From: Lentimicrobiaceae bacterium
Lineage (GTDB): Bacteria > Bacteroidota > Bacteroidia > Bacteroidales > UBA4417
Reading direction: 5' to 3'
Assembly: GCA_041660125.1 (NCBI GenBank)
Contig: JBAZWY010000012.1
Coordinates: 38,499-102,498, forward strand
DNA length: 64,000 nucleotides
Positions within the stretch are counted from its first letter, which is position 1, and the number at the start of each line of letters is the position of its first letter. Position numbers and translations under genes: made by a program. Shown here one piece after another: positions 1-64,000 of the stretch. The notes beneath the pieces were generated by a model. It had not been told where the DNA came from, did no database searches, and saw nothing but the letters and a program-made list of their open reading frames with translations.

Positions 1-1
1 G

Positions 2-388
2 GATATTGATTTCAGCTTCCTCTACATAGAAGCAGTACTTCGCAAAACCGGAGTAAAAATTCTGTGGGCTCAAAATGGCCGCGAAGCCGTTGAGCATGTT
101 AAAACTAATCATGACATCGACATCGTACTGATGGATATGCACATGCCAATAATGAATGGATATGAAGCCTCAGGACTTATTTCAAGCCTCAGGCCAGGTT
201 TGCCTATCATTGCTCAAACAGCATTTGTGCTCCCTGACGATGTGAAAAAATGCTATGCATCTGGTTGCACAGGATACCTTGCAAAACCAATTCGCAAGGA
301 GCAATTGCTGGGTACATTGTCAGAATACTTTGACAAAATGGAACATCACGAAGAAGCTTTGCCTTTATATAAGGTTAGCAACGGATAG
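2..388 (+). CDS. Receiver (REC) domain, C-terminal end of a larger two-component protein cut by the left window edge
   Basis: Frame 2 is open from base 2. The translation ...HDIDIVLMDMHMPIMNGYEAS...GYLAKPI shows REC hallmarks: acceptor Asp in LMDMHMP and conserved Lys in AKP. Stop at 386-388. Confidence 0.75.
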   Translation, partial: DIDFSFLYIEAVLRKTGVKILWAQNGREAVEHVKTNHDIDIVLMDMHMPIMNGYEASGLISSLRPGLPIIAQTAFVLPDDVKKCYASGCTGYLAKPIRKEQLLGTLSEYFDKMEHHEEALPLYKVSNG

Positions 389-532
389 AACTTTTTAGCA
401 GGTAATTTCCGGTCACAGTTTACGTTCTGTTATTCAGTAACTTAGTGAATATAGTAGCTGCTTGTGGCTACACATTTGCACGATCTTTATTAAGAGTTAT
501 CCCTTATTGATTGCAATAATTAGTATGATAAA

Positions 533-563
533 TAAAAAAAACCCTGCATATGCGGGGTTTTTG
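533..563 (+). terminator. Rho-independent terminator after the REC-domain gene
   Basis: A-run, stem ACCCTG (541-546) / CGGGGT (553-558) with one G-U pair, 6-nt loop, then TTTTT. Confidence 0.55.
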
Positions 564-605
564 GGTTGAGTAATACGGTAATCATCTGATAAACGGAAAA
601 GTATT

Positions 606-815
606 CAAGGGTTCAAATGCCTCCAGTGTTTAAATACTGTTCGTTCAAATGTTCAAGCTTCAAAATTCCCTGCCTGCTGATGCAGTCAGGCAGGAAATGC
701 CTTTGGCGTTCAAATGCTGTACGTTCAAACATGCCTAAGGCTGGTTGTTATTCAAATGTTGTGATCTAAAAGTCATGAATCCTGAACCTGTAACACTGTA
801 ACACAGTAACACTGC
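606..815. repeat. Cluster of GTTCAAATG-like words plus an 8-bp hairpin and a (C)TGTAACAC x3 tract
   Basis: gttcaaatg-like words at 611, 643, 708, 723 and 751. Hairpin CCTGCCTG (669-676) / CAGGCAGG (687-694). ctgtaacactgtaacacagtaacactg at 788-814, directly downstream of the amidase stop. Confidence 0.7.
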
Positions 816-818
816 AAA

Positions 819-2492
819 TCATTTAAAAAGTGGAGGCTGCTGGTTATCATGATCTGTTGCATCCTGGTACATTTTTGCAAAAGCCAGCAACACTGCCTCA
901 TCATAGAGGTTGCCGATAAAACTGATGCTCGTTGGATGGCCTTTTTTATCAAATCCGTTAGGAACAACTACACATGGATTTCCGGTCAGGTTCGTAAGCA
1001 GCGATTGATTCCCGGCAAAACTTGGTGTGATAATTACATCATACTGTTTCATTACGGCATACATTTCCTGGATGAGTTTATAACGCAAGCGGTTTGCCTG
1101 TATGTACTGTACAGCCGGTATAAACTGTGCTGCGCGAAAAATATTCGGCCAGGCATTTTTGTCTTGTAGGTTCAACTCATCATCTTTATTTGTGCGCGTA
1201 AGGTCATCAAAAGCAGCGGCAGCTTCAGCAACAAGGATAATGGCCAGCGAATTTACCGGAATAGTAGCTGAATCGGGTAAGCTAACAGCAGTGAAGTTTA
1301 TTCCCATGTTGTGGATTTCGGAAAGTGAAATACTATCGTTTGCCCGGTTCTCGTCATCCTTTTCAAAAAGTGATTTAAGATATCCGACTTTCAGTTTTTT
1401 AAAGTCAATGGATGAATTGTAGTTAAACGGGTAGTCAGTCACGGATTGGTCGAAACCATCGGAACCAAGTAGCGAATTGAATACCAATGCGCAATCGAAA
1501 GCACTGCGGCAGATAGGGCCGACTTTATCCATGCTCCAACTTAACGCCATGGCTCCTGTGCGGCTTACACGTCCGTATGTTGGACGCAAACCTGTTACAC
1601 CGCAACGTGTGCTGGGCGAAACAATCGATCCCCATGTTTCGGTTCCAATGGCAAATGGAACCAGTCCTGCCGCGGTGGCAGCTGCCGATCCTGCCGAAGA
1701 ACCACTTGAGCCTTGGTTTAAATCCCATGGGTTGCGGGTAAGTCCTCCAAACCATACATCATCCATTGCCAGTGATCCGAGTGAGAATTTTGCAAGCAGA
1801 ATTGCACCAGCCTCTTCAAGTTTTTTAACCACGGTGGCGTTTCCCACGCGTGTCTGGTCTTTATAAGGTGCTGCTCCCCAGGTGGTTTTATACCCTTCAA
1901 CAGCAAACAAGTCTTTTATTCCGTAGGGAATTCCATGCAAAGGGCCGTGGTTAATACCCCGTGCCAGGTCTGCATCTGCTTTCTGAGCCTGTTTCATGGC
2001 GAGTTCTTCGGTAAGTGTAATTACACAATGCAGCGTGTCGCCATATTTCTTAAGCCGGTCTAGGAAAAACCTGGTAAGTTCAACTGAGCTTATTTTACGG
2101 GTATGTACCAATACCGAAAGATCAGCAACTGAATACCAGGCAAGCTCGTTTTTTTCAGCAGGCATGGCAACATTGGCCGGAAGGTTCCAGTCAATTGGTT
2201 TTTGTGTCTGGGTGTACACTACTCCCGCAGGCACCGGGTTAAACCAGACTGCCGGAGGTACTGAATTATCGATATCCTGGCTATGGATTTTTTTGTAATC
2301 GCCCAGCTGGCTTTCGAGCGTGGTGATCATTGAATCGCGCTCTTTGGCATCCATCGTTAAGTCAAAAAGCTTTTCGGTGGCTGAGACAAGGTTAGGATTA
2401 ACTGCTTCTTTTGAGGATTGGTTTTTGCAACCGGCCAGTGAAATAATTCCGATTGCCATGGCGAAAAAAACATTGAGTAAAGGGATCTTCAT
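819..2492 (-). CDS. Amidase-signature family lipoprotein
   Basis: 557-aa ORF. Signal peptide with lipobox LAGC. Amidase signature region GSSGSSAGSAAATAAG and upstream GIPYGIKD. Confidence 0.85.
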   Translation of the reverse strand: MKIPLLNVFFAMAIGIISLAGCKNQSSKEAVNPNLVSATEKLFDLTMDAKERDSMITTLESQLGDYKKIHSQDIDNSVPPAVWFNPVPAGVVYTQTQKPIDWNLPANVAMPAEKNELAWYSVADLSVLVHTRKISSVELTRFFLDRLKKYGDTLHCVITLTEELAMKQAQKADADLARGINHGPLHGIPYGIKDLFAVEGYKTTWGAAPYKDQTRVGNATVVKKLEEAGAILLAKFSLGSLAMDDVWFGGLTRNPWDLNQGSSGSSAGSAAATAAGLVPFAIGTETWGSIVSPSTRCGVTGLRPTYGRVSRTGAMALSWSMDKVGPICRSAFDCALVFNSLLGSDGFDQSVTDYPFNYNSSIDFKKLKVGYLKSLFEKDDENRANDSISLSEIHNMGINFTAVSLPDSATIPVNSLAIILVAEAAAAFDDLTRTNKDDELNLQDKNAWPNIFRAAQFIPAVQYIQANRLRYKLIQEMYAVMKQYDVIITPSFAGNQSLLTNLTGNPCVVVPNGFDKKGHPTSISFIGNLYDEAVLLAFAKMYQDATDHDNQQPPLFK

Positions 2493-2552
2493 ATCAAATT
2501 GTTTTAAAATGGATTAAACTAATCTAAAAGCCAAAAAGGAGCTTTGGGAATT

Positions 2553-2560
2553 CAAATGTA
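2553..2560 (-). promoter_or_regulatory. Candidate Bacteroidota -7 box (TACATTTG on minus strand) upstream of the amidase gene
   Basis: Plus-strand caaatgta is the reverse complement of TAnnTTTG, about 60 nt upstream of start 2492. Confidence 0.35.
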
Positions 2561-2624
2561 GGAATTTATTAGGTTAGAAGGAGTGGAATAAATTATAGGT
2601 CAAAAATAATTAATTGCCAGAAAT

Positions 2625-2650
2625 GAAAAAACCTCTTGCGATGCAAGAGG
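2625..2650 (-). terminator. Terminator hairpin following the pseudo-tRNA
   Basis: Stem CCTCTTGC (2632-2639) / GCAAGAGG (2643-2650). On the minus strand it is followed by TTTTTT. Flanks are identical to those of the terminator after the real tRNA-Pro. Confidence 0.55.
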
Positions 2651-2662
2651 ATTTTCATTTTG

Positions 2663-2749
2663 TCGGGGTAGTAGCCCCGCCGCTGGCGGGGGAACCTACG
2701 ACCCCCTGGTCCCAAACCAGGAGCCCCGCCGTGGCGGGGCTATACCGCA
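2663..2749 (-). pseudogene. tRNA-Pro-derived pseudo-tRNA with D-arm and T-loop replaced by GC hairpins
   Basis: Aligns base-for-base with tRNA-Pro at 3031-3105 over the acceptor 3' strand, T-stem, variable loop and anticodon stem-loop. T-loop GAATC is replaced by CCCCGCCAGCGGCGGGG and the D-arm by CCCCGCCACGGCGGGGCT. The 5' acceptor strand is mutated. Confidence 0.65.
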
Positions 2750-2988
2750 GTAATTAATCGTTTGAATGCTTGCCCACCTTTGTAGCTTTTTATTTGTTTC
2801 TCTCTGATCAAAGCTTGTTGTTTATCGGTAAACTCTTCGGTATAAACGATTATGAAAGGAATTCTTGATTTTGTAGATCGTTGAAGTCCTGCATTATGAA
2901 AAGCTAATCGACTCTGAACATCATGAGTGGATCCGATGTAATATTTACCATCTTTTTCACTTTGAAGTATGTAAACGAAATATGCCAT
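2740..2988 (-). CDS. GIY-YIG nuclease-domain small protein
   Basis: 82-aa ORF beginning MAYFVYILQSEKDGKYYIGSTHDV (GIY...YIG motif). The stop codon TAG lies inside the pseudo-tRNA 5' end. Confidence 0.85.
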   Translation of the reverse strand: MAYFVYILQSEKDGKYYIGSTHDVQSRLAFHNAGLQRSTKSRIPFIIVYTEEFTDKQQALIREKQIKSYKGGQAFKRLITAV

Positions 2989-3000
2989 AGGAAGAAATGA

Positions 3001-3026
3001 AAAAAGCCGAATTAACGGCTTTTCAT
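3001..3026 (-). terminator. Weak terminator hairpin after tRNA-Pro
   Basis: Stem AGCCG (3005-3009) / CGGCT (3016-3020), followed by a T-run on the minus strand. Confidence 0.4.
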
Positions 3027-3030
3027 TTTG

Positions 3031-3105
3031 TCGGGGTAGTAGGATTCGAACCTACGACCCCCTGGTCCCAAACCAGGTGCGCTAACCGGACTGCGCTATA
3101 CCCCG
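3031..3105 (-). tRNA. tRNA-Pro (anticodon UGG)
   Basis: The reverse complement folds as a 75-nt cloverleaf: CGGGGTA-TA-GCGC-AGTCCGGTTA-GCGC-A-CCTGG-TTTGGGA-CCAGG-GGGTC-GTAGG-TTCGAAT-CCTAC-TACCCCG-A. No encoded CCA. Confidence 0.95.
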
Positions 3106-3378
3106 AGTCAATAATTTCTGGGATTTTACCTGGTCCCAAACCAAGTGCCCCGCCGTGGCGGGACTATACCCCGAGTCAATAATTTCTGGGATTTTACCTG
3201 GTCCCAAACCAGGTGCCCCGCCGTGGCGGGACTATACCCCGAGTCAATAATTTCTGGGATTTTACCTGGTCCCAAACCAGGTGCCCCGCCGTGGCGGGAC
3301 TATACCCCGAGTCAATAATTTCTGGGATTTTAACTGGTCCCAAACCAGGTGCCCCGCCGTGGCGGGGCTATACCCCGA
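3061..3378 (-). repeat. Tandem array, exact 68-bp period, about 4.7 copies, of the tRNA-Pro 5' half plus upstream flank
   Basis: Unit starts at 3061 (genuine tRNA), 3129, 3197, 3265 and 3333. Units 3197 and 3265 are identical and 3129 differs by one base. The extra units carry the GC hairpin TCCCGCCACGGCGGGGCA in place of the D-arm. Confidence 0.9.
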
Positions 3379-3383
3379 ACTAT

Positions 3384-3752
3384 TTAATCAATCTTTCCGT
3401 TAAAACTCTTATACATTCCCAGCAGCATTTTTGAAATCCGCTCGTAGTTATCATATAACTCCTGGTAAGTAACGGCTTTAATTCCGTTGGTGGATTTCAC
3501 CAGGTCAAGCAGGGATGAACATTCAAAAATATATCCCCTGGAAAGGGTAATCAAATCTTTTTTCTCAATACTGTTTACTCTTGCCGATGCCTGAACCAGG
3601 TTCATAACAGCCAGCAACATCGCATTCTTCCAATGATCATGGATTTGGCGATCCATCTGGTCATCTTGCCTGAGCATCAACATCACTTTGTTGTGCTGTT
3701 CTTTCATAAGTTGGTAAACCTCTAACTTTTCGAAATCAAACATTTCAGGCAA
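3384..3752 (-). CDS. Four-helix-bundle protein (23S rRNA intervening-sequence protein family)
   Basis: 122-aa ORF whose N-terminus FEKLEVYQ is typical of this family. Predicted all-helical. The stop lies 6 nt from the last tRNA-like unit. Confidence 0.7.
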   Translation of the reverse strand: MPEMFDFEKLEVYQLMKEQHNKVMLMLRQDDQMDRQIHDHWKNAMLLAVMNLVQASARVNSIEKKDLITLSRGYIFECSSLLDLVKSTNGIKAVTYQELYDNYERISKMLLGMYKSFNGKID

Positions 3753-3783
3753 AAAAAACGATAATTTTAAACTTTAAAAGAAC

Positions 3784-3799
3784 TGGCGGAGAAAGGGGG
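3784..3799 (-). other. Isolated tRNA 3'-end fragment (T-stem 3' strand, acceptor 3' strand, G, CCA)
   Basis: The minus-strand read CCCCCTTTCTCCGCCA shares 14 nt (3786-3799) with the 3' end of tRNA-Ser at 18545-18558. No remaining cloverleaf is present. Confidence 0.4.
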
Positions 3800-3929
3800 C
3801 TCCATAAAATTCCCTCTGTATCGCTTATGAATAAAGGATTTAACGAATTTGGGAACTGTTACGTCCACCGATTAAACCACGGTAATTTTTTCACCAAATT
3901 GCTTTGCAATGAACTTCCTTGCGAGGCGG

Positions 3930-3937
3930 CAAAGATA
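3930..3937 (-). promoter_or_regulatory. Candidate -7 box (TATCTTTG) for the minus-strand transcript entering the four-helix-bundle / tRNA-Pro cluster
   Basis: Plus-strand caaagata. The same octamer sits upstream of the trp leader (35546) and the DUF5916 gene (32162). Confidence 0.35.
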
Positions 3938-4506
3938 GTATTTAAAAGCGAATTCCAAAGAAATATGATGTAATGTTCGAAAATAATTAAAAATACTAAC
4001 TTTTCATCATTATAATATGCATCAATTTAGCATATGGTGAAACATTTGTAAAACATTTGTGAAACAACTAATAAGACCCTTTTGAAATTGGAAATCATGG
4101 ATTTAGCAGTTGAATTGCATTCGTTTATAGGCATTGCGATTAAATTCCTACTGCTTCCATCACTAAAAGCATTGAAAAATACCAATTTTAATGACCCGCA
4201 GCCTATAGGACACCGGGTCATAAACAGCATATTTATTACAATAATTTATAAACTGCTTATCCGTTTTAAACAAGTTGTAAGGGTTTTAAGTGGTTGGTTT
4301 TATAGAAATGATTTAAGAACAAGGATTAACGATTTAAGATTTTAGATGTACATCATTGATTTAGCGAAACTTCGAAAATCAAAAATCGATGTTCCTTGTT
4401 CGATATTCAAAAGAAATATCCTTAACAAAATGACATTGACCCAAAGGGGGATTCCTTTTTCTGTAATTTCCCAAAAACTGTTTCAGCACTATAACAATAA
4501 ATCAAA

Positions 4507-5608
4507 ATGAACATTGGCGAAATACTCATCTATCAAAATCCGGAAGGCAGCATCAAAGTTGATGTTCGGCTTGAGGAAGAAACGGTATGGCTCACACAGG
4601 AGCAAATGGCTATCCTTTTTGGAAAAGCCAGGAATACCATCACCGAACACATTCAAAATGTTTTTAAAGAAGGCGAGTTGGACGAAAAAGTGGTATGTCG
4701 GGATTTCCGACACACCACTCAACATGGCGCTATACAAGGAAAAACGCAGGAAATATCTGTAAAATATTATAACCTCGATGTTATTATTTCGGTAGGTTAT
4801 CGTGTAAAATCTCAACAAGGTACTCAGTTTCGCCTCTGGGCAACTCAAAGACTGAAAGAATATATCGTAAAAGGCTTTGCTTTAAACGACGAACGCTTTA
4901 AATCAGGCACTTCGCTGAATTATTTCAACGAACTGCAGCAGCGCATCCGCGAAATCCGCTTATCCGAACGTTTTTTCTATCAGAAAATAAAAGATATTTA
5001 CGCCACCAGCATCGATTATAACCCAAAGGACGAAAAAACGGTAGAGTTTTTTAAAATCGTTCAGAACAAACTGCTCTGGGCCATTTCGCAAAATACGGCA
5101 GCCGAATTGGTGTATCGCCGGGTTGATGCTTCACTACCCCTGCTCGGTATGCAGTCATTCGACAAAACCGGTACCAAAGCCATCGCTAAATCCGATGTAA
5201 ATATTGCCAAAAACTATTTGAAAGAGGATGAAACGAGCCATGCCAATAAATTGTTGCACAGGGTGATGGTTATTCATGGCGAGTTCCATGTGACCCGTAA
5301 AAATTAAGAAATAATCACATGAAATAAAACTCCTTGGATTGCTGGTAGAACAATACCTGGCCTTTGCCGAAACTATGGCACAGCAACAATCTCCTATGTA
5401 TATGCACGACTGGATTGCCCGTTTGGATAGCATTCTGCAATTAAATGGCCGCGAATTGCTCACCCATACTGGCAAAATCAGTCATGATTTAGCTTCGCAA
5501 AAATCAGCATTGGAATACGATAAGTTTAAAGCAACTCAAAATCTGCTCGAAAAAGAGCAAAGCCTGAAAGAGATTGAGGAAGATATAAAGAAACTGAAGA
5601 AGCCATAA
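4507..5608 (+). pseudogene. RhuM-family (virulence/defence-island associated) gene, interrupted by a 91-bp insertion
   Basis: The N-terminal part (frame 1, 4507-5232) reads MNIGEILIYQNPEG...NIAKNYLKEDE. The C-terminal part (frame 2, from 5324) continues IKLLGLLVEQYLAFAE...PMYMHDWIARLD...GKISHDLA. Joining across 5233-5323 restores one continuous RhuM-like protein. Confidence 0.8.
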
Positions 5609-5790
5609 ACCATTAGCTTGTAAAGTATTCTTTCCCCCCGCTGGCATATGTTTGAACGCACGACACTGCTATATCTCCGATACTGCCCTATGGGAATCTA
5701 AAGGCGCGTTTATAAAGCGTGTCGGTATAATTTCCTTCCTGCCTTCCTTCAGTTTTAGCACATTTGTATGTCTTTCTGCTTTACAGGATA

Positions 5791-6435
5791 TTATTTTTCA
5801 GTTCTCTTTTCCATTAAAACATATGTCACAATATGTAGAGCAGTTTTACCTCTTATTTCAAAGGTTTTAATTTCAAGAATGTCAAAGTATAAACTAAAAA
5901 GTTTTCTCAATTCATCCTCCGACGAAAAATACAGTATAGTACCAAGCTGAGTTTTTCTGTATTTTCCTGAACCGCCAAATTGGCCATCTTTCTCGTTGAA
6001 GCAAACAGATAAATATCTACCTCCCGGGTTAATAAGACACTGCATGTTTTCTAAATATTTATTCCTATTCTCTGGATATATGTGGTGTAACAACTCCCAG
6101 TCATAAGCGAAATCATAAGTTTTATCAACTTCTTTTTCCAAATCACCAAGAACATCAGCTCGCAGAAAGTCGCATCTCACTTTTTTATCTTTTGCATTCT
6201 TCTTTGCATACTTTATAGCCGATTCAGAAATATCAACACCAGTCACGGTAAATCCTTTGCCGGCAAGATAAACCGCATAATTACCAGCGCCACAACCTAA
6301 ATCAATAACAGTACAGGGTTTAATCTTACCACTTTCAATCAATTGTATTAAAGCATCAGGAGGGTTTTCAATATTCCAGGGAATTTCTTTCAATGGAATA
6401 TTACTGTATATTTCATCAGTCTCAGTTTGTTTCAT
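5791..6435 (-). CDS. Class I SAM-dependent methyltransferase
   Basis: 214-aa ORF with SAM motif I VIDLGCGAGNYAVYLA followed by an acidic loop GVDIS. Confidence 0.8.
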   Translation of the reverse strand: MKQTETDEIYSNIPLKEIPWNIENPPDALIQLIESGKIKPCTVIDLGCGAGNYAVYLAGKGFTVTGVDISESAIKYAKKNAKDKKVRCDFLRADVLGDLEKEVDKTYDFAYDWELLHHIYPENRNKYLENMQCLINPGGRYLSVCFNEKDGQFGGSGKYRKTQLGTILYFSSEDELRKLFSLYFDILEIKTFEIRGKTALHIVTYVLMEKRTEK

Positions 6436-6494
6436 ACCTCAAAATTTATCATTAAGTATAATTCATATTCAACGACGTTAAAGTTACTAAATAA

Positions 6495-6716
6495 CTCCCT
6501 CTGATTTCCTATTCCACGTATATTACCGAACTGCCAAAAAAGAAAGTAAAACTATCCCTTACTGATGAAGCCGAATGGGAAGCCTACTTTTTGCAGGAAG
6601 CTAAACAGGCGCTTGCTATAAAATCCGAAATCGATAAAACCGATAAAGAAATTGACCGGATGGTTTACGACCTTTACGGCCTGACCGAAGAAGAAATCAA
6701 AATAGTGGAAGGTTAA
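6495..6716 (+). pseudogene. C-terminal tail fragment of a restriction-modification-type DNA methyltransferase/endonuclease
   Basis: The open frame has no start codon and ends ...IDRMVYDLYGLTEEEIKIVEG*. That ending is characteristic of type IIG / TaqI-like-specificity-domain enzymes. Only about 73 codons remain. Confidence 0.5.
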
Positions 6717-6726
6717 TACTTAACAC

Positions 6727-6909
6727 TTAATTATACTGAAAACGGGATAAATTTCCGCATTCATTAAGTCCCAAATTCCAAATCCCAAATTCCAAATTCC
6801 AAGCTCCAAATTCCAAGCGGTGATACAGATTGGGTCTTGGTTCTTGGGATTTGGGACTTGGGTCTTGGTTTTTTGAATGCGTGATTTTACCCCACTCTAA
6901 GTATAATTC
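6727..6909. repeat. About 180-bp imperfect palindrome with low-complexity CCAAAT/CCAAG arms
   Basis: The left arm ttaattatactgaaaacggg..ccgcattcattaagtcccaaattccaaat... mirrors the right arm ...atttgggacttgggtcttgg..ttgaatgcg..ccccactctaagtataatt. The centre is near 6830. Confidence 0.75.
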
Positions 6910-6917
6910 TCTAAATC

Positions 6918-7097
6918 ATGAAGATTCTGCCTATTTTAACTTCTTGTGCGATGCGAATGGAGCATAAACACTTACAACAATTGCGTTCCGAAACTTTACT
7001 TTCCCTCCTCAAAGTGGAGCGTGAAAACAATAAAAAACCCATTCCGGTTAATAAAAATTTTACTGTAGTTCAGATGATGAATGACATGCAATTTTAA
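6918..7097 (+). CDS. Hypothetical 59-aa ORF (below the track cutoff)
   Basis: ATG at 6918 and TAA at 7095-7097. No recognisable motif. Confidence 0.15.
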   Translation: MKILPILTSCAMRMEHKHLQQLRSETLLSLLKVERENNKKPIPVNKNFTVVQMMNDMQF

Positions 7098-7309
7098 GTC
7101 TATCTGGTAACCATTTATTTATACTTAAAGGGCTATCCATTTATAATCTTGAACATCAAAAAAATATTTTTTTAAAACATTGAACTTAATAACTATGGAA
7201 CTAAACTTAAATATTCATGAAAACAGGAAGCCGACATCGTTTTGCATGATACGGTTATTAGGGGTATCCAAGGGTGACTTTGAGTCTTGCCGTGACTAAT
7301 TGGAAAACA

Positions 7310-7336
7310 GAAAAAGCCGGATTCGTCCGGCTTTTT
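7310..7336. terminator. Bidirectional rho-independent terminator (ends the adhesin-OmpA unit on the minus strand)
   Basis: Stem GCCGGA (7315-7320), loop TTCG, stem TCCGGC (7325-7330), flanked by an A-run and a T-run. Confidence 0.7.
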
Positions 7337-7407
7337 CTGTAACAAAATGATTTGATAAAAGGTTGTTTCATAAGGACAACCTGACTATCCTGTTTCGAAT
7401 TCAGGCG

Positions 7408-8871
7408 TTAATTACTATCTTTCACGAGTTTTAATACCACTCTCCTGTTTTTCACCCGGTTTTCGGTGGATGTATTAGGTACCAATGGCTCATTATACGC
7501 TTTACTTATGGTTTTCATTCTTTCAGATGGAACGCCATCCTTAATTAAAAGCTGCTTCACAGCACTGGCCCTTCTTTTACCAATTCGGACATTTACTTTA
7601 TAAGAACCCTTATCACATGTATAACCAAACAGATACAAAGTAATGTCAGGATTTGCTGTTAAAAAATCATTTAAAGCGCGTACGTCTCCCTTATGTGATA
7701 TTATAGGTTGCCTGGAGTTAAGCCTGAAATTGTATTTAAATGACTCTGCAATGTTTTGGGCAGCCTGCAATTTAGCTTCTGAGTCGTCAACCGGTGTAAC
7801 AACTTGTTCTACAATAACCGGTGTAACAACTTGTTCTACAATTGCTGGTTTCTGATTCTGTATTGGCTGTGAAGAAGGAACAACTGAAACCTGTACTTCC
7901 TGCGCTTTGACTGCCTGAGGAACTATTTCTTCTGCCTGAGGAACTATTTCTTCTGCCTGAGGAACTATTGCTTCTGCATGAGGAACTATTTCTTCTGCCT
8001 GAGAAGTTGCGGCTGGCACCTTGGGGTTGAGTTTTTCTTTAAGCAAATTCAAATACAATCCAACTTTAACTCCGAATGCCACCGGCAGAACCTTTTTCAC
8101 CTGGTCCGAAATAAAAACGCCATTGTAAGTTCCATCTTGTTCTGAAACCGATTGATTATCGGGTGTCAGCACGTTATTCAATCCGTAATTAAAATATCCG
8201 CCCAAATATAAATCTTTCTTCTCGCTCAATTTAATCAATCCTCCAACATCGGCAATGGCAATATAAGCTGTTTTTAATGTGTAATTGCCTTTGTATTTAT
8301 TGGTATTGGTGCCAAATCCATACTGGGGCATTTCGCTCAGTTCGACATTCCACTGCGGGTAATAACCTTTGGTTACAATTTGCCCATTGGTAGTTTTATA
8401 GGCAGTACTAACCGGGATCGAGATTTTTGCGCCAACTGAAGCCAGCAGACTGAACTTTTGTCCTACACTATACCGGTACTGTCCAACCAATGGAATATCA
8501 ACAAATAAGGTTTGTTGTTTTTCCTGCCAGTTTTGGTAGGCTGTCCCCAATTCGAAAGCATCTCCATCGGTATCGAAGGCCGGGGAGGTTGTGGATAAAT
8601 TGAGCGTGGATGATCCGTTGAAGGATTGAATGCCTACTCCCGTCTGAAGCCCCCATTGAGGTGAAAAAAAGTAGCTGTAAGCCGCATTTACGGAGTATCC
8701 GAACTGTCCTTTCTGGGTTCCGTTCTGAAGGTTATACGATAGATTGTTCAAACCTCCGCCAATATTGAAATGCAGGTATTGGCCGGGTTGCTGCGCTTTT
8801 AGTGAAACCATTGCCAGCAATGCTAATCCTACTATGATGTGTCTTTTCATTTTCGTTGTTGTTATTTTCAT
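7408..8871 (-). CDS. OmpA-family outer-membrane protein (N-terminal beta-barrel, repeat linker, C-terminal OmpA domain)
   Basis: 487-aa ORF with a signal peptide and a barrel-like alternating pattern. Linker repeats are AEEIVPQ x4 and IVEQVVTPV x2. The C-terminal OmpA-like motif is ...RRASAVKQLLIKDGV...NRRVVLKL. Confidence 0.85.
   Translation of the reverse strand: MKITTTKMKRHIIVGLALLAMVSLKAQQPGQYLHFNIGGGLNNLSYNLQNGTQKGQFGYSVNAAYSYFFSPQWGLQTGVGIQSFNGSSTLNLSTTSPAFDTDGDAFELGTAYQNWQEKQQTLFVDIPLVGQYRYSVGQKFSLLASVGAKISIPVSTAYKTTNGQIVTKGYYPQWNVELSEMPQYGFGTNTNKYKGNYTLKTAYIAIADVGGLIKLSEKKDLYLGGYFNYGLNNVLTPDNQSVSEQDGTYNGVFISDQVKKVLPVAFGVKVGLYLNLLKEKLNPKVPAATSQAEEIVPHAEAIVPQAEEIVPQAEEIVPQAVKAQEVQVSVVPSSQPIQNQKPAIVEQVVTPVIVEQVVTPVDDSEAKLQAAQNIAESFKYNFRLNSRQPIISHKGDVRALNDFLTANPDITLYLFGYTCDKGSYKVNVRIGKRRASAVKQLLIKDGVPSERMKTISKAYNEPLVPNTSTENRVKNRRVVLKLVKDSN
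7790..8003 (-). repeat. In-frame tandem repeats inside the OmpA linker (27 bp x2; 21 bp x about 4.4)
   Basis: accggtgtaacaacttgttctacaata at 7790-7816 and 7817-7843. ctgcctgaggaactatttctt units start at 7911, 7932, 7953 and 7974, with a partial unit at 7995. Confidence 0.9.
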
Positions 8872-8935
8872 GATTTAAATTGATAATTGACATGCAATTC
8901 ACCTGGATTTTATCCATCCAGCTGAACTTTTTTCA

Positions 8936-11900
8936 TCATTGCCGTACAACGATTTTAAACACATAATCAATTCCATTCCGGGATGTAACATGGCCGATGT
9001 AAACCCCTGAAGCAGCAGGTAAATTCATCAGGTTCAGATTAGTAACCTCTTTGGTTTGATAAACACGAACTCCCTGGATATTGAAGACCGTCAATTCTGA
9101 ATTTTTAAGTTCTTCATCTGAAAAACCGAAAATATTAACAGTGCAGACCTCATCCGCTTTCATTGGGTTAGGATAAGCAAATACCTTTTTAGGTGTTGGA
9201 ATATTCAATCCTTTGCCGCAGGAAATCAGCGTTTGTCCATCGATAGTTACTACTTCCAGCGAATAAACTCCAACCCTTCCATCCGGATCGCAATAGAATT
9301 GCTTAGTAGCTCCATCTATTTTCACTCCGTCCTTGTACCACTGATAAGCTGTAAAACGTTTGCTGCTGTTATCACATAGCACAACATCCTCAAACTTATC
9401 AATAATATAATCCGAAGAAAGATTAATGCTGAAACTGAATGTATATTCAGGACTCTCCAATCCAAATTCATTTCTAATTCGTAAGGTTCCCTGGTAGGAT
9501 CCTTCGCGTGTTCCTTTTGGAATTGGAATCTGGATCACTCCATTGTTGGACGTTGAAGGCATACTGGTATAGCTTACATTCTGAATACCAGCTGCAAGAG
9601 CAGCTTCGTTGAATGTAATCTTATATTCAGCCGATGATCCTGAAACAATTGTATAGCCTAATTCCAGGTCCGAGCCTTCGCAACCAGCCGCAGGAGTAAT
9701 TACAGGACTTAGAGCAACATTATCTGAAATATTAGCTCCGTTAATCACAAAATTGGCAGGCACAATGTAATTACCCTTTGCACTGCCGCTAAGCGAATAA
9801 ACCACGGTTATGGTTTTGTTTGTTCCTACATTTGCATCGGCGTAATCAGCTTTGGCAGCCAGGATCACATTGTCAATGTCCGATGCTACAACTCCTTGAA
9901 GACTTCCATTTGAAGTTATTACAGCAGTTGTATTCCCGTCAACAAATTTGTTTGTAACTACTACAGTATTTAATACTGTTAATGACTTAGCAGTAATATT
10001 TGCTTTCAACCCGGTCGGCTGTGTCAGCATGTAATTGGCAATATCAGTTCCGGAAATTGTCATGGCTGAAGTAACTTCGATATCGGTTCCAACACCAGCC
10101 TGGGCAAATGTTCCGGTAGCGGGATCTGACAATATAACGTTTTCTGTTCCGACAACACCAGCAAGAGTTGCTCCTTTAATTGCAGCTATCGTTGTTCCAT
10201 CGTAAACTTTATTCGTTGCAGCAGCAGTGTTTACCCTGAGTTCTTTAGCGGTAATATCTGCCTTCAATCCAGTTGCCTGAATCAGTGTGTAATTGCTGAT
10301 ATCAGCACCGGAAATTGTCATGGCAGGGGTAACATCAATACCTGTTCCAATACCTGTCTGGGCAAAGGTGCCTGAAGCATAGTTTTCAAGAAAAACATCA
10401 TCAGTACCGACTACAACGGATAAGAGTGCTCCCGTTATGGTTGCATCTGTGTTGCCGTCATAGACTTTATTCTCAACCTTTGCTCCGGATATCGTTAGTT
10501 CCGCTTTTGTAACAGCGAAGTCGGCGGCCACATAGGTTATATCGTAATTGTTATCCGTTCCTGGACTTAATGTGATGGCATTGGTGTACGTTCCAAATCC
10601 TGTAGTCTGATCTACTGTAGTGCTCGCTGTGGGTTTCGTTTCCAGTACGCTTTCCGTATCGCCGTTTTTCCAGCCATTATATTCGAACGTTAGTTCCGGG
10701 TTTGCTTTGCCATATACCTTGGTCTGAGAATCGGCAGTTACAGTCAGCATGGCTTTGGTTACTTCAAAATCGTTAGTCACATAGGTGAAATCGTAATTGT
10801 TATCTGCTCCTGAACTTACGGTGATGGCATCGGTATATGTTCCAACTTCTGTAGCCAGGTCAACGCTTGTGACTGCTGTAGGTTTGGTATCCAAAACACT
10901 TTCGGTATCATTGTTTTTCCAACCACTGTATTCGAGCGTCAGTTCCGGGTTTGCTGCGCCATATCCTTTGGTTTGTGAATCAACGGTAATGGTCAGCATG
11001 GCTTTAGTAACTTCAAACTCGTTAGCAACATAAGTGAAATCGTAATTGTTATCTGAGCCTGAACCTGCTGTAATTGCATCTGTATAGGTGCCAACTTCCG
11101 TGGTCATATCAACAGTTGTACTTGACACAGGTTTGGTATCCAAAACACTTTCGGTATCATTGTTTTTCCAGCCACTGTATTTGAAAGTCAGTTCCGGGTT
11201 TGCTGCACCATATACTTTGGTTTGTGCATCAGTGGTAATCGTCAGCATAGCTTTGGTAACTTCAAACTTATTAGCCACATAAGTGAAATCATAGTTGTTA
11301 TCTGAGCCTGAACCTATTTTTATTGCATCGGTATAGATTCCAACTTCCGTGGTCAGATCTACGATTGTACTAGCGACGGGTTTGGCATCCAGTACGCTTT
11401 CTGTTTCACCGTTTTCCCAGCCACTGTATTTGAAGGTTAATTCCGGATTGACTTCGTCATATACTTTAGTTTGAGCATCAGAGGTTACGGTAAGCATTGC
11501 TTTGGTGATCTGCAGAGTTATTAAAGTGCGGCTTACGCTAACGCATTCTGTAACAGAATTTCTTGCTTCCGCGTAGGCTGAATATGTGCCGACATTTGTG
11601 CCGGATGGCGCTGAAATAGTAATTCCCCCGGAAGGTACTTCGTACCAGTCAATAACTATACCGTCTGCGACTGTTGCAGAAGCTGTTTTTTCTGTTCCAT
11701 CATAGGTATAAGAATTAATACCTGCTGTGGGTTCGGCCGGCGCAGGGTTCACTATAACAGTAAAAGCCTTTTCATAGGTTAAACCTCCCTGGTCGGTTGT
11801 GTGGACACGGACTGAATAACTACTCTTCGTTTCGAAATCCGGGCTATCAGTAATTCGTAAACTATTTCCGCTGATAGTACAGGAAGCATTATCGGTATCC

Positions 11901-14900
11901 CCGCTGCCGGTTACAAGCGAATAAGTGAAAGAATCGGCCACATCAGGGTCTGTTGTGCTTAATGTTCCTACTGTGGAGTTGGCTGCTACATTCTCGTTGA
12001 TGGTGCTGTTCGACAAGGCCATGTCGGTGGGCGTCTCGTTTACGTCATTCAGGTTTACCGTTACGATTTGGGAGGCAGAGGTATGTAGGCCATCGTTTAC
12101 AGTTACAGACAAATAGAGTGAGGCAATGGTTTCATGATTGAGCGCTGCAGAGTTATTAACTGTAATTACCCCGGTAGATGGATTAATTGCAAATGCATTG
12201 CCTGTATTGCCTGCAGCAAGTGTCCAATCCTGGAATACAGTGCCATAATCAGGATCTGTAGCCAAAACCTGACCAACAGTTGTACTATTGGCAGAGTTTT
12301 CGTCAATGGCAAAAGATTGAGAGGCTGTAATTACAGGATTTTCATCATTAACTCCATCTACTACTATTAATACTGTTTGAGATAAACTTGTATTTGTTCC
12401 ATCGGATACTGTCAACGTTAACGTAAAATTTGGGTTAACAAATGGATTTAGCACTGTATTATCAACTACTGTTATTACTCCAGTTGATGAATTTATAGCA
12501 AAATATCCATCGCTATTACCTGCAGTAATTGTCCAATTTTGAAAAGTTGTTGCGGTGACGTCTCCATCAGTAGCTAAAGCAGTTCCAACGGTTGTTCCGT
12601 TTGGTAATTGTTCTGTAACATGTAATATCAGCGCGGCGGTTAATACCGGAGCTACATCATTAACGTCATTAAGGTTAACAGTCACTATTTGGGGGGTAGA
12701 GGTATTTACACCATCACTTACAGTTACTGTGAGGCTAAATGATGATACCAACTCACGATTAAGCACCGAAGAGTTGTTTACTGTTATATTACCTGTAGCA
12801 GCATTTATTGCAAAGGCATCGCCGGTATTGCCGCCAGTGATTGTCCAGCTACTAAATGTGGTTCCCACATCGCCATCGGAGGCACCCACGATGCCAATAT
12901 TAGAACTGTTGGCAAGGTTTTCGTTGATGGTGAATGTCTGAGCGGCTGAGATTTCAGGAACTACATCGTTCAAATCGTTTATGGTAATGGTAAACGCTTT
13001 TTCATACGTTAGGCTGCCCTGGTCGGTGGTGCGGATACGTACCGAGTAACTGTTCTTTGTTTCAAAATCCGGACTGTTGGTTATCCGCAAACTGCTTCCG
13101 CTGATGTTGAAGTAAGCATTATCGGTACTGCCGGTTCCGGAAACAAGAGTGTAGGTAAAAGTATTTCCGGTATCTTGATCAGTTGAACTTAAAGTTCCTG
13201 CAGTTGTGTTGGCTGTAACATTTTCATTAACAGCACTGGCTGATAAAGCTATGTCGCTTGGTGCGCCATTTACCGTTATCTCAACCGTTATCGGCGTTCC
13301 GGAACAACCATTCAGTAATGGAGTAACGATGTAATTTACAACACCATTACCCGTAAGTGTCTGAGCTATAGTAGTTCCCGAACTGGCTGAAGTGCCATTT
13401 ACTGTTCCTCCTGCTGTGGCTGTTGTCCAGGTGAAAGCTGAACCTGTTGGCGCAGAAGTCAGTGCAATACTTGTTGCTACTCCGCTATTGATAGCTGCTG
13501 AAGACGGAGTAGCTGTTGCCACTGGATTTGGTTTTACCATTATGTTGTAAACAGTAGTAGTGGTAGCAGCGGAACAACTATTAACGTCGTTATAGTTAAC
13601 GCTTACAGTCTGGGCTCCTGCTGTATTCCATGTAACGTTGATGTCATTGGTGTTAGTGCCGGTAGTAATGGTTCCACCTGCCGAAACGTTCCAGGTATAG
13701 TCTGTCATTCCTGTAGCTGTTGAATACACATTACCAGTGGATGTCATACATGTGCTTGCCGGACCTGTGATTGTAGGAACTATAAGTGGGTTAACTGTGA
13801 TCGGCACCGTGATCGGAGATCCTGCACAACTATTCAGCGTTGGCGTTACCGTGTAGTTTGCAATTCCATTGCCTGAAAGTGTCTGGGCAATCGATGTTCC
13901 TGAACTTGCCGAAGTTCCGTTTACTGTTCCGCCTGCTATTGCTGCGGTCCATGCGAAAGATGCACCTGTTGGTGAAGAAGTCAGGGCAATATTGGTAGCT
14001 GTTCCGCTGCAGATAGCTGCTGAAGACGGAGTAGCTGTTGCAACTGGATTTGGATTTACAGTTATTGCTACAGTAATCGGTGATCCTGTGCATCTGTTCA
14101 GCGTAGGTGATACCGTGTAGTTTGTAACTCCATCACCCGAAAGAGTCTGGGCAATAGATGTTCCTGAACTGGCGGAAGTTCCGTTTACTGTTCCGCTTGC
14201 CGTTGCTGCGGTCCATGCGAATGATGAACCGGTTGGCGAAGAAGTCAGGGCAATATTGGTTGCTGTTCCGCTACAGAGAACCGCTGAAGACGGTGTAGCT
14301 GTTATAGTTGGATATGGATTTAACATTACACCAACAGTTATTGGGGAACCAGCGCAACTGTTCAGCGTTGGTGTTACCGTATAGTTGGTAACTCCATTGC
14401 CTGAAAGAGTCTGGGCAATAGATGTTCCTGAACTGGCCGAAGTTCCGTTTACTGTTCCGCTTGCTGTTGCTGCAGTCCATGTAAAAGATGCACCTGTTGG
14501 TGAAGAAGTCAGGGTAATATTGGTTGTTGTTCCGCTACAAATAGCTGCTGAAGACGGAGTAGCTGTTGCCGTTGGAGTTGGGTTAATGGTAAATTTAAAG
14601 GTCTTAGGGGTACCAACAAACTCTGCAGTTAACCCACTGTTGATTCTGAAATTATCCACCAGCAAGCCTGAGTTTGTTTCGGAATCATATCCGTTTAATG
14701 GAAGCAAGCCTATAGTATATGTTCCGGCGCTGAGGAAAGTATATGTAAACGTTTTGTAGCCTGTCTGATAAATATCATTTCCCGGATTTCCTGCAATCGT
14801 TATAAAATCTGAGTTGTATGTACTGGCCAGCATTGTAAGCCCGTTGCCTGAGATAGATAACAAAGCTGCATCCCATTGACTGGGTATATTCTCTGTAGTT

Positions 14901-15661
14901 ATAAAGTTATAGTCCACATACATTATATCTCCTGCCTTTACCGTAACAGTACGCTTTATTGCAGAACCCTCTGTGTTTGCATGACCAAGATAAGTATCAA
15001 TAGAGCCTGCCGGTTGTAACAGAAAGGCTTCTAAAGCTGTTATATCAATACCGGATTGGTTTACCAGGTGTGCTTGTAAAGCACCCTCTGTTGGGTTTAC
15101 GCCTCCATATACTCCAGTTATGGAAACAGCTCCGATTGTTTCCCAATCCGGACTAAATAAACCACTCTCAAATCCCAATGAAGACAAATTCAAAGGTGTT
15201 ACTGTAACTGTAGCAGTTACCGGGGCTTTTGTTGGATTGGTAGCTGTAAAGGAAGGTATATTGCCTGTGCCGCTGACGGCTAAGCCGATGGCTGTTGAAG
15301 TATTGGTCCAGATGTAGGTAGTACCTGCTATGGAACCGGTATAGTTAACGGCTGCTGTAGCACCGTTGTTACAAACCACCTGATCTTCAGGTTGATCCAC
15401 GTCGGGTGGCAGGTTAACTAACACTTCTCCCGTAATCGGAGATCCTGCGTAACTATTCAGCGTTGGTATTGCCGTGTAGTTTGTAACTCCGTTGCCTGAA
15501 AGTGTCTGGGCAATAGATGTTCCAGAACTAGCGGAAGTTCCGTCTAAACGTACAGAACTAATATTAGAATTCAGAACGCCCCAAAAGATATGCTCTTGTG
15601 CATTAACTGCCATCTGAAGTGCTAATAAGCATATGAATAATAAGTAACATGTTTTTTTCAT
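8936..15661 (-). CDS. Giant T9SS-secreted adhesin (PKD-like, cadherin-like, MBG and YDG repeat domains; type A C-terminal sorting domain)
   Basis: 2241-aa ORF with a signal peptide. Contains at least 6 PKD-like units (ATPSSAAICSGT...TPTLNSCAGSPITV), cadherin-like units (NDVNDVAPV, DENSANS..ATDPD), 5 MBG units (TKVYG..NPELTF.YSGW...NNYDFTYV) and 3 YDG units (KVYDG.T). The C-terminus YPNP...SGVYIGHV...KIVV is a T9SS sorting domain. Confidence 0.9.
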   Translation of the reverse strand: MKKTCYLLFICLLALQMAVNAQEHIFWGVLNSNISSVRLDGTSASSGTSIAQTLSGNGVTNYTAIPTLNSYAGSPITGEVLVNLPPDVDQPEDQVVCNNGATAAVNYTGSIAGTTYIWTNTSTAIGLAVSGTGNIPSFTATNPTKAPVTATVTVTPLNLSSLGFESGLFSPDWETIGAVSITGVYGGVNPTEGALQAHLVNQSGIDITALEAFLLQPAGSIDTYLGHANTEGSAIKRTVTVKAGDIMYVDYNFITTENIPSQWDAALLSISGNGLTMLASTYNSDFITIAGNPGNDIYQTGYKTFTYTFLSAGTYTIGLLPLNGYDSETNSGLLVDNFRINSGLTAEFVGTPKTFKFTINPTPTATATPSSAAICSGTTTNITLTSSPTGASFTWTAATASGTVNGTSASSGTSIAQTLSGNGVTNYTVTPTLNSCAGSPITVGVMLNPYPTITATPSSAVLCSGTATNIALTSSPTGSSFAWTAATASGTVNGTSASSGTSIAQTLSGDGVTNYTVSPTLNRCTGSPITVAITVNPNPVATATPSSAAICSGTATNIALTSSPTGASFAWTAAIAGGTVNGTSASSGTSIAQTLSGNGIANYTVTPTLNSCAGSPITVPITVNPLIVPTITGPASTCMTSTGNVYSTATGMTDYTWNVSAGGTITTGTNTNDINVTWNTAGAQTVSVNYNDVNSCSAATTTTVYNIMVKPNPVATATPSSAAINSGVATSIALTSAPTGSAFTWTTATAGGTVNGTSASSGTTIAQTLTGNGVVNYIVTPLLNGCSGTPITVEITVNGAPSDIALSASAVNENVTANTTAGTLSSTDQDTGNTFTYTLVSGTGSTDNAYFNISGSSLRITNSPDFETKNSYSVRIRTTDQGSLTYEKAFTITINDLNDVVPEISAAQTFTINENLANSSNIGIVGASDGDVGTTFSSWTITGGNTGDAFAINAATGNITVNNSSVLNRELVSSFSLTVTVSDGVNTSTPQIVTVNLNDVNDVAPVLTAALILHVTEQLPNGTTVGTALATDGDVTATTFQNWTITAGNSDGYFAINSSTGVITVVDNTVLNPFVNPNFTLTLTVSDGTNTSLSQTVLIVVDGVNDENPVITASQSFAIDENSANSTTVGQVLATDPDYGTVFQDWTLAAGNTGNAFAINPSTGVITVNNSAALNHETIASLYLSVTVNDGLHTSASQIVTVNLNDVNETPTDMALSNSTINENVAANSTVGTLSTTDPDVADSFTYSLVTGSGDTDNASCTISGNSLRITDSPDFETKSSYSVRVHTTDQGGLTYEKAFTVIVNPAPAEPTAGINSYTYDGTEKTASATVADGIVIDWYEVPSGGITISAPSGTNVGTYSAYAEARNSVTECVSVSRTLITLQITKAMLTVTSDAQTKVYDEVNPELTFKYSGWENGETESVLDAKPVASTIVDLTTEVGIYTDAIKIGSGSDNNYDFTYVANKFEVTKAMLTITTDAQTKVYGAANPELTFKYSGWKNNDTESVLDTKPVSSTTVDMTTEVGTYTDAITAGSGSDNNYDFTYVANEFEVTKAMLTITVDSQTKGYGAANPELTLEYSGWKNNDTESVLDTKPTAVTSVDLATEVGTYTDAITVSSGADNNYDFTYVTNDFEVTKAMLTVTADSQTKVYGKANPELTFEYNGWKNGDTESVLETKPTASTTVDQTTGFGTYTNAITLSPGTDNNYDITYVAADFAVTKAELTISGAKVENKVYDGNTDATITGALLSVVVGTDDVFLENYASGTFAQTGIGTGIDVTPAMTISGADISNYTLIQATGLKADITAKELRVNTAAATNKVYDGTTIAAIKGATLAGVVGTENVILSDPATGTFAQAGVGTDIEVTSAMTISGTDIANYMLTQPTGLKANITAKSLTVLNTVVVTNKFVDGNTTAVITSNGSLQGVVASDIDNVILAAKADYADANVGTNKTITVVYSLSGSAKGNYIVPANFVINGANISDNVALSPVITPAAGCEGSDLELGYTIVSGSSAEYKITFNEAALAAGIQNVSYTSMPSTSNNGVIQIPIPKGTREGSYQGTLRIRNEFGLESPEYTFSFSINLSSDYIIDKFEDVVLCDNSSKRFTAYQWYKDGVKIDGATKQFYCDPDGRVGVYSLEVVTIDGQTLISCGKGLNIPTPKKVFAYPNPMKADEVCTVNIFGFSDEELKNSELTVFNIQGVRVYQTKEVTNLNLMNLPAASGVYIGHVTSRNGIDYVFKIVVRQ

Positions 15662-16059
15662 AAATACTTGTATTTATTTGTTTCAGTATCTTGTTTAAAT
15701 TTTTGAAATTACTTTTTAATTCCTCGTCCATTTCTCCACCAAGGTTGCTATCCTTTCAAAGTCATCCATTTTCAGGTAGAAATTATTCGGAAGAAATACA
15801 TTCATCTTAATACCTCTATGGGGGATACAAATAAAAAGCATAAAATTTGTTTTGTCTGTAGGGAAAAGACTGATTCTTTTGTAGGGTTTATCCTACAAGA
15901 AAAATGAAAATAGCAGGTGTTATTGGCGAAAAAACAGGGTTGAATGAAATAGAAAGTAGCGCGAAATATCTGCATCAGCAGCACTTCCTGATAGTTATAA
16001 AAGCAAATCAATAAAAAACGGGAAGTTGAATAGTGAGTTTAATTTTCAATAGTTGTATT

Positions 16060-16249
16060 AACCACAGAGACACGGATTACATGGAGGGTCACAGAGGTGA
16101 TTTATTCTTAGTGAATGTTAGTGAACTCAGTGCCTGAGTGGTTTTCCTTTAACCACAAAAAGAACAAGAGTTAAACCATTTTCTCCATGCTTCTTTGTGC
16201 CATCCGTGCCTCTGTGGTTTACTTTTTTGAACCACAAAAGGCACAAAAG
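16060..16249. repeat. 18-bp inverted repeat (1 mismatch) flanking 124 bp, plus related ACCACAAAAG words
   Basis: aaccacagagacacggat (16060-16077) pairs with atccgtgcctctgtggtt (16202-16219). Related words aaccacaaaaagaacaag occur at about 16153 and gaaccacaaaaggcacaaaag at 16229-16249. Confidence 0.8.
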
Positions 16250-16330
16250 TAATTGTATAATTTATCAGCCGGGTGAAAATATACAACAGCAGCCATACCT
16301 GCATTATACTTAAGTAAAAAAAGGGAATGC

Positions 16331-16957
16331 CTAAATCAGGTTATTTTCGATACAATAACGGGTAAGCTCTGCATTCTTATGGAACTTCATCTTCTCCATA
16401 ATACGACTACGATATGTGCTAACCGTTTTATTAGATATAAAAAGCTCATTGGCAATATCCTGTAATGATTTGCCATTAGCCAGCCTGATCATAATTTCAA
16501 ATTCGCGGCCCGACAGGATTTCGTGTTCCTGCTGTTTATCATCTTTGGCAAGATGTATGGCAAGGTTTTCGGCAAGCGATTGCGAGATATATTTCCCTCC
16601 CTGTGATATTCTCTGAACCGCAATCAGCAGTTCGTCCGATGCTGTATCTTTTGTAAGGTAACCGGAAGCCCCGAGTGTAAGGGCGCGTTTTGCATACTGC
16701 TCCTGCGGATGCATGCTCAACATCAGCACGTTTGTAGCAGGCCATTTTGCTTTAACTGACTGAAGCACTTCCAGCCCGTTCCTGTCGGGAAGTGAAATAT
16801 CAAGTATTATTATATTGAATTCCTCTTTTTTTAATTGCTCAAGCAATTCATCACCTGATCCTGCCTCGGCGATTAACGAAACTTCGCACAGTTGCCGGAG
16901 GATTTGCCTCAGCCCATCCCGGACAATTTTATGATCATCACAAATCAGAATTTTCAT
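16331..16957 (-). CDS. NarL/LuxR-family response regulator
   Basis: 208 aa. REC domain (ILICDDH..., LDISLPD) plus a C-terminal LuxR-type HTH (LSGREFEIM...NKTVSTYRSRIMEKM). Confidence 0.9.
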   Translation of the reverse strand: MKILICDDHKIVRDGLRQILRQLCEVSLIAEAGSGDELLEQLKKEEFNIIILDISLPDRNGLEVLQSVKAKWPATNVLMLSMHPQEQYAKRALTLGASGYLTKDTASDELLIAVQRISQGGKYISQSLAENLAIHLAKDDKQQEHEILSGREFEIMIRLANGKSLQDIANELFISNKTVSTYRSRIMEKMKFHKNAELTRYCIENNLI

Positions 16958-18054
16958 AGTATCATATCTTTTACAGGTATAGAAAGCACAATTTCGGTTC
17001 CTTTGCCGTTTTCGCTGTTAATAAAAAAGGTTCCTCCTAACGACGCGGCCCTTTCTTTCATGCTTATCAGCCCAAATGCATTTTTCGCTTTCTTTTGTTC
17101 TTCAGTTACACCAATCCCATTATCCGAAATTATTAAACTGATAAAACCCTGCTTTTGATAAAGCAATATACAGGCAAGATTAGCCTTGGAATGCCTGGCT
17201 ATATTAGTGAGCGATTCCTGTATGATCCTGAAAATGATAAGTGAATCCCCAGGTGATAGACTAATGCCTGGATCCATATCAAGAGAAATTTCAATACCAG
17301 TCCTTTCTGAAAATTCGTTTGTATACCATTCTATCGCTGCTTCAATGCCAAGATCATCAATAATATCAGGCCGTAACTGCGAAGTAAGCCGCTGAACAGT
17401 TTTTATCGTATCTCCAACCAGGGCAGTCACTTTGTTGATTTTATTAACAACTTCATCATCTGTAACCTTATGCCTGATCATCCCAAGTTCAATTTTAACT
17501 GCTGTAAGCGACTGTCCCAGGTCATCATGCAGTTCGCGCGAAATAGCTATTCTTTCATTTTCCCGCACCTGCTCAATATATTGCGTCAACTGCTGCAACT
17601 GTGTGAGAGAGCTTTTTAATTCATCAGCATTTGCTTTTAGGAGTTCAGCATTTCGGACTATTATTTTTTTTTGTTCGAAAAAATTCAGGAACACATTAAC
17701 CTTACTAAGTAAAATTTGGCTATTAACGGGTTTAAAGATATAATCAACAGCACCTGAGTTATAACCTTTAAATTCTTCTGTTTCATTTACAGAGTTAGCA
17801 GTTAGAAAAATAACCGGAACTTTATCCTCTGAACGTTCTTCGTTCAGTTTCAACGCCAGCTCATACCCGTTCATTTCGGGCATTTTTACATCCAGAATTG
17901 CGAGTGCAAGTTCAACACCCCTGGTTTTCTCAAGTGCTTCGTAACCAGAAAGTGCCTGTATCAGGTTGATCTCTATTTTATTTGTAATGGCTTTAAGATA
18001 GGCCAGGTTGATCTGATTATCGTCAACAATAAGTATATTTGGGAGTTGTTTCAT
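16954..18054 (-). CDS. Histidine kinase with an N-terminal receiver domain (REC-HisKA_3-HATPase), no obvious sensor or TM region
   Basis: 366 aa. REC (ILIVDDN..., AILDVKMPEMNGYEL), H-box ISRELHDDLGQSLTAVK, and ATPase boxes ESLTNIARHS, ISDNGIG and GLISMKERAASLGG. It overlaps the RR start by 4 nt (ATGA). Confidence 0.85.
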   Translation of the reverse strand: MKQLPNILIVDDNQINLAYLKAITNKIEINLIQALSGYEALEKTRGVELALAILDVKMPEMNGYELALKLNEERSEDKVPVIFLTANSVNETEEFKGYNSGAVDYIFKPVNSQILLSKVNVFLNFFEQKKIIVRNAELLKANADELKSSLTQLQQLTQYIEQVRENERIAISRELHDDLGQSLTAVKIELGMIRHKVTDDEVVNKINKVTALVGDTIKTVQRLTSQLRPDIIDDLGIEAAIEWYTNEFSERTGIEISLDMDPGISLSPGDSLIIFRIIQESLTNIARHSKANLACILLYQKQGFISLIISDNGIGVTEEQKKAKNAFGLISMKERAASLGGTFFINSENGKGTEIVLSIPVKDMIL

Positions 18055-18330
18055 CCAGATTGAAAGTGTACATTTTAGTAATCAGGTTCTAAGCAAATTT
18101 ATTTATAAAAAGCTGAATTACAAATTTATTAATTGCAGGATTAACATTCCGTGTTATACAGGCCGGAGTATCCTTCAGGCTAAGTTTTGCGATGCAAAAT
18201 ACATTTCTGATTCTATTTGCCTATCAACACTAAATAATCTGAATTCCATTCAAAATATTGAGGCTGCGACAACTCCTTAATTTTTTTCGTTTATCTCCTC
18301 TTTTTCTGCCTTTGCAAAAAAACTAAATCT

Positions 18331-18459
18331 ATGAACAGAGGTCCTATATCCCAGTTTATTGAGCATCATTACAGGCATTTCAATTATAATTCAATTCGGT
18401 GGACTAAGAGTTTTCAAAATTTAGTTCACCGATTAAACTCCTGTAACAGTACTTTTTAA
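18331..18459 (+). pseudogene. Possible N-terminal stub of a deoxyhypusine-synthase-like gene
   Basis: The first 18 codons, MNRGPISQFIEHHYRHFN, resemble from memory the N-terminus of bacterial DHS-like proteins. The frame then degenerates and stops after 42 codons. Confidence 0.25.
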
Positions 18460-18483
18460 TGCGTTTTTCTACTTTACAGAAAA

Positions 18484-18524
18484 TAAAAAAACCACTGAAA
18501 CGTATTGGTTTACAGTGGTTTTCA
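18484..18524. terminator. Bidirectional terminator downstream of tRNA-Ser
   Basis: Stem AACCACTG (18490-18497) / CAGTGGTT (18513-18520), flanked by A7 and T-runs. Confidence 0.6.
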
Positions 18525-18545
18525 TTAAATATCCTATATTTTAAG

Positions 18546-18633
18546 CGGAGAAAGGGGGATTCGAACCCCCGGTACCCTAATCGAGTACGACAGTTTAGCA
18601 AACTGTTGGTTTCAGCCACTCACCCATCTCTCC
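18546..18633 (-). tRNA. tRNA-Ser (anticodon GCU), long variable arm
   Basis: The reverse complement is GGAGAGATGGGTGAGTGGCTGAAACCAACAGTTTGCTAAACTGTCGTACTCGATTAGGGTACCGGGGGTTCGAATCCCCCTTTCTCCG. Anticodon stem ACAGT/ACTGT, loop TTGCTAA. Confidence 0.95.
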
Positions 18634-18985
18634 AATGGTTAATGAAAAAACGAATATGTTCCTTCAAAAATGGAGTGCAAAAGTACACATAATAATAACA
18701 AGAGCAAATTTATTTTTTTGTTTCTTTTCAGGTAATTGAAAACAGGTGTAGCATTTGAAAATACGGGTATTAACACAATTTTTAAATTTGTATTTGATCT
18801 TATTGCATCTACTTATCTTAAACCATTATATTTGCCTGAAATTCAATAATGATATTTATTTCATTTTCTGAAAACTTATGCCATACTCATTGAAAACAGC
18901 AAAGAGGAATTTACGAATAACCAACGATAACGATTAACCAATACCAGTTTTCCCAAAACCATTAACCACCTTATACCCATTCATT

Positions 18986-19582
18986 ATGAAAAAAATCTTA
19001 TTGGCGGCCCTGGTTATTATTTCAACATCAGGAGTATTCGCACAGATATTGGCTACAGCCGACTCGCCTGAATACAGAAACGTTTTGAAGATGTCGGCTT
19101 CGCTTTTCACCAGGAACACTTTCCAGATGGGGTATGAAAGATTCTTTAACCCGAATACTAGTCTGTACCTGGCTGCCGGGCTGAATTTTCGCGATAATGA
19201 TTATGAAAGAAACTGGGGTGTTCGCTCAGAGGCGCAACTGCGATTTCATGTGTACACCATAATCTGGCCAAAAGTGAGCCACAGGTTGTATTTCGCTCCA
19301 TACCTGATGAACCATTACCTCGAAACAGAAAACATAAATTATAACATTTCCGGACAAGGGATATGGCAAACTGATACTTTCGACGCCTTCGGTGGTGGGA
19401 TGCTTTTCGGATGGTCCTACTCGTTTGCCAACCGCATTAATCTTGATATATACACAGGAGGCGGATTCAGAAAAACATTTAACTACGATAACACTAGTAA
19501 TACCAGTAATAATGGCGTTTTCGATTATAGTTACAACGGCATTGTCCCCCGCCTTGGAATTGATATTGGATTCTGGTTTTAA
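18986..19582 (+). CDS. Hypothetical small outer-membrane beta-barrel-like protein
   Basis: 198 aa. Signal peptide ending VFAQ, alternating aromatic/Gly-rich strands, and a C-terminal aromatic (..DIGFWF). Confidence 0.55.
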   Translation: MKKILLAALVIISTSGVFAQILATADSPEYRNVLKMSASLFTRNTFQMGYERFFNPNTSLYLAAGLNFRDNDYERNWGVRSEAQLRFHVYTIIWPKVSHRLYFAPYLMNHYLETENINYNISGQGIWQTDTFDAFGGGMLFGWSYSFANRINLDIYTGGGFRKTFNYDNTSNTSNNGVFDYSYNGIVPRLGIDIGFWF

Positions 19583-19755
19583 GACTTATTTTTTGTCAAA
19601 AGCTCATATTTCGTGGAGGGGTCTGGATGTTTTTTAACAATCGTAGAATTTTCTTTTTTTAGACATATTTTTTTCGAAATTTACTATTTTAAACCCAGCC
19701 AGAGTTTTGCTTTTATTGATTTTGTAACATGCAGATAAACAGGTAAATATTCACT

Positions 19756-21531
19756 ATGGGAAAAACATTTGCTGAAAAAATTCTGGGTGCCGAAGCTGGT
19801 GCAATAGTATTCCGCAGGCCCGATATTATCTTAACTCATGATAATACAGCCAGTATCGCCAATACCTTCAAAAAAATGGGTGGCGAAAAGGTTAAAGATG
19901 CCGACCAGTTGCTGATCGTTCTCGATCATAATGCACCGCCGACCAGCGCCGAATTGGCCAATGATTACCAGAAAATCCGTGATATTGTCAAAGAGCAGGG
20001 CATTACGAAATTTCATGATGTGGGAAAGGGCATTTGTCATCAGATTATGGCTGATTATGCGAAACCCAACATGATCATCGTTGGAAGCGACAGCCATACT
20101 TGTACAGCCGGTGCTTTTAACGCTTTTGCTGCCGGAATTGACCGTACTGAAACTGCCGGACTATGGCGGCAAGGCGAAACCTGGTTCAGGGTACCTGAAT
20201 CCATTAAAATTACCCTGAAAGGTAAACTACCTCAGGGAGTGTATGGTAAAGACCTTTCGATCTGGATCATCGGTATGATAGGCTCAAGCGGTGCCGACTA
20301 TATGTCGATTGAATACCATGGAGATGGCGTAAAATCCTTATCTGTTTCCGACAGGATGACAGTGGCCAATCTTGCCTCTGAAATGGGCGCCAAAAATGCG
20401 GTGTTCCCTGCCGACGAGGTGTTGGAGAAACATTTTGGCAAAAAGTATGAAGGCACCTGGGCAGACGAAGATGCTGTATATGCAAAGGAAATTGAGATCA
20501 ACCTGGATGAATTGTTCCCGGTGGTTGCAGCCCCTCACAATGTTGACAATGTGAAAGCGTTGGCTGAAGTTAAAGGGACTAAAGTTCAACAGGCTATGAT
20601 TGGAACCTGTACCAATGGCCGCATCGAAGATTTGCGCGAAGCTGCCGTTATCCTGGAAGGTAAAAAGGTTCCCGATGGTTTTCAATTGCTTATCATTCCT
20701 GCTTCTCAGCAAATCTATCTCCAGGCCATGGACGAAGGTTTGATACGGATTTTTATGGAAGCCGGCGCCAGTGTTCTTGCTCCTTCGTGTGGCCCATGCC
20801 TTGGAACCGGACAGGGGATTCCGGCTGACAATATGACCATCATTTCAACGGCTAACCGTAATTTCAAAGGAAGGATGGGGAATAAAACTTCCCTGATTTA
20901 CCTGGCTTCACCGGCAGTAGTTGCATATTCGGCATTGAAAGGCGAAATTACTGACCCTCGTGGAATGGTTACAAACGAAAAATATCCTTTCACCATTGCA
21001 CAAAGCAAAACGGTAGATATCAGTGCTGATGACGACCGTTATGCAAACGGAATATGGAATTATGCCGATGTTGACAACCTGAATACCGACCAGATGTTTG
21101 CCGGAAACCTTACCTACAATGTAAAAAGTTCGGAAGCTGAAAAAATTATGCCGCATCTTTTCAAAGGATTCGACGATAGTTTTGCCGAACGCGTTAAAGA
21201 AGGCGACATACTGGTTGCCGGGGCAAACTTCGGTTGTGGAAGTTCACGCGAGCATCCTTCGGTTGGATTAGCTTTTGCAGGTATCAAGGCCGTAATTTGT
21301 AAGAGTGTAAACCGCATTTTTTACCGTTCGTCGGTCAACCAGGGATTACCCATCATTTTACTTCCCGAAGCAGTGGATGCTTTTAAGCAAGGCGATACTG
21401 TTGATATTGATTTTGAAACCGGAAAAGTTGCGATAGCCGGGAAAATGTATGGTTTTTCTCCTCTTCCTGATAAACTGGTTGGTATTTTCAAAGCAAAAGG
21501 ACTGGTGAATTATGTGAAGGCAAGTTCGTAA
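19756..21531 (+). CDS. Aconitase-family dehydratase, fused large plus small subunit (LeuC/LeuD or homoaconitase type)
   Basis: 591 aa. The large-subunit part has GSDSHTCTAG and Fe-S Cys motifs (IGTCTNGR, PSCGPCLG). The C-terminal swivel part has GANFGCGSSREHP. Confidence 0.8.
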   Translation: MGKTFAEKILGAEAGAIVFRRPDIILTHDNTASIANTFKKMGGEKVKDADQLLIVLDHNAPPTSAELANDYQKIRDIVKEQGITKFHDVGKGICHQIMADYAKPNMIIVGSDSHTCTAGAFNAFAAGIDRTETAGLWRQGETWFRVPESIKITLKGKLPQGVYGKDLSIWIIGMIGSSGADYMSIEYHGDGVKSLSVSDRMTVANLASEMGAKNAVFPADEVLEKHFGKKYEGTWADEDAVYAKEIEINLDELFPVVAAPHNVDNVKALAEVKGTKVQQAMIGTCTNGRIEDLREAAVILEGKKVPDGFQLLIIPASQQIYLQAMDEGLIRIFMEAGASVLAPSCGPCLGTGQGIPADNMTIISTANRNFKGRMGNKTSLIYLASPAVVAYSALKGEITDPRGMVTNEKYPFTIAQSKTVDISADDDRYANGIWNYADVDNLNTDQMFAGNLTYNVKSSEAEKIMPHLFKGFDDSFAERVKEGDILVAGANFGCGSSREHPSVGLAFAGIKAVICKSVNRIFYRSSVNQGLPIILLPEAVDAFKQGDTVDIDFETGKVAIAGKMYGFSPLPDKLVGIFKAKGLVNYVKASS

Positions 21532-21645
21532 TTACAATATATTCTGTTTGTTAAAAGAAAGTTATTGCCAAACTAACAGCTTTCTTTTTTTTAATATGCA
21601 GATTAAATTATTTTATTTAATTTCACTGGCTTGTACGTTAAGCAA

Positions 21646-22977
21646 ATGAAGGTATTAAAAGTTGGGTATATTGTGCAGATGGTCATCGTGGTTGCTATTA
21701 TTCTGATAGCCGGCGGACACGAGTTACCCAAATATGCCAGCCGATTAATATTTCTTGCAGTGATGGTTATTATTGATATGCGTTACTGGTTCTCAGTGAA
21801 GAAACATTTCGCAAAACGGTATAACAGATTTTTAACAACTGCATACTGGTTGCCATTGTACATGCTGTTATCGTTTTTTATTTTGGGTTTGTTTACCCCT
21901 TATCCTCAATGGTATTCTTTTATACGGATTTATTTTGCAGGGATATTATTGATATTGCTGATTGGGAAAGGAATTTTCCTGACAATACTGATTGCAAGCG
22001 ATATTTTTATTATTCCTTTGAATGCAATAAGGCGGATAAATCCTGAAAATATAGAACGATTGGGCAGATGGTACAGGCCCCGGATTTTCTTGCTTACTCA
22101 AGCCGGATTAGCCACAATTGTAATGCTATTATTCTTTTCAGGGATGTTTTTTTGGGTTACAGATTACAAACTCTATAGGGTTGAAATACCGGTCAAAAAC
22201 CTGCCTGAAGAGTTCAACGGTTATAAAATTGTGCAGATTAGCGATTTTCATCTCGGAAGTTTTCTTACTGACCGACCGCTGAATAAAATTATTAAAATTG
22301 TGAATGAACAGAACCCGGATTTACTTTTATTTACCGGCGATATGGTCAACTTCACAACCGATGAAGCCATTCCTTTTGAAGACCAGATGAAGGAATTTAA
22401 AGCAAAAGATGGAATTTATTCGATATTGGGCAATCACGATTATGGTGAATATTCCCGTTGGGATTCGCAGGCAGCCAAGGATCTAAATGACCTTGAATTG
22501 TTTGAATTTTATGATCGTATTGGCTGGCACCTGCTTCTTAACCAGCATGCAATTATCAGTAGAGGTTCGGCATCAATTGCATTGATTGGAGTTGAAAACT
22601 GGAGCGTGACAAAACGTTTTGGTAAAAAAGGTGATCTTAAAGAAGCGTTGGCAGGAACTAGTGCAAGGCAGTTTAAAATACTTATGTCGCATGATCCATC
22701 GCATTGGGATGCTGAAGTTAGTACGATGTATCCCCAGATAGGTCTCACATTATCCGGACATACACATGCTTTTCAAATGGCAATTGAAAGCGGTTCGGTA
22801 AAATGGAGTCCGGCAGCTTTGCTTTTCAAAGAATGGGGAGGTTTATATGAGAAAATACATCCAAACGGCGTGAGGCAATACCTCTATGTTAACAGGGGAG
22901 ACGGCACACTGGGTTATCCGGGCCGAATATTCTCCCGACCTGAAATCACGCTTATTGTTTTGCGAAAAGCTCCGTAA
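21646..22977 (+). CDS. Membrane-anchored metallophosphoesterase (YkuE-like)
   Basis: N-terminal multi-TM region, then calcineurin-like motifs ISDFHLG, FTGDMVN, LGNHD and GHTH. The first ATG at 21646 is preferred over TTG at 21631. Confidence 0.8.
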   Translation: MKVLKVGYIVQMVIVVAIILIAGGHELPKYASRLIFLAVMVIIDMRYWFSVKKHFAKRYNRFLTTAYWLPLYMLLSFFILGLFTPYPQWYSFIRIYFAGILLILLIGKGIFLTILIASDIFIIPLNAIRRINPENIERLGRWYRPRIFLLTQAGLATIVMLLFFSGMFFWVTDYKLYRVEIPVKNLPEEFNGYKIVQISDFHLGSFLTDRPLNKIIKIVNEQNPDLLLFTGDMVNFTTDEAIPFEDQMKEFKAKDGIYSILGNHDYGEYSRWDSQAAKDLNDLELFEFYDRIGWHLLLNQHAIISRGSASIALIGVENWSVTKRFGKKGDLKEALAGTSARQFKILMSHDPSHWDAEVSTMYPQIGLTLSGHTHAFQMAIESGSVKWSPAALLFKEWGGLYEKIHPNGVRQYLYVNRGDGTLGYPGRIFSRPEITLIVLRKAP

Positions 22978-23041
22978 AAAGACGGAAAACTTCCATTTAT
23001 TAAACAAGGAATATAGGCCGGTCTGCTAGGCTGGAATTTTT

Positions 23042-24517
23042 TTAATCATCGAGTCTAAACCAACTATTTACAAGTTCGTCTTTCTGATTTGTTTCGTTTA
23101 TGTAAGTAAACTCGTTGGTGCGTTTGTTATACAAATAATCCTTCTTCCATTCCAGGTGATGAACTGACACCTGTTTGATAGCATCAGTTATAAAAAGTAA
23201 TTCTTCGTCGGTCATAGTAGGGTGGAGGGATAGTCTTATCCAACCAGGTTTCTGCGATAGATCGCCGTGGGTGATCAGATCGGTAATTTCTTTGGATTTC
23301 TCATGACTTACATCCAGTAAAAAATGTCCATATGTACCGGCACATGCGCATCCGCCTCGCATTTGAATGCCATAACGGTCGCTAAGTAATTTTACTACCA
23401 GGTTGAAATGCATCCCGTCAATATAAAAAGAGATGATTCCCAGGCGGTTTTTCTGATTGTCAGCCAGTATATGAACGCCGGGGATACAACATAATTCCTT
23501 AAAAGCAATCGTAAGCAGTTCTTCTTCCCGCTGCCTGATGAGTATAGTGGTCATTTTGTTTTTCAAGCGGATACTTAAGGCTGTTCTCATAGCCTGCAGG
23601 AAGCCGGGTGTACCGCCATCCTCACGTATTTCGATATCGTCAATAAACTTGTATTCGCCCCAGGGATTGGTCCAGTCAACTGTTCCACCACCGGGAGCAT
23701 CCGGAACTTTGCTGTGGTATAATGCCGAATTGAATACCAATACGCCGGAAGTACCCGGTCCGCCAAGGAATTTATGAGGAGAGAAGAAAACAGCATCCAG
23801 TTTTTCCAAAGGGTCAGCAGGATGCATATTTATGTCCGTGTAAGGTGCAGATGCCGCATAATCTGCAAAGCAAACTCCGCCGGCTTCGTGCATGATACGC
23901 GCCAATTCATGGATCGGCGTTTCAATTCCGGTTACATTTGAACAGGCTGTAAATGAGCCTATTTTCAAAGGTCTGTCTTCATATTTTTTAAGCAGGTGCT
24001 TCAGTTTTTCAGGATCTACCAACAAACCATCACCCGGTGGAATAACTTCGACATCAGCAATCGTATGATACCAGGAAGTATGGTTTGAATGATGTTCCAT
24101 ATGAGTGATAAAAACAACCGGTTTTTTACCATGATGTTTGAATTCCCCATAAATATCTTTCTCGGGGACCTTAAGATTTAGGATACGCTGAAATTTTACC
24201 AGCACACCTGTCAAGCCAAATCCTGAGGTAATAAGCACATCGCCGGGACCCGCATTTACATGCTCTTTTATAATGTGTTGTGCTTCGTGATACGCTTTGG
24301 TTATCAACTGTCCGCTTTCGCATGTTTCGGTATGGGTATTGGCAACCCAGGGGCCAATAACATTCGATATCCGGTCTTCAATAGGCTTGTAAAGCCTGCC
24401 GCTGGCTATCCAGTCGGCATATATCATTTTTTGAATTCCATAATGTGTTTTATATTCCAGATCATATCCGATAATCTCCTTACGGAATCTGCTGAAGTAT
24501 TCTGATAGATTTACCAT
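23042..24517 (-). CDS. Class V aminotransferase-fold PLP enzyme (cysteine desulfurase/lyase-like)
   Basis: About 491 aa from ATG 24517. The FFSPHKFLGGPG segment carries the PLP-Lys. Class V fold pattern throughout. Confidence 0.75.
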   Translation of the reverse strand: MVNLSEYFSRFRKEIIGYDLEYKTHYGIQKMIYADWIASGRLYKPIEDRISNVIGPWVANTHTETCESGQLITKAYHEAQHIIKEHVNAGPGDVLITSGFGLTGVLVKFQRILNLKVPEKDIYGEFKHHGKKPVVFITHMEHHSNHTSWYHTIADVEVIPPGDGLLVDPEKLKHLLKKYEDRPLKIGSFTACSNVTGIETPIHELARIMHEAGGVCFADYAASAPYTDINMHPADPLEKLDAVFFSPHKFLGGPGTSGVLVFNSALYHSKVPDAPGGGTVDWTNPWGEYKFIDDIEIREDGGTPGFLQAMRTALSIRLKNKMTTILIRQREEELLTIAFKELCCIPGVHILADNQKNRLGIISFYIDGMHFNLVVKLLSDRYGIQMRGGCACAGTYGHFLLDVSHEKSKEITDLITHGDLSQKPGWIRLSLHPTMTDEELLFITDAIKQVSVHHLEWKKDYLYNKRTNEFTYINETNQKDELVNSWFRLDD

Positions 24518-24805
24518 TTGATGTTTTTTGAATTTGGAGGCCGGCAAATATCAGAAAATTAAAACTAATTAAGGAAATTGTTTTTGATAAATTTTCACTT
24601 TTGAAAAGACGCATTCATTCTACCCTAAAAATAATGGCCTAAAAAAACTTTTAAATACGGAAATATCTGACAAACAGGTTAAATTGAATTTTTAATTCGC
24701 TGATTAAACACATATAAATACAGGAAAGGTTTTCCCCCTTATCCCTTCGCCCTCTCTCCCTTCGCCCTTTTTCCCTCTCTCTTCCAACTCAATAAACTCA
24801 ACCAT

Positions 24806-27800
24806 CTATTCATCCCCCGCTGCAATCTGAATTTTTGTGATTTCAATATCTCCTGTTTCAACAAAGAGGCTAATCCAGTTATTATCTTCGCGATACCATT
24901 TGTCCTGAACGCTGATGCGGATAAGATAATCGTTGAGGGTGGTTTTATCGAGGCTTCGGAGTACAATGCCCCCGTTTTTCTGGCTGTCCTTACCGTAATT
25001 CAGATAGACTTTTGGCGCAGCTTTACCTGTTGAGCGTGCTTTAAGCAGGATGTAATTGTTTTTCCGAAGTCGTGGCTCAATGGCTGAAAAGGTGAATTTC
25101 TTTTCGCTTCCTTCCGGAATAAGCAGTGTTTGCGAATACAAATCCTGAATGGCATGATCTTCCATGTATTTCCTGATCTTACTGATCTGCAATGAAGGAT
25201 ATGTGTCGCCGGGATTGATTTTGGACGCATTTTCATAGGCATCAATGGCTTGGTCGAAAATTTTGGTATTGTACAGTTTATCCGCTTCACCCAAGGCTTT
25301 GGTGTATTCAACTTTTCGTGCAAGAGCAATTTCCTCTGTAATTTTATCGATTTCAGTGATGCGTTGTTTGGGGTAGGTTTCGGCAGGTTTTATCCCGGCA
25401 GCTTTTGTAAACGCTGATTTAGCACCTGCATAATCTTTGCTTTCGAATGATTTATCGCCTTCTGAAATATAGGAATTATACATTTTCGCCAGTTCTTCTT
25501 TCTGAGCCACTAATGCCGAATTTATTTCAGCAATTTTCGACCTGGGATATTCTTCGCCAGGCTTGATTTCAAGTGCGTTCTGATAGGCATTTAACGCATT
25601 CATCAGATTATTAGCAGCCAGTTGTTTGTCACCGAGGGCAATAGCCTTTGAGTAGTTTTCATCAAGAGCCTGAATTTCAGATTTTAAAACAGCAATCCGT
25701 TCCTGAGGATACTTTTCAGCAGGTTTAATTCCCAGAGCCTCTTCGTATGATTTTACAGCACCGGCCAGGTTTTTAGCGGAATACAAGTCAGCAGCTTTGT
25801 TTAGTGCTTCTGCATAATTTTCGTCTTTCAGTTTTATACCGGCAAGTATTGTATCAATTTCAGTAATTTTTTCTTTGGGAAGTTTTTCGGAAGGTTTCAG
25901 TGCGCCGGCATTTGTGTATGCGATGCGGGCTTCATCGTATTTTCCGGCTTTTAACCGGGTGTTGGCATCGGTTATCAGATTTTGATAATCAGTATCCAGT
26001 TTTTCCTGTTCGGCCAGCAATTGATTGATGTGCGCAATTTGTTCCCGGGGATATTTTTCACCCGGTTTGAGGGTGCTCGCCAGTTGGTAAATTTCAAGAG
26101 CTTCGTGGTTTTTCCCGGCTTTTAAATAGGTATCGCCTTTCGAAATGGCTTCCGTGTAACTTTCATTTTCAGCCTTGATTTTATCTAAGATTGATTGTAT
26201 CTCAGCTATTTTCTGTTGCGGATACAATTCACCGGGTTTTGCGGAAAGAGCTGTTTTAAATTCTGAAAGAGCACTTTCGTACTGCTTTCCAGCCAGTTTT
26301 TTATCCCCTTCGGCTACTGCTTTTTCGAAGGTTAGCTGTAAAGCTTCCAGGTCAGCAATTTGCTTTTCGGCTTCTGCAATTTTTTCTGAAGGATATTTTT
26401 CCGAAGGTTTCAACGCCAGAGCTTTACGGTAATCGATAATGGCTTCCGCATATCTTTTAGCATCAAAAAACTGGTCAGCAGATGTAACTTTATCCAGGAA
26501 ATCCGCATCCAGTTTCTGCTGTTCGGCAAGCAGGACCTTTATCTTTTCAACCTGGGTTTTAGGATAGGTTTCCGCAGGTTTAATGCCAGATGCTTTCGTA
26601 TAAGAAGCAATAGCTTCGTTTAGTCTTTGATTTTTAAAACTATTATCACCTTCATCAATAGCCTGTTTGTAGTTTTCCTCCGCTGAATGTAATTCATCAA
26701 AAATTTTATTGATTTTTACGATTTGTTCCTGAGGATATTTTTCATTCTTTTTCAATCCGGCTGCTTCGGAATATGCCGTCTTAGCCAGATCGTAGTCCTT
26801 TCCAGCAAACAACTGATCACCTGAGTTTACCGCAGTGGTGTATTTCTCATCCGTTTTTTGCTGTGCAGCTATTGCTGCTTTTATTTCGGCAATTTTATCC
26901 TGTGGATATTTTTCTCCGGGTTTAACAGATAAGGCTTCCTGAAATGAAGCAATAGCAAGACTGTAATTAACTGACGCCAGTTCTTTTTCACCATTTGCAA
27001 TGGCTTTGGAATACTGCTCGTTATTCGATTTCTGTTCTGCAAGTATTTTATTTATTCTGTCTAATTGGGTTTGCGGGTATTTCTCTTCCGGTTTCAAGCT
27101 AAGCGCTTGTTTATAAGCATCTAACGCATCGTTGTATTTTAATTCAGAAAACAGTTTGTCGCCGCTGGCAACTGAAGAAGTGTAGTTTGCTTCCGTGTTT
27201 TTTGTAGCAGCAATCCTGCTTTGGGCTTCGTTTATTTTTTGCTGAGGATAAACTTCATTGGGTTTAAATCCAAGGGCTTGGTTATAAGCAGGGACAGCTA
27301 CTTCGAAATTACCTGCATTAAATTGCTTATCGGCTTCAGCGATGGCTTTCAGATACTTCTCATCAAGCGTTTTCTGTTGCCCTGTAAGTGTTGTTATTTC
27401 TTCGATTTTTTGTGCAGGATATTTTTCGCCTGGCAATAATGACAGGGCATTGCGATAGTAGCTTATCGCGACATCGTATTTTTTATCAACCAGCGACTGA
27501 TCCCCGTTCCTGACAGCAAGATCGAATGCTTCTTTTTTCGCTGATTGTCCAGCGATCAGTTTTTCAATTTCTGTAATCTTCGTTTTCGGATAATTTTCAG
27601 CAGGCTTAATAGCTAAAGCTGATTTAAAACCAATTAAAGCAGCCTGGTAATCGGCAGCTTGTAAAAAGTTTTCGGCACTTGCCAGGGTGGCATCGTATTT
27701 TTGCTGATCCGATTGTAACTGCGATTCGCCAGATTTCGTTTTTTCAAGCATATCGTTCGGATATCGGGCTCCGGGTTTCGCTTTCAGCGCTTCCTGGTAT

Positions 27801-28675
27801 TTCAGGCGGGCATTGGTAAAATCGCGGTTAATATAGAACTGATCAGCCTGGTCGATGGATTTATCATACGTATCCTGTAATGATTTTTCTTCATTGATAA
27901 ACTTATCTATTTCCTGTATTTTGAGTTTAGCATATGGATTTCCCGGTGTAAGGTCCAATGCTTTCTGATATTCGGCTCGGGCCTCAGTTCGTTTTTCGGC
28001 CTGAAGCAATTTGTCTGCGGCAGCAATATTCTTTGCTGATTGTTCAGCCCTCACTTTATAATCAGCCTGTTGTTTCCTTGTATCAGATATTTTGTTTTTT
28101 ACTGATTTTTCGCCAGGCTTTACTGCCAAGGCAGTTTCATAAAACATGACAGCTTTGTCAAAATCAGAAGCGGCGAGTGCTTTGTCGCCACTGGTAACAG
28201 CTTCGTTAAAATAAATCAAGTCATCGGGATCCGTATAAATGGCGCTGATCTGCCCCAGGCGGTCTTTCGGGAACTGCGCTGAAGGATCTATCAATAAGGC
28301 TTTCTGATATTCTGTTTTAGCCTGGGAGTAATTTTTTTGATTATATAAACCCTCAGCGGCGAGAATTAGGTTTTCGAACAACCTGTCTCTTGAGCCAGGA
28401 TTTGCATCAAGAGTTGCATTGATTTCGTCTATTTTTCCAGGAGCATAATTGAGTGCAGGGTTGGCATGGCTGGCTTTTGCATAAAGAAGCAAAGCAACCG
28501 GGTAGTCTTTTGCGGTTAAAGCCTGGTCAGCCTGCTGGATAAGAGTCGAATACGCTGCAGCATTGGTTGTACTTTGCGCCGAACAAGGATTATTCAAAAA
28601 TGGTAAAAAAGCGGTTCCGATAACAACAAGCCATACATATAAATTAAAAGCTTTCCGGGAAATGCAATTCTTCAT
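24806..28675 (-). CDS. Secreted repeat protein: about 19 tandem TPR-like units of about 65 aa, plus a unique C-terminal domain
   Basis: 1289 aa with a signal peptide. The recurring unit is ...Y..A...Y..AL..KP.EKYP..KI.EI... (EKYP-type motif counted about 19 times). Confidence 0.75.
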   Translation of the reverse strand: MKNCISRKAFNLYVWLVVIGTAFLPFLNNPCSAQSTTNAAAYSTLIQQADQALTAKDYPVALLLYAKASHANPALNYAPGKIDEINATLDANPGSRDRLFENLILAAEGLYNQKNYSQAKTEYQKALLIDPSAQFPKDRLGQISAIYTDPDDLIYFNEAVTSGDKALAASDFDKAVMFYETALAVKPGEKSVKNKISDTRKQQADYKVRAEQSAKNIAAADKLLQAEKRTEARAEYQKALDLTPGNPYAKLKIQEIDKFINEEKSLQDTYDKSIDQADQFYINRDFTNARLKYQEALKAKPGARYPNDMLEKTKSGESQLQSDQQKYDATLASAENFLQAADYQAALIGFKSALAIKPAENYPKTKITEIEKLIAGQSAKKEAFDLAVRNGDQSLVDKKYDVAISYYRNALSLLPGEKYPAQKIEEITTLTGQQKTLDEKYLKAIAEADKQFNAGNFEVAVPAYNQALGFKPNEVYPQQKINEAQSRIAATKNTEANYTSSVASGDKLFSELKYNDALDAYKQALSLKPEEKYPQTQLDRINKILAEQKSNNEQYSKAIANGEKELASVNYSLAIASFQEALSVKPGEKYPQDKIAEIKAAIAAQQKTDEKYTTAVNSGDQLFAGKDYDLAKTAYSEAAGLKKNEKYPQEQIVKINKIFDELHSAEENYKQAIDEGDNSFKNQRLNEAIASYTKASGIKPAETYPKTQVEKIKVLLAEQQKLDADFLDKVTSADQFFDAKRYAEAIIDYRKALALKPSEKYPSEKIAEAEKQIADLEALQLTFEKAVAEGDKKLAGKQYESALSEFKTALSAKPGELYPQQKIAEIQSILDKIKAENESYTEAISKGDTYLKAGKNHEALEIYQLASTLKPGEKYPREQIAHINQLLAEQEKLDTDYQNLITDANTRLKAGKYDEARIAYTNAGALKPSEKLPKEKITEIDTILAGIKLKDENYAEALNKAADLYSAKNLAGAVKSYEEALGIKPAEKYPQERIAVLKSEIQALDENYSKAIALGDKQLAANNLMNALNAYQNALEIKPGEEYPRSKIAEINSALVAQKEELAKMYNSYISEGDKSFESKDYAGAKSAFTKAAGIKPAETYPKQRITEIDKITEEIALARKVEYTKALGEADKLYNTKIFDQAIDAYENASKINPGDTYPSLQISKIRKYMEDHAIQDLYSQTLLIPEGSEKKFTFSAIEPRLRKNNYILLKARSTGKAAPKVYLNYGKDSQKNGGIVLRSLDKTTLNDYLIRISVQDKWYREDNNWISLFVETGDIEITKIQIAAGDE

Positions 28676-28811
28676 CAGGTAAAGTGGTTTGATATTTTTC
28701 TCTGAAAAGTACTAACGTTTGTTTCCCGTATTTATTGGATAAACATTACTGTATCATGCTTTTTTATTGAATTGAGAATGTTGAGGTAATACACAGGACT
28801 TCAGGTAAGTA

Positions 28812-29462
28812 TTATAAAATACGGCCATCGACCATCATCAGCTTACGATCGCTCATATCAGCAAGTTCCTGGTTGTGAGTAACAATCACAAAGGTTTGAC
28901 TGAATTCGTCGCGCAAAGTGAAAAACAGTTTGTGCAACTCTTTGGCATTGGCTGAATCAAGGTTTCCTGAAGGTTCGTCGGCAAGGATCACGGAAGGGTG
29001 GTTCATCAGTGCACGGGCCACAGCAACACGTTGCTGCTCACCGCCCGAAAGTGCCGAAGGTTTATGTTCAGCCCGATCGGATAAGTGCAGAAATTCAAGC
29101 AATTCCATAGCCCTTCGATTGGCTTGCTTGTGAGAAATGCCTGCTATGAAAGCCGGAATACAAAGATTTTCGAGTGCTGTAAATTCAGGCAGAAGGTGAT
29201 GAAACTGGAAAACAAAACCAATATTCTTATTCCGGAACGATGCCAGCCGTTTCTCTCCCAAAGTTGATACATCCTGGTTATCGTATTGTATTGATCCTGA
29301 AGTTGGTTTGTCGAGAGTGCCGATAATTTGAAGCAGGGTGGTTTTCCCGGCACCCGAAGCGCCTACAACCGAAACAATTTCTCCCTTGTTAATCTCCAGA
29401 TCGATGCCTTTGAGTACTTCGAGCGAGCCGTACGATTTGTGAATATTTTTCCCGGATATCAT
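28812..29462 (-). CDS. ABC transporter ATP-binding protein, LolD/MacB-ATPase type
   Basis: 216 aa. Walker [10 protein letters not shown], signature [15 protein letters not shown], Walker [12 protein letters not shown]. Confidence 0.9.
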
Positions 29463-29479
29463 AATTTTATTTCAGATTG

Positions 29480-29487
29480 CAAATGTA
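29480..29487 (-). promoter_or_regulatory. Candidate -7 box TACATTTG upstream of the ABC ATPase gene
   Basis: Plus-strand caaatgta, 18 nt upstream of start 29462. Confidence 0.45.
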
Positions 29488-29551
29488 CAAGTTAATGTAA
29501 AAGATACTACTTGTGAAAATTATGAAAATTATTTTTGGTTTCAGGAATAAA

Positions 29552-29680
29552 GTGTTTGAAGAGTTTGAAGTGTTTGAAGAGTCTGAAGTGTTTAAGCGTT
29601 TGAAGAGTTTGGAATCTCTGTCGCCCCCTCGCCTTGTCGCTCTTCGCCTTGTCGCCCATCGCCTCTTAACTTCTCTCCTG
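29552..29680. repeat. Intergenic word-repeat element, copy A: (GTTTGAAGAG)n block followed by a (TCGCCTTG)n block
   Basis: gtgtttgaagagtttgaagtgtttgaagagtctgaagtgtttaagcgtttgaagagtttgg, then tcgccccctcgccttgtcgctcttcgccttgtcgcccatcgcc. It shares tttgaagagttt and ttgtcgctcttcgSCttgt with 44471-44600. Confidence 0.7.
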
Positions 29681-29688
29681 ATCCGGAA

Positions 29689-32145
29689 CTAACTGCTGTT
29701 TCTTTTACTCGTCAATCTTTGGTAATCAATATAATAAAGCACCTTGAGTGAAATATTATTCAGATTAGGTTCCTGAAAAGTATCATTAAAATTGGTAAAG
29801 TAATTTCCGGAAACTTTGTCTTTTTCATTTATTATTTCATTTTTCCATACAAAATTCAGGCTGCTGCCAGGCGCAAAAATCCACGAGAAAACCATATCAA
29901 CATTGAACGAATTAAAAATGAAATCGTGATTTTGGTTGTACGTTGAAATAGGTTCCAAATATCCGTTGTCAATTAAAGTATAGAAGCTTTTATATTGTCC
30001 CTGCGAATAATAATGACGTGCTTTAATGCTTATCGAGATGTTATTTTTAATCAGGTATTTCCCGCTGGCTGAGTTCTCGAAGGTATTGATATCTCTGTTT
30101 CCGAAGATAACCATATCATTCTCATTTCCGGCAAATCCGTAATCATTGAATAATTTCTCGTACCTGAACGATAAATTAAAAGTGAAGTGATTGTTAACTC
30201 TTAAAATTGGCGAAATCCATGGCGAGAATCCTTTAGAGTCGTCACGGGCTGAATAATATATGCTTACAGAACCATCAAGGGCAAATTGTTTCCGGTAATC
30301 TGATGAGAACCCGAGGTTGCTCCAAACGGCTTTGGGTTTCATATAAAACATTCCTTTCGTGCGTGGCTCATAGTAATCGTATGTTTCTGAATAATCATGC
30401 CCCGCTTCGCCCCAGATAGTCAGGTAGTTTAAGGTTGTCATAAAAATATTGTATTCCAAATGGGCTGTCTGGGGTTTATGTGTTGTAAAATTATTCTGAT
30501 TTGTAATCTGAACAGTATTGTTCATTTCACGTAGTATCCAGAAAGGTTTATAAATATTGTAGCTTACACTTGCCGAATTGTTATTGTAATTATTGTAGAA
30601 GGTAACCCCCATATCGTTGGCATCAAATTTATCATTCATGGCAGACCGGCTTATCATCCATTGGAATTTTCCGTTGGTTTTCAACGCACTGATATCGTAT
30701 TTGAATCCACGGGAATTTATGGCTTTATCACCGGGCGTGAGCCCTGGAATAAAAACCTGGCTCATTCCTCCTGCTATATTAATGCGGTATGTATTTGATT
30801 TGTCATTGAGAGTTAGTCCGGTTGCTGTAACATTGGCATCCCGGAATTTATTATCGCGGATTACATTAGTGTTAGTGAAATAAAAATCCGAATTATTCTT
30901 AAGAGCCTGGTCAAATACCAGGAGGTTGTAATTTGTGAGAGGATCGGTCAGTATTTTGCGTGTATCGCCGAATTCATTTTCAACCACGGCATAGGTATTG
31001 GCAGTTACAGCATTCAGAAATCCTATTGCCAGTCCTTTATTATTTCGCCCTGATACTTTCGTGGCATTTATTAAGCGTTGTTGTACAGGATTCTTTTTGA
31101 TATATTCTCCATCGTTCAGGGAATCCTGAACGCTGTAAAATAAAGCCGGTGTTTTACCGATCCTGCGGGAGTAAAAAATATCGCCTTTCATAAACAGATC
31201 GACAGCTTCCTTGAAAAATGGGCGCTGTTCGTCGTACACAGTTTCGAAGGCAGTCAGATTTTTTACTTTATTGTCCGATTGCACCTGGCTAAAATCAGGA
31301 AGTAGCGACATGTCGAGTGTAAAACTTTCGTTGATACCGTATTTAAGATCCATTCCACCTCCGAAAGAAGTGGAAATATCTTTTTCAGATGCATTATCAG
31401 GAAAGTGTTCAGCTTGTAATATTAGATAGGGCGTAGCCGAAAGACGTACCGGAGGTTCAATATTATCAATGCCTTCGAGGGTTCCCCAGTAAGGCAGGTC
31501 ATTCTCTGCTTCGAGTGATTCGATTGCCCATTGGTCGGTTTCGCGGTAGCGGCGGATAGAACGCGATATTTGCATTCCCCATAGTTGCGGATTGGTTCGT
31601 GCAAACCTTAAGGCAGAATAGGGAATTTTTATTTCAGCAACCCATCCGTCATGAGTAATATGGGTTTCACTCTCCCAAACAGCATCGTAAGTTTGGTCCG
31701 ATTCGCGCCAATCGAGTTGAACTCCCGAAGCAGCCACCTTGAAACCATAAGCATCCAGTTGGTTGTTATATGTATCGAACTCTATACTGAACATGTCTGC
31801 ATTCAGGTACTCTTCATCGCGTAAGCCAAGTTGCCGTAATATGCTGTCGGGATTCGGATCGTACATATATGCCAGTACATAAATGGCATAATCATCATAA
31901 GCAATTTTAACATCAGTGCGATAGGACGGCTCTGCATCGTACACAGGTTGGTATTGCCTGAAATCTGAGTGTGATGGAATGGTGCGCCAGATTGAATCAT
32001 CAGCCATTCCATTAATTTTAATTGATGAATTTATTTTAATTGCCTGTGCTGATTTCCTGTTGGAACGGGGATCCGGATTCTTTTCTGCAAAGGCTATAAA
32101 GCAGAAGAATAAAGCTGATATAAGTAGAAAAAGGGTGCGCACCAA
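29689..32145 (-). CDS. Secreted CBM9-like / DUF5916-type outer-membrane-associated protein
   Basis: 818 aa with a signal peptide. The N-terminal motif INGMADDSIW...SDFRQYQP...YDDYAIYV is typical of carbohydrate-binding family 9-like DUF5916 proteins. Beta-rich C-terminus. Family assignment is from memory. Confidence 0.6.
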   Translation of the reverse strand: MVRTLFLLISALFFCFIAFAEKNPDPRSNRKSAQAIKINSSIKINGMADDSIWRTIPSHSDFRQYQPVYDAEPSYRTDVKIAYDDYAIYVLAYMYDPNPDSILRQLGLRDEEYLNADMFSIEFDTYNNQLDAYGFKVAASGVQLDWRESDQTYDAVWESETHITHDGWVAEIKIPYSALRFARTNPQLWGMQISRSIRRYRETDQWAIESLEAENDLPYWGTLEGIDNIEPPVRLSATPYLILQAEHFPDNASEKDISTSFGGGMDLKYGINESFTLDMSLLPDFSQVQSDNKVKNLTAFETVYDEQRPFFKEAVDLFMKGDIFYSRRIGKTPALFYSVQDSLNDGEYIKKNPVQQRLINATKVSGRNNKGLAIGFLNAVTANTYAVVENEFGDTRKILTDPLTNYNLLVFDQALKNNSDFYFTNTNVIRDNKFRDANVTATGLTLNDKSNTYRINIAGGMSQVFIPGLTPGDKAINSRGFKYDISALKTNGKFQWMISRSAMNDKFDANDMGVTFYNNYNNNSASVSYNIYKPFWILREMNNTVQITNQNNFTTHKPQTAHLEYNIFMTTLNYLTIWGEAGHDYSETYDYYEPRTKGMFYMKPKAVWSNLGFSSDYRKQFALDGSVSIYYSARDDSKGFSPWISPILRVNNHFTFNLSFRYEKLFNDYGFAGNENDMVIFGNRDINTFENSASGKYLIKNNISISIKARHYYSQGQYKSFYTLIDNGYLEPISTYNQNHDFIFNSFNVDMVFSWIFAPGSSLNFVWKNEIINEKDKVSGNYFTNFNDTFQEPNLNNISLKVLYYIDYQRLTSKRNSS

Positions 32146-32161
32146 AAATGAATTTAGTCTG

Positions 32162-32169
32162 CAAAGATA
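32162..32169 (-). promoter_or_regulatory. Candidate -7 box TATCTTTG upstream of the DUF5916-type gene
   Basis: Plus-strand caaagata, 17 nt upstream of start 32145. Confidence 0.45.
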
Positions 32170-32385
32170 TAGGTTGCCTTTTATTCATTTATTGTCATAA
32201 AAATATTTATTTTAGCAGCCTGATACAAATATTGAAAGGTACATATTATATTTTTCAAATTGTATTCACAAATAGCATTAAACCAATGCTTTACGGTTGA
32301 GGATATCATGAATTGTTTTGTGACATGACTATTTTTCTTGATGTAAGGAATTAATTACTACTCAAATACATAAAATTAATCTACA

Positions 32386-33579
32386 ATGAATCTTCACGAA
32401 TACCAGGCAAAGCAAATTTTAAGCAGTTTCGGAGTACCTGTGCCCAGGGGCATCATGGCCGAAACTATTGAGCAGGCAGTGGATGCTGCTAAAGAAATTC
32501 AGAAATTAAGCGGATCGCAGTATTGTGTTGTCAAAGCACAGATCCATGCCGGGGGCCGTGGGAAAGGCGGTGGTGTAAAGCTGGCCAAATCGCTTGACGA
32601 CGCTCGCGAAAAAGTTACCAACATATTGGGGATGAATCTTATAACTCCTCAAACAAGTGCCCAGGGTAAACTGGTACGTAAGGTTTTGATCCAGGAAGAT
32701 GTGTATTATCCGGGCGTTTCCAAAACCAGGGAGTTCTACCTGAGCATGTTGCTGAACCGCCAGGAAGGAAAAGCGATGATCATGTATTCAACAGAAGGTG
32801 GGATGGATATCGAAGAAGTAGCTGAACACACACCGGAAAAGATTTTCGTTGAAATTATCGATCGGAAAGTCGGTTTACAACCTTTCCAATGCCGTAATGT
32901 TGCATTCAACCTCGGGCTTTCGGGCGAAGCGCATAAAAATATGGTGAAATTCGTGAAAGGCATTTACGATGCATACATGGGCGCTGATTGTACCATGCTC
33001 GAAATTAACCCGGTACTGAAAACCAGTGATGACAGAATCCTGGCTGTCGATTGTAAAATGCGCCTGGATGACAATGCTTTGTACCGACACATTGATTATA
33101 GTGCCATGCGCGATATTCACGAAGAAGATCCTTCGGAAGTAGAAGCCGGCAAGTATAACCTGAACTATGTAAAACTCAATGGAAATGTGGGTTGTATGGT
33201 GAACGGCGCAGGTTTGGCCATGGCTACCATGGATATCATTAAGCAGTGTGGAGGTGAGCCGGCAAACTTTCTTGATGTGGGTGGAACAGCCAATGCCGAA
33301 CGGGTTGAGCGCGCTTTCCGCATTATCCTGAAAGATCCTGCTGTAAAAGCAATTCTTGTCAATATTTTCGGAGGTATCGTGCGCTGCGACCGTGTAGCAC
33401 AGGGAATTGTTGATGCATACAAGAATATTGGCAATATTCCTATCCCTATCATTGTAAGGTTGCAGGGTACCAATGCCGAAGAAGCCAAGGAACTCATCAA
33501 TAATTCGGGACTTGCGGTTTATTCGGCTACCACTTTGCAGGAAGCTGCGGATCTGGTGAATAAGGTTTTGAAAAATTAA
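32386..33579 (+). CDS. sucC: Succinate-CoA ligase (ADP-forming) beta subunit
   Basis: 397 aa. MNLHEYQAKQIL..., ATP-grasp region, GCMVNGAGLAMATMD, NIFGGIVRCD. Confidence 0.95.
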   Translation: MNLHEYQAKQILSSFGVPVPRGIMAETIEQAVDAAKEIQKLSGSQYCVVKAQIHAGGRGKGGGVKLAKSLDDAREKVTNILGMNLITPQTSAQGKLVRKVLIQEDVYYPGVSKTREFYLSMLLNRQEGKAMIMYSTEGGMDIEEVAEHTPEKIFVEIIDRKVGLQPFQCRNVAFNLGLSGEAHKNMVKFVKGIYDAYMGADCTMLEINPVLKTSDDRILAVDCKMRLDDNALYRHIDYSAMRDIHEEDPSEVEAGKYNLNYVKLNGNVGCMVNGAGLAMATMDIIKQCGGEPANFLDVGGTANAERVERAFRIILKDPAVKAILVNIFGGIVRCDRVAQGIVDAYKNIGNIPIPIIVRLQGTNAEEAKELINNSGLAVYSATTLQEAADLVNKVLKN

Positions 33580-33671
33580 ATTTTAATTCACTGGATTGCA
33601 AATCCAATACTCTTTGGGTGCGGATCGCAGATCCGCCTCAGCAATCCGCACCAGCAACTTCTACCAGTACT

Positions 33672-33707
33672 AAAAATGCACCTTGTAAATCACAAGGTGC
33701 ATTTTTA
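33672..33707. terminator. Strong bidirectional rho-independent terminator after sucC
   Basis: Stem ATGCACCTTGT (33676-33686) / ACAAGGTGCAT (33692-33702), flanked by AAAAA and TTTTT. Confidence 0.85.
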
Positions 33708-33975
33708 GCTTCATGGAAATTGATTTTATCGGTTCTGTTTTAAAACATTGTAGGAATATTTTTTATCAGAAGTTCCAGGATCCATATGCCGGGTGCCACA
33801 GTTCTTAATTTCGATCCTGCTTATTTAGATGTTTTAAGAATTATTGACAGCACACATGTTTAAATCGGCAGAAGCCTGTTTGCTGTAGGCACAACGGAAC
33901 ACGGAACACGGAACTTTTATCTTGTTGTAGTTACAAATCTGGCAATTTTCAACAATCTTCCTAAACAGAACCATT

Positions 33976-35352
33976 TTATTTAAACGCCAACTCAATCGGA
34001 TGTGTCTGCCCTTCAATATCACTCAACATAGCGTCATCAAAAATAAAGTTAGTCAGCTTATTGTCGAGGTATTGCTGGTAGGCATACATATCGAAATAAC
34101 CATGACCGCTCAGGTTGAAAAGAATGGTTTTTGGCGTGTTTTCGGCTTTGGCTTTTAAAGCTTCACGGATAGTGTATGCAATGGCATGAGAAGTTTCAGG
34201 TGCCGGAAGAATTCCCTCTGCTTGTGCAAATTTTAAACCTGCTTCAAAACATTCAAGCTGATCAAGAGCCTGTGCTTCAACAATACCTTCGTTCACCAGC
34301 GCACTAATCAAAGGAGCTGCCCCATGATAACGTAATCCACCGGCATGAATTCCGGGCGGGATAAAATCGTGACCAAGTGTATGCATGGGTAGGAGAGGAG
34401 TCATGCCGGCCACATCGCCGAAATCGTACCTGAATTTTCCTTTTGTAAGTTTCGGACAGGAGGAAGGTTCAACGGAAATAAACCTGGTTTTCTTTTTCCC
34501 GTCGAGATTATGCCGTATAAAAGGGAAAGAAATTCCTGCAAAATTCGACCCACCGCCTAAACATCCGATAACGATATCAGGATAATCACCAATTTTTTCA
34601 AATTGCTTTTCAGCTTCGAGACCAATAATGGTCTGATGCAACAACACATGATTTAATACACTTCCAAGTGCGTATTTAGTATTTGGATCGGCTACAGCTA
34701 ATTCCATAGCTTCGCTGATAGCAATACCAAGACTACCCGGACTGTCGGGAAACTTTGCAAGTATATCACGTCCTGCTTTGGTGGTTAGGCTGGGCGATGC
34801 TTCAACTCTTGCATTCCAGAGGTTCATCAGCATTTTGCGATAGGGTTTCTGGTCGAAACTCACCTTTACCATAAAAACCTGCAAATCAATTCCAAAATGA
34901 TTGCATGCGAAAGCAAGTGCGCTGCCCCATTGTCCGGCACCGGTTTCGGTAGTGATTTTTTTAATGCCTTCCATCTTGTTGAAATATGCCTGTGGAATGG
35001 CCGTATTGGTTTTGTGCGAACCCGCCGGGCTTACACCTTCGTACTTGTAGTAGATTTTTGCCGGGGTACCAAGCATTTTTTCAAGGTTAACAGCCCTGTA
35101 AAGTGGTGAAGGTCTGAACATGCTGTATAGCTGGCGAACTTCATCAGGAATATTAATAAATCGTTCGCTCGACATTTCCTGACGAATCAATTCATCGGGG
35201 GAAATAGCGCTCATCGAGGCGCCGTCAATTGGTTTCAGTGTTCCCGGATGAAGAGGCGGCAACATTTTGCCTCCAAGGTCGGCAGCAATATTATACCATT
35301 TAGTTGGCATTTCTTCAGGTAAAAGCACAATGTTTCGTTTGTTGTTTTGCAT
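33976..35352 (-). CDS. trpB: TrpB2-type tryptophan synthase beta chain (stand-alone)
   Basis: About 458 aa from ATG 35352 (MQNNKRNIVLLPEEMPTKWYNI...). PLP-Lys motif SPAGSHKTNTA and GGGSNFAGI. The extended N-terminus is typical of TrpB2. Confidence 0.85.
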   Translation of the reverse strand: MQNNKRNIVLLPEEMPTKWYNIAADLGGKMLPPLHPGTLKPIDGASMSAISPDELIRQEMSSERFINIPDEVRQLYSMFRPSPLYRAVNLEKMLGTPAKIYYKYEGVSPAGSHKTNTAIPQAYFNKMEGIKKITTETGAGQWGSALAFACNHFGIDLQVFMVKVSFDQKPYRKMLMNLWNARVEASPSLTTKAGRDILAKFPDSPGSLGIAISEAMELAVADPNTKYALGSVLNHVLLHQTIIGLEAEKQFEKIGDYPDIVIGCLGGGSNFAGISFPFIRHNLDGKKKTRFISVEPSSCPKLTKGKFRYDFGDVAGMTPLLPMHTLGHDFIPPGIHAGGLRYHGAAPLISALVNEGIVEAQALDQLECFEAGLKFAQAEGILPAPETSHAIAYTIREALKAKAENTPKTILFNLSGHGYFDMYAYQQYLDNKLTNFIFDDAMLSDIEGQTHPIELAFK

Positions 35353-35386
35353 AACATTAAGTATTGAGTAAGAAAATGGATGGATT

Positions 35387-35420
35387 GAAAACGAAAAGGG
35401 CACATCGTAACGATGTGCCC
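35387..35420 (-). promoter_or_regulatory. Intrinsic terminator inside the trpB2 5' leader (attenuator)
   Basis: Minus strand GGGCACATCG-TTA-CGATGTGCCC followed by TTTTCGTTTTC, ending 35 nt upstream of the trpB2 start. Confidence 0.7.
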
Positions 35421-35459
35421 TTCAATTGAGTATTCTTATATTTATTTACATACCCGGGA

Positions 35460-35528
35460 TTACGCTACGATGTGCATTAGCCATCGGCGCCACCAATTAT
35501 TTGTAAGAGTATGTTTAAAATTGGTCAT
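35460..35528 (-). CDS. Trp-rich leader peptide (22 aa) of the trpB2 attenuator
   Basis: The minus-strand ORF atgaccaat...tggtggcgccgatgg...taa translates to MTNFKHTLTNNWWRRWLMHIVA*. It starts 17 nt downstream of the -7 box. Confidence 0.6.
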   Translation of the reverse strand: MTNFKHTLTNNWWRRWLMHIVA

Positions 35529-35545
35529 TGGGTGTATTTGTGATG

Positions 35546-35553
35546 CAAAGATA
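35546..35553 (-). promoter_or_regulatory. Candidate -7 box TATCTTTG driving the trp leader
   Basis: Plus-strand caaagata, positioned 17 nt upstream of the leader ATG (35528). Confidence 0.5.
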
Positions 35554-36022
35554 AATAAATAGTAATTCCGGTTGCAAAAAGATCCTTTTTTTTGCTTCAA
35601 TATTTCTTATCATTCATTCTTTAGTAATCCGTCAGATAAATCTGACGGCCAGGAAAGGTTCAAATCACACTTTGAACTTACATTAGAGAATTGATTTTTA
35701 ATCAGCTAATAATTGATCCAGACTTACTAAAGTCTGATATAACAATAGATTGACGATGGATTTATTACAGTTTGGCTTTAGCCAACTGAAAATAGAATAA
35801 ATACTTTATTTCGAATTAACACAATTTTTTCCCTCAGTGGATACCAGCACAATTAATTTATTTGAAGTGTTCTTATACCTTTTATTTCTGTATACTTAAC
35901 TATAGTTTTGCCGATTCACTACTATTGCATTTCAAAGCCTCATTTCTGATTGTGCAGCTGACTCAAGTTTATTGAAGACTTCTTTTGCATTTCGTTCATT
36001 AGGCTACAATTCCCATTTCAAT

Positions 36023-36030
36023 TACCTTTG
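36023..36030 (+). promoter_or_regulatory. Candidate -7 box TACCTTTG upstream of the methyltransferase gene
   Basis: Matches TAnnTTTG, 27 nt upstream of ATG 36057. Confidence 0.4.
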
Positions 36031-36056
36031 CACTCTTAATTTTATAATTATATTTT

Positions 36057-36812
36057 ATGCAAACAGCCGAACGCAGCTCCGGGCACGATCCTTCAGAACA
36101 GGTAATTTACAACAGGTGCCTTTATGCCTACAAGGCTGCTTCAGAATTAGTAAAAGGCAATATTATTGAACTTGGAAGCGGCGAAGGTTATGGTATTAAA
36201 ATGCTGGCTCCTTTGGCTCAACATTACCTTGCTGTCGATAAATTTGATACCGATATTTCGGGCCATGCCAATGTGGAATTTCGTAAACAATTATTGCCTT
36301 CTTTGGCCGGTATTGCTGATAATACATTTGATTTCGCGGTTACTTTCCAGGTTATTGAGCATATACAGGATGATAAAACTTTTATAAAGGAAATACACCG
36401 GGTACTTAAACCAGGTGGCGTTTTAATGCTTACCACGCCAAACCATCCGATGTCGCTAACCCGCAATCCATGGCATATCCGCGAATATACTGCTGATGAA
36501 CTGGCTTCGGTTGTTGGTAAAAGTTTTGGTAAAGTGGAGGTGAAAGGCGTATTTGGTAGTCCGGTTGTAATGGACTACCATGAAAGAAATAAAACTTCGG
36601 TTCATCGCATTACAAGGTTTGATATTTTAAAATTGCAATACAGGCTTCCGCGCCGGCTGTTGCAAATACCCTATGATATAATGAACCGGCTTAACCGCCG
36701 CAAATTGCTGAAAGGCAATACCGATATTGTGAATAAGGTTTCACTTTCCGATTTCTTTCTGAAAGGTACTACTGATAACTGTTTCGATTTGTTTGTTGTG
36801 GCTACGAAATAG
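36057..36812 (+). CDS. Class I SAM-dependent methyltransferase
   Basis: 251 aa. Motif I IIELGSGEGYG and post-I DKFD. LKPGGVLMLTTPN is typical of the Methyltransf_11/23 class. Confidence 0.8.
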   Translation: MQTAERSSGHDPSEQVIYNRCLYAYKAASELVKGNIIELGSGEGYGIKMLAPLAQHYLAVDKFDTDISGHANVEFRKQLLPSLAGIADNTFDFAVTFQVIEHIQDDKTFIKEIHRVLKPGGVLMLTTPNHPMSLTRNPWHIREYTADELASVVGKSFGKVEVKGVFGSPVVMDYHERNKTSVHRITRFDILKLQYRLPRRLLQIPYDIMNRLNRRKLLKGNTDIVNKVSLSDFFLKGTTDNCFDLFVVATK

Positions 36813-36902
36813 AAAATGGGGAAATAGAAAATGGGGAAATAGGGAAATAGGGAAATAGGGAAATAGGGAAATAGGGAAATAGGGAAATAGGGAAATAGGA
36901 AA
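36805..36902. repeat. Microsatellite-like tandem repeat: 14-bp unit x2, then GGGAAATA x about 8
   Basis: aaatagaaaatggggaaatagaaaatggggaaatagggaaatagggaaat... It begins in the last codons and stop of the methyltransferase gene. Confidence 0.9.
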
Positions 36903-37023
36903 CCTGACTTCGTCTTAAGACCAATCAGTATTTGTTCAGAAAAAACCAAGAAGGTTAGAGCTTGAATTTTCCTGTTCTTTTTTTTTAACATTGTGGATAT
37001 CATACTTTCAACCGAAAAGTGCA

Positions 37024-37136
37024 TTGTGCATAATGCCTGGTGCTCTGCACCCTGAGTAGTTGGTTTTGCATAAATACAGCAGTTATCGCTCTTTTTAATT
37101 CTGAGCGCAGAGCCCTAAGCACAGAGCACTATGCAC
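37024..37136. repeat. Imperfect inverted repeat (about 32-nt arms) with CACAGAG/CTCTGCAC words
   Basis: tgtgcataatgcctggtgctctgcaccctgag (37024-37055) mirrors ctgagcgcagagccctaagcacagagcactatgcaca (37100-37136). Confidence 0.7.
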
Positions 37137-37219
37137 AATTTATTCCCCACAATTTCCTTAAACAGAATTGTTTTTTTTAATACATTTCAACTTTTTTAGG
37201 CTATAAATTGAATCTTTCC

Positions 37220-37227
37220 TACATTTG
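37220..37227 (+). promoter_or_regulatory. Candidate -7 box TACATTTG upstream of hppA
   Basis: Matches TAnnTTTG, 38 nt upstream of ATG 37265. Confidence 0.45.
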
Positions 37228-37264
37228 ACGCACCTGAAATCATATTTTAACTAACCAATAATCC

Positions 37265-39676
37265 ATGTTTATGAAGAGAATTATCGCACTGCTTGCCTTC
37301 GCATTGGCGGCTTTTCCTGTGTTTGCCAGTGAGGCCGACCTTAAAATCCCTAGCCTGTCGCTTGATCAGAACAATTTGCTGTTGTTTGGATTTGTGATTT
37401 GTATTCTGGGATTACTCTTTGGATTTTACCAGTTTACTACGGTGAAAAAGCTTAGAGCTCACAAGAGTATGCTGGATGTTGCCCACATCATCTTCGAAAC
37501 TTGCAAGACTTACCTGATCCAGCAAGGGAAATTCCTGGTCATTCTGTTTGTTTTTATAGCAGCTTGTATCTCTTTCTATTTCGGATACCTGCAGGAAATG
37601 GGTTTTGGAGGCGTGTTGCTGATCCTTTCGTGGACGGTTGTTGGTATTCTGGGTTCATATGGTGTTGCCTGGTTTGGCATCCGTATGAATACACTTGCTA
37701 ATAGCCGAATGGCTTTTGCTTCGCTTGAACGCAAACCATTGAAATTACTGAATATTCCACTTGATGCCGGTATGAGTATCGGCGTTTTACTTGTAAGCGT
37801 TGAACTTATCATGATGCTTATTATCCTCCTGTTTATTCCACGCGAATTTGCAGGGGCTAGTTTTATTGGTTTTGCAATTGGTGAATCACTTGGTGCATCT
37901 GCACTTCGTATTGCCGGTGGTATTTTTACTAAAATTGCCGATATCGGTAGCGACCTGATGAAGGTGGTTTTCAAAATTAAGGAAGATGATCCACGTAACC
38001 CTGGTGTAATTGCCGATTGCACAGGTGATAATGCAGGTGACAGCGTTGGCCCTACAGCCGATGGTTTCGAAACGTATGGTGTTACCGGCGTTGCCCTCAT
38101 TAGTTTTATAGTGCTGGCTGTAATGCAGGTGGCTGATCAAACGCTTTTACTTACCTGGATTTTCCTTATGCGTATCCTGATGGTGATTACTTCCATTGCG
38201 GCATTCTATATCAATAAGGTTTATACAAATGCAAAATACCGCGATGCTGTAGATCTGGATTTCGAAAGACCTCTCACTACATTGGTTTGGATTACTTCTA
38301 TCCTTTCTATCATCGTAACTTTTGCTGTAAGCTATATTATGCTTGGCGACCTGGCAAATAACCTTTGGCTTACCTTGTCCATTATTATCAGTTGCGGAAC
38401 GCTTGGTGCAGCGCTGATTCCAGAATTCACCAAGATATTCACCAGCCCAAAATCGCATCACGTTAACGAAATTGTAACTGCATCACGCGAAGGCGGAGCA
38501 TCACTCAATATTCTATCGGGTCTGGTTGCCGGTAACTTCAGTGCTTTCTGGCAGGGAATGGTTTTCCTGGTTCTCATGTTTATAGCTTATTTTGCCTCTA
38601 CGCATGGGCTTGACAGTATGATGATCTATCCTTCGATTTTCGCTTTTGGCCTTGTAGCTTTCGGTTTCCTTGGAATGGGACCTGTAACCATTGCTGTTGA
38701 CAGTTATGGCCCGGTTACCGACAATGCCCAAAGTATCTACGAGCTTTCGCTTATCGAAGAAAATCCAAATGCAGCAAAGGAAATAGAACGTGATTTCGGA
38801 TTCAAACCTGATTTCGAAAATGCTAAACATTATCTCGAAGCTAATGATGGTGCAGGGAATACATTTAAAGCTACTGCTAAACCGGTTCTTATCGGTACAG
38901 CCGTGGTTGGGGCAACTACAATGATCTTTTCCCTAATCCTGCTGATCCGGAATAAATTTAATATCGAACCCGAAGCCATCCTCAATGTTCTGAATCCATA
39001 TACTATCCTTGGTTTCCTGGCTGGCGGGTCTGTAATTTACTGGTTTACGGGAGCATCAATACAAGCTGTTACAACCGGCGCTTACCGTGCAGTTGAATAT
39101 ATCAAGAAGAACATCCATCTCGACGAAGGTGCTGATAGCAGTGCTTCCATCGAAACATCCAAGGAAGTTGTGAAGATTTGTACCCAATATGCACAGACGG
39201 GGATGTTCAATATTTTCATCGCTATTTTCTCTTTTGCACTGGCTTTCGCATTCTTTGCAGGTTATCGCGATATGTCAGCCACTACCCCGACTCATATGTA
39301 TGCAGCTGCTTCATTCTTCGTAAGTTATTTGATTTCAATAGCTGTATTCGGTCTTTTCCAGGCGCTGTTTATGGCTAATGCCGGCGGTGCATGGGACAAT
39401 GCCAAGAAAGTAGTTGAAGTTGACCTTCGCGAAAAAGGCACTCCTTTACACGATGCATCTATCGTTGGCGATACTGTTGGCGATCCTTTCAAGGATACAT
39501 CATCGGTTGCACTCAATCCAATCATTAAATTCACTACACTGTTCGGACTTCTGGCCATGGAAATTGCCATCTCCGATAGCTTCTATTCAGTAGCACCTTA
39601 TGTTGGGGCAGGTTTCTTCCTGGTTGCCTTGTACTTTGTTTACCGTTCGTTTTATAAAATGCGGATTATTAAATAA
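37265..39676 (+). CDS. hppA: Membrane-bound proton/sodium-translocating pyrophosphatase
   Basis: 803 aa and polytopic. Signature segments DCTGDNAGDSVGPTADGFETYG, GGAWDNAKK and GDTVGDPFKDTSSVALNPIIKF. Confidence 0.95.
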   Translation: MFMKRIIALLAFALAAFPVFASEADLKIPSLSLDQNNLLLFGFVICILGLLFGFYQFTTVKKLRAHKSMLDVAHIIFETCKTYLIQQGKFLVILFVFIAACISFYFGYLQEMGFGGVLLILSWTVVGILGSYGVAWFGIRMNTLANSRMAFASLERKPLKLLNIPLDAGMSIGVLLVSVELIMMLIILLFIPREFAGASFIGFAIGESLGASALRIAGGIFTKIADIGSDLMKVVFKIKEDDPRNPGVIADCTGDNAGDSVGPTADGFETYGVTGVALISFIVLAVMQVADQTLLLTWIFLMRILMVITSIAAFYINKVYTNAKYRDAVDLDFERPLTTLVWITSILSIIVTFAVSYIMLGDLANNLWLTLSIIISCGTLGAALIPEFTKIFTSPKSHHVNEIVTASREGGASLNILSGLVAGNFSAFWQGMVFLVLMFIAYFASTHGLDSMMIYPSIFAFGLVAFGFLGMGPVTIAVDSYGPVTDNAQSIYELSLIEENPNAAKEIERDFGFKPDFENAKHYLEANDGAGNTFKATAKPVLIGTAVVGATTMIFSLILLIRNKFNIEPEAILNVLNPYTILGFLAGGSVIYWFTGASIQAVTTGAYRAVEYIKKNIHLDEGADSSASIETSKEVVKICTQYAQTGMFNIFIAIFSFALAFAFFAGYRDMSATTPTHMYAAASFFVSYLISIAVFGLFQALFMANAGGAWDNAKKVVEVDLREKGTPLHDASIVGDTVGDPFKDTSSVALNPIIKFTTLFGLLAMEIAISDSFYSVAPYVGAGFFLVALYFVYRSFYKMRIIK

Positions 39677-39699
39677 GCACGTGGTGTTACCTATTTATT

Positions 39700-39733
39700 A
39701 AAAATCCGGCTCAGAAATGGGCCGGATTTTTAG
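39700..39733. terminator. Terminator after hppA
   Basis: Stem AATCCGGC (39703-39710) / GCCGGATT (39721-39728), flanked by A- and T-runs. Confidence 0.7.
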
Positions 39734-39799
39734 TCTGATGAAAATTGTACCGGAATATATCAGAAAATAAGACACGTGTCAACGGGGCGCCGGTATATT

Positions 39800-41071
39800 T
39801 TATTTTTCAAATATTTTCTCCGCATTTTTATACATTAAATAATCTACTAAATCTATAACATCACTTATTGTTATCCAATTTTCAGTTACTAATTCAGTCA
39901 AGGCTTGAGCAATCCCTTTACGGGCGACAAAAGCATGCCCAATTAGATTCTCAACAATTTTATCATCACCACCAAACGTGAAGATTTTATTGTTTGGTAC
40001 GGTAAGTATAAATTTTTTCAAAAAATCTTTAGCTGCCAAAGGATTAATAGACCAGGACCAGCACATATCAATGTATGCGTTTGAATAACTTTTGGCCAAA
40101 GAAAGCATTTCCTCATAATGAGGATAACATAAATGGAAAAAGACAAATTTTGTATTTGGAGCTTGCCTGCACAGCGAAGCACAATCGGATGGGTTGTCTT
40201 TTACCCAGTGCATGTTCATTACATTATTCATTGCCCATTGGCCAGTATGCATTTTTACAGGCAATCCATATTCAGTAGCTTTGTCAACACAATACCAAAA
40301 CAAATGGTCCTGAAGTTTTTTTTCCTCCCCGGGGCTGATTATTTGTAAGCTGATTTTTCTTATAAATATTTTTTCAACTTCCTTAGCATCGACCCTTTCA
40401 AAATCAAGCCTTCTAAAATATGCATTCCCGATTTTCACGCCTTTTGAAATTTGGTTATATTCGGAAAACCACCAATCAATCAGCGAGTGCCAATCGGATA
40501 AAGAATTAATCTTAACATTTTCAGGAACAGAATAGGGCTTTATTGCTACCTGAATTAGTCCATTTAACGCAATATCCAGAAGCAATAAGTCGGGAGACTC
40601 ACTTTTTTTACATGCAATAACCGGGGAGTTTACATGACAATGTTTAATATTAGCTATATCCTGAATGATATATTTATAAAATCCTTTTTTTCTTGTTTGT
40701 TCGTATCTGTTTTGCAGTTCTATACTATTATCTTCCGAAATCTCGTCGATACCGTAAAGTATCCTGATTGTATTCCGAAATACTATTCCTGAAGCTGTGT
40801 TTTTTAGATATGGCCAATATTCCTTTAAGATTCCCCATTTATTAATTGGATTGACCTGTTTTGAAAACAAACTATCCATCTGTTCTACTGATATTCCTGC
40901 TGAAATCAAGTCGAAGCCAAAATAATGATTAAGCAGTAACGCCCAATCATCACACGGAATTATTGGTTCAATACAACCCAAACGTTCAGACTCATCAACC
41001 AAATGCTCATGAGTATCAATGAATGGCGTTTCAAAAACCTTTTTCTCTATTAGATCTTTATGCTTTTCCAT
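39800..41071 (-). CDS. Metal-dependent amidohydrolase-fold (TIM-barrel) protein
   Basis: 423 aa with an N-terminal HxH metal motif FIDTHEHL. Lies in the AT-rich island. Confidence 0.6.
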   Translation of the reverse strand: MEKHKDLIEKKVFETPFIDTHEHLVDESERLGCIEPIIPCDDWALLLNHYFGFDLISAGISVEQMDSLFSKQVNPINKWGILKEYWPYLKNTASGIVFRNTIRILYGIDEISEDNSIELQNRYEQTRKKGFYKYIIQDIANIKHCHVNSPVIACKKSESPDLLLLDIALNGLIQVAIKPYSVPENVKINSLSDWHSLIDWWFSEYNQISKGVKIGNAYFRRLDFERVDAKEVEKIFIRKISLQIISPGEEKKLQDHLFWYCVDKATEYGLPVKMHTGQWAMNNVMNMHWVKDNPSDCASLCRQAPNTKFVFFHLCYPHYEEMLSLAKSYSNAYIDMCWSWSINPLAAKDFLKKFILTVPNNKIFTFGGDDKIVENLIGHAFVARKGIAQALTELVTENWITISDVIDLVDYLMYKNAEKIFEK

Positions 41072-41216
41072 TTAATCATTTCTTTTTCGTTGAGCAGTCC
41101 TTATATTGGCGCTACTGCTGAAGCGTCCGAAAATAGGGACAAACAGTGCGGGTGACGAAGCTTCAAATATACTCCAAAACCCGCCATTTGTTAAAGCCCC
41201 CTTTGTTGGTCGCTGC

Positions 41217-41798
41217 TTAGTATAAATATATCCATGGAATCAGTCTTTTTGTCCTTTTTTGATATTCAATATATTTTTGTCCCATTTGCTCAATCATAAA
41301 ACGTTCCTCTGTTTTTATCCGGTAAATGTATCCGGTTAAAACCGGGATAATCATTAATAAAACAGACAACCAATTTGATAATGAAGTTGCAATCCCGGTA
41401 AAAATAATCAATTGCCCAAAATACCCGGGATGTCTGATGTATTTATATAATCCTGTTTCAATCAACTCATGATTCTCAATTTGTGTCACCGTATATGTGA
41501 AGTATTGTTTAAGAGTTAATATGGATTTTATTCTTATAATTAATCCAGCTATTGTCAATATTGCACCTATTACAAAGAATGTATCCCAATAATAAATCCT
41601 GCCTGTTCGTGTTGCACCGATGCTAAAAGAAAGAAAATAACCAATCCCGATAAAAATGGTGAGAATCCAGATACTTGCTTTATCTCCTGACTTAACGATA
41701 TCCTTTTTCCGTTTTTGTTTTTGCCGCATGCTCATGAATAACTCAAAGAATCCATATAAATAGGAGAAAGCTATAATTATGATAAGCTTTGTATTCAT
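41217..41798 (-). CDS. Isoprenylcysteine carboxyl methyltransferase (ICMT/PEMT)-family membrane methyltransferase
   Basis: 193 aa with 4-5 TM helices. C-terminal motif GLYKYIRHPGYFGQLI...EERFM. Confidence 0.7.
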   Translation of the reverse strand: MNTKLIIIIAFSYLYGFFELFMSMRQKQKRKKDIVKSGDKASIWILTIFIGIGYFLSFSIGATRTGRIYYWDTFFVIGAILTIAGLIIRIKSILTLKQYFTYTVTQIENHELIETGLYKYIRHPGYFGQLIIFTGIATSLSNWLSVLLMIIPVLTGYIYRIKTEERFMIEQMGQKYIEYQKRTKRLIPWIYLY

Positions 41799-41892
41799 AG
41801 TAACGGTTTGTTTTTAAGTTCTGACTAACGCTCGCGTCGGGAGATACGTGCCAGCGAGAGGGATCTATATGTATATTCGTAAAAATTTATTA

Positions 41893-42747
41893 CTACATTA
41901 TTTTTTCAAATGGTTTCATAATATTATCAAAACGAAAATCAATATTTTTCAATTCCTTCTCTTTTTCAAAAATTATAAAAGTGTGCTTATTTAATAGATT
42001 CTTAGGATTAATATTTATTTTCAACTGTTCTGTATAAACATTTTTCATATATATTTTAGGTATTTCTTTATGTTTTTTGATATTTTTAAAAAATCGTAAA
42101 TACGAACTAATAAAAATAAGTGGATAAAAAAATGGAAATAAAAATAGGGAACCTTTACTTATCCGTAAATATCTTATTTCCTTAATTTTAAATCCTGAAA
42201 GCTTTGCAATAATTTTAAGTTTTTGCAATCCTATGAGAAAAATATGTCCATGATAAATTTCATTAGTTAAAGTTTTGTCAGCCATCCAAATATCATCTAT
42301 TTCATTTGGTGGCATTAGTTTAGTGTTTTCACTTTCAAATAATAAATAACTGAGTTTAGATGCTAAATTTGAATATGAAGGCGTTGTTATTAAAAGTTTC
42401 CCATTAGTTTTTAGTACTCGATTAAATTCTTTAAACGTCTTTAATTGGTCACTAAAATGCTCAATGCCTTCCTGGCAAATTAGCATATCTGCATAATTAT
42501 CCATTGTAGGAATTTTATCAACAATATCAGCACGTTTACATTCGATATTCTTTAACATGAAATATTCAGGGAACAAATCAAAAGCCTCAACTTTTGCTCC
42601 ATTCTCTAATAATATTTCCGTCGTAACACCATTACCTGCTGGTATATCTAATACAATTTTATTTTTTAACTCTTCTTTTATGCTGTCCAAATACTTTTTT
42701 ACATAAAATTTTGGACTTTTCGGATTTATTACATAATTATCTATCAT
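41893..42747 (-). CDS. Class I SAM-dependent methyltransferase
   Basis: 284 aa. Motif I VLDIPAGNGVTT, acidic EAFD, LKTNGKLLITTP. Very AT-rich. Confidence 0.7.
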   Translation of the reverse strand: MIDNYVINPKSPKFYVKKYLDSIKEELKNKIVLDIPAGNGVTTEILLENGAKVEAFDLFPEYFMLKNIECKRADIVDKIPTMDNYADMLICQEGIEHFSDQLKTFKEFNRVLKTNGKLLITTPSYSNLASKLSYLLFESENTKLMPPNEIDDIWMADKTLTNEIYHGHIFLIGLQKLKIIAKLSGFKIKEIRYLRISKGSLFLFPFFYPLIFISSYLRFFKNIKKHKEIPKIYMKNVYTEQLKININPKNLLNKHTFIIFEKEKELKNIDFRFDNIMKPFEKIM

Positions 42748-42966
42748 TATTTATCTATTTAAGTTGTAATTCTGTTTTGGGATTACGCATAACCGTTTGC
42801 AGTATTAAACGTGCCAGATTGTGAAGCTTCGACTGTATCCCATGATTAAACCACCATACGGTATGAATCGCTTGCAAAACTTCTAAACCCGGCATGCTTT
42901 ATGATCCTGTATCGGACGCTATCAATCCAATTTATACTGCAAACGGGGTAAATTTATTGATTATTG

Positions 42967-43251
42967 TTAATATTCCAAAGTATAATTGCCAATACCATCC
43001 GATTTAGCAGTGTAAGCACATCCCACCCTGGGCCTATATAATATAATATCACTGAAACCATCATAGTTATAATCTAAGGAAATGATTCGATCTCTCGTGT
43101 CATATAAATCATAGTCGGCAATGCCATCATTATTGTAAACAGTAGAAAACATTCCATTGCCATTTGATTTCAACAGATACCAGGCTGAACCACCCGGCCT
43201 ATAACACATACTATCATCATATCCATCACCATTATAATCTAATGATATGGC
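42967..43251 (-). pseudogene. 5'-truncated FG-GAP/VCBS-repeat protein fragment
   Basis: The open frame has no upstream start. It contains the repeats LDYNGDGYDD and LDYNYDGFSDIILY. It is truncated at the junction with the hppA 3' remnant. Confidence 0.55.
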
Positions 43252-43273
43252 TTAATCCTGGGGTTGATCAAAG

Positions 43274-43376
43274 TTTCTATTCCGTTGCACCTTGCATTGG
43301 CGGTGTGTTTTTCCTGATTGCTCTATTCTTTACTTTGTTTACCGTTCATTTTACAAAATGCGTATTGTAAAGTAAA
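43274..43376 (+). pseudogene. Displaced, frameshifted copy of the hppA 3' end
   Basis: Aligns with 39579-39676. It encodes SFYSVAP.IG..FFL.A and, after a 5-nt indel, YFVYRSFYKMRIVK* (compare YFVYRSFYKMRIIK* in hppA). Confidence 0.8.
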
Positions 43377-43396
43377 ATCAACTAACCAAAATTTGA

Positions 43397-43432
43397 AGCC
43401 CCGCCTTTCTTAATTGTAGCGGGGCTTTTTTA
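43397..43432 (+). terminator. Terminator following the hppA 3' remnant
   Basis: Stem GCCCCGC (43399-43405) / GCGGGGC (43419-43425), followed by TTTTTT. Confidence 0.75.
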
Positions 43433-43541
43433 TAGATACTACTCCCGGACAAAAGCTATACAATAAGTTTCATAATTGCCGGAATCGGAGTAATTTTGCA
43501 GCCTGAACAAAACAGACAGCTTTTGATTGATAGAGGTAGAA

Positions 43542-43707
43542 GTTGCTTGTTTCTGGTTTCTTGATGCTGGTTGATACTATATATCGAGTTATTTGAGTGC
43601 TAAAAAGCTGAAAATATTCATTCAGCAATTAAACGCAGCACCAACAAGTAAGTAACATATACACAGTAACTTGCAACCAGCAACCAGCAACCAGCAACCA
43701 GTGCCAG
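43542..43707. repeat. CAACCAG x4 heptamer tract and a degenerate inverted copy about 100 bp upstream
   Basis: gttgcttgtttctggtttcttgatgctggttg (43542-43573) mirrors gcaaccagcaaccagcaaccagcaaccagtgccag (43673-43707). Confidence 0.7.
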
Positions 43708-43760
43708 TCACACAAATACTAATAATACAAAATCAAAAATCACATTTAAAGCAATACATT

Positions 43761-44471
43761 ATGGGAAGAGCATTTGAATTTCGCAAAGCACGCAAAATGA
43801 AGCGTTGGGGCAATATGGCCAGGGTTTTTACCCGCCTTGGTAAGGATATCGAAATGGCAGTAAAATCTGGTGGGCCCGATCCTGCCAGTAACTCCAGGCT
43901 GCGCTTACTTATTCAGACAGCTAAAAGCGAAAATATGCCGAAAGATAATATCGACCGCGCTATAAAACGTGCTATTTCGAAGGATTCGTCCGATTATAAA
44001 GAAGTGGTGTACGAAGGGTATGCACCTCATGGAGTGGCAATAGTTGTTGAAACGGCTACCGATAATCCTACACGCACAGTGGCTAATGTCCGTATGTATT
44101 TCAATAAATATGGCGGTAGCCTGGGCACAACAGGAATGTCTGATTTTTTATTCGACCGTAAATGCACGTTCAAAGTAGCTATGAAAGAAGGTATTGATAT
44201 TGAAGAACTTGAACTCGAAATGATTGATTTCGGGTTGGATGAAATATTTGTGGATGAAGGCGAAATCGTGCTTTATGCTGATTTTCATAACTTCGGGTCC
44301 ATACAAAAATACCTGGAAGAAAATAAATTTGAGATCCGGACTTTTGCTTTTGAGCGTATCCCCAACGATACCAAGGAATTAAATGAAGAGCAGCAAGCCG
44401 ATGTGGAGAAATTGATTGAAAAAATGGAAGAGGATGATGATGTGATCAATGTGTTTCACAATATGCGGTAG
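43761..44471 (+). CDS. YebC/PmpR-family transcriptional regulator
   Basis: 237 aa from ATG 43761. MGRAFEFRKARKMKRWGNMARVFTRLGKDI... is the canonical YebC N-terminus. Confidence 0.9.
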   Translation: MGRAFEFRKARKMKRWGNMARVFTRLGKDIEMAVKSGGPDPASNSRLRLLIQTAKSENMPKDNIDRAIKRAISKDSSDYKEVVYEGYAPHGVAIVVETATDNPTRTVANVRMYFNKYGGSLGTTGMSDFLFDRKCTFKVAMKEGIDIEELELEMIDFGLDEIFVDEGEIVLYADFHNFGSIQKYLEENKFEIRTFAFERIPNDTKELNEEQQADVEKLIEKMEEDDDVINVFHNMR

Positions 44472-44600
44472 GGATTTGAAGGGTTTGAAGAGTTTCAGTG
44501 TTACACAGTTTAAGGGTTAGGACTCGCTTTGTCGCTCTTCGGCTTGTTGTCCAGCTTGCCTTCCCTTTATACCTCTATACCTCTATACTTTGAGTCTTAT
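44471..44600. repeat. Intergenic word-repeat element, copy B (related to 29552-29680)
   Basis: gggatttgaagggtttgaagagtttcag...gtttaagggttaggactcgctttgtcgctcttcggcttgttgtcc...tatacctctatacctctatac, lying between convergent genes. Confidence 0.7.
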
Positions 44601-44863
44601 TTCTCTACCTGCTTCCGGTTTCTGTATATCAGTCCCAGCATAGTCAACGAGAAAAAAAGCACAATAATATTAGTTGCAATAATCGAGAAGCTATGTATTA
44701 AAATACCATAAACCAGCCAGAGTGTTGTACTAACTGAAGCAATCAGGAACATAGGAAGAGAAATATCTTTGGTGGATTTTGATTTCCAGGTCTTTATCAC
44801 CTGTGGCAGGAATGTGGTACACGACAAAGCACCTGCCATGATTCCAATAACTTCGTTATTCAT
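44597..44863 (-). CDS. SemiSWEET / PQ-loop family small transporter
   Basis: 88 aa with 3 TM helices and the PQ motif FLPQVIKTWKSKS. Confidence 0.8.
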   Translation of the reverse strand: MNNEVIGIMAGALSCTTFLPQVIKTWKSKSTKDISLPMFLIASVSTTLWLVYGILIHSFSIIATNIIVLFFSLTMLGLIYRNRKQVEK

Positions 44864-44936
44864 CTGGATTTGAAGTTGGTGATTGGTTTTTCTATGTTAT
44901 AGTGTCAGACACCCTGCGGATGTATAGACACTGAGG

Positions 44937-46226
44937 TTAATTAAAAATTTTATTCAATGCTATTTGTAATTCTTCTATCGACGGATTAATATCGAATACT
45001 TCGGATGGCTTCAAATAGTGCAATGTTTTGCCGCTTTTAAATTTTTCCTCACCGCCGCCAGTAATATTCAGCATAACTATTGCTTCAGGTTCCACTTTGT
45101 TTTTATTTATAGCCTGTATCAGCGAAGCAACAGCAACTGCCGCTGCCGGATGAATATCATTGCCTTCGTGTTCCAGGAATAATTTCGCTGCCTGTTGAGC
45201 TTTCTCATTAGTAACAGATAGAACTTCGCCTTTTGTATGGGTAAGTGCGTCAAAAAGTCCGCCGATAGGAGGGTAGGGAGGCTTGCGATTCGAAAGTACT
45301 TTGGCATCAATTATTTCTACTTCTTTTCGTGCAGTATCATGGTCAAATGCCAGCATTTCGCGCGAATTGGCATTCCACGCGTTCATAATAGGTATAAAAG
45401 GATGATTCTGCGATACCATCAGTTTCATTATTTTATTTCCAAACCGGCCATCGTCAATCAGGCGCAAATTAGCTTCCCATGCGGCAATGGCACCAGTTCC
45501 GCTTCCGATGGCCTGGAAATAGTAATCAGGAATTTCACCTATGTATGTAGTGGCTGAAAGCATGGTTGTACCCATTCCATCGCGGCGGGCGACATTTTTA
45601 GCGCCGCCTTCTGCTACGAATCCTTCGCATTCGCAAGCAAGGTTCGAAAGGTGAATAGCATCAAAATAATCAGAGCCTTTGCGCGTAGCAATCAATTTCA
45701 CACAGTTGCTTAGAGGTTTTTCAAACCACAAAGCATCCAGGTTATCCTCAGGCACACATAAGAGCAAAGGAATATTATTATCGGAACACACTTTGGCAAA
45801 AGCCCGGGCTGTATTTCCTGCCGAAGCTACTACGAGCACTTTTGGCTGAGCCGGATCCATCCGGGCGCAAACCGAATATGCCTCGGTTTCTTTAAATGAA
45901 CATGTAGTCATTTCTACCCCTTTTTCGGGCCAGTAGCCGCTGAAAGTGATGTACAGATTCTTTAATCCTAGTTGAGTAGCCAGTCCTGAACTTTTATAAG
46001 TTATCGGAGCCGACGATCCATTCAGCATCCGGTTTACAGGCAGCCAGTCGGCAAAGCGATAGATTCCGTATGAAGCATCCTTCGGATTTAACTGTTTATG
46101 TTTGTATATAGCTCTGATTAGTCCGGGTTTTGACTGGTTGGGTGCATCCAGCAGCCATCCGGTATCTTCAAAAAGTTCGCCTGTAACCAGTGATTGTAAT
46201 GTGTATTCGGTAGCCTTGAAATCCAT
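44937..46226 (-). CDS. Threonine-synthase-fold PLP enzyme, possibly cysteate synthase
   Basis: About 429 aa from ATG 46226; a TAnnTTTA-like box at 46258-46265 argues against the upstream ORF start 46343. PLP-Lys context TCSFKETEAYS and ASAGNTARAFA. The cysteate-synthase call is from family resemblance only. Confidence 0.6.
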   Translation of the reverse strand: MDFKATEYTLQSLVTGELFEDTGWLLDAPNQSKPGLIRAIYKHKQLNPKDASYGIYRFADWLPVNRMLNGSSAPITYKSSGLATQLGLKNLYITFSGYWPEKGVEMTTCSFKETEAYSVCARMDPAQPKVLVVASAGNTARAFAKVCSDNNIPLLLCVPEDNLDALWFEKPLSNCVKLIATRKGSDYFDAIHLSNLACECEGFVAEGGAKNVARRDGMGTTMLSATTYIGEIPDYYFQAIGSGTGAIAAWEANLRLIDDGRFGNKIMKLMVSQNHPFIPIMNAWNANSREMLAFDHDTARKEVEIIDAKVLSNRKPPYPPIGGLFDALTHTKGEVLSVTNEKAQQAAKLFLEHEGNDIHPAAAVAVASLIQAINKNKVEPEAIVMLNITGGGEEKFKSGKTLHYLKPSEVFDINPSIEELQIALNKIFN

Positions 46227-46444
46227 AAATATTAATCTAGTGCCTGTTTGAAGGCTGTAAAGATAAAAAAAAGGACTCCAATGGAAGGAATCCTTTTTAA
46301 TAATTCGTTGAATAACCAATTTCAGGAATCCTATTATTTTCATAATCTGTCAGCTCATTGTGCAGGTATTTAATTACTTTTGACTTTTTAAATTCAATCA
46401 AAGTTTTCAAACTGAATAATGAATTGGTTTAAAGTTACCACTAT

Positions 46445-47053
46445 ATGGAAATCAAAATCTTGATCTCTGCCTTTGTTGCTATTCTTGCACTTATAAATCC
46501 GGTACATAAAATTATGGTAATAAGTTCGTTGCAGGATCAGTACTCGAAAAATGAATTAAAATACCTCTCTTCAAAATCATCACTTACCGCACTGATTATC
46601 CTGATTTCCTTTTTGTTTCTTGGGCATTTTATTTTCACCTATGTGTTTCATATTGAGTTATATGCTTTCATGGTAACATGTGGAGTAGTTTTGTTTTATA
46701 ATGGAATTACCGGCTTGCAAAAAGGCAACTTCCTTCAGCTTGATCAGAATGTGAAATTGGTTGACCTGTCAGCAGTTCCAATTGCCATGCCTATGATTGC
46801 CGGACCGGCAACCATCACGGCAGCCGTCACATTTCCGGAGCACTACGGTAAGCTTGTCACGATTATTGCAATTGGCATTGCAATTGCCGTTAACTTACTT
46901 TTGATGCTTAACGCGATACGAATAGGCAACCTGCTGAACAGGTTTAACCTGATGAATGCACTTATCCGTATTACAGGTTTGATTGTTGCTACAATTGGTG
47001 CACAAATGATCTTTACAGGGATTTCAATTTTTATAGCAAACTTAAAGGGATAA
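46445..47053 (+). CDS. MarC-family (UPF0056) integral membrane protein
   Basis: 202 aa with 6 TM helices and an N-terminal LALINPV motif. Confidence 0.75.
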   Translation: MEIKILISAFVAILALINPVHKIMVISSLQDQYSKNELKYLSSKSSLTALIILISFLFLGHFIFTYVFHIELYAFMVTCGVVLFYNGITGLQKGNFLQLDQNVKLVDLSAVPIAMPMIAGPATITAAVTFPEHYGKLVTIIAIGIAIAVNLLLMLNAIRIGNLLNRFNLMNALIRITGLIVATIGAQMIFTGISIFIANLKG

Positions 47054-47246
47054 AAGAGCTTGCCAGAAATGCCAACGACTATTTAAAGGTCTGAGCAAAT
47101 ATTTCGGAATAATTATTCTTTGTTTTGATTTCAAAAATCTAATTTTACAGTTGTTTTATCAGGCTGTTATTTTAAAGCATAATTAAGAGTCTAATTAAAA
47201 TTTTAAAGATTTAATAGGTTTAAAATCCAATAATTTACCCATAAGA

Positions 47247-48056
47247 ATGTTAGTAGAAGATACCTATAATCTGATAAAAAATAAATATGGCAAACGATTT
47301 GAGCTCGTTACCATTAAGCGCCTGGTAGCCGGTATTTATTTCACGGCAGTTGAATTATCAAGCGGATATAGCGGACTTGCTTACGCCAACCCTGATTCCC
47401 TGGATTGTTGTACACACACACGGAAGAAGGGTTTTGGCGATTTTACACCCGGGAACTTTAAAGGACGTAAAGTTTCGGACTTGTTCAACCATCCCGATCA
47501 ATCGCTTTTTATTAAAAATATTCAGCTTGCAGTTATGAATGCCCTTTCGGCTGAATTATTGGCAGAAACAAAATACCATATTATTGAGAACCGCGATCCG
47601 ATAGAACTAGTTGATTTGAAGGGGGAAAAGCAGGTTTGTGTGATTGGCGCATTTTTGTCGTACATTAAAAAAATAGCTGCAACAGATTGTACTTTAAAAA
47701 TTGTTGAGCTTAACGAAGCCGCTGTCCCTGACGAATATAAACCGTCCCTGGTACCTTCACAACTTTCGGAATCTGCTATTACTCAATCCGATATTGTAAT
47801 AATTACAGGTGCAACTTTGGCAAATAACTCTTTAGACAGACTGCTTGAAATCATTCCGCATAAAACCCAGGTTGTCCTGGTTGGACCTACAAGTAGCTTA
47901 CTTCCCGATGTGCTTTTCGAACGTGGGATTAATATTATCGGGGCAACACGAATCACGGATACCGCTAAAATGCTGGAAATGGTAGCTGAAGGCGCTACCG
48001 GGTTTCATTTGTTCAATTATTGCGCTACCAAAATCTGTCTTGTAAATGAATCCTGA
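47247..48056 (+). CDS. DUF4213/DUF364-type Rossmann-like protein (putative metal-chelation family)
   Basis: 269 aa. The N-terminal VAGIYFTAVELSSGYSGLAYA pattern and the C-terminal VCVIGAF...IVIITGATLANNS...VVLVGPT pattern are typical of DUF364. Family assignment is from memory. Confidence 0.6.
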   Translation: MLVEDTYNLIKNKYGKRFELVTIKRLVAGIYFTAVELSSGYSGLAYANPDSLDCCTHTRKKGFGDFTPGNFKGRKVSDLFNHPDQSLFIKNIQLAVMNALSAELLAETKYHIIENRDPIELVDLKGEKQVCVIGAFLSYIKKIAATDCTLKIVELNEAAVPDEYKPSLVPSQLSESAITQSDIVIITGATLANNSLDRLLEIIPHKTQVVLVGPTSSLLPDVLFERGINIIGATRITDTAKMLEMVAEGATGFHLFNYCATKICLVNES

Positions 48057-49779
48057 AAGGCACCTTAGCATTACATGGCTTAAGGCTGCCGTGCTGGGTT
48101 GCCTGTGGGCTTCTTCGGAAATAGTGCTTGGTAGTTTTCTGCACAACCTTCGTGTTCCGTTCACTAGTATTTTCCTGACATCGATTGGTATCATACTTCT
48201 TGTCTCAGTTAGTTTTCAATGGAATGATAGAGGCCTGATATGGCGTTCGGGACTGATATGTGCGCTGATGAAATCGGTGTCGCCGAGTGCAGTCATATTC
48301 GGGCCCATGATAGCCATTTTAGTTGAAGCATTTTTGTTGGAATTTTCAGTACGTGTTATAGGGAAAAACATGGTTGGTTTTATCATTGGCAGTTTGCTGG
48401 CCATGTCATGGAATTTCATTCAGAAAATCGCAAATTATTTAATTTTTTATGGTTTCAACATCGTCGATTTGTATGCTTCGCTGGTGAAATTTGCTGAAAA
48501 ACAGCTTCAGATGCATTTCAGCACGGTTTGGATGCCTGTTATCACCTTATGGATTTTCTATTTGTTTTTTGGGCTGTTGTCAGCAGCTATCGGTATATAC
48601 ATAGGCAAAACAGCCCTGGCAAAAGGCGTTCCCATGATGAGTTCGGACAAAAAACGCATGGCTGAAATTAAATCGAAAAGGCAAACTCCTGATATTCGTT
48701 ATTCCCTGCTTTGGCTTTCATTCAATTTTCTGGCGATGATATTGGTGCTTTTGCTAATGAACTCTGCAGGCATCCCGTGGTGGTTGCTAACTGGGTTATT
48801 AATCATAATCGTATGGGCCATACGTTATCGAAACTCACTTAAACCATTACTTAAGCCGAAATTCTGGATTCTTTTTATCGCTATTACCATGCTTTCCAGT
48901 TTTCTGTTTACAAAATTCCAATCCGCGCAACTTACAATAACCGATGGACTCCTTGTAGGTTTGCAGATGAATTTTCGTGCAGCGCTTATGATTGTGGGTT
49001 TTTCGGTAGTCGGCAAAGAATTAAGTAATCCGGTGGTCAGGAGCTTCTTCTACCGATCTTCGTTTCGACAATTGCCACTGGCATTGGAGATAGCATTCGA
49101 AACACTTCCGTTTGTAGTTGCAAATTTACCATCGCTGAATGATATCTTTAAAAAACCGCTTACTGTGCTAAGGCAAATTGTGGCTCAATCTGAATACTGG
49201 CTCGAAAAGGTTGCCCTGACCATGAAGAAAAAAAGCAATGTGATCATTATTACCGGCGAAATTGGCAGCGGAAAAACATCACTGATTTCCGGAATCTCAG
49301 TACGATTAAAAGAATCCGGTATTTTAGCAGGAGGAATAATTGCACCGGCTGTATTTGAAGGTGATCAAAAAACAGGGTATAAAATTATTGATATATCCAA
49401 CTATATCGAAATGCAACTTTCTCAAATCAACGAAATTGATGGAATGGCAAGAGTCGGGAAGTATTTCTTTTTCCCTGAAGCTATCGAATTTGGCCGGGAT
49501 GCACTCACCGTAGCAAATAACCAACATTTAAAAATTTTATTGATTGACGAGATCGGTGCCTGGGAACTCCAGGGGCAGGGCTGGGCCGGCAGCCTGAACG
49601 AATTGATCATAAATTGCAATATGCCTTTGATAATTACCGTACGGAAAAGTTTCCTTGACCTGGTTATTGAAAACTGGATGTTCCAAAAGCCTTTGGTGAT
49701 TGAGGCAAAAGATATAACAGCGGATAAAGCTTACGGTGAAATATTGAAATTCATCAAGATGGGAGAAAAAAGCATTTGA
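48046..49779 (+). CDS. Fusion protein: about 370-aa polytopic membrane domain plus a C-terminal P-loop NTPase (THEP1/DUF2478-like)
   Basis: 577 aa with about 9-10 hydrophobic helices. Walker A IIITGEIGSGKTSL and Walker B LLIDEIGAWELQGQGW. Its start overlaps the upstream gene by 11 nt. Confidence 0.6.
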   Translation: MNPERHLSITWLKAAVLGCLWASSEIVLGSFLHNLRVPFTSIFLTSIGIILLVSVSFQWNDRGLIWRSGLICALMKSVSPSAVIFGPMIAILVEAFLLEFSVRVIGKNMVGFIIGSLLAMSWNFIQKIANYLIFYGFNIVDLYASLVKFAEKQLQMHFSTVWMPVITLWIFYLFFGLLSAAIGIYIGKTALAKGVPMMSSDKKRMAEIKSKRQTPDIRYSLLWLSFNFLAMILVLLLMNSAGIPWWLLTGLLIIIVWAIRYRNSLKPLLKPKFWILFIAITMLSSFLFTKFQSAQLTITDGLLVGLQMNFRAALMIVGFSVVGKELSNPVVRSFFYRSSFRQLPLALEIAFETLPFVVANLPSLNDIFKKPLTVLRQIVAQSEYWLEKVALTMKKKSNVIIITGEIGSGKTSLISGISVRLKESGILAGGIIAPAVFEGDQKTGYKIIDISNYIEMQLSQINEIDGMARVGKYFFFPEAIEFGRDALTVANNQHLKILLIDEIGAWELQGQGWAGSLNELIINCNMPLIITVRKSFLDLVIENWMFQKPLVIEAKDITADKAYGEILKFIKMGEKSI

Positions 49780-49932
49780 TTCCCAAAAGCTAAAAGGATA
49801 CTTACTGTAAACCGTTTGTTTTTACCTGAATCATACTTTTCTCTGTCTTAAAATAAGCTTTGGCTGGTATTCCTGCTATTTTTACTTCAAATGAAACGAG
49901 GGAATAAAAATACATTAGCAATTATTTCGTAT

Positions 49933-49968
49933 ATAATTAAAGAATACTTTATAATTAAAGAATACTTT
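49933..49968 (+). repeat. Perfect 18-bp tandem duplication in the ECF sigma promoter region
   Basis: ataattaaagaatacttt x2. The second copy runs into TACTTTTG (49964-49971), a TAnnTTTG -7 box 20 nt upstream of ATG 49991. Confidence 0.85.
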
Positions 49969-49990
49969 TGTACATATAAAATCTGAATTT

Positions 49991-50578
49991 ATGTCGGAGT
50001 TATTGGCATCGTACGAAAGAATTCTTCTGGAGAATCTTAAAAACGATGACCAGTCAGCATTCACAATTATTTTTAGAAAATTTTACCAGGACCTGGTTCG
50101 GTTTTCGTATGGCTTTACAAGGGATTCAGATGCTTCGGAAGAAATTGTCCAGGAAGTTTTTCTGAAGCTTTGGGAGAATCGTTCGTCATTGATTATTCAA
50201 ACCTCACTCAAATCCTTCTTGTTAAAGGCAGTTCAGAACCGCAGTATTGATAGTTTGCGCCATGCAAATATCACACATAAATATGCTTCAATTGTGCTGG
50301 AGCATCCCGTTCTTTCAGAAAACGATACTGAAAATTACATTTTACATTCTGAACTTTATGCGAATTTCAACCACGCAATGGAAAAAATACCTTCCCAATT
50401 TGCGGAAGCTTTCAGGATGAGTCGTATGGAGTTACTTAATTATCAGGAAATTGCACAAAACCTTGGGGTATCAGTCCGTACTGTTGAAGTGCGAATAAGT
50501 AAAACATTGAGCCTGTTGAGAGAAGAACTAAAGGACTTTCTTGTTTTTATGTTAATACTATTTCAACTCTTTCATTAA
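49991..50578 (+). CDS. ECF-type RNA polymerase sigma-70 factor
   Basis: 195 aa. Region 2 (FYQDLVRFSYGFT..AEEIVQEVFLKLWE) and region 4 HTH (LNYQEIAQNLGVSVRTVEVRISK). Confidence 0.9.
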   Translation: MSELLASYERILLENLKNDDQSAFTIIFRKFYQDLVRFSYGFTRDSDASEEIVQEVFLKLWENRSSLIIQTSLKSFLLKAVQNRSIDSLRHANITHKYASIVLEHPVLSENDTENYILHSELYANFNHAMEKIPSQFAEAFRMSRMELLNYQEIAQNLGVSVRTVEVRISKTLSLLREELKDFLVFMLILFQLFH

Positions 50579-50687
50579 AAGCTGCTTAGTTTTATGATTT
50601 TATCCCGGAGCAGTAATATTTAAAAAATATCATTTTTGGAATGTGGATTATGGATTGTCAAACGTCGTTATGTTGATTGAGAAAAAT

Positions 50688-51728
50688 ATGGATACTAATA
50701 ATCCCGGTAAAATAGATAAATTAATTACTACTTTCTTTGGAGGCATTGCTTCCGAAGAAGAAATTCTTTTTCTGGAATCATGGATTCACGAATCAGAAGA
50801 GAATCAATTATATTTCAAACAGTTTAAAAATATCTGGGAAGCTTCTGTTGAAATGCCTGTTTCAACCGATAAAGCGTTGGCAAAAGTTTTAAAGAAAATA
50901 AATGAAGGGCAAAAGAGTTTAACTTTTTGGCAAATAGCGCAAAGAATTGCTGCGATATTATTTATTCCTTTACTCATCTCAATGCTCTGGATGAATTTCA
51001 GCAAGGATTTTAAAAGTAAAAACTCTGATATTACCTACAATAAAACAATTGCAGCATTTGGAACCTTTTCTGTTCTCGAACTTCCTGATGGATCAAAAGT
51101 CTGGTTGAATTCAGGAAGCAGTTTACGGTATCCTGACAAATTTTTAAGCAACAATAGAACTGTTTACCTCATTGGAGAAGCTTACTTTGAAGTTCATTCC
51201 GACAAGACAATGCCTTTTCTTGTCAATACTCCATATTTTACTGTAAAGGCTACGGGTACCAAGTTCAATGTAAGGGCTGAGAGAAATTTCCTAACACCTT
51301 CTGTTACTTTAGTTGAAGGAAAAGTTGCAGTACAAAAACTGAATTCAGGCAAACAGAATTGCCTGATCACTATGCTGCAGCCTAATCAGCATATGACTTA
51401 CGATACATTAAGCGGTCATGTTACAATCCAAACAGAAGACACTTACAAACATTTTGCCTGGAAAGATGGTAAACTTGTTTTCCGTAATGATAATATAAGC
51501 GAAGTTGCCAGGAGAATCAGCCTTCAATACAATGTAGATATAGAAATTAAAGGTGACGAAATTAAAAAATATCGCTACAGGGCAACATTTGAAAATGAGC
51601 CTCTGGATGAATTATTGCGACTGCTTAAAATTTCTTCTCAAATTGATTATCATGAAATTAAACAAAAAGAATTGCCGGACGGCTCTTTCTCAAGAAGAAA
51701 GATCATAATTTATTCCACGAATAATTAA
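50688..51728 (+). CDS. FecR-family anti-sigma factor
   Basis: About 346 aa from ATG 50688. Single TM (IAAILFIPLLISMLWM), FecR domain (LPDGSKVWLNSGSSLRY) and a C-terminal DUF4974-like part. Confidence 0.85.
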   Translation: MDTNNPGKIDKLITTFFGGIASEEEILFLESWIHESEENQLYFKQFKNIWEASVEMPVSTDKALAKVLKKINEGQKSLTFWQIAQRIAAILFIPLLISMLWMNFSKDFKSKNSDITYNKTIAAFGTFSVLELPDGSKVWLNSGSSLRYPDKFLSNNRTVYLIGEAYFEVHSDKTMPFLVNTPYFTVKATGTKFNVRAERNFLTPSVTLVEGKVAVQKLNSGKQNCLITMLQPNQHMTYDTLSGHVTIQTEDTYKHFAWKDGKLVFRNDNISEVARRISLQYNVDIEIKGDEIKKYRYRATFENEPLDELLRLLKISSQIDYHEIKQKELPDGSFSRRKIIIYSTNN

Positions 51729-51953
51729 TTTCTTTAATTCCCATGCCTATGACCATCTAAATGTCAGTAAACTAATTGAAAGTATCAATGTAAAAGAAAT
51801 AGAGGTTTATTTTTTCGGAACCTTGACTTTTATTCAATGTACTTTATCATCAATCCATTCAAGCAGTTAAAATTAAATTGAAGTTATCGGGTACTGATAA
51901 TTTCAGTTATAAGGATTCTTATTGTCTTTTTTCACCTTTAAACTAACCAAAAA

Positions 51954-54900
51954 ATGAGATTACTTCTACTAACAGGTCTATTCATCATTCTTGTATTAGC
52001 GCCTGGCAGATTGAGTGCACAGTCAACAAAAATAACATTAAACCTGTCAAATGTTCCTCTGAATGATGTGCTGAATGAAATTGAGAAAAAGAGTGATTAT
52101 ACTTTCTTAGTCAACCAGGAAGTTGTGGATGTTAACAGAAAGGTAGATGCTGTTTTTACAAACACATCCATTAAAGATATTCTTAGCCAGCTTTTTAAAG
52201 GCGAGAAAGTCAACTTCGTTACCAGCGATCACCAGATCATTATTACACCAACCAAGACTAAAGGCGGGGATTTTCAGCCAAAAAAAGTCACCGGAAGAGT
52301 AACTGATGAAAAAAACGGTGAGGCACTTATAGGCGTAACCATTCAGATAAAGGGCACAACAACAGGCACAACTACAGATATTAATGGGAATTATACAATT
52401 GACATAACGTCACCGGATATTATTCTGGTATTTTCCTATGTGGGTTACGAACCTAAAGAATTCCCGGCCAGGGACGCAGTAATACTGAATGTTGCAATGC
52501 ATCAGATTGCAACTCAACTTGAAAGTGTTGTTGTAACCGCTTTGGGTATTAAACGTGAGGAGAAAGCCCTGGGTTATGCTATTCAGAAAGTAGATGGCAA
52601 AGACTTACAGACGGTAAGACCAATTGACGTGGGAACCTCACTTACTGGTAAAGTAGCTGGATTGTCGGTTTTAAACAGTACTGAATTTGGCAAAGCACCT
52701 GATATAACAATACGTGGAGAGCAACCTATTTTGGTAATAGATGGGGTGCCCTATTTTAACATGACCCTCCGGGATGTACCTTCTGACGATATTGAGAATC
52801 TTAGTATACTTAAAGGTGCAACAGCCTCCGCGCTATATGGTTCCCGTGGTGGAAGCGGTGCAATTTTGGTTACTACCAAAAAAGGGAGCGCAAATAAGGG
52901 GATAACAGTAACAATTAATAGCAGTACCATGTTTGCAGCCGGTTACCTGGCCATTCCCGAATCACAATCTACTTATGGCCGTGCTGTTAACACGGCAGCC
53001 GATGGTACCATGACTGCTGTTACAAATGGTGATGGTGCCTGGGGGCCTCCTTTGGAAGGACAACCAGTGGTTCAATGGGACCCGATAACAAAAACATGGA
53101 AATCTATGCCATATCTTCCTGTTGGTAAGGATAATTTTAAAAATTTCCTGGAACCGGGTTATATTCTGAATAATAATATCAATATTGTACAACAAGGAGA
53201 ATTCGGAAGTTTTCGCGCTTCGGCTACCTGGGTGAAAAATAAGGGACAATATCCCAATTCAATGTTTGACAAATTCACCTACAACATTGGCGGGGATATG
53301 AAAGTGAATAAATTTACTTTATCATCCAGTATATCCTATAATAAGCAATCCTCCCCCAATCTCGGCTTTAACGGGTATGCGGGATATGACCCAATGTATT
53401 CCATGCTAATATGGTCGTCTCCTGATTGGAATATGCTTGACTATAAGGATTATTGGATAGTTCCGGATGTATCACAAAATACCAGTTATACAGATACTAA
53501 CAACAATCCCTGGTTCGACAGGAACGAAAGGATTCACAGCTTAAACAAAGACATTTTTAATGGTACACTTTTATTGAGTTATGATCTGGCTTCATGGCTG
53601 AAAGCTACCATTCGTTCAGGCTTCGATACCTATAGCAACCGGCAGGTGATACGAATTGCGGAAAGTTCATTAACAAGTGCCGGTTCTGCAACAGTACTTG
53701 ATATGGGAGAGCAGGTTTGGGGTGAAAGCAGGTTAGGATCATACAATCTGGGACTTGGCAGGGGCTATAGTTTTAATAACGATTTTTTACTTTCCGGTAA
53801 TCATACGATAGAAAAATTCACAATTGATGGGTTTGTAGGAGGTTCAATTTTTTCCCACCAGGATGAAGGCACAGATTCAAGAACCCAGGGAGGCCTTAAT
53901 ATTCCAGGGTTTTACTCACTTAAGGCTTCAGTTTTACCGGCGTATGTAACTTCCAGTATTTACAAGCAACAGGTAAACAGCTTGTATGGCCGGTTAGCAT
54001 TTTCATGGAACCGGTTGGCATATGTCGAAGGTACTTTACGTAACGACTGGAGCTCTACTTTATCTGCTTCTACCCGATCTTACCTTTATCCGTCTGTATC
54101 AGGAAGTTTTGTCGTTTCTGAATTATTACCCAAAATGGATTGGCTTTCGTTATGGAAATTGCGTGGTTCATGGACGGAATCAAAAAAACCTGCAGATATC
54201 TATGATATTAACAAAGTGTATTCAGTTACCAATCCTGCATGGGGAAATTTGAGTTCTGCAGCTGTACCGACAACTATTCGTGGAACTGATCTGTTTCCTG
54301 AGTCTTCATCTACCTGGGAGATAGGAACAGCAGTTAATCTTTATAAGAACAGGGTTTCTGTTGATATAGCTTATTACCAGAAAAGAATGTATGATTTCAT
54401 TGATTTTGCGGACATATCTCCAGCCTCTGGATATGAACAAAATCTAATCAATATTGATGAGGAACACACACGAAAAGGGATTGAAATAACCGCAAATGGA
54501 ACTCCGATACAGTCTGGTGACTGGCAATGGGATATTTCTGTAAACTGGTCGAAGTATGCCACATTCTATACTAAAATAGATTCGGTGTTCACTGAAGACA
54601 AACCCTGGAAAAAAGTAGGTGAAAGAGTTGATTTTTTTACCCTTAATGATTTTCAGCGCGATCCGGAAGGTAATCTTATCAACAGTGGCGGGGTACCTAT
54701 CTTTAATCCTCTACCCTCAAAATTTGGAAACTCCGACCCCGATTGGATTTGGGGAGCCAGCACTACAGTCAGATATAAAAGTTTAAGTTTGACTGTGTCT
54801 ATTGATGGCCGCGTAGGAGGATTAGCGCAAACCACTACTGAAATGTATATGTGGCGTGCAGGTTCACATCCAAATTCAGTAACTCCTGAGCGATACCTGG

Positions 54901-55328
54901 ATGCTACCATACCAAATTCAAAAAACTACATCGGTCCGGGAGTGAAAGTAGTTTCAGGTGCAGCAACCTACGATACCTATGGCAATATTACGAGTGATAC
55001 CCGAGTATATGCTGCGAATGATGTAGCCGTAACTTACGAATCATATATAAATGATATTCACAGCGGGACCGCCTGGGGTGGGTCACCATCACCACTCGAA
55101 GCTTATACTACGACATTTTTCAAGGTACGGGAGATGTCATTTACCTACGATTTACCCAAAACCCTGTGTGCTAAATTTAAATCAAAAGGGGTTTCCGCGT
55201 CGGCAGTTGGTCAGAATATGTTCCTTTGGGCAAAGCAGTTTAAGTACTCCGATCCTGACGGAGGGTATGAGAATTTTAGCGATCCATCGATACGCTACAT
55301 TGGTTTTAACCTGAAATTTATTTTCTAA
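51954..55328 (+). CDS. SusC/RagA-family TonB-dependent transporter with an N-terminal STN signalling domain
   Basis: 1124 aa. STN domain (NVPLNDVLNEIEKKSDYTFL), carboxypeptidase-regulatory-like domain (GRVTDEKNGEALIGVTIQIKGT), plug (NLSILKGATASALYGSRGGSGAILVTTKKG) and a C-terminal F. Confidence 0.9.
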   Translation: MRLLLLTGLFIILVLAPGRLSAQSTKITLNLSNVPLNDVLNEIEKKSDYTFLVNQEVVDVNRKVDAVFTNTSIKDILSQLFKGEKVNFVTSDHQIIITPTKTKGGDFQPKKVTGRVTDEKNGEALIGVTIQIKGTTTGTTTDINGNYTIDITSPDIILVFSYVGYEPKEFPARDAVILNVAMHQIATQLESVVVTALGIKREEKALGYAIQKVDGKDLQTVRPIDVGTSLTGKVAGLSVLNSTEFGKAPDITIRGEQPILVIDGVPYFNMTLRDVPSDDIENLSILKGATASALYGSRGGSGAILVTTKKGSANKGITVTINSSTMFAAGYLAIPESQSTYGRAVNTAADGTMTAVTNGDGAWGPPLEGQPVVQWDPITKTWKSMPYLPVGKDNFKNFLEPGYILNNNINIVQQGEFGSFRASATWVKNKGQYPNSMFDKFTYNIGGDMKVNKFTLSSSISYNKQSSPNLGFNGYAGYDPMYSMLIWSSPDWNMLDYKDYWIVPDVSQNTSYTDTNNNPWFDRNERIHSLNKDIFNGTLLLSYDLASWLKATIRSGFDTYSNRQVIRIAESSLTSAGSATVLDMGEQVWGESRLGSYNLGLGRGYSFNNDFLLSGNHTIEKFTIDGFVGGSIFSHQDEGTDSRTQGGLNIPGFYSLKASVLPAYVTSSIYKQQVNSLYGRLAFSWNRLAYVEGTLRNDWSSTLSASTRSYLYPSVSGSFVVSELLPKMDWLSLWKLRGSWTESKKPADIYDINKVYSVTNPAWGNLSSAAVPTTIRGTDLFPESSSTWEIGTAVNLYKNRVSVDIAYYQKRMYDFIDFADISPASGYEQNLINIDEEHTRKGIEITANGTPIQSGDWQWDISVNWSKYATFYTKIDSVFTEDKPWKKVGERVDFFTLNDFQRDPEGNLINSGGVPIFNPLPSKFGNSDPDWIWGASTTVRYKSLSLTVSIDGRVGGLAQTTTEMYMWRAGSHPNSVTPERYLDATIPNSKNYIGPGVKVVSGAATYDTYGNITSDTRVYAANDVAVTYESYINDIHSGTAWGGSPSPLEAYTTTFFKVREMSFTYDLPKTLCAKFKSKGVSASAVGQNMFLWAKQFKYSDPDGGYENFSDPSIRYIGFNLKFIF

Positions 55329-55427
55329 ATAAGATTACAATTGAAAAACTTTTACTCTCAGGCATCGTGTATGACAAAAGACTAAAAGAATTTTAAAAAC
55401 TAAAACGTATCATAAACAGAACTACAG

Positions 55428-56951
55428 ATGAAAAACATAAATAAATATATAGGATTAGTAAGTGTACTCATCTTAATTTTCCTTATTAGCTGCAGTAAAT
55501 TTGATGAAATCAACACGAATCCGGATACTACCACCAAGGTGCCCGCATCAATGGAATGCACAAATATTGTATTGAATATGATAGGGGATGGAGGACTAGC
55601 TATGGGATTTATTTCCGCTAATGCCTTGCCCAAATATGTTGGCTTCACCCTCCTTGGGAAAAATAGTTCGCAGTATAACAATACCGGAAGCAGTGGTTTT
55701 GGAGCTATGACCATATTACCTAATATCGATGCAATGTTAGAAGCTGCCAAGGGTAGTACAATGGAAAATTCGTACATAGCGATAGCCCATTTTGCCAAAG
55801 CCTACGAATTCTACTATATGACGATGTGGATGGGCGATATTCCTTACTCCGAAGCAGGGATGGGTGCTGAAGGTCTTTACAGGCCTAAATATGATACCCA
55901 GGAAGAGGTTTTTATAGCTGTATTGAACGAGCTGAAAGCTGCTGACTCAAGCTTTGCGATAGGTATTAAATTTGATGGTGATCCAACACCTTATGCAGGG
56001 GACCCCCAAAAATGGAGAAAAGCTGTCAATGCTTTTGCGTTAAAAGTACTGATGAGTTTAAGTAAAAAAGAAGGCCTGGCATCATTAAATGTTACAACCC
56101 GATTTGCCGAAATTGTTGCGGCAGGTAATTTAATGGACAAAACCACAGGTTATTTGGGGCTTGCTTATTCTACCCAGAACAAGCATCCTTTAAATGCAGC
56201 CGTTATGTTTGTGCCAAAAACTGTTATCAGCAAACTGTTTCTGGACAATTTGAAAATACTAAATGACCGGCGCTTGTTTTATTTCTGCGAACCTGCTCTA
56301 GCGCTCACAATAGCCGGAAAAGTACAATCAGATACGGCAGCATACAGAGGCGTTGATGTCGCTATGGATTACGATGCTATGAATGTTGAATACAAAGCTG
56401 GTAAGTTGTCACAAATTAACAAACGTTACGAAAAGGAAGATGCTTGTGAGCCGCGTATGATGATGACTTACGCTGAACAACAATTGATTCTTGCAGAAGC
56501 GAGTATTAGAGGTTGGATTACTACCGGATCCGCGCAAACCTATTATGAGGATGGTGTAAAGGCTGCTCTGGGGTATATAATGAGCACCAAATCGAGTTAT
56601 GCACACACAGTGCCGATTGACGCAACATATATTAACGGATATTTTACCGGGGAGGCCGCATTTAAAACAACACCGGATGAACAGTTGAAACAAATCTGGA
56701 TGCAGGAATATATCCTAAGGTTCATGCAGGATGCAGATTTTAGTTATTTCGAATATAGGAGGAACCATTATCCGGAATTCCCTATCAACCCTGCTTCAAG
56801 CATGAACGAAAACAATACAAGCGCTATTCCTATGCGTGCTCTGTATCCTGGTTCAGAAAGCAGTTACAATAGGGAAAACCTGATTATTGCATTAGACCGT
56901 CAATACGATGGCTACGATGAAATAAATAAGATTATGTGGCTGTTGAAATAG
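55428..56951 (+). CDS. SusD/RagB-family lipoprotein
   Basis: 507 aa with lipobox LISCS. It sits immediately downstream of SusC and has a helical TPR-like composition. Confidence 0.8.
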   Translation: MKNINKYIGLVSVLILIFLISCSKFDEINTNPDTTTKVPASMECTNIVLNMIGDGGLAMGFISANALPKYVGFTLLGKNSSQYNNTGSSGFGAMTILPNIDAMLEAAKGSTMENSYIAIAHFAKAYEFYYMTMWMGDIPYSEAGMGAEGLYRPKYDTQEEVFIAVLNELKAADSSFAIGIKFDGDPTPYAGDPQKWRKAVNAFALKVLMSLSKKEGLASLNVTTRFAEIVAAGNLMDKTTGYLGLAYSTQNKHPLNAAVMFVPKTVISKLFLDNLKILNDRRLFYFCEPALALTIAGKVQSDTAAYRGVDVAMDYDAMNVEYKAGKLSQINKRYEKEDACEPRMMMTYAEQQLILAEASIRGWITTGSAQTYYEDGVKAALGYIMSTKSSYAHTVPIDATYINGYFTGEAAFKTTPDEQLKQIWMQEYILRFMQDADFSYFEYRRNHYPEFPINPASSMNENNTSAIPMRALYPGSESSYNRENLIIALDRQYDGYDEINKIMWLLK

Positions 56952-57023
56952 CAGACAAACACGTACATTTCAGATTGACTTTACACAAACCCTTTATTAT
57001 TAACCCCAAAACCAATTAAAATT

Positions 57024-58055
57024 ATGAAAAAAACTTTACTAAGTTTGGTCGCGATCCTGGCTTTTGCCAGTTTTGCAAATGCCCAGGTACCTGCAAGAAC
57101 AGGCTGGTGGAAATTTGATGATGCATCCAATTTGCTAAAAGCCGAAATTGGCAATCCATTAGTTACAAAATGGAGTGCAGTGGAAGGTTATACGCCGTTT
57201 GTTGATATTTCATTAGCGGCTGGACCTGCAGCCGGAAATTTAGCAGTAGAGGTTTCTAAGGGCACCTATCTCGTTGCAGACCATGGAATTGCTCCCAGTA
57301 ATGGCACTAAAGTTAATGAATATACTCTTCAAATCGATTTTTCCATCCCAGTAACTGAAACATGGTATGCATTTTTTGATACAGATTCAACTTCGGCTGA
57401 TGATTATCAGGACGCAGACTTGTTCGTTTCCAAAAATACTAATCCTGACACTGGTGGAACACCTAATGCTATCGGATGTGGAAGTACCAGATATTCAACC
57501 AATACTCTTATGTCAGATACATGGTACAGGATGATAGTATCGGTTAAAAACGGTGAATTCTTTAGGGTTTATGTTAATGGAGATCTTTGGTTAGAATCGT
57601 TAACACAACCTTTGGACGGAAGGTACGCACTGCTTCCGACACTTTCATTTTTTCAGGATAATGATGGAGATGATGGTACTTTAAATTGCTCTGAAATTGG
57701 TATGTGGGATGTAGCCTTAACAGCTGAACAAGCCTTACTCTTAGGTGATGCAACAACCGTTCAGACTGGTATAAAAGAAAACAGAGCTGCTAAAGCTTCC
57801 GATCTGATGCCAAATTTTCCAAATCCTGTTGCTCACAATACTATATTCCCATACCAGGTTCAGAAAACCGGAAATGTTACCTTCCGTATTCTTGACCAGA
57901 CAGGAAAAGTAATAGACGTTATTAATGCCGGCGCTAAAACTCCTGGAAAATATAACTTTAATTATAATTCCGATAAACTGAACAATGGAATTTATATAGT
58001 ACAGATGACAACAAATAACCGTACTAGTGTCCGGAAAATGGTTGTTTTACAATAA
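57024..58055 (+). CDS. LamG-like jelly-roll protein with a T9SS type A C-terminal sorting domain
   Basis: 343 aa with a signal peptide. LamG_3-like core (VNEYTLQIDF...WYRMIVSVKNGEFFRVYVNGDLW) and CTD FPNPVAHNT...GIYIVQM...KMVVLQ. Confidence 0.75.
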   Translation: MKKTLLSLVAILAFASFANAQVPARTGWWKFDDASNLLKAEIGNPLVTKWSAVEGYTPFVDISLAAGPAAGNLAVEVSKGTYLVADHGIAPSNGTKVNEYTLQIDFSIPVTETWYAFFDTDSTSADDYQDADLFVSKNTNPDTGGTPNAIGCGSTRYSTNTLMSDTWYRMIVSVKNGEFFRVYVNGDLWLESLTQPLDGRYALLPTLSFFQDNDGDDGTLNCSEIGMWDVALTAEQALLLGDATTVQTGIKENRAAKASDLMPNFPNPVAHNTIFPYQVQKTGNVTFRILDQTGKVIDVINAGAKTPGKYNFNYNSDKLNNGIYIVQMTTNNRTSVRKMVVLQ

Positions 58056-58080
58056 TTAAAACAGAGGTTGGATTGGTAAT

Positions 58081-58111
58081 GGGTACCTCAATTTCTGAGG
58101 TACCCTTTTTT
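58081..58111 (+). terminator. Rho-independent terminator
   Basis: Stem GGGTACCTCA (58081-58090) / TGAGGTACCC (58096-58105), followed by TTTTTT. Confidence 0.75.
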
Positions 58112-58190
58112 AATCAGATCATTTACAGTTTAGCACACAAAAGGGTAATTGTTTCTGGCAGCCCATGTTTAAAATATTAATCAGAATCCA

Positions 58191-60698
58191 ATGAGAATAA
58201 GAAAAAATCCTGCCATCATTCTAGCTTTTCTATTGTTTTTTAATTCTGCGCAGGCTATCATTCCGCAAAGGACTGGTTGGTGGAAGTTTGATATTCCCTC
58301 TGATCTTCAAAAAGCTGAAGCCGGATATGGACTTGATCTTATTCTTACCGGAACTCAAGCAGTTGCAGCAGGGCCTGAGGCTGGTAACGGAGCTGTATTG
58401 ATCGGAAAAGGAAGCTATTACAAGATGCAGCATCAGATTTCCTCAAATGGTGGCGGAACCTTTGTAAATGAATACACCTTGCAATTCGATTTTAAAGTTG
58501 AGGATATTGGAGACTGGCGCTCTTTTTTTCAGACTGATATGAGCAATAGCAATGACGGCGAGTTTTTTATAAATCCGTCGGGGAATGTTGGTGTTGGCGC
58601 TGTGGGATATAGTTCTTATTCTATTAACCCAAATGAATGGTATCGTTTGGTTATATCAGTTAAAAACGGTAGCCGGTTTATGTGTTATCTTGACGGGCAA
58701 CCTTTAATTTCGGGCAATATTCAGGATGTTGATGGTCGTTTTTCGTTGGCAAGCCTATTATTGATTTTTGCTGACGAAAACGGAGAAGATGCCAATATTT
58801 ATTGTTCTGAACTAGCTATCTGGAATATGGCTCTGACTTCTGACCAGGTTTCGGAACTAGATGGATTCGGGCATAAGTTCGATTCATTTCTTATGACAAG
58901 GATTCCATACCTGCAAGGACAGGGTACAAATACTATGACTGTTTGCTGGCACGATATCGCCCAAACCGGAACTAAAGTTAAATATGGTATTGACTCAACT
59001 TCTTTAAATTTGGAAACGGCTGGAACCAATGAAATAATCAGCGACCCATATCGCTGGCATTCAGTTAAGCTGACAGGTTTGCAGCCCAATACGCGTTATT
59101 TTTATCGTGTTGCAAGTGGTACCGGGGAATCTGGCATGTATGCATTTAAAACCATGCCTGATTCAACTTATACCAGGAAAATGCGCTTTGTAATTCTTGG
59201 CGATACTCATGCATCGGACACTACGATGGCGGGTGAAGTGCTCCGCGCTGCAAAGGAGAAAATCGCTCAATTGTATGGCTCCGATATTGAAAATCATGTG
59301 AACGGAATTTTTCATTCCGGCGATATTGTTGTAAGCGGTGATTCTCCTGGTCAATACACCAAACAATATTTCAAACCATTATCCGCCTTATCATCCAATA
59401 TCCCAACCATGGTGGTTGCCGGGAATCACGAAGCTGAAAGTCCTTATTTTTACCAATACCTGAAACTTGACGATGAATCTGCTATTCCCCAGATACCGGC
59501 CCTAAACGAAAAAGTCTGGCAGCTGAAGGTTGGAAATTCATTGTTTATTGGGTTGAATACAAATATTACAGATCAGTATGGAGAAACTGAAGCAAATTGG
59601 CTCGATACCAGGTTGAATATGGCTGAAAATGATACAAGTATTGATTTTGTATTTATATTTTTCCATCATCCGCCCTTTTCTGAATTATGGATAGTTGGAG
59701 GTACAGATTTTGTAAAGAACCGGTTTTTACCTGTGATAGACAAATACACGAAAGTTCAGGAGATCCATTATGGTCATACGCATGGTTTTGAAAGAGGAAC
59801 CATTACATCAGATAAGTACGATGGGGATTTCAGAATGATTTGTGGCGGTGGTGGAGGTGGGCCCCTGGATCCATGGGTTGAAGGAGAAAATCAGGATTTG
59901 AACGATATCCATATTTGCATTAGCAATTATTTCTTTCAAATCCTTGAAATTGATATTGCAAATCACTCTTTTCAGACTTCAGTTTACAGTTTGGGAACCC
60001 TCGCTAAGCCCCAAAATTCAGAGCTAATGGATAGATGGCACAAGTCGAAAAATCAATCCGGGCCTGCAACTCCGGTAATTGAAAATGTTGAACGAACCAA
60101 TGAATATGTTCAGATTACAAGCTCTAAATTCTCAGGCATCGACTCACTCATGTCAGTTCAATTCCAGGTAGTTGACAGTTCGCAAAATTGGCCCGTTGTA
60201 ATTGACTCAATAACACATTGGGAAAATGTCTATGGAGTTGATGCTAATTCCAATCCGGTTGACCTGAATTGGAATATTAATTTATATCAGAGTAAAATCA
60301 AAAGATCCTTGCTTTCTGTTGATAAAGAATATTTTTTTCGTGTCAGGTACCGCGATCACAATCTGAAATGGAGCAATTGGTCAGAATTAGCCCCATTCAA
60401 AACAGTAGGGATAAGTGAAAATCCGGGTTTTCAGAATGGCTATTTTCTCAATCAGAACTTTCCAAATCCATTCAGTAATGAGACTTCATTCACATATCAT
60501 ATTCCTGAAAAATGCGAAGTTGTTTTTTACATCTATAACGAAAACAAGCACTTAATTGACGAAATAGACGCAGGCGAAAAACCAGAAGGAACATACACCC
60601 TTAATTACAATGCGAAAAACCTGAGTAGCGGCATGTATGTCTATGAGATGCATACCCGAAATCTTTCGGTTTCAAAAAAAATGATAACCATAAAGTAG
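58191..60698 (+). CDS. LamG-like domain + purple-acid-phosphatase-type metallophosphoesterase + T9SS sorting domain
   Basis: 835 aa. The N-terminus is paralogous to the 57024 gene (RTGWWKFD). PAP N-terminal domain (TVCWHD..YFYRV). Metallophosphoesterase motifs ILGDTH, SGDIV, AGNHE, FFHHPP and GHTHGFE. CTD FPNPFSNET...GMYVYEM. Confidence 0.8.
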   Translation: MRIRKNPAIILAFLLFFNSAQAIIPQRTGWWKFDIPSDLQKAEAGYGLDLILTGTQAVAAGPEAGNGAVLIGKGSYYKMQHQISSNGGGTFVNEYTLQFDFKVEDIGDWRSFFQTDMSNSNDGEFFINPSGNVGVGAVGYSSYSINPNEWYRLVISVKNGSRFMCYLDGQPLISGNIQDVDGRFSLASLLLIFADENGEDANIYCSELAIWNMALTSDQVSELDGFGHKFDSFLMTRIPYLQGQGTNTMTVCWHDIAQTGTKVKYGIDSTSLNLETAGTNEIISDPYRWHSVKLTGLQPNTRYFYRVASGTGESGMYAFKTMPDSTYTRKMRFVILGDTHASDTTMAGEVLRAAKEKIAQLYGSDIENHVNGIFHSGDIVVSGDSPGQYTKQYFKPLSALSSNIPTMVVAGNHEAESPYFYQYLKLDDESAIPQIPALNEKVWQLKVGNSLFIGLNTNITDQYGETEANWLDTRLNMAENDTSIDFVFIFFHHPPFSELWIVGGTDFVKNRFLPVIDKYTKVQEIHYGHTHGFERGTITSDKYDGDFRMICGGGGGGPLDPWVEGENQDLNDIHICISNYFFQILEIDIANHSFQTSVYSLGTLAKPQNSELMDRWHKSKNQSGPATPVIENVERTNEYVQITSSKFSGIDSLMSVQFQVVDSSQNWPVVIDSITHWENVYGVDANSNPVDLNWNINLYQSKIKRSLLSVDKEYFFRVRYRDHNLKWSNWSELAPFKTVGISENPGFQNGYFLNQNFPNPFSNETSFTYHIPEKCEVVFYIYNENKHLIDEIDAGEKPEGTYTLNYNAKNLSSGMYVYEMHTRNLSVSKKMITIK

Positions 60699-60823
60699 GT
60701 TATAAATGTTAAGTGCCGGAGGTTGTGAAAATTGAATGAAAGTTCCTCTTCCAGGTTTAAACAGAATGAAATTTATAAAACAAAAAAAACACTATTTTAT
60801 CACTTTCAAATACATCTAGCAAA

Positions 60824-61603
60824 ATGAGTAATTCAAAAACAGCAATCATTCTCTTGTTTCTTTTCATTTCTATAAGTTTGTTTTCGCAATCGAAAAAAGG
60901 CTACTCACTTGTTTGGAAAGATGACTTTAAGGGAAATTCACTCAACACAACAGACTGGAATAACGAAGTTGCCAATCCCGGAATGGTAAACAATGAGCTG
61001 CAACGCTACACTAATGCCAGTAACATAGAGCTTTCCAAAGGAAAACTGCTGATTATCGCAAAAAATGAAAATAATGAATACACATCAGCAAGAATAAATA
61101 CCAAAGGGAAACAAATTTTCACCTATGGGTTGGTTGAGATAAAGGCGAAACTACCTGAGGGCACAGGTACATGGCCTGCATTGTGGATGTTGGGACAAAA
61201 TATTGACCAAGTCGGATGGCCAGCTTGCGGAGAATTGGATATTATGGAACATGTTGGTAAACATCCTGATTTTATACACTCAACCATTCATAATCCTTCG
61301 GGATACGGCGCTACACCTTATACTGGTATATTGAAGATACAAAACCCGTTTAGTAAATTTCATATTTATGGTATGGAATGGACAAAAGAATTTATCGACT
61401 TTTTTATCGATGGTAAGTTGGTGTATCATTACCAACCGGAAGTTAAAAATCCGGATACCTGGCCATTTGATAAACCATTTTTTCTTATTTTCAATATTGC
61501 AATTGGAGGTGACTGGGGCGGACCAGTAGTTGATGACCAACTATTTCCTGCAGTTATGACTGTTGATTGGGTTAAGGTTTATCAAAAAAAAGATTTGAAA
61601 TGA
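60824..61603 (+). CDS. Glycoside hydrolase family 16 (beta-glucanase/laminarinase-like)
   Basis: 259 aa with a signal peptide. Catalytic motif GELDIMEH (ExDxxE) and WPALWML. Confidence 0.9.
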   Translation: MSNSKTAIILLFLFISISLFSQSKKGYSLVWKDDFKGNSLNTTDWNNEVANPGMVNNELQRYTNASNIELSKGKLLIIAKNENNEYTSARINTKGKQIFTYGLVEIKAKLPEGTGTWPALWMLGQNIDQVGWPACGELDIMEHVGKHPDFIHSTIHNPSGYGATPYTGILKIQNPFSKFHIYGMEWTKEFIDFFIDGKLVYHYQPEVKNPDTWPFDKPFFLIFNIAIGGDWGGPVVDDQLFPAVMTVDWVKVYQKKDLK

Positions 61604-61762
61604 TGCAATCGTGAATTGGAATATGAAATTGTTTAAATGCTGGTTTAGGAAAAGTTTAAATAGAAGACTGGAGAACCTATAAAATAAGGTAACAACAAAT
61701 TTTGGTGTAACCACAGACTTAAAATAACATAATTTGCAACTTTAATCAATAATACCTGGAAT

Positions 61763-62863
61763 ATGGAAGATGCTAAAAAGTTTAACAGGATAGCTTCAAT
61801 TGATGCACTCAGAGGTTTTGATATGCTGTTTATTATTTTTCTGGACCATTTTTTTAATGCGCTGAATGTTGGTGAACGTTCACCTTTTACCATGGCTCTT
61901 GCAAAACAATTTGATCATCCTGAATGGTTCGGTTCATCCCTGTATGATATTGTAATGCCATTATTTCTCTTCATTGTAGGAGCTGCTATACCCTTTGCCT
62001 TATCGAAACGAAAACAGGAAAATTCAAGTATGTTTGCAATGTATGCTAAGCTTATAAGGCGGTTTGTAATCCTCTTTATTTTGGGTTGGATTGTGCAAGG
62101 TCATTTGCTGGAACTCGATATTAAAACATTTAGTATTTTTAGTAATACTTTGCAGGCCATTGCAGTTGGCTACCTCTTTTCAAGCATTGCCTTTATCCAT
62201 TTCAACAGAAATGTACGCTTACTGATTTTTGCTTGCTGCCTGATCATTTATACATTGCTGCTTACCATTCCTGATGTGCCTGGAGTAGGCCCTGGTGTTC
62301 TGATGCCTCATAGCAGTTATGCATGGTATATTGACCAGGTTGTTTTCGGTAAGTTTCAGGACGGAACCGAATACACCTGGCTGCTTAGTGGATTTGGTTT
62401 TATAGCAACCACCTTGTCGGGTGTTTTTGCCGGCGAGCTTATTAAATCTGATTTGCCGCAGAAGAAGATTGCCTTATATTTATTTGTATTCGGCATTGCA
62501 GGCATTCTTGCCGGAATGTTTTTGGGAATATGGCATCCGATTATTAAAAAGCTTTGGACAAGTTCTTTTGTACTTGCATCTTCCGGAGTCTGTTTCCTTT
62601 TAATGGCTCTTTTTTATTGGATAATCGATGTAAAAGGAAAAGTTAAATGGGCTTTTCCGTTAAAAGTTATAGGAATGAATGCAATTGTTGCCTATGTACT
62701 TTCGCATGTGTTCAATTTCCACCAGATCGCTGAAATGGTGTTGTATGGTCTGAAACAATTCGTCGGAGAATTTAATTATTTAGTTCTTACCATCGGAGGT
62801 TTTGGCATCCTGTATCTGATTCTGTGGTATATGTATAAGAATAAAACTTTCATAAAAGTTTAA
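61763..62863 (+). CDS. Polytopic membrane protein, DUF5009 / heparan-alpha-glucosaminide N-acetyltransferase-like
   Basis: 366 aa with about 10 TM helices. N-terminal motif RIASIDALRGFDMLFIIF. Confidence 0.6.
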   Translation: MEDAKKFNRIASIDALRGFDMLFIIFLDHFFNALNVGERSPFTMALAKQFDHPEWFGSSLYDIVMPLFLFIVGAAIPFALSKRKQENSSMFAMYAKLIRRFVILFILGWIVQGHLLELDIKTFSIFSNTLQAIAVGYLFSSIAFIHFNRNVRLLIFACCLIIYTLLLTIPDVPGVGPGVLMPHSSYAWYIDQVVFGKFQDGTEYTWLLSGFGFIATTLSGVFAGELIKSDLPQKKIALYLFVFGIAGILAGMFLGIWHPIIKKLWTSSFVLASSGVCFLLMALFYWIIDVKGKVKWAFPLKVIGMNAIVAYVLSHVFNFHQIAEMVLYGLKQFVGEFNYLVLTIGGFGILYLILWYMYKNKTFIKV

Positions 62864-62992
62864 TATTCATATAACTTTGCTGTTTAAGATTGTTGAATCG
62901 ATAGAGGTTTATTTATAACAAGCAGAGGTGAAATGATTCTTCATCCAATTACATTCGGGCTTTTTAAAAATGTTGAATAAAAATATTTAGAT

Positions 62993-63847
62993 ATGAAAGG
63001 AATCTTGTTTCTCTTGATTTGTAGCCTGTCAATTAATAGCGCGTTGATGGCCCAGAAAGAAATTAAATTGTATAAAAACGGACCAGCAGAGAATAGTGGA
63101 ATTACTGAAAAGGAAGTAAACCACGATAATACGTGGGTTACCGGTGTCACGGAAGCGCGCATGTACGCTTATCTTGTTCCTAAAGAAAAAGCCACCGGAG
63201 TAGCAGTATTAATATGTCCCGGAGGTGGCTATGGTGGTCTTGCGGTTGAGCATGAAGGTTCGCAGGTAGCTATCTGGCTTAATTCGATCGGTATTTCAGC
63301 ATTTGTACTTTATTATAGGATGCCGAACCAACATTGGGAAATCCCATTGACAGACGCCCAAACTGCGTTGGAAATAATTAGAAAGAGCGCTAAAAAATGG
63401 AACATCGACAAATCCAAAATCGGAATCATTGGTTTTTCGGCAGGTGGACACCTAGCTTCCACAGCCGGAACACAGTTTACAAAGAAAAGCAGGCCTGATT
63501 TTATGGTTCTGGTCTATCCTGTGATTTCTATGACCGGTGATGGCACAAGCATTAATCTGATCGGGGAAAACCCATCGGATGATCTGAAGAAACGTTTTTC
63601 CAGCGAATTGCAGGTTAGCAAAAACACTCCTCCAACTCTTATTATTGCTGCACTAGACGATGATGTGGTTCCGGTTGAACACAGTTTTATGTTTTACAAA
63701 GCACTTCAGGCGAAAAATATTCCTTGCGAAATACATACCTATGCTAAGGGAGGTCATGGTTTTGGCATGCACAAAAATGGACTGGATGTTGACCATTGGC
63801 CTGATCTGGTTAAGGAATGGCTGAAAACAAACAAACTGATTTACTGA
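62993..63847 (+). CDS. Secreted alpha/beta-hydrolase esterase
   Basis: 284 aa with a signal peptide. Oxyanion CPGGGY, nucleophile elbow GFSAGGHLA, and Asp/His in DDDVVP...GGHGF. Confidence 0.85.
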   Translation: MKGILFLLICSLSINSALMAQKEIKLYKNGPAENSGITEKEVNHDNTWVTGVTEARMYAYLVPKEKATGVAVLICPGGGYGGLAVEHEGSQVAIWLNSIGISAFVLYYRMPNQHWEIPLTDAQTALEIIRKSAKKWNIDKSKIGIIGFSAGGHLASTAGTQFTKKSRPDFMVLVYPVISMTGDGTSINLIGENPSDDLKKRFSSELQVSKNTPPTLIIAALDDDVVPVEHSFMFYKALQAKNIPCEIHTYAKGGHGFGMHKNGLDVDHWPDLVKEWLKTNKLIY

Positions 63848-64000
63848 TGATTGGGTATAGGTATAAATTGATTTGGTTAGCATATAAACTCTGGTAGCTT
63901 AACAAAACCTGTAGTTGAAAAGCTGGTGTGGGAAATAGTGCTCACAACATTCCTTTACGAGGTTTATAATGAGCCTGAAGTACAAAGAATATCTCAGATG

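Follow-up and report, generated by a model that had tools for sequence, protein, structure and literature searches.

The window, by which we mean the whole 64,000-nucleotide stretch of DNA that was analysed, carries an intact tRNA-Pro(UGG) gene with four extra 68-bp units upstream of it. All features of the locus are on the minus strand. Their order is a four-helix-bundle ORF, the four hairpin units, tRNA-Pro, a terminator, a GIY-YIG ORF, a pseudo-tRNA-Pro and a second terminator (Table 1). The second terminator has flanks like those of the first, but its stem-loop core is different. The end of the array is 1.1 kb away from a gene of the RhuM family.

Table 1. Features of the tRNA-Pro(UGG) locus, in window positions
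Feature	Position	Strand	Basis
Four-helix-bundle ORF, 122 aa, 23S rRNA intervening-sequence protein family	3384-3752	minus	Pfam PF05635 E 2.6e-8; TIGR02436
Distal unit U5: 5' acceptor strand, GC hairpin 3351-3368, anticodon arm, 22-nt spacer	3310-3380	minus	sequence
Unit U4, hairpin 3283-3300 (TCCCGCC-AC-GGCGGGG), same sequence as U3	3242-3309	minus	sequence
Unit U3, hairpin 3215-3232	3174-3241	minus	sequence
Proximal unit U2, hairpin 3147-3164, one anticodon-stem substitution (CTTGG)	3106-3173	minus	sequence
Intact tRNA-Pro(UGG)	3031-3105	minus	ARAGORN (3030/3031-3105); Rfam RF00005 71.2 bits
Intrinsic-terminator-like stem-loop after tRNA-Pro, 12 nt ahead of the GIY-YIG start codon	3001-3024	minus	terminator scan, sequence
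Single-domain GIY-YIG nuclease ORF, 82 aa	2740-2988	minus	Pfam PF01541 E 3e-16
Full-length pseudo-tRNA-Pro, hairpins in D and T positions	2663-2749	minus	sequence; alignment
Second terminator-like stem-loop	2632-2650	minus	terminator scan, sequence

The array, the nuclease gene and the pseudo-tRNA

A preliminary description of this DNA had proposed a head-to-tail array with a period of 68 bp next to an intact tRNA-Pro(UGG). Both ARAGORN and Rfam call the tRNA where it had been placed. Tandem Repeats Finder gives a 68-nt period over 3061-3378 with 4.7 copies, 94% matches, no indels and a score of 550. The frame starting at 3061, which is the real tRNA, has 10-11 differences from the other frames and all of them are within the D-arm. 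The frames at 3197 and 3265 are identical and the one at 3129 is one base off, as had been described. In the alignment the tRNA reads TAG-CGCAGTCCGGTTAGCGCA-CCTGG where the units read TAG-TCCCGCCACGGCGGGGCA-CCTGG, an exchange of 18 nt for 18 nt. This equal length had been pointed out along with the argument that random decay does not produce it, and we agree on both. It was also claimed that every unit keeps the anticodon stem. This is slightly overstated because two of the four extra units keep it, while U2 (CTTGG) and the distal unit (CCAGT) each have a change of one base.

The aligned units have no T-arm and no 3' acceptor strand. They had been said not to be tRNAs, and neither they nor the pseudo-tRNA-Pro are called by ARAGORN or by Rfam at E<=1. 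Rfam scans of window positions 1-8000 (E<=1) and of 20 related loci return genuine tRNAs only, with no family over the units. CRISPR was rightly dismissed too, since the repeat comprises the entire 68-bp unit with no unique spacers, and there is no cas-like ORF in 1-6500. A diversity-generating retroelement, suggested by the Avd-like four-helix-bundle ORF, was considered and set aside, as the ORFs of 1-6500 include none of reverse transcriptase size beside it. An exact-protein look-up of the four-helix-bundle ORF returned no record.

The hairpin pattern CCCGCC-N1-6-GGCGGG has 6 matches in the 64 kb against 0.00 expected from shuffles, and the spacer that forms the loop is 2-3 nt in the window. 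Two of the six are outside the array, both in the pseudo-tRNA-Pro. There the hairpin GCCCCGCC-GT-GGCGGGGC (2723-2740) takes the place of the D-arm and CCCCGCC-GCT-GGCGGGG (2675-2691) that of the T-loop, and the acceptor stem has one mismatch. The U5 hairpin, CCCCGCC..GGCGGGG, has the same form as the pseudo-tRNA hairpin. Hairpins flank the GIY-YIG gene on both sides, with the two of the pseudo-tRNA on one side and four copies across 3147-3368 on the other. Two-sided flanking of the gene is also found in five of the related loci, which are numbered with an L (L001, L008, L090, L095, L096).

The adjacent single-domain GIY-YIG gene and the hairpin-bearing pseudo-tRNA were absent from the preliminary description, and they are the decisive context. 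Pfam GIY-YIG covers residues 3-68 of the 82-aa protein, which has no other domain and in particular no DNA-binding domain. Its ORF sits behind the terminator with no room for a promoter of its own. The last codons and the TAG stop double as the pseudo-tRNA's 5' acceptor strand and its U8-A9-G10, and this junction is conserved in L002, L004, L005, L082 and L090. Between the window and L002 the ORF has a dN of 0.09 and a dS of 0.92. With a dN/dS of about 0.1 it is under purifying selection. The array thus forms the upstream arm of a small nuclease cassette at tRNA-Pro(UGG), and this arm has been amplified.

Copy number and recurrence at related loci

One could suppose that the array is an assembly artefact, a collapsed or expanded repeat whose true copy number is not above one. 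Tandem repeats of 68 bp are mishandled by short-read assemblers, and some related arrays stop at contig ends (L087, L091, L099, L103). However, the same units are found in 3 copies in independent assemblies, and arrays of 2-3 units are wholly contained within long contigs in several lineages (L089, L095, L096, L106, L115). We consider an artefact most improbable. JGI contig Ga0208789_1000872 has the same units as the window, 3 rather than 4, the 4 being the count in a single assembly. Collapse of the array to a single unit, which the preliminary description had raised as the sign of an artefact, is not what this contig has. L001/L104 is the same locus in an independent metagenome assembly, with 3 units and 2 tandem modules of GIY-YIG gene plus pseudo-tRNA that have a 368-bp period. 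Since this assembly differs in both unit number and module number, both are variable. L095 likewise has 2 nuclease modules. A comparison of array length between strains had been suggested, and the number of units does vary among close relatives (1 in L098 vs 2 in L106; 1 in L092 vs at least 2 in L087).

The same layout is found in many Bacteroidota contigs at tRNA-Pro genes (UGG, CGG, GGG). The number of units there ranges from 1 to at least 4, and the period from 36 to 101 nt. Two sets of loci were used to follow it. A set of 34 metagenome loci was selected solely by the hairpin plus the tRNA-Pro acceptor, and a set of 80 genome loci solely by the GIY-YIG protein. A GIY-YIG gene is beside tRNA-Pro in 14/34 of the hairpin-selected loci and absent in 11/34; the other 9/34 are truncated. 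Among the protein-selected loci, 33/80 have a same-strand tRNA within 150 nt, and this becomes 26/40 among the closest. The tRNAs at these loci are on the same strand as the GIY-YIG gene in 63 of 66 cases, and direct repeats flank the ORF in about 45/80. At related loci the second tRNA copy bears GC hairpins where the D, the anticodon or the T arm would be. Nuclease relatives in other phyla adjoin other tRNAs, again with tRNA duplicates that bear hairpins. In the 5-kb flanks of L001-L009, which have the CCCGCC-type stem, the perfect GC hairpins are located at the tRNA/GIY site. Cassettes of such build occur at tRNA genes in many bacteria. The hairpin-plus-acceptor pattern has no match in viral contigs. 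We found no description of such tRNA-gene cassettes in the literature, and searches on COG2827, on YhbQ/UPF0213 and on GIY-YIG with pseudo-tRNA or tRNA-like returned nothing relevant.

Conservation of the hairpin

The hairpin stem CCCCGCC/GGCGGGG is conserved in sequence and its loops are hypervariable. Of the 39 distinct hairpins in the D position, 34-38 agree at any given core pair. They have about 27 different loops, and no hairpin has a compensatory change in the core. The outer pair occurs as C-G, T-A or T-G. The same 7-bp stem is found across the UGG, CGG and GGG loci of tRNA-Pro, and it is also kept between lineages in which the nuclease and the four-helix-bundle protein have diverged to 40-70% identity. 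The hairpin is retained in L002 despite synonymous sites that are near saturation (dS 0.92 vs the window). We argue that a fixed core with no compensatory change and varied loops is the signature of a site for a sequence-specific protein.

It is worth considering a function at the RNA level. In this scenario the units in the pre-tRNA-Pro leader would yield small structured RNAs. These would be anticodon-stem-loop decoys, processing modulators or nuclease guides, and the hairpin would serve to clamp the RNA or as a handle for a protein. Relatives have a TAnnTTTG box (the Bacteroidota -7 box) just ahead of the first unit only, which means the units belong to the primary transcript of the tRNA. 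As RNA the units have stable folds (-27 to -30 kcal/mol, z about -3), the window units keep an intact anticodon loop, and the variants of the outer hairpin pair speak for this scenario too. However, the point within the tRNA at which the unit ends differs by lineage, and the anticodon arm is cut short or decayed in seven relatives (L002, L008, L041, L083, L095, L112, L115). The stem is conserved as sequence without covariation, unlike a purely structural RNA, and no Rfam family matches. The characterised Ssn enzyme, which is discussed below, does not bind RNA (PMC11893778). An RNA-level function is quite unlikely on these grounds, and the decoys and processed small RNAs that the preliminary description had offered fare no better. 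Its amplified promoter modules are unlikely too, since the -7 box is ahead of the first unit only. A promoter in each unit was rejected because the 22-nt spacer has no TAnnTTTG box. A terminator role for the unit hairpin was also rejected: only the C-to-T unit passes a loose scan, and the tract downstream is not U-rich.

The array might also be neutral debris. A partial tandem duplication of the tRNA 5' half would have been expanded by replication slippage, and the hairpin would be an inert inheritance, recognised by nothing and kept alike by gene conversion. Units within one array are indeed identical or nearly so, copy number varies among close relatives, and some copies are decaying (L002, L096, L109, L113). 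It is hard to see, however, why inert sequence would keep its 7-bp stem over UGG, CGG and GGG loci, through about 27 loops and beside proteins of 40-70% identity, or why the hairpin would be kept between the window and L002 at a dS of 0.92. Related hairpins are also found in other phyla and at other tRNAs with the same gene family adjacent, which debris does not account for. We regard neutral debris as unlikely.

Known systems and a possible mechanism

The nearest known system is that of the Ssn nucleases. Single-domain GIY-YIG nucleases and their cognate hairpin repeats were first characterised in 2025 (PMC11893778). Ssn enzymes are proteins of roughly 94 aa (Chenal et al. 2025, Nat Commun 16:2388, PMC11893778). 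They bind hairpin repeats that flank their own genes and cut adjacent ssDNA, not dsDNA or RNA (PMC11893778). Such a repeat is near 71% of ssn genes, and the authors likened NTS-ssnA-NTS to an IS (PMC11893778). tRNA is not mentioned in that paper, and a literature search found no follow-ups to it. The window cassette is similar in several ways. Its 82-aa protein is a single-domain GIY-YIG protein of about the same size (80-95 aa), short GC-rich palindromes are on both sides of the gene with further clustered copies elsewhere, and the repeat-gene-repeat layout resembles an IS. The Neisseria NTS (TTCCCGCG..GCGGGAA), the Ssn-related motifs (SRMs) of distant homologues and the window hairpins share the stem core CCCGC/GCGGG.

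Distant homologues of the window protein in L060, L062, L070, L078 and L079 are flanked by canonical SRMs, which the published consensus HGTCWYN(0-2)YYVSBRHN(0-5)WNVSBRGN(0-2)RNCYNB picks up. There are differences as well. The same consensus has no match in 2655-3385, even with 1-2 substitutions, and the window hairpins are without the GTCAT and TCCAG flanks. They sit within sequence that stems from a tRNA, in the place of one of its arms, and the module contains an intact tRNA gene. The window protein forms a separate GIY-YIG subfamily with the C-terminal motif IKSYKGGQAFKxLI, and it was set against cd10448-type Ssn through homologues only. It has 35-42% identity (53 bits) to SRM-flanked Ssn-type homologues and is equally distant from UPF0213 proteins such as BH0048 (40-51 bits). 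Small HMMs for the Ssn type and for UPF0213 tie, with the Ssn side made of SRM-flanked homologues.

We argue that the hairpin is a recognition site for the nuclease at the DNA level, within duplicated tRNA sequence that has been amplified by recombination. We would put the probability of this at roughly 55%. The hairpin CCCCGCC-N2-4-GGCGGGG in the D-arm slot would be a palindrome of specific sequence that accompanies this subfamily of nucleases, and by analogy it most likely acts as the Ssn hairpin repeats do. Replication, transcription or DNA uptake would make the locus single-stranded and let the palindrome fold. The small nuclease would then bind the folded palindrome and cut nearby. The tRNA pieces would be duplicated target sequence left by the cassette as it settled in or beside the tRNA gene. 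One tRNA copy would stay intact because the cell needs it, and the other copies carry the hairpin. Direct repeats could recombine, possibly stimulated by nicks from the nuclease, and this would amplify or contract the 68-bp unit as well as the nuclease module of 368 bp. Among the roles in the preliminary description, recombination or homing targets come nearest to the comparative evidence. It must be said that 11 hairpin arrays without an adjacent nuclease gene keep perfect stems, which counts against the nuclease model. A trans-acting copy or some other selective force must be assumed for them. The model also leaves the exact place of the hairpin in the tRNA arm and, here, its exact length unexplained.

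A free-standing, SegB-like homing endonuclease would instead cut dsDNA tRNA-Pro genes in naive genomes and be copied in by break repair. The hairpin substitutions would immunise the tRNA copy borne by the element and lessen deletion by recombination. SegB itself is larger, has a DNA-binding part and cuts dsDNA. This GIY-YIG homing endonuclease is a precedent from the tRNA cluster of phage T4, where in mixed infections it causes the tRNA region on its flanks to be inherited preferentially (PMC2330249). In both cases a GIY-YIG gene is lodged among tRNA genes and adjoining tRNA sequence appears to travel along. The position of the window ORF behind a terminator with no room for a promoter and the tRNA-derived homology on its flanks fit homing as well. 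However, SegB is not known to come with hairpin repeats or with tRNA copies that have a hairpin substitution, and it is in a phage whereas the window cassette is in a chromosome. The window protein is a catalytic domain of 82 aa only. The neighbouring intact tRNA would stay cleavable, and changes that merely immunise would not have to arrive at a single conserved palindrome in different phyla. Arrays also persist without the nuclease gene. We find homing of this kind very unlikely.

Integrases offer another route. Repeated integration and excision of islands at tRNA-Pro could have left tandem partial copies behind as accreted att sites. Integration at tRNA genes is common and is known to leave partial copies behind; a paper devoted to fragments of tRNA genes covers only integrase and CRISPR origins (PMC9897764). 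The nearby RhuM-family gene counts in favour of this route, and as with att-site duplicates an intact and a partial tRNA copy flank an inserted gene. However, the partial copies in the window are 5' parts, not 3' ends, and lie upstream of the tRNA. A whole copy is found 300 bp downstream, and a palindrome stands in for an arm. The ORF list and Pfam give no integrase-like ORF adjacent to the array, and the insert consists of one ORF of 249 bp. The units follow each other every 68 bp with nothing in between, and this scenario leaves the hairpin substitution unexplained. We give it almost no credence.

REP/BIME elements with RAYT (IS200/IS605-like) also have short conserved palindromes in clusters and a small nuclease encoded between copies. 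REP palindromes are recognised as ssDNA hairpins by RAYT transposases. RAYT proteins have the HUH Y1 fold, whereas the window enzyme is GIY-YIG. REPs are scattered intergenically, whereas 6/6 of the window hairpins in the 64 kb are in tRNA-Pro-like contexts. The earlier view that the hairpin is tied to tRNA and is no scattered REP is thus upheld for the window. ToxI of type III toxin-antitoxin systems has tandem structured repeats upstream of a terminator and a nuclease gene. A ToxI-like antitoxin array was set aside because most relatives have 0-1 units and a functional tRNA is between the array and the gene. The window nuclease is GIY-YIG, a family that is DNA-directed where tested, and no ToxN-like RNase.

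Building on the nuclease-site model, we tentatively suggest that these loci may be a class of mobile cassettes resident in tRNA genes, whose nuclease recognises a hairpin installed in the place of a tRNA arm. We infer mobility from distribution only, since no occupied and empty site pair was found close enough to define the element ends. A minimal GIY-YIG nuclease, a distant relative of Ssn, or the repair that it provokes would install the hairpin in the D, anticodon or T arm. The cell would survive through a regenerated second, intact copy of the tRNA. The hairpin-bearing copies would be element ends, landing pads and recombination substrate.

The window locus and more than 100 related loci in several phyla give small GIY-YIG nucleases a second, tRNA-linked setting. 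The 82-aa protein and the 68-nt unit are a candidate pair of enzyme and site, and could add to the known site-specific ssDNA nucleases. In Bacteroidota genomes the composite explains a class of 'odd' tRNA-Pro calls that are partial or have low scores. It is also a case of structural variation beside an essential tRNA gene, where the 68-bp unit and the nuclease module vary among close relatives. Homologues of the four-helix-bundle ORF (38-100% identity) are in the same position in L001, L002, L005, L041, L087/L092, L108 and L113. That this ORF belongs to the 23S rRNA intervening-sequence family hints at a shared habit of insertion at the hairpins of structured-RNA genes.

Array, tRNA and neighbouring parts

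The preliminary description of a 68-bp tandem array is borne out by Tandem Repeats Finder, which gives 4.7 copies with 94% matches and zero indels. ARAGORN and Rfam agree on the intact tRNA-Pro(UGG) that it placed beside the array, and neither calls any unit a tRNA, in line with its claim that the units cannot be tRNAs. In the tRNA sense each extra unit aligns as the 5' acceptor strand (CGGGGTATAG), the GC hairpin, the anticodon arm and a 22-nt spacer (TAAAATCCCAGAAATTATTGAC). The first frame (3061) is the real tRNA, and its D-arm is the sole difference from the other frames. Frames 3197 and 3265 are indeed identical, with 3129 one base off. The D-arm is replaced by a hairpin of equal length, 18 nt for 18 nt, as was also claimed; the related locus L009 has an arm swap of 17 nt for 17 nt. 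The anticodon stem was said to be kept in every extra unit. This goes slightly too far, as two units have a single change in it. The observation as a whole is confirmed.

The GC hairpin pattern occurs 6 times in 64 kb against 0 expected. Two of these, missed earlier, lie outside the array, within a pseudo-tRNA-Pro. The ORF between the pseudo-tRNA and the real tRNA contains a GIY-YIG nuclease domain and nothing else (Pfam). Its end overlaps the pseudo-tRNA, so that the last codons and the TAG stop are the acceptor strand plus U8-A9-G10. One terminator-like hairpin follows each of the two tRNA copies. The terminators have flanks in common (CAAAATGAAAA ... TTTTTTCATTTCT) and different stem-loop cores. 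From these sequences it looks as if the terminator hairpin alone was swapped, as with the tRNA arms.

The four-helix-bundle ORF directly upstream of the array belongs to the 23S_rRNA_IVP family. This family is encoded within 23S rRNA intervening sequences, and its kin include the Avd proteins found in diversity-generating retroelements. The ORF is also directly upstream of mimics and tRNA-Pro(UGG) in the related loci L087, L092, L108 and L113. It is only 38-44% identical between lineages, which implies the linkage is old.

Features of the window and of related loci (handles beginning with L)
Feature	Location	Strand	Remarks
Terminator-like hairpins	window 2625-2660, 2995-3030
Pseudo-tRNA-Pro, full length	window 2663-2749		GC hairpins in place of D-arm and T-loop
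GIY-YIG ORF	window 2740-2988	-	82 aa; Pfam E 3e-16
Intact tRNA-Pro(UGG)	window 3031-3105	-
68-nt period	window 3061-3378
Four-helix-bundle ORF	window 3384-3752	-
RhuM-family "virulence protein" ORF	window 4507-5307	+	Pfam E 6e-76
Tandem repeat	window 10527-11506		249 nt, 3.9 copies
Tandem repeat	window 13812-14569		264 nt, 2.9 copies
8-nt repeat	window 36806-36899		GAAATAGG, 12 repeats
Four-helix-bundle ORF upstream of mimic/tRNA-Pro(UGG)	L002 1938-2297; L005 1950-2303; L041 867-1211
Tandem duplicate of nuclease gene and pseudo-tRNA	L001 2947-3705; L095 6092-6790		tRNA-sense orientation
Patescibacteria-type hairpin insertions	~2400-2500 in L010, L011, L014, L016; ~480-590 in L012

Recurrence among related loci

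A search with the nuclease protein, one genome per species, gave 80 loci. A metagenome search for the hairpin combined with the acceptor strand of tRNA-Pro, the nuclease gene being left out of the query, gave 34. Since the loci were chosen by protein or by pattern their contexts are biased samples, and the unbiased sample is only the 64-kb window and a few kilobases around each locus.

The closest relative among the 80 is a Lentimicrobiaceae MAG (85% identity). At 33 loci, and at 26 of the 40 closest, a same-strand tRNA is no more than 150 nt away from the ORF. Nearly all tRNAs (63/66) are on the nuclease gene's strand. At about 45 of the 80 loci a direct repeat stands on both sides of the ORF, and in the loci inspected it is a second copy of the adjoining tRNA. 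Within the Bacteroidota the tRNA is invariably Pro, and the second copy has CCCGCC-loop-GGCGGG instead of the D-arm. The Patescibacteria, Omnitrophota, a planctomycete MAG, Thermodesulfovibrionales and others have a Tyr, Ser, Asp, Glu or Asn tRNA. Related hairpins there stand in for the anticodon arm or interrupt the D loop or the anticodon loop. As the source of the array in the window, we give hardly any weight to accretion of integrase att sites.

Five Patescibacteria-type loci (L010, L011, L012, L014, L016) have a double or multiple hairpin within the D-loop or anticodon loop of a shortened tRNA copy (CCACCGCC-loop-GGCGGGG, then TCCCGCC-loop-GGCGGGA). This truncated copy is just upstream of the nuclease ORF, and the intact tRNA comes after the ORF. 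Two pseudo-tRNA-Asn copies in the related locus L032 (2412-2488 and 2750-2826) differ by a compensatory hairpin change, CCCGCC/GGCGGG vs CCCGCA/TGCGGG. A second hairpin type, TCCCGA-loop-TCGGGA, is also present in the loci L005, L037 and L088.

At the 34 metagenome loci the mimics are upstream of an intact tRNA-Pro with anticodon UGG, CGG or GGG. They number from 1 to at least 4, not constantly among close relatives, and unit spacings give periods of 36, 51, 58, 65, 68, 69, 74, 81, 91 and 101 nt. The unit's end point within the tRNA depends on the lineage. The nuclease gene is beside the tRNA at 14 loci and absent at 11; the contig is too short to tell at 9. Arrays with no nuclease gene beside them still have perfect stems, and in several contigs all four components (mimics, tRNA-Pro, nuclease gene, pseudo-tRNA) are present together. 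In the locus L041 (1500-2600) a 3-unit array is followed downstream by a nuclease gene that is apparently disrupted: its N-terminal codons are at ~1540 and the rest at 2501-2599, with unrelated sequence separating them.

A JGI metagenome contig (L001) has the same locus as the window, with an identical nuclease protein. It has 3 units vs 4 as assembled in the window, and two tandem copies of terminator, nuclease gene and pseudo-tRNA with a 368-bp period. The unrelated contig L095 also has a module duplication. Array length varies between assemblies as it does among relatives. The array is real and dynamic, and we find an assembly artefact extremely improbable.

Hairpin conservation and the Ssn comparison

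Each core pair of the stem CCCCGCC/GGCGGGG is identical in 34-38 of 39 distinct D-position hairpins. Zero compensatory changes occur in the stem core of this set, C-G/T-A alternation is confined to the outermost pair, and the loops (2-4 nt) have ~27 different sequences. This is the pattern of a putative sequence-specific protein recognition site. It does not fit an RNA whose shape alone matters. Neither does it fit the anticodon-stem-loop decoys suggested earlier, since the anticodon part is decayed or truncated in many lineages. Amplified promoter modules, another early suggestion, are unlikely, as there is no promoter per unit: in relatives the Bacteroidota box TAnnTTTG is upstream of the first unit only. 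This implies the units are transcribed as a pre-tRNA leader; that small RNAs from it have a role at the RNA level is improbable. Purifying selection acts on the nuclease ORF (dN 0.09, dS 0.92 vs the 85%-identical relative), and the hairpin persists at this divergence. Inert debris kept similar through gene conversion is an unlikely account.

Ssn proteins are single-domain GIY-YIG proteins of ~94 aa that act as site-specific ssDNA nucleases (Chenal et al. 2025, PMC11893778). The hairpin repeat that they bind is called the NTS in Neisseria and an "Ssn-related motif" (SRM) outside this genus. Cleavage falls upstream of the hairpin, on the same strand, and neither dsDNA nor RNA is attacked. A repeat is near 71% of ssn genes and on both sides of 42%, and the authors liken repeat-gene-repeat to an insertion sequence; tRNA goes unmentioned (PMC11893778). 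A classical homing endonuclease like T4 SegB, one that cuts dsDNA and against which the substitutions would immunise, is a long shot for our locus. Matches to the SRM consensus flank the window protein's proteobacterial homologues (L060, L062, L070, L078, L079), and the stem core CCCGC/GCGGG is common to both systems. However, the consensus does not match the hairpins of the window even with 2 substitutions. On present evidence the locus probably works like an Ssn/hairpin module and is at most a candidate member of the published family. The window protein is in a distinct subfamily (C-terminal motif IKSYKGGQAFKxLI), about equally distant from the SRM-flanked group and from UPF0213 proteins of known structure.

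From the observed anatomy, recurrence, association and conservation pattern we argue, at a probability of roughly 55%, that the array arose by amplification of the upstream arm of a tRNA-Pro-resident nuclease cassette with its cognate DNA hairpin. The GC hairpin would be cognate to a GIY-YIG nuclease, neighbouring or trans-acting. The tRNA pieces would be duplicated target sequence, and the intact tRNA the copy indispensable to the cell. We infer hairpin recognition, ssDNA specificity and mobility. Direct-repeat recombination would alter the number of 68-bp units and 368-bp modules, and nicking at hairpins may provoke it. The first mimic could have arisen when an upstream cassette, of which the loci L003 and L101 have examples, was deleted, or by direct hairpin insertion.

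Other features of the window

Inverted 7-nt repeat blocks, CCAAATT and TTGGGTC, form a long imperfect hairpin at 6749-6884, where the only Rfam matches are weak ones to plant microRNAs, at chance level. Our guess is that the 249-nt and 264-nt repeats encode domains repeated within large surface proteins. The RhuM-family ORF, ~1.1 kb from the array end and ~750 bp past the four-helix-bundle ORF, may mark a variable region.

Follow-up and report, generated by a model that had tools for sequence, protein, structure and literature searches.

A putative Trp attenuator precedes the stand-alone trpB2 gene

The trpB2 gene of this Lentimicrobiaceae bacterium is predicted, from sequence and RNA modelling, to be controlled by a classical ribosome-mediated leader-peptide attenuator that couples its expression to the supply of charged tRNA-Trp, a reading to which we assign a probability of roughly 85%. 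The same interpretation had been put forward in a preliminary description of the window (the whole 64,000-nt stretch of DNA that was analysed), and it is now supported by (i) the conservation of the leader ORF, the terminator, and the promoter; (ii) RNA folds that depend on the position of the ribosome; and (iii) the presence of similar arrangements in independent lineages. All elements of that description, namely the -7 box, the mini-ORF, the hairpin with its tail, and the TrpB2 start, were found on the minus strand where it had placed them.

The target gene (33976 to 35352, minus strand, ATG at 35352) encodes a TrpB-like PLP enzyme of 458 aa that matches NF009057 over its full length and scores 715 bits against a cut-off of 366. 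Its neighbours are a methyltransferase gene (36057-36812, plus strand), which is divergent and lies upstream, and sucC (32386-33579, plus strand), which converges on trpB2 from downstream. The convergent pair is served by a bidirectional terminator that can act on either strand, AAAAATGCACCTTGT-AAATC-ACAAGGTGCATTTTT (33672 to 33706), and an equivalent hairpin was found downstream of trpB2 in 13 of 13 relatives examined. This shared terminator makes trpB2 monocistronic.

A -7 box of the TAnnTTTG type (TATCTTTG, 35546 to 35553, minus strand) was read from the sequence upstream of trpB2, as was a -33-like TTTG located 21 nt further upstream (35575 to 35578, minus strand). We take the two to be a putative Bacteroidota-type promoter, and the predicted transcription start is at about 35541-35539 (minus strand). 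The leader ORF, MTNFKHTLTNNWWRRWLMHIVA*, was defined by sequence and conservation and spans 22 codons plus the stop codon (ATG at 35528 to TAA at 35460, minus strand). Its putative regulatory codons, UGG UGG CGC CGA UGG (Trp12, Trp13, Arg14, Arg15, and Trp16), occupy 35481 to 35495 (minus strand), so that a gene of the Trp pathway is directly preceded by a short ORF in which Trp codons cluster. A density of at least three Trp in five codons was detected in 2 of the 1,167 mini-ORFs (8-60 aa) of the whole window, and only the trpB2 leader ORF of these two has a terminator downstream.

An intrinsic terminator lies between the leader ORF and the gene. Its hairpin, GGGCACAUCG-UUA-CGAUGUGCCC (regions 3 and 4; 35398 to 35420, minus strand), is a perfect 10-bp G+C-rich stem that lengthens to 13 pairs through flanking A-U pairs, and it is followed by a conserved U-tract, UUUUCGUUUUC (35387 to 35397, minus strand), the predicted end of the attenuated transcript, about 35 nt before the trpB2 ATG. 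The U-tract is broken by CG (UUUUCGUUUU), which we count against the attenuator reading. There is no other strong terminator near that of the leader. We also considered that the hairpin may be an ordinary terminator, or part of a protein or tRNA switch (TRAP-like or T-box-like), with the mini-ORF incidental to it. Hairpins of a loose definition are in keeping with the former (2 found in the region versus 2.5 expected in shuffles), and the control of trpB2 by a T-box in one Firmicute with the latter. However, the leader has no upstream gene on the same strand to terminate, the neighbour at 36057-36812 being divergent; neither a T-box nor any other Rfam family matched it at E <=10; it carries a single UAG and no GAG, hence no TRAP-type triplet array; and the conservation of the ORF extends to its frame and its Trp codons. 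We therefore give this explanation hardly any credence. Elsewhere in the window, a second attenuator candidate at 58081-58105, with an Ile-run mini-ORF, was rejected as an ordinary gene terminator whose apparent ORF lies inside the preceding coding region.

The leader RNA is predicted to adopt mutually exclusive folds

Folding of the leader RNA was examined by constrained and co-transcriptional approaches, and the alternative pairings suspected from the sequence were recovered. In these folds, the terminator and the antiterminator exclude each other, and the position of the ribosome decides which of them forms. Region 1 (GCGCCGAUGGC, 35480 to 35490, minus strand) is the 5' arm of the 1:2 anti-antiterminator hairpin found in the MFE fold; it overlaps the Arg-Arg-Trp codons and would be masked by a ribosome stalled at the Trp codons. 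Region 2 (GCACAUCGUAGCG, 35463 to 35475, minus strand) terminates exactly at the leader stop codon and can partner either region 1 or the terminator loop and 3' arm. The unconstrained MFE fold consists of the region 1:region 2 hairpin and the terminator, with a z-score of -3.96 for the leader versus dinucleotide shuffles, and the pairing of CGCCGAUG with CAUCG..GCG that had been pointed out earlier is real and forms its first hairpin. A competition between two copies of the octamer GCACAUCG had also been suggested. The duplication stood, but the competing structure proved larger, being 13 bp long, with the loop included and a CCC:GGG clamp added. Since region 2 has the same sequence as the terminator 5' arm, it cannot pair with that arm and takes the loop and the 3' arm.

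The 3' strand of this 13-bp antiterminator helix, CGUUACGAUGUGC (35400 to 35412, minus strand), starts with the last 2 nt of the terminator 5' arm, continues through the loop, and takes in 8 nt of the 3' arm; on its own, the helix is predicted at -20.6 kcal/mol versus -18.2 for the terminator stem. Two further pairings involve CCCGGGUAU (35450 to 35458, minus strand): its CCC forms a clamp with the GGG at the foot of the terminator 5' arm, and its GGGUAU forms the small internal hairpin of the antiterminator state with AUACUC (35428 to 35433, minus strand) as the 3' arm. When the leader RNA that a stalled ribosome leaves free was paired with the whole terminator, the best duplex reached -27.0 kcal/mol (z = -4.97), and 0 of 300 shuffles was as good.

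With a ribosome footprint centred on Trp-13, the MFE structure was the antiterminator (13-bp helix, CCC:GGG, and GGGUAU:AUACUC), and the terminator formed when the footprint was moved to the stop codon or left out; hence the stall-dependent antiterminator excludes the terminator in silico and the 1:2 anti-antiterminator forms otherwise. Counted against the model, a stall at Trp-16 still yielded the terminator under constrained folding. For a stall at Trp-12 on the full-length leader, the terminator fold was the MFE at -28.5 versus -27.8 for the antiterminator fold. The two states are thus near-isoenergetic at equilibrium and the switch would have to be kinetic. A series of transcript lengths folded with a stalled ribosome outlined such a course: CCC:GGG appeared as the 5' arm emerged, UAGCG:CGUUA nucleated at loop emergence, and the helix zipped up while the 3' arm appeared, so that the antiterminator was the MFE structure from loop emergence to the complete 3' arm. 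Once the U-tract was added, the Trp-13 stall kept the antiterminator and the Trp-12 stall gave a terminator fold lower by 0.2 kcal/mol.

Translation of the leader, ribosome stalling, termination, and a response to Trp are what we infer from these elements, in the following sequence. Transcription would begin a few bases past the -7 box and a ribosome would translate the 22-codon leader. When Trp-tRNA is plentiful, the ribosome would reach the UAA and mask region 2, which ends exactly at this codon, and after ribosome release region 2 would pair with region 1; either way, the 3:4 terminator is expected to form and RNA polymerase to stop in the U-tract, some 35 nt short of trpB2. Under a shortage of Trp-tRNA, the ribosome would stall at Trp-12 or Trp-13, covering region 1 and freeing region 2. 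As the terminator emerges, the CCC would pair with its GGG, then UAGCG with CGUUA (the last two 5'-arm bases and the loop), and the helix would zip along the 3' arm to 13 bp, such that the terminator is blocked and trpB2 transcribed. TrpB2 could then make tryptophan from serine and scavenged indole. If the attenuator works in this manner, the leading ribosome should be near RNA polymerase, in a phylum whose translation initiation does not use Shine-Dalgarno sequences; to our knowledge, transcription-translation coupling has not been demonstrated in Bacteroidota, a point that we count against the attenuator reading.

The leader is conserved upstream of trpB2 in close relatives and metagenomes

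A reference-genome scan by TrpB2 returned 80 loci, among which the close relatives were Bacteroidales/Lentimicrobiaceae MAGs with TrpB2 identities of 86-96%. The WW..W mini-ORF was found upstream of trpB2 in 21 of 21 close genomes with enough upstream sequence, as a 22-codon ORF ending in ...WWRRWLMHIVA* (...NNWWRRWLMHIVA*) and situated 105-110 nt before the gene; the same 21 genomes also have the terminator and the -7 box in front of trpB2. Metagenomes were scanned with the Trp-codon block as the query, and 17 of the 81 matches were true leaders, which added almost no variation (one contig, L089, is of the same species as the window); the other 64 were chance matches in high-GC DNA. All 14 metagenome leaders with downstream sequence run into trpB2, 139-148 nt past the Trp run, which marks this leader type as dedicated to trpB2. 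With 21 reference genomes and 17 metagenome sequences, the whole arrangement of ORF, regulatory codons, and structures is kept in about 38 independent sequences.

When 22 sequences were aligned, TAT[C/T/A]TTTG was present in all 22, and this -7 box stood 17-20 nt before the leader ATG in 20 of them, with insertions in the remaining two (L011 and L064). The -33-like TTTG occurs in many relatives and is absent from some. The leader is 22 codons long with its frame kept throughout the 21 genomes and 17 contigs, while the flanking spacers carry indels, which lends indirect support to its translation, and UGG UGG CGC CGA UGG is invariant (22/22). Near-invariance is concentrated in two blocks: (i) about 52 nt that start at the Trp codons and reach 16 nt beyond the stop codon; and (ii) about 36 nt comprising the terminator with its loop and the U-tract. 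Drift and indels are found in the N-terminal codons, in the A/U-rich spacer, and upstream of the promoter. In trpB2 the third base is invariant in only 3.6% of the 306 codons with an invariant amino acid, and the CDS is 80% identical at the nucleotide level. The leader codons CGC, CGA, CAC, GUA, GCG, and UAA are identical in 22/22 sequences, and the invariance of such synonymous positions points to selection on the RNA beyond conservation of the peptide.

This pattern bears on two alternatives. One is that the C-terminal peptide WWRRWLMHIVA may be a TnaC-like arrest peptide that senses free Trp and holds the ribosome at the stop codon. Its 11 residues are nearly invariant in the family, and the sign of regulation fits, as region 2 would be covered by a ribosome parked at the stop codon and termination would be favoured; however, synonymous positions vary no more than the amino acids do, a sign of selection on RNA, other lineages keep the Trp run alone and not the peptide, and a ribosome simply reaching the stop codon suffices for termination. 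An arrest peptide is thus very improbable here. The other is that the unit of about 150 nt from promoter to terminator may serve mainly as a small RNA gene in its own right, or as a leader with two functions, its RNA or peptide acting in trans. A precedent has been reported in Sinorhizobium for the trp leader RNA rnTrpL and the peptide peTrpL. Such a role would account for the near-invariant leader sequence, with blocks of about 52 and 36 nt almost unchanged next to a CDS that is 80% identical, and the unit has its own promoter and a strong terminator. Yet the need both to code for a peptide and to form three alternative pairings is enough to account for the invariance, trpB2 always comes directly after the element, and the leaders of other lineages retain the Trp run and a terminator in unrelated sequence. 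Action in trans is in any case compatible with attenuation. We consider it unlikely that the unit is mainly trans-acting, and just as unlikely that the near-invariant leader RNA or 22-aa peptide acts in trans besides the cis switch; if it did, it would be a Trp-status riboregulator in Lentimicrobiaceae-like Bacteroidales.

Returning to the cis-acting attenuator, both of its predicted states have 96-97% of cells paired across 22 relatives. The 1:2 hairpin has 11 pairs with 100% of cells paired in the 22 sequences, and the 3 pairs that vary do so on one side only and always to G-U. The six substitutions that relatives show in region 2 are transitions (A to G, C to U), each of which preserves both pairings, and the 13-bp antiterminator helix has 99.7% of cells paired. 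The segment CCCGGGUAU is invariant in the 22 reference-genome sequences and reads CCCAGG in one metagenome contig (L144); the GGGUAU:AUACUC helix is the least conserved, with 89% of cells paired. The terminator hairpin, including its loop, is nearly invariant in the 22 sequences. Compensatory changes were absent within this close family, with no pair altered on both sides in 22 sequences, because the stems are invariant.

Trp leaders of unrelated sequence precede trpB2 in other Bacteroidota

Leaders of unrelated sequence, each with a terminator, precede trpB2 in other Bacteroidota families. Their predicted peptides include MTMTNIIKIQSRWWWWLFLLKKS (locus L023), ...NNWWWHSIINHTVN (L026), MRKLTLNTTWWWHSLKQ... 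(Mesonia), MTNRHSSNIWRWWRIHYKQW... (Dysgonomonadaceae), MSNRNFTYWWWRSRQ (Prevotella MAG L059), and MNLFSAHTWWWRSQLI (Alistipes MAG L041). They carry WWW, WWWW, or WRWW, and the Trp runs are the sole feature that these peptides have in common with that of the window. The element is lineage-restricted, as about 30 other Bacteroidota trpB2 loci (Alistipes, Muribaculaceae, Bacteroides, and Proteiniphilum) had no leader within 500 nt, with the exception of the Alistipes locus L041, in which the leader is about 350 nt upstream of trpB2.

In equilibrium folds of these distant leaders, masking by a ribosome never disrupted the terminators, which are very stable; thus, a test of the best duplex against shuffles was used instead. 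This test was significant for the window leader, for L023 (z = -3.4), and for L026 (z = -4.2). In L023 and L026 the stop-codon segment repeats the unusual geometry of the window leader, its partner being the loop together with the first part of the 3' arm. The best duplex of one Dysgonomonadaceae locus (L031) spans the loop and the 3' arm and was only nominally significant (z = -2.5, 7/300 shuffles). The duplex was no better than shuffles for Mesonia, three of four Dysgonomonadaceae loci, and L059 (z -0.5 to -1.7); Mesonia and the three Dysgonomonadaceae loci resemble classical 5'-arm pairing, though not above shuffles. Covariation was examined across six lineages (three trpB2, one trpB1, and two trpE) aligned in a fixed register. 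In this alignment, which is small, hand-registered, and fitted to the structure, changes on both sides were seen in 6 of the 9 pairs that join the stop-codon segment to the loop and 3' arm; 0 of 500 shuffles matched the observed value and slid controls showed nothing.

Relationship to known Trp regulatory leaders

Contrary to the preliminary description, which held that leader-peptide attenuation is sparsely documented in this phylum, trp cases upstream of trpB1 and trpE have been described (Weinberg et al. 2010, PMC2864571). The Bacteroid-trp leader reported there (Rfam RF01692) is a presumed Trp peptide leader of Bacteroidetes, for which the authors noted 'a loosely conserved hairpin' with no consensus diagram (Additional file 1) and proposed no antiterminator. 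RF01692 and the window leader have in common a Bacteroidota host, a short ORF (about 15-25 codons in RF01692) with at least two UGG codons, a terminator, and a position upstream of a tryptophan-synthesis gene. By the duplex test, four of five testable RF01692 members have the same two-helix antiterminator as the window (z = -2.6 to -3.2): a segment near the stop codon (e.g., GUCGUAAG) is complementary to the loop and 3' arm of the terminator (CUUACGAC), and the C-rich segment that follows binds the base of the 5' arm, as the CCC of the window does. RF01692 and the window leader also have a UCGU/ACGA core in common. These likenesses yield an explicit model for Bacteroid-trp as a whole, with an antiterminator in which the terminator loop and 3' arm would be captured by the stop-codon segment.

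The two differ in the Trp cluster, which is WWRRW in the window leader versus WWW in RF01692, in the antiterminator helix (13 bp versus 7-9 bp), and in the genes that follow. The Bacteroides vulgatus member of RF01692 lies before a canonical TrpB1 (MKTYQVNKEGYYGEFGGAYIPE...), whose gene opens the Bacteroides trp operon, five members of the Flavobacteriia/Cytophagia type precede trpE, and no trpB2 was found downstream among the flanks of about 13 of the 48 members that were examined. The window leader is outside RF01692 by the model's own score: the model gave no match to it at E <=10 (searched in 5 kb and in 261 nt), nor to L010 and L012, which belong to the same leader family. Three other trpB2 leaders scored just under the cut-off of 49 over the full length of the model (41.2 bits for L059, 40.4 for L026, and 36.2 for L027). 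Thus, there is a gap in Rfam, as the current model misses the window leader family and other trpB2 leaders fall just under its threshold. A search of Rfam with the window leader at three scales placed it in no family, with matches to GibS, CsrB, and FopS discarded as terminator-only and on the wrong strand. Our literature search found no description of a Trp leader before trpB2 in Bacteroidota. The 5' UTR sORFs of B. thetaiotaomicron have been called 'reminiscent of leader peptides', with no trp examples among them (Ryan et al. 2020, PMC7366714).

On the basis of its sequence and modelled folds, the window leader is best supported as a real classical Trp attenuator of a kind already described in Bacteroidota, and it is best filed as an uncatalogued leader that brings this kind an apparently new target gene, the stand-alone trpB2. 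Vitreschak et al. are said to have predicted attenuators in Bacteroidetes/Chlorobi in 2004. A specialist would find the element tidy and hardly surprising. It would extend the Trp peptide-leader regulon of Bacteroidota from the biosynthetic operon (trpB1, trpE) to stand-alone trpB2.

Enterobacterial trpL has tandem Trp codons, a 1:2 hairpin, an antiterminator, and a 3:4 terminator, and a ribosome at its stop codon blocks the antiterminator strand. The logic of trpL (RF00513) equals that proposed for the window leader, with no homology between the two; the RF00513 match at 35390-35501 (minus strand) reached 14.8 bits (cut-off 41; E = 1.9). Unlike in trpL, region 2 of the window leader captures the terminator loop and 3' arm. 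The targets differ too, with a single salvage gene in the window versus a biosynthetic operon for trpL. In Corynebacterium diphtheriae, an attenuator was predicted before trpB2A (Seliverstov et al. 2005, PMC1262725); that case concerns an operon with trpA in another phylum and is unrelated in sequence.

The T-box model RF00230 gave no match on the window leader. The same model detected, at 118 bits, a T-box before the trpB2 of a Christensenellaceae MAG (L079), which indicates that the search works; this T-box has GAA-UGG-A at the specifier position, corresponding to a UGG specifier. A T-box senses uncharged tRNA directly and without translation, unlike a leader-peptide attenuator; nonetheless, the T-box and actinobacterial cases resemble the window in that trpB2 is tied to tRNA-Trp charging or Trp codons via premature termination. 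The trpB2 attenuator proposed here and the Firmicute T-box would together provide regulatory evidence that TrpB2 supplies tryptophan when Trp-tRNA is low, a role that fits indole salvage in anaerobic communities. A TrpB2 of B. thetaiotaomicron rescues an Escherichia coli trpA deletion only with cross-fed indole (PMC11535334).

Candidate control elements upstream of trpB2 in the window and in other genomes

Among the trpB2 loci found in the scan of reference genomes (L-numbers), a Christensenellaceae MAG (L079) carries a T-box leader directly 5′ of trpB2 (593-829, 118 bits), with UGG at the specifier position. There, the same gene is controlled by sensing of Trp-tRNA, a mechanism other than the leader-peptide attenuator. 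An Alistipes MAG (L041, about 4597-4760) has the leader MNLFSAHTWWWRSQLI and the hairpin GGGCUGUCGAACUCACGACAGCCC, the latter with a weak U-tract; these elements lie ~350 nt 5′ of trpB2 and are separated from it by a GC-rich and highly structured spacer of ~250 nt.

In the window, a perfect 8-bp inverted repeat, CCGTCAGA-TTTA-TCTGACGG, was identified on the minus strand of the divergent intergenic region (35629-35648), ~75 nt 5′ of the −7 box of the leader promoter. This repeat lacks a T-tract and could be a protein-binding site. Only one other mini-ORF of the window has three Trp codons in five, MSRRWLWWSCG at 63214 (plus strand); no terminator associated with it was found in the scan, and its Trp density is probably due to chance.

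Intergenic elements downstream of trpB2

The convergent sucC and trpB2 genes are separated by a symmetric hairpin with an A-tract, stem and T-tract, AAAAATGCACCTTGT-AAATC-ACAAGGTGCATTTTT (33672-33706), whose sequence suggests a terminator acting in both directions. In all 13 relatives examined, trpB2 is followed by a counterpart of this hairpin (ACGCACCYTG...). The distance from the trpB2 stop codon to this hairpin is usually 20-80 nt in these relatives, whereas it is about 270 nt in the window; the window therefore seems to carry an insertion between the gene and the hairpin. In the trpB2 3′ UTR, the heptamer GTTCCGT occurs as three exact copies in tandem (33894-33914, minus strand), an array that was not found in the 13 relatives checked. 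A cluster of short palindromes, GGATTGCAAATCC, GCGGATCGCAGATCCGC, and GCTGGTGCGGATT, is located at 33590-33660.

The motif GCTGGTGCGGATTTGCA(ATCCGCAC) was found to be repeated, at times in tandem, 3′ of the trpB2 terminator in several relatives (loci within L006-L017), and is present as a single exact copy in the window; judged from sequence, it resembles a REP-type intergenic repeat. Structured RNAs were also detected downstream of trpB2 elsewhere, including (i) a Bacteroidales-1 RNA (RF01693, 118.7 bits) just 3′ of the gene in a Dysgonomonadaceae MAG (L031, 6455-6630); and (ii) an RT-5 RNA (RF03026, 88 bits) ~1 kb 3′ of the gene in a Prevotella MAG (L059, 7305-7410).

Follow-up and report, generated by a model that had tools for sequence, protein, structure and literature searches.

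In Escherichia coli, linear DNA with one homologous end was integrated with duplication of the homologous segment in 56 of 60 integrants, and the duplication length was 109–950 bp in the 14 integrants sequenced (PMC3240628). The integrants with a duplication arose via recircularization of the DNA and a single crossover (PMC3240628). In classical homology-facilitated illegitimate recombination, the joints contain 3–10 bp of microhomology, and recipient DNA is usually deleted, not duplicated (PMC3240628); the latter feature was counted against the route favoured here. Genomic islands also occupy genes, and about 43% of the mapped islands are located in protein-coding genes (PMC12424338), which was counted in favour of an integrative element at the present locus. 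The locus lies in a 64-kb stretch of Lentimicrobiaceae DNA (64,000 nucleotides, referred to as the window), where the 3′ end of hppA is present twice, on both sides of an AT-rich islet.

The hppA gene (37265–39676, plus strand) is an intact open reading frame for a membrane pyrophosphatase of 803 aa, with PF03030 homologues of 100–83% identity. A second copy of its last 99 nt is present downstream. Copy 1 (39578–39676) and copy 2 (43272–43375) are 76% identical over 104 aligned columns (blastn, E = 4e-15), and copy 2 is the sole significant second match for the hppA end within the window. The initial annotation had described a diverged direct repeat with roughly three quarters of the positions matching by eye, and the alignment bears this out. 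The gap-free core of the repeat (39632–39676 and 43331–43375) is 87% identical, and the longest identical block is 17 nt long, at 39632–39648. Weak homology extends beyond the stop codons and across the terminators to a common AATAAG (39771 and 43463), and the duplicated segment thus consists of 99 nt of coding sequence and about 95 nt of flank. Seventeen codons differ between the copies. Eleven of the 17 are synonymous; the copies diverged as working orthologues. At the protein level, six of the 32 aligned residues differ between the new and the old gene end. Each copy was also said to have its own terminator, and both terminators fold: 39697–39734 at −25 kcal/mol (z = −6.6), and 43395–43428, followed by a T-run, at −17.5 kcal/mol (z = −3.6). 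A simple consensus terminator scan detected neither of the two.

Copy 2 is a pseudogene on the plus strand. Its translation gives SFYSVAPCIGGVFFLIAL up to a frameshifting 5-nt insertion at about 43322–43326, and YFVYRSFYKMRIVK and a stop codon beyond it; a Tyr-to-Cys change is also present. It is 85% identical to L082, and its GGVFFLIAL...RIVK type is that of the closest relatives. The sequence is of the recipient type from position 3 already, and certainly from position 28. The initial annotation had suggested looking for an empty site in related genomes, and such a site was found. In the relatives L081–L084, yebC directly follows hppA and its terminator with no genes between them, and this arrangement is colinear with 43272–43507 of the window. 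The terminator behind copy 2 (43395–43434, plus strand, type I, GAAGCCCCGC...GCGGGGCTTTTTT) corresponds to the terminators of L082 and L081, and hppA's native downstream neighbour, a yebC/TACO1-family gene identified by Pfam, is located at 43761–44471 on the plus strand. The gene end and terminator of L081–L084 are thus colinear with copy 2 and its flank, and this colinearity shows copy 2 to be of native origin, as the displaced end of the gene. In L178, a different gene is located between hppA and yebC without any duplication.

Copy 1, which lies on the plus strand and encodes SFYSVAPYVGAGFFLVALYFVYRSFYKMRIIK followed by the stop codon, is 97% identical to L174 and L176. The body of hppA is of the native type up to about 39557–39577, and the last 99 nt are of the donor type. 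The identity between the window and L174 rises from 0.79 to 0.97 at 39557–39580 (binomial P = 2e-8), and this switch point falls on the boundary of the duplication. The identity to L082, the closest empty-site relative, is 0.88 for the hppA body and 0.81 for the last 111 nt. The last 33 residues of the protein show no differences from P0034, and three or four differences from the closest overall relatives, P0004–P0008. These comparisons show that the replacement end is of foreign origin. Copy 1 is followed on the plus strand by an imported intrinsic terminator (39697–39734, type II, AAAAATCCGGC...GCCGGATTTTT). According to the alignment with its L174 counterpart, the changes in the stem preserve pairing. 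The imported post-terminator stretch (39745–39771, plus strand) ends in TCAGAAAATAAG and is aligned with the native flank 43437–43463; it is the last DNA that can be aligned to that flank, and the cargo starts beyond it. The window, L087 and L088 each contain the TCAGAAAATAAG motif once; L174–L176 contain it twice. The terminator and the post-terminator stretch match the chromosomal DNA of L174 in position and form, although the alignment is weak, and the imported end looks like chromosomal DNA of this related lineage.

The islet between the two copies is 3.6 kb long, and the inserted piece is 3.7 kb long. The GC content of the islet is 0.329, against 0.432 for hppA and 0.398 for the whole window, and none of 303 sliding 3.6-kb windows has a lower value. 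The AT-richness that had been noted relative to the flanks is therefore real, and the four minus-strand genes described there are also present, three of them recognized by Pfam and the FG-GAP gene by nucleotide homology to L171. The first gene (39800–41071) encodes an Amidohydro_2-family protein of 423 aa (Pfam, E = 2.7e-14); its nucleotide sequence matches that of the gene behind hppA in L174 and L177 at 90% identity, and L087 lacks it. The second gene (41217–41798), an ICMT/PEMT-family membrane methyltransferase of 193 aa according to Pfam, is also absent from L087. The third gene (41893–42747, GC 0.25) encodes a class I SAM methyltransferase of 284 aa (Pfam); L087 has this gene as well, with a nucleotide identity of about 98%. 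It lies in a 907-nt unit (41883–42786), of which a 94.7% identical copy is found in L169 in an unrelated context. The following spacer (42748–42966) contains a 46-aa open reading frame with no family match and a 16-nt inverted repeat (42793–42808 and 42931–42946). As one arm is not conserved in L087, this inverted repeat is unlikely to be functional.

The fourth gene (42967–43275) is a pseudogene remnant that corresponds to the 3′ third of an FG-GAP gene of about 388 aa and is 5′-truncated at the junction. Its Pfam score of 25.4 is just below the cut-off of 26.9, and it shows 77% nucleotide identity to L171 11907–12182, the 3′ part of an intact 388-aa FG-GAP gene. The initial annotation had placed a 5′-truncated FG-GAP fragment with its end at 43251. 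The truncation is confirmed; the homology, however, reaches 43275, and an in-frame TAA is present at 43253–43255 within the remnant. The cut in the coding sequence falls near codon 284 of 388. The 4 nt AGTT (43272–43275) overlap with the hppA remnant and can be read as codons N-F of FG-GAP or as codons S-F of the remnant. The overlap may represent microhomology, as judged from the L171 homologue. The junction is non-homologous, its overlap falls within 0–10 nt, and the donor gene is cut at an arbitrary point. Thus, the right junction looks illegitimate. The other junction lies in homologous DNA inside hppA, with the switch from recipient to donor type at 39557–39580.

The same event is recorded in sibling lineages. 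L087 shares both junctions and the 5-nt indel of copy 2, and L088 shares the left junction and the islet up to 43049. Since the junctions are reproduced in these independent assemblies, they are not an assembly artefact. Two islet stretches are lacking in L087, namely 39774–41876 and 43008–43247 (240 nt, in the FG-GAP remnant). The breakpoints in L087 resemble those of a microhomology (AC) deletion, and a deletion probably cost this lineage 2.1 kb of islet DNA. The islet is in decay, as the losses in L087 illustrate.

An insertion at a site that is empty in relatives, with a truncated gene at its junction and no recombinase gene in the window, is best read as a one-off horizontal insertion in which homology anchored one end and the other end was joined illegitimately. 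We hold this reading with somewhat better than even confidence. A single horizontal transfer would have taken place in the common ancestor of this strain and L087. The source would be a contiguous chromosomal fragment of another, L174/L086-like, lineage of the Lentimicrobiaceae, inserted 99 nt before the hppA stop codon. The fragment would have started within the donor hppA, with the donor's last 99 nt, the terminator and the post-terminator stretch, continued with the minus-strand amidohydrolase, ICMT-like methyltransferase and SAM methyltransferase genes, and ended inside the FG-GAP gene. At the left junction, homology within hppA would have kept the reading frame; at the right junction, illegitimate joining at the microhomology level (AGTT) would have occurred at the same recipient point. 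Afterwards, the intact gene would end in donor sequence, and the native end, freed of selection, would have gained its frameshift. The molecular pathway of joining is presumed to belong to the homology-facilitated illegitimate recombination family. In the closest experimental counterpart, a trimmed linear fragment recircularizes, a single crossover follows and the homologous segment is duplicated; break repair with a template switch would yield an identical product. Of the two outcomes of this family, the deletion of the classical form is not found here, and the duplication of the recircularization form is. The terminator and the AATAAG stretch have counterparts in L174, and the same amidohydrolase gene (90%) is found downstream of hppA in L174 and L177, which supports a chromosomal donor fragment. 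Such a finding is ordinary though well resolved, being an ordinary one-off gene transfer.

Several features stand against this route. A single RecA crossover would need to resolve in the first few nucleotides of about 194 nt of homology with about 78% identity. In addition, both junctions lie at one recipient coordinate and the frame is exactly restored, as a site-specific recombinase would also produce. The similarity to L174 is also uneven. A 117-nt tract is 97% identical to L174, whereas the adjoining terminator is roughly 60–78% identical (sliding 60-nt windows) and the amidohydrolase gene is 90% identical; the island of the L174 lineage was compared over its recovered part, which stops short of the distal end. 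Because the 117-nt tract is so much closer to L174 than its flanks are, a single simple L174-like transfer is insufficient and has to be supplemented by later short-tract recombination or by nucleotide-level constraint.

The main rival is the one proposed by the initial annotation, site-specific integration into the hppA 3′ end. The insertion, the reconstituted frame and the displaced native end all stand; the integrative-element remnant is not supported, as no recombinase is encoded in the window, the junction lies in a truncated coding sequence and the site is not reused at the 153 hppA loci compared. The rival supposes a decayed or satellite element, whose circular form carried the hppA 3′ end in attP and whose tyrosine or serine recombinase was lost or acted in trans. 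A short core close to the repeat's left edge, e.g. TTCTATTC, would be the site of the crossover, which would reconstitute hppA and displace the native end. Direct repeats from the target gene's 3′ end flank the islet, the uninterrupted site is found in relatives (L081–L084), and there is a single insertion point, with copy 1 wholly of the donor type and copy 2 wholly of the recipient type. The hppA-end tract is far better conserved between the two lineages than its flanks, a pattern compatible with a functional site. In L174, an imperfect direct repeat of about 20 nt containing ATAC(A/G)TCTGAAAATAAG lies on both sides of a module of about 985 nt, a hint that site-directed insertion has recurred in this region. 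On the other hand, the islet contains no integrase, as had been noted, and the same holds for the whole 64-kb window by Pfam. The wider recombinase search that had been suggested was made over this window: no recombinase or transposase domains were detected by Pfam in the four islet open reading frames, the 46-aa spacer frame and all frames of the 64 kb that are 120 aa or longer and do not overlap other genes, and no integrase, excisionase or transposase gene is present. In place of an att arm, the position of the putative P arm is taken up by internal sequence of the truncated FG-GAP gene, right up to the junction. The switch between donor and recipient type maps to the first 3–27 nt of the repeat, where the identical runs are only 7–8 nt long (TTCTATTC, GCACCTT), and thus away from the 17-nt block. 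A second gene end was sought at 153 hppA loci and found only in the window and L087, as one shared event; the site is thus not reused. No plasmid, phage or viral DNA matched the islet, and two hppA-end and junction patterns had no hits in viral contigs. Moreover, the terminator and the post-terminator stretch behind the 'element-borne' end have ordinary L174 chromosomal DNA as their counterpart. Nothing shows the islet to be a self-mobile element, and integrase-mediated integration is the weaker rival to the one-off insertion, unlikely but deserving of some weight.

Much less probable is an integron-like cassette array, that is, an attC cluster without an integrase in which the same-strand genes would be cassettes with structured recombination sites between them and the L087 difference would reflect cassette gain or loss. 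The cargo genes all lie on one strand, the spacers are 94–219 nt long and somewhat GC-richer, and by inspection each spacer has a GTT-containing heptamer resembling the GTTRRRY core beside a short stem. The methyltransferase is found as a 907-nt unit in an unrelated context, and the sibling lineages differ in content. However, the spacers share no sequence with one another, with the rest of the window or with the fetched loci, and the only long inverted repeat has one arm that is unconserved in L087. Inspection of the islet spacers revealed no matching R″ box and no R″-L″...L′-R′ arrangement with a GTTRRRY core after each open reading frame. No intI gene is present in the 64 kb, the L087 breakpoints are not at G|TT sites, and the hppA duplication is left wholly unexplained.

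Local tandem duplication of the hppA end with later divergence and gene insertion, or a chimeric metagenome assembly, is scarcely credible even for direct repeats only 3.7 kb apart on a metagenome-assembled contig, since copy 1, with its 97% identity to another lineage, is discordant in phylogeny with the rest of the gene and was thus not duplicated in place, and since separate assemblies from different samples have the same junctions (both in L087, the left one in L088), with a 4-nt-overlap join and a frameshifted remnant common to L087 that a k-mer chimera could not create.

With the one-off insertion preferred, the locus can be set beside three groups of known systems. Like integration by recircularized linear DNA or homology-facilitated illegitimate recombination in E. 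coli, S. pneumoniae, A. baylyi and P. stutzeri (PMC3240628), the event shows entry via one homologous end, illegitimate joining of the other end with little or no microhomology, and no need for an element-encoded recombinase. As in the recircularization route, a direct duplication flanks the insert (109–950 bp there, 99–194 nt here), unlike the deletions of the classical form (PMC3240628). Unlike the experimental constructs, the event here is natural and between diverged lineages (about 80% identity), and the homology is short and diverged, with the apparent crossover at its very edge. The islands of the TIGER/Islander type at the 3′ ends of tRNA and protein genes (PMC12424338) share with this locus the direct repeats of the target 3′ end, the reconstituted gene, the empty site in relatives and a cargo composition that differs from the flanks. 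They differ in that an integrase is the defining requirement of those catalogues and none is present here. In addition, the present junction falls within a coding sequence that is truncated, other lineages do not reuse the site, and the new gene end consists of ordinary chromosomal DNA from a related lineage. In polymorphic toxin loci (Rhs, CDI and T6SS effector-immunity arrays; PMC5361080), DNA with upstream homology likewise replaces the resident 3′ end, and the old 3′ end persists downstream as an orphan. Unlike the toxin genes, hppA encodes a housekeeping ion pump whose new end has the same function, neither an immunity gene nor any sign of diversifying selection is found, and a single remnant takes the place of an array.

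The membrane pyrophosphatase gene hppA (37265-39676, plus strand) encodes a protein of 803 residues with the PF03030 domain. Its final 99 nt (39578-39676, copy 1) are repeated directly at 43272-43375 (copy 2), with 76% identity over 104 columns (E=4e-15), and copy 2 is the sole significant secondary match in the window. The translation of copy 2 reads SFYSVAPCIGGVFFLIAL and, after a 5-nt insertion, YFVYRSFYKMRIVK followed by a stop, as in a frameshifted gene end. Each copy is followed by a hairpin with a T-run, located at 39697-39734 (-25 kcal/mol) and 43395-43428 (-17.5 kcal/mol), respectively. Both terminators were missed by a simple terminator scan and were confirmed by folding. The GC content between the copies is 0.329, the minimum among 303 sliding 3.6-kb windows, and that of hppA is 0.432. 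This islet carries, on the minus strand, an Amidohydro_2 gene (39800-41071), a gene for an ICMT/PEMT-like membrane methyltransferase (41217-41798), a class I SAM methyltransferase gene (41893-42747) and an FG-GAP fragment (42967-43275). The search of 35000-47000 against Rfam gave no match at E<=0.1. The initial annotation had described a duplicated hppA end, a terminator after each copy and an AT-rich island with four minus-strand genes. All of these are borne out, with small coordinate adjustments.

The SAM methyltransferase gene also occurs elsewhere. Homologues of this very AT-rich 284-aa gene (41883-42786 unit) are widespread with 70-94% protein identity in unrelated contexts (also in the compared loci L171 and L173), and include proteins annotated to TA06 and Silvanigrellaceae. 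Together with 39 nt before it and 10 nt after it, the gene makes up a 907-nt unit that recurs with 94.7% identity in L169 (9959-10865), where it is placed between DUF3089 and Fib_succ_major genes. Judged from these sequences, its distribution resembles that of a highly mobile single gene.

Close relatives were reached by protein search and exact-protein look-ups; among the matches listed for the full-length hppA protein against genome and metagenome contigs, the loci were mostly distant. The closest database proteins are annotated to a Lentimicrobiaceae (Bacteroidales) metagenome-assembled genome. The empty site that was looked for is present in the related loci L081 (protein P0004) and L082-L084 (P0005), where yebC lies immediately next to hppA and the islet is absent. 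Their hppA is 97% identical as protein and about 87% as DNA. The window region 43272-43507 is colinear with the last 99 nt of hppA, the terminator and the intergenic DNA of these loci (76-78% identity). Thus, copy 2 and everything rightward of it are the native gene end and flank, leading to yebC (43761-44471, plus strand). In L178, a 347-kb contig, one different gene is located between hppA and yebC, and no duplication is observed. The intergenic region 43444-43743 shows 43-67% identity between the window and the relative L087, whereas the flanking genes show 85-99%. Just upstream of yebC, a run of four CAACCAG heptamers is present (43674-43701), with an inverted partner about 100 nt earlier (43546-43573).

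L087, from a separate sample, shares with the window the duplication, the junction and the 5-nt indel of the remnant, and its hppA shows 97.7% DNA identity. Its islet is without 39774-41876 (amidohydrolase and ICMT genes) and without 43008-43247. The window's own strain is also represented by L088, a third and independent assembly with 99.7% identity, which spans the left junction and the islet to 43049. The structure is real and older than the divergence of L087 from the window strain. Of the two forms, the long one in the window is probably ancestral, because the contiguity of hppA and the amidohydrolase gene is also found in the related locus L174; L087 probably lost 2.1 kb afterwards in a deletion whose breakpoints show AC microhomology. 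Upstream of hppA, between it and a methyltransferase gene, the octamer GAAATAGG is repeated 12 times in tandem (36806-36899). Exactly within this repeat, the otherwise identical L088 changes to another upstream context with an FGGY kinase gene, by either a rearrangement or an assembly break.

The present end of hppA is of foreign origin. The last 33 residues of the window protein are exactly those of P0034, a related protein with 92% overall identity, and show three to four differences from the closest overall relatives, P0004-P0008. P0034 is carried by L174-L176, and L174 and L088 come from one sample. Compared with L174-L176, the window DNA is 79% identical in the hppA body and 97% identical from 39557 to the stop codon (108/111; binomial P=2e-8). 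Compared with L082, an empty-site relative, the identity is 0.88 in the hppA body and 0.81 over the last 111 nt. The identity of copy 2 to L082 is 85%, and its translation is of the GGVFFLIAL...RIVK type found in the closest relatives. Between the two copies 17 codons differ, 11 of them synonymously, so that the copies diverged as functional orthologues in separate lineages before copy 2 became a pseudogene. The switch from recipient to donor sequence (39557-39580) falls at the left boundary of the duplication, and both junctions of the insert map to a single point in recipient coordinates. A homologous anchor far upstream in hppA was rejected, since the donor switch sits at the duplication boundary. 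The proposal in the initial annotation of an insertion into the 3' end of hppA with reconstitution of the frame is supported by the intact hppA ending in the imported copy 1 and by the empty sites of L081-L084.

The imported DNA continues beyond copy 1. The terminator behind copy 1 corresponds to that of L174, and the changes in the stem keep the pairing. The post-terminator stretch ends with TC(A/T)GAAAATAAG, and aligns weakly with the native flank 43437-43463. In L174 and L177, an additional module of about 985 nt separates the post-terminator stretch from the same amidohydrolase gene, whose nucleotide identity to that of the window is 90%. In view of the shared terminator, post-terminator stretch and amidohydrolase gene, the imported DNA has the look of ordinary chromosomal DNA from a related lineage with the amidohydrolase gene downstream of hppA. 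Beyond the amidohydrolase gene, L174 and L177 carry a 219-aa ORF, a DDE transposase gene and a redoxin gene, and these genes differ from the islet of the window. Contig ends in the L174 lineage fall at module boundaries, suggesting that strains differ here; L177 reaches only the IS transposase and redoxin gene. An imperfect direct repeat of about 20 nt, containing ATAC(A/G)TCTGAAAATAAG, lies on both sides of the module of about 985 nt (L174 11811-12822, also in L175 and L176). By eye, the module contains two perfectly matching 15-nt inverted-repeat arms (AAAAGTTGGGGAGTA / TACTCCCCAACTTTT) separated by about 640 nt, and looks MITE-like.

At the right junction, the FG-GAP fragment corresponds, with 77% DNA identity, to the 3' portion of a 388-aa FG-GAP gene that is intact in L171. 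The homology reaches 43275 (codons N-F-D-Q) and the hppA remnant starts from 43272, resulting in the overlap AGTT. About 280 codons are missing from the 5' end of the fragment, and an in-frame stop is present at 43253-43255. Unlike an att arm, a truncated coding sequence set against the remnant with a 4-nt overlap looks like an illegitimate joint.

The product is a point insertion in which the left junction is homologous, the right one is illegitimate and the homologous segment is duplicated. It matches a route in which linear DNA is trimmed, recircularised and integrated by a single crossover at its one homologous end. We somewhat favour this one-off recombination. Two features fit it poorly. 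The crossover would need to resolve at the extreme edge of a homology that is short and about 78% identical. In addition, the 117-nt tract is 97% identical to L174, against roughly 60-78% for the terminator (sliding windows) and 90% for the amidohydrolase gene, so that later short-tract recombination or a sequence constraint must be invoked.

The same two features keep alive site-specific integration by an integrase acting in trans, which we consider unlikely. Repeats and an empty site are the only defining features found of the 'integrative element remnant' claimed initially. No recombinase or transposase domain was detected in the ORFs scanned (those of the islet and, in the whole 64 kb, all others of 120 aa or more that lie outside other genes). 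Among 153 hppA loci with downstream sequence, a second hppA end is present only in the window and L087. Searches of plasmid and phage collections with the islet DNA gave no match, and viral contigs contained neither of two degenerate patterns taken from the hppA end and the putative attP junction. In the literature searched, neither hppA as an attachment site nor genomic islands in Lentimicrobiaceae are reported. The last 117 nt or so of hppA might also be a portable hook among co-occurring Lentimicrobiaceae, either a site for a recombinase in trans or a preferred homology anchor. This idea is improbable. It would explain the 97% tract between diverged flanks (79% in the hppA body, roughly 60-78% in the terminator stretch) and the modules past the AATAAG motif, which differ in every lineage examined. 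If so, DNA downstream of hppA would be repeatedly carried between species, renewing the gene end each time. The remaining alternatives, taken jointly, are more improbable still. An integron/attC reading of the structured spacers fails, as no motif is common to the spacers and the sole long inverted repeat has one arm that L087 does not conserve; no repeat family or REP element of the spacers was found in the window or the compared loci. Transfer of the whole hppA and islet between the window and L087 was rejected, as the identity profile is merely patchy throughout.

That profile (34084-44344) alternates between 100% blocks and 81-90% inside single genes, and hppA is a mosaic against L081, L082 and L086. 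These observations suggest that homologous recombination is frequent among co-occurring Lentimicrobiaceae populations. Elsewhere in the window, a tRNA-Pro gene at 3030-3105 (minus strand) comes before a gene for a protein of the 23S-rRNA-intervening-sequence family (3384-3752) and a RhuM-family gene (4507-5307); 3030-5307 could be a small islet adjoining a tRNA gene. A 2241-aa surface protein (8936-15661) has cadherin, MBG, YDG and PKD domains; its match to the Por sorting tail (type IX secretion) is weak and lies below the threshold.

The hppA islet is a well-resolved, ordinary scar of horizontal transfer, with no evident new biology. It is a natural example of a small accessory block entering through the end of an essential-type gene with the gene undisrupted, apparently without an element-encoded recombinase. 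Here one can identify the donor lineage, the recipient allele, both junctions, the empty site and a decaying sibling copy. For island-finding heuristics, a duplicated gene 3' end with AT-rich cargo is insufficient to call an integrative element.

The one-off recombination we favour has experimental counterparts. In classical homology-facilitated illegitimate recombination, microhomology of 3-10 bp is used and deletions result (PMC3240628). In E. coli, linear DNA with one homologous end is mostly trimmed, recircularised and integrated by a single crossover; the homologous segment was duplicated in 56 of 60 clones, over 109-950 bp in the 14 sequenced (PMC3240628). The 'orphan' 3' ends displaced in Rhs and T6SS loci have been proposed to arise along the same lines (PMC5361080), and the hook, if true, would be a housekeeping-gene counterpart of such 3'-end displacement in polymorphic toxin loci. 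With its insert flanked by a duplicated homologous segment, the hppA islet resembles the recircularisation class of E. coli.
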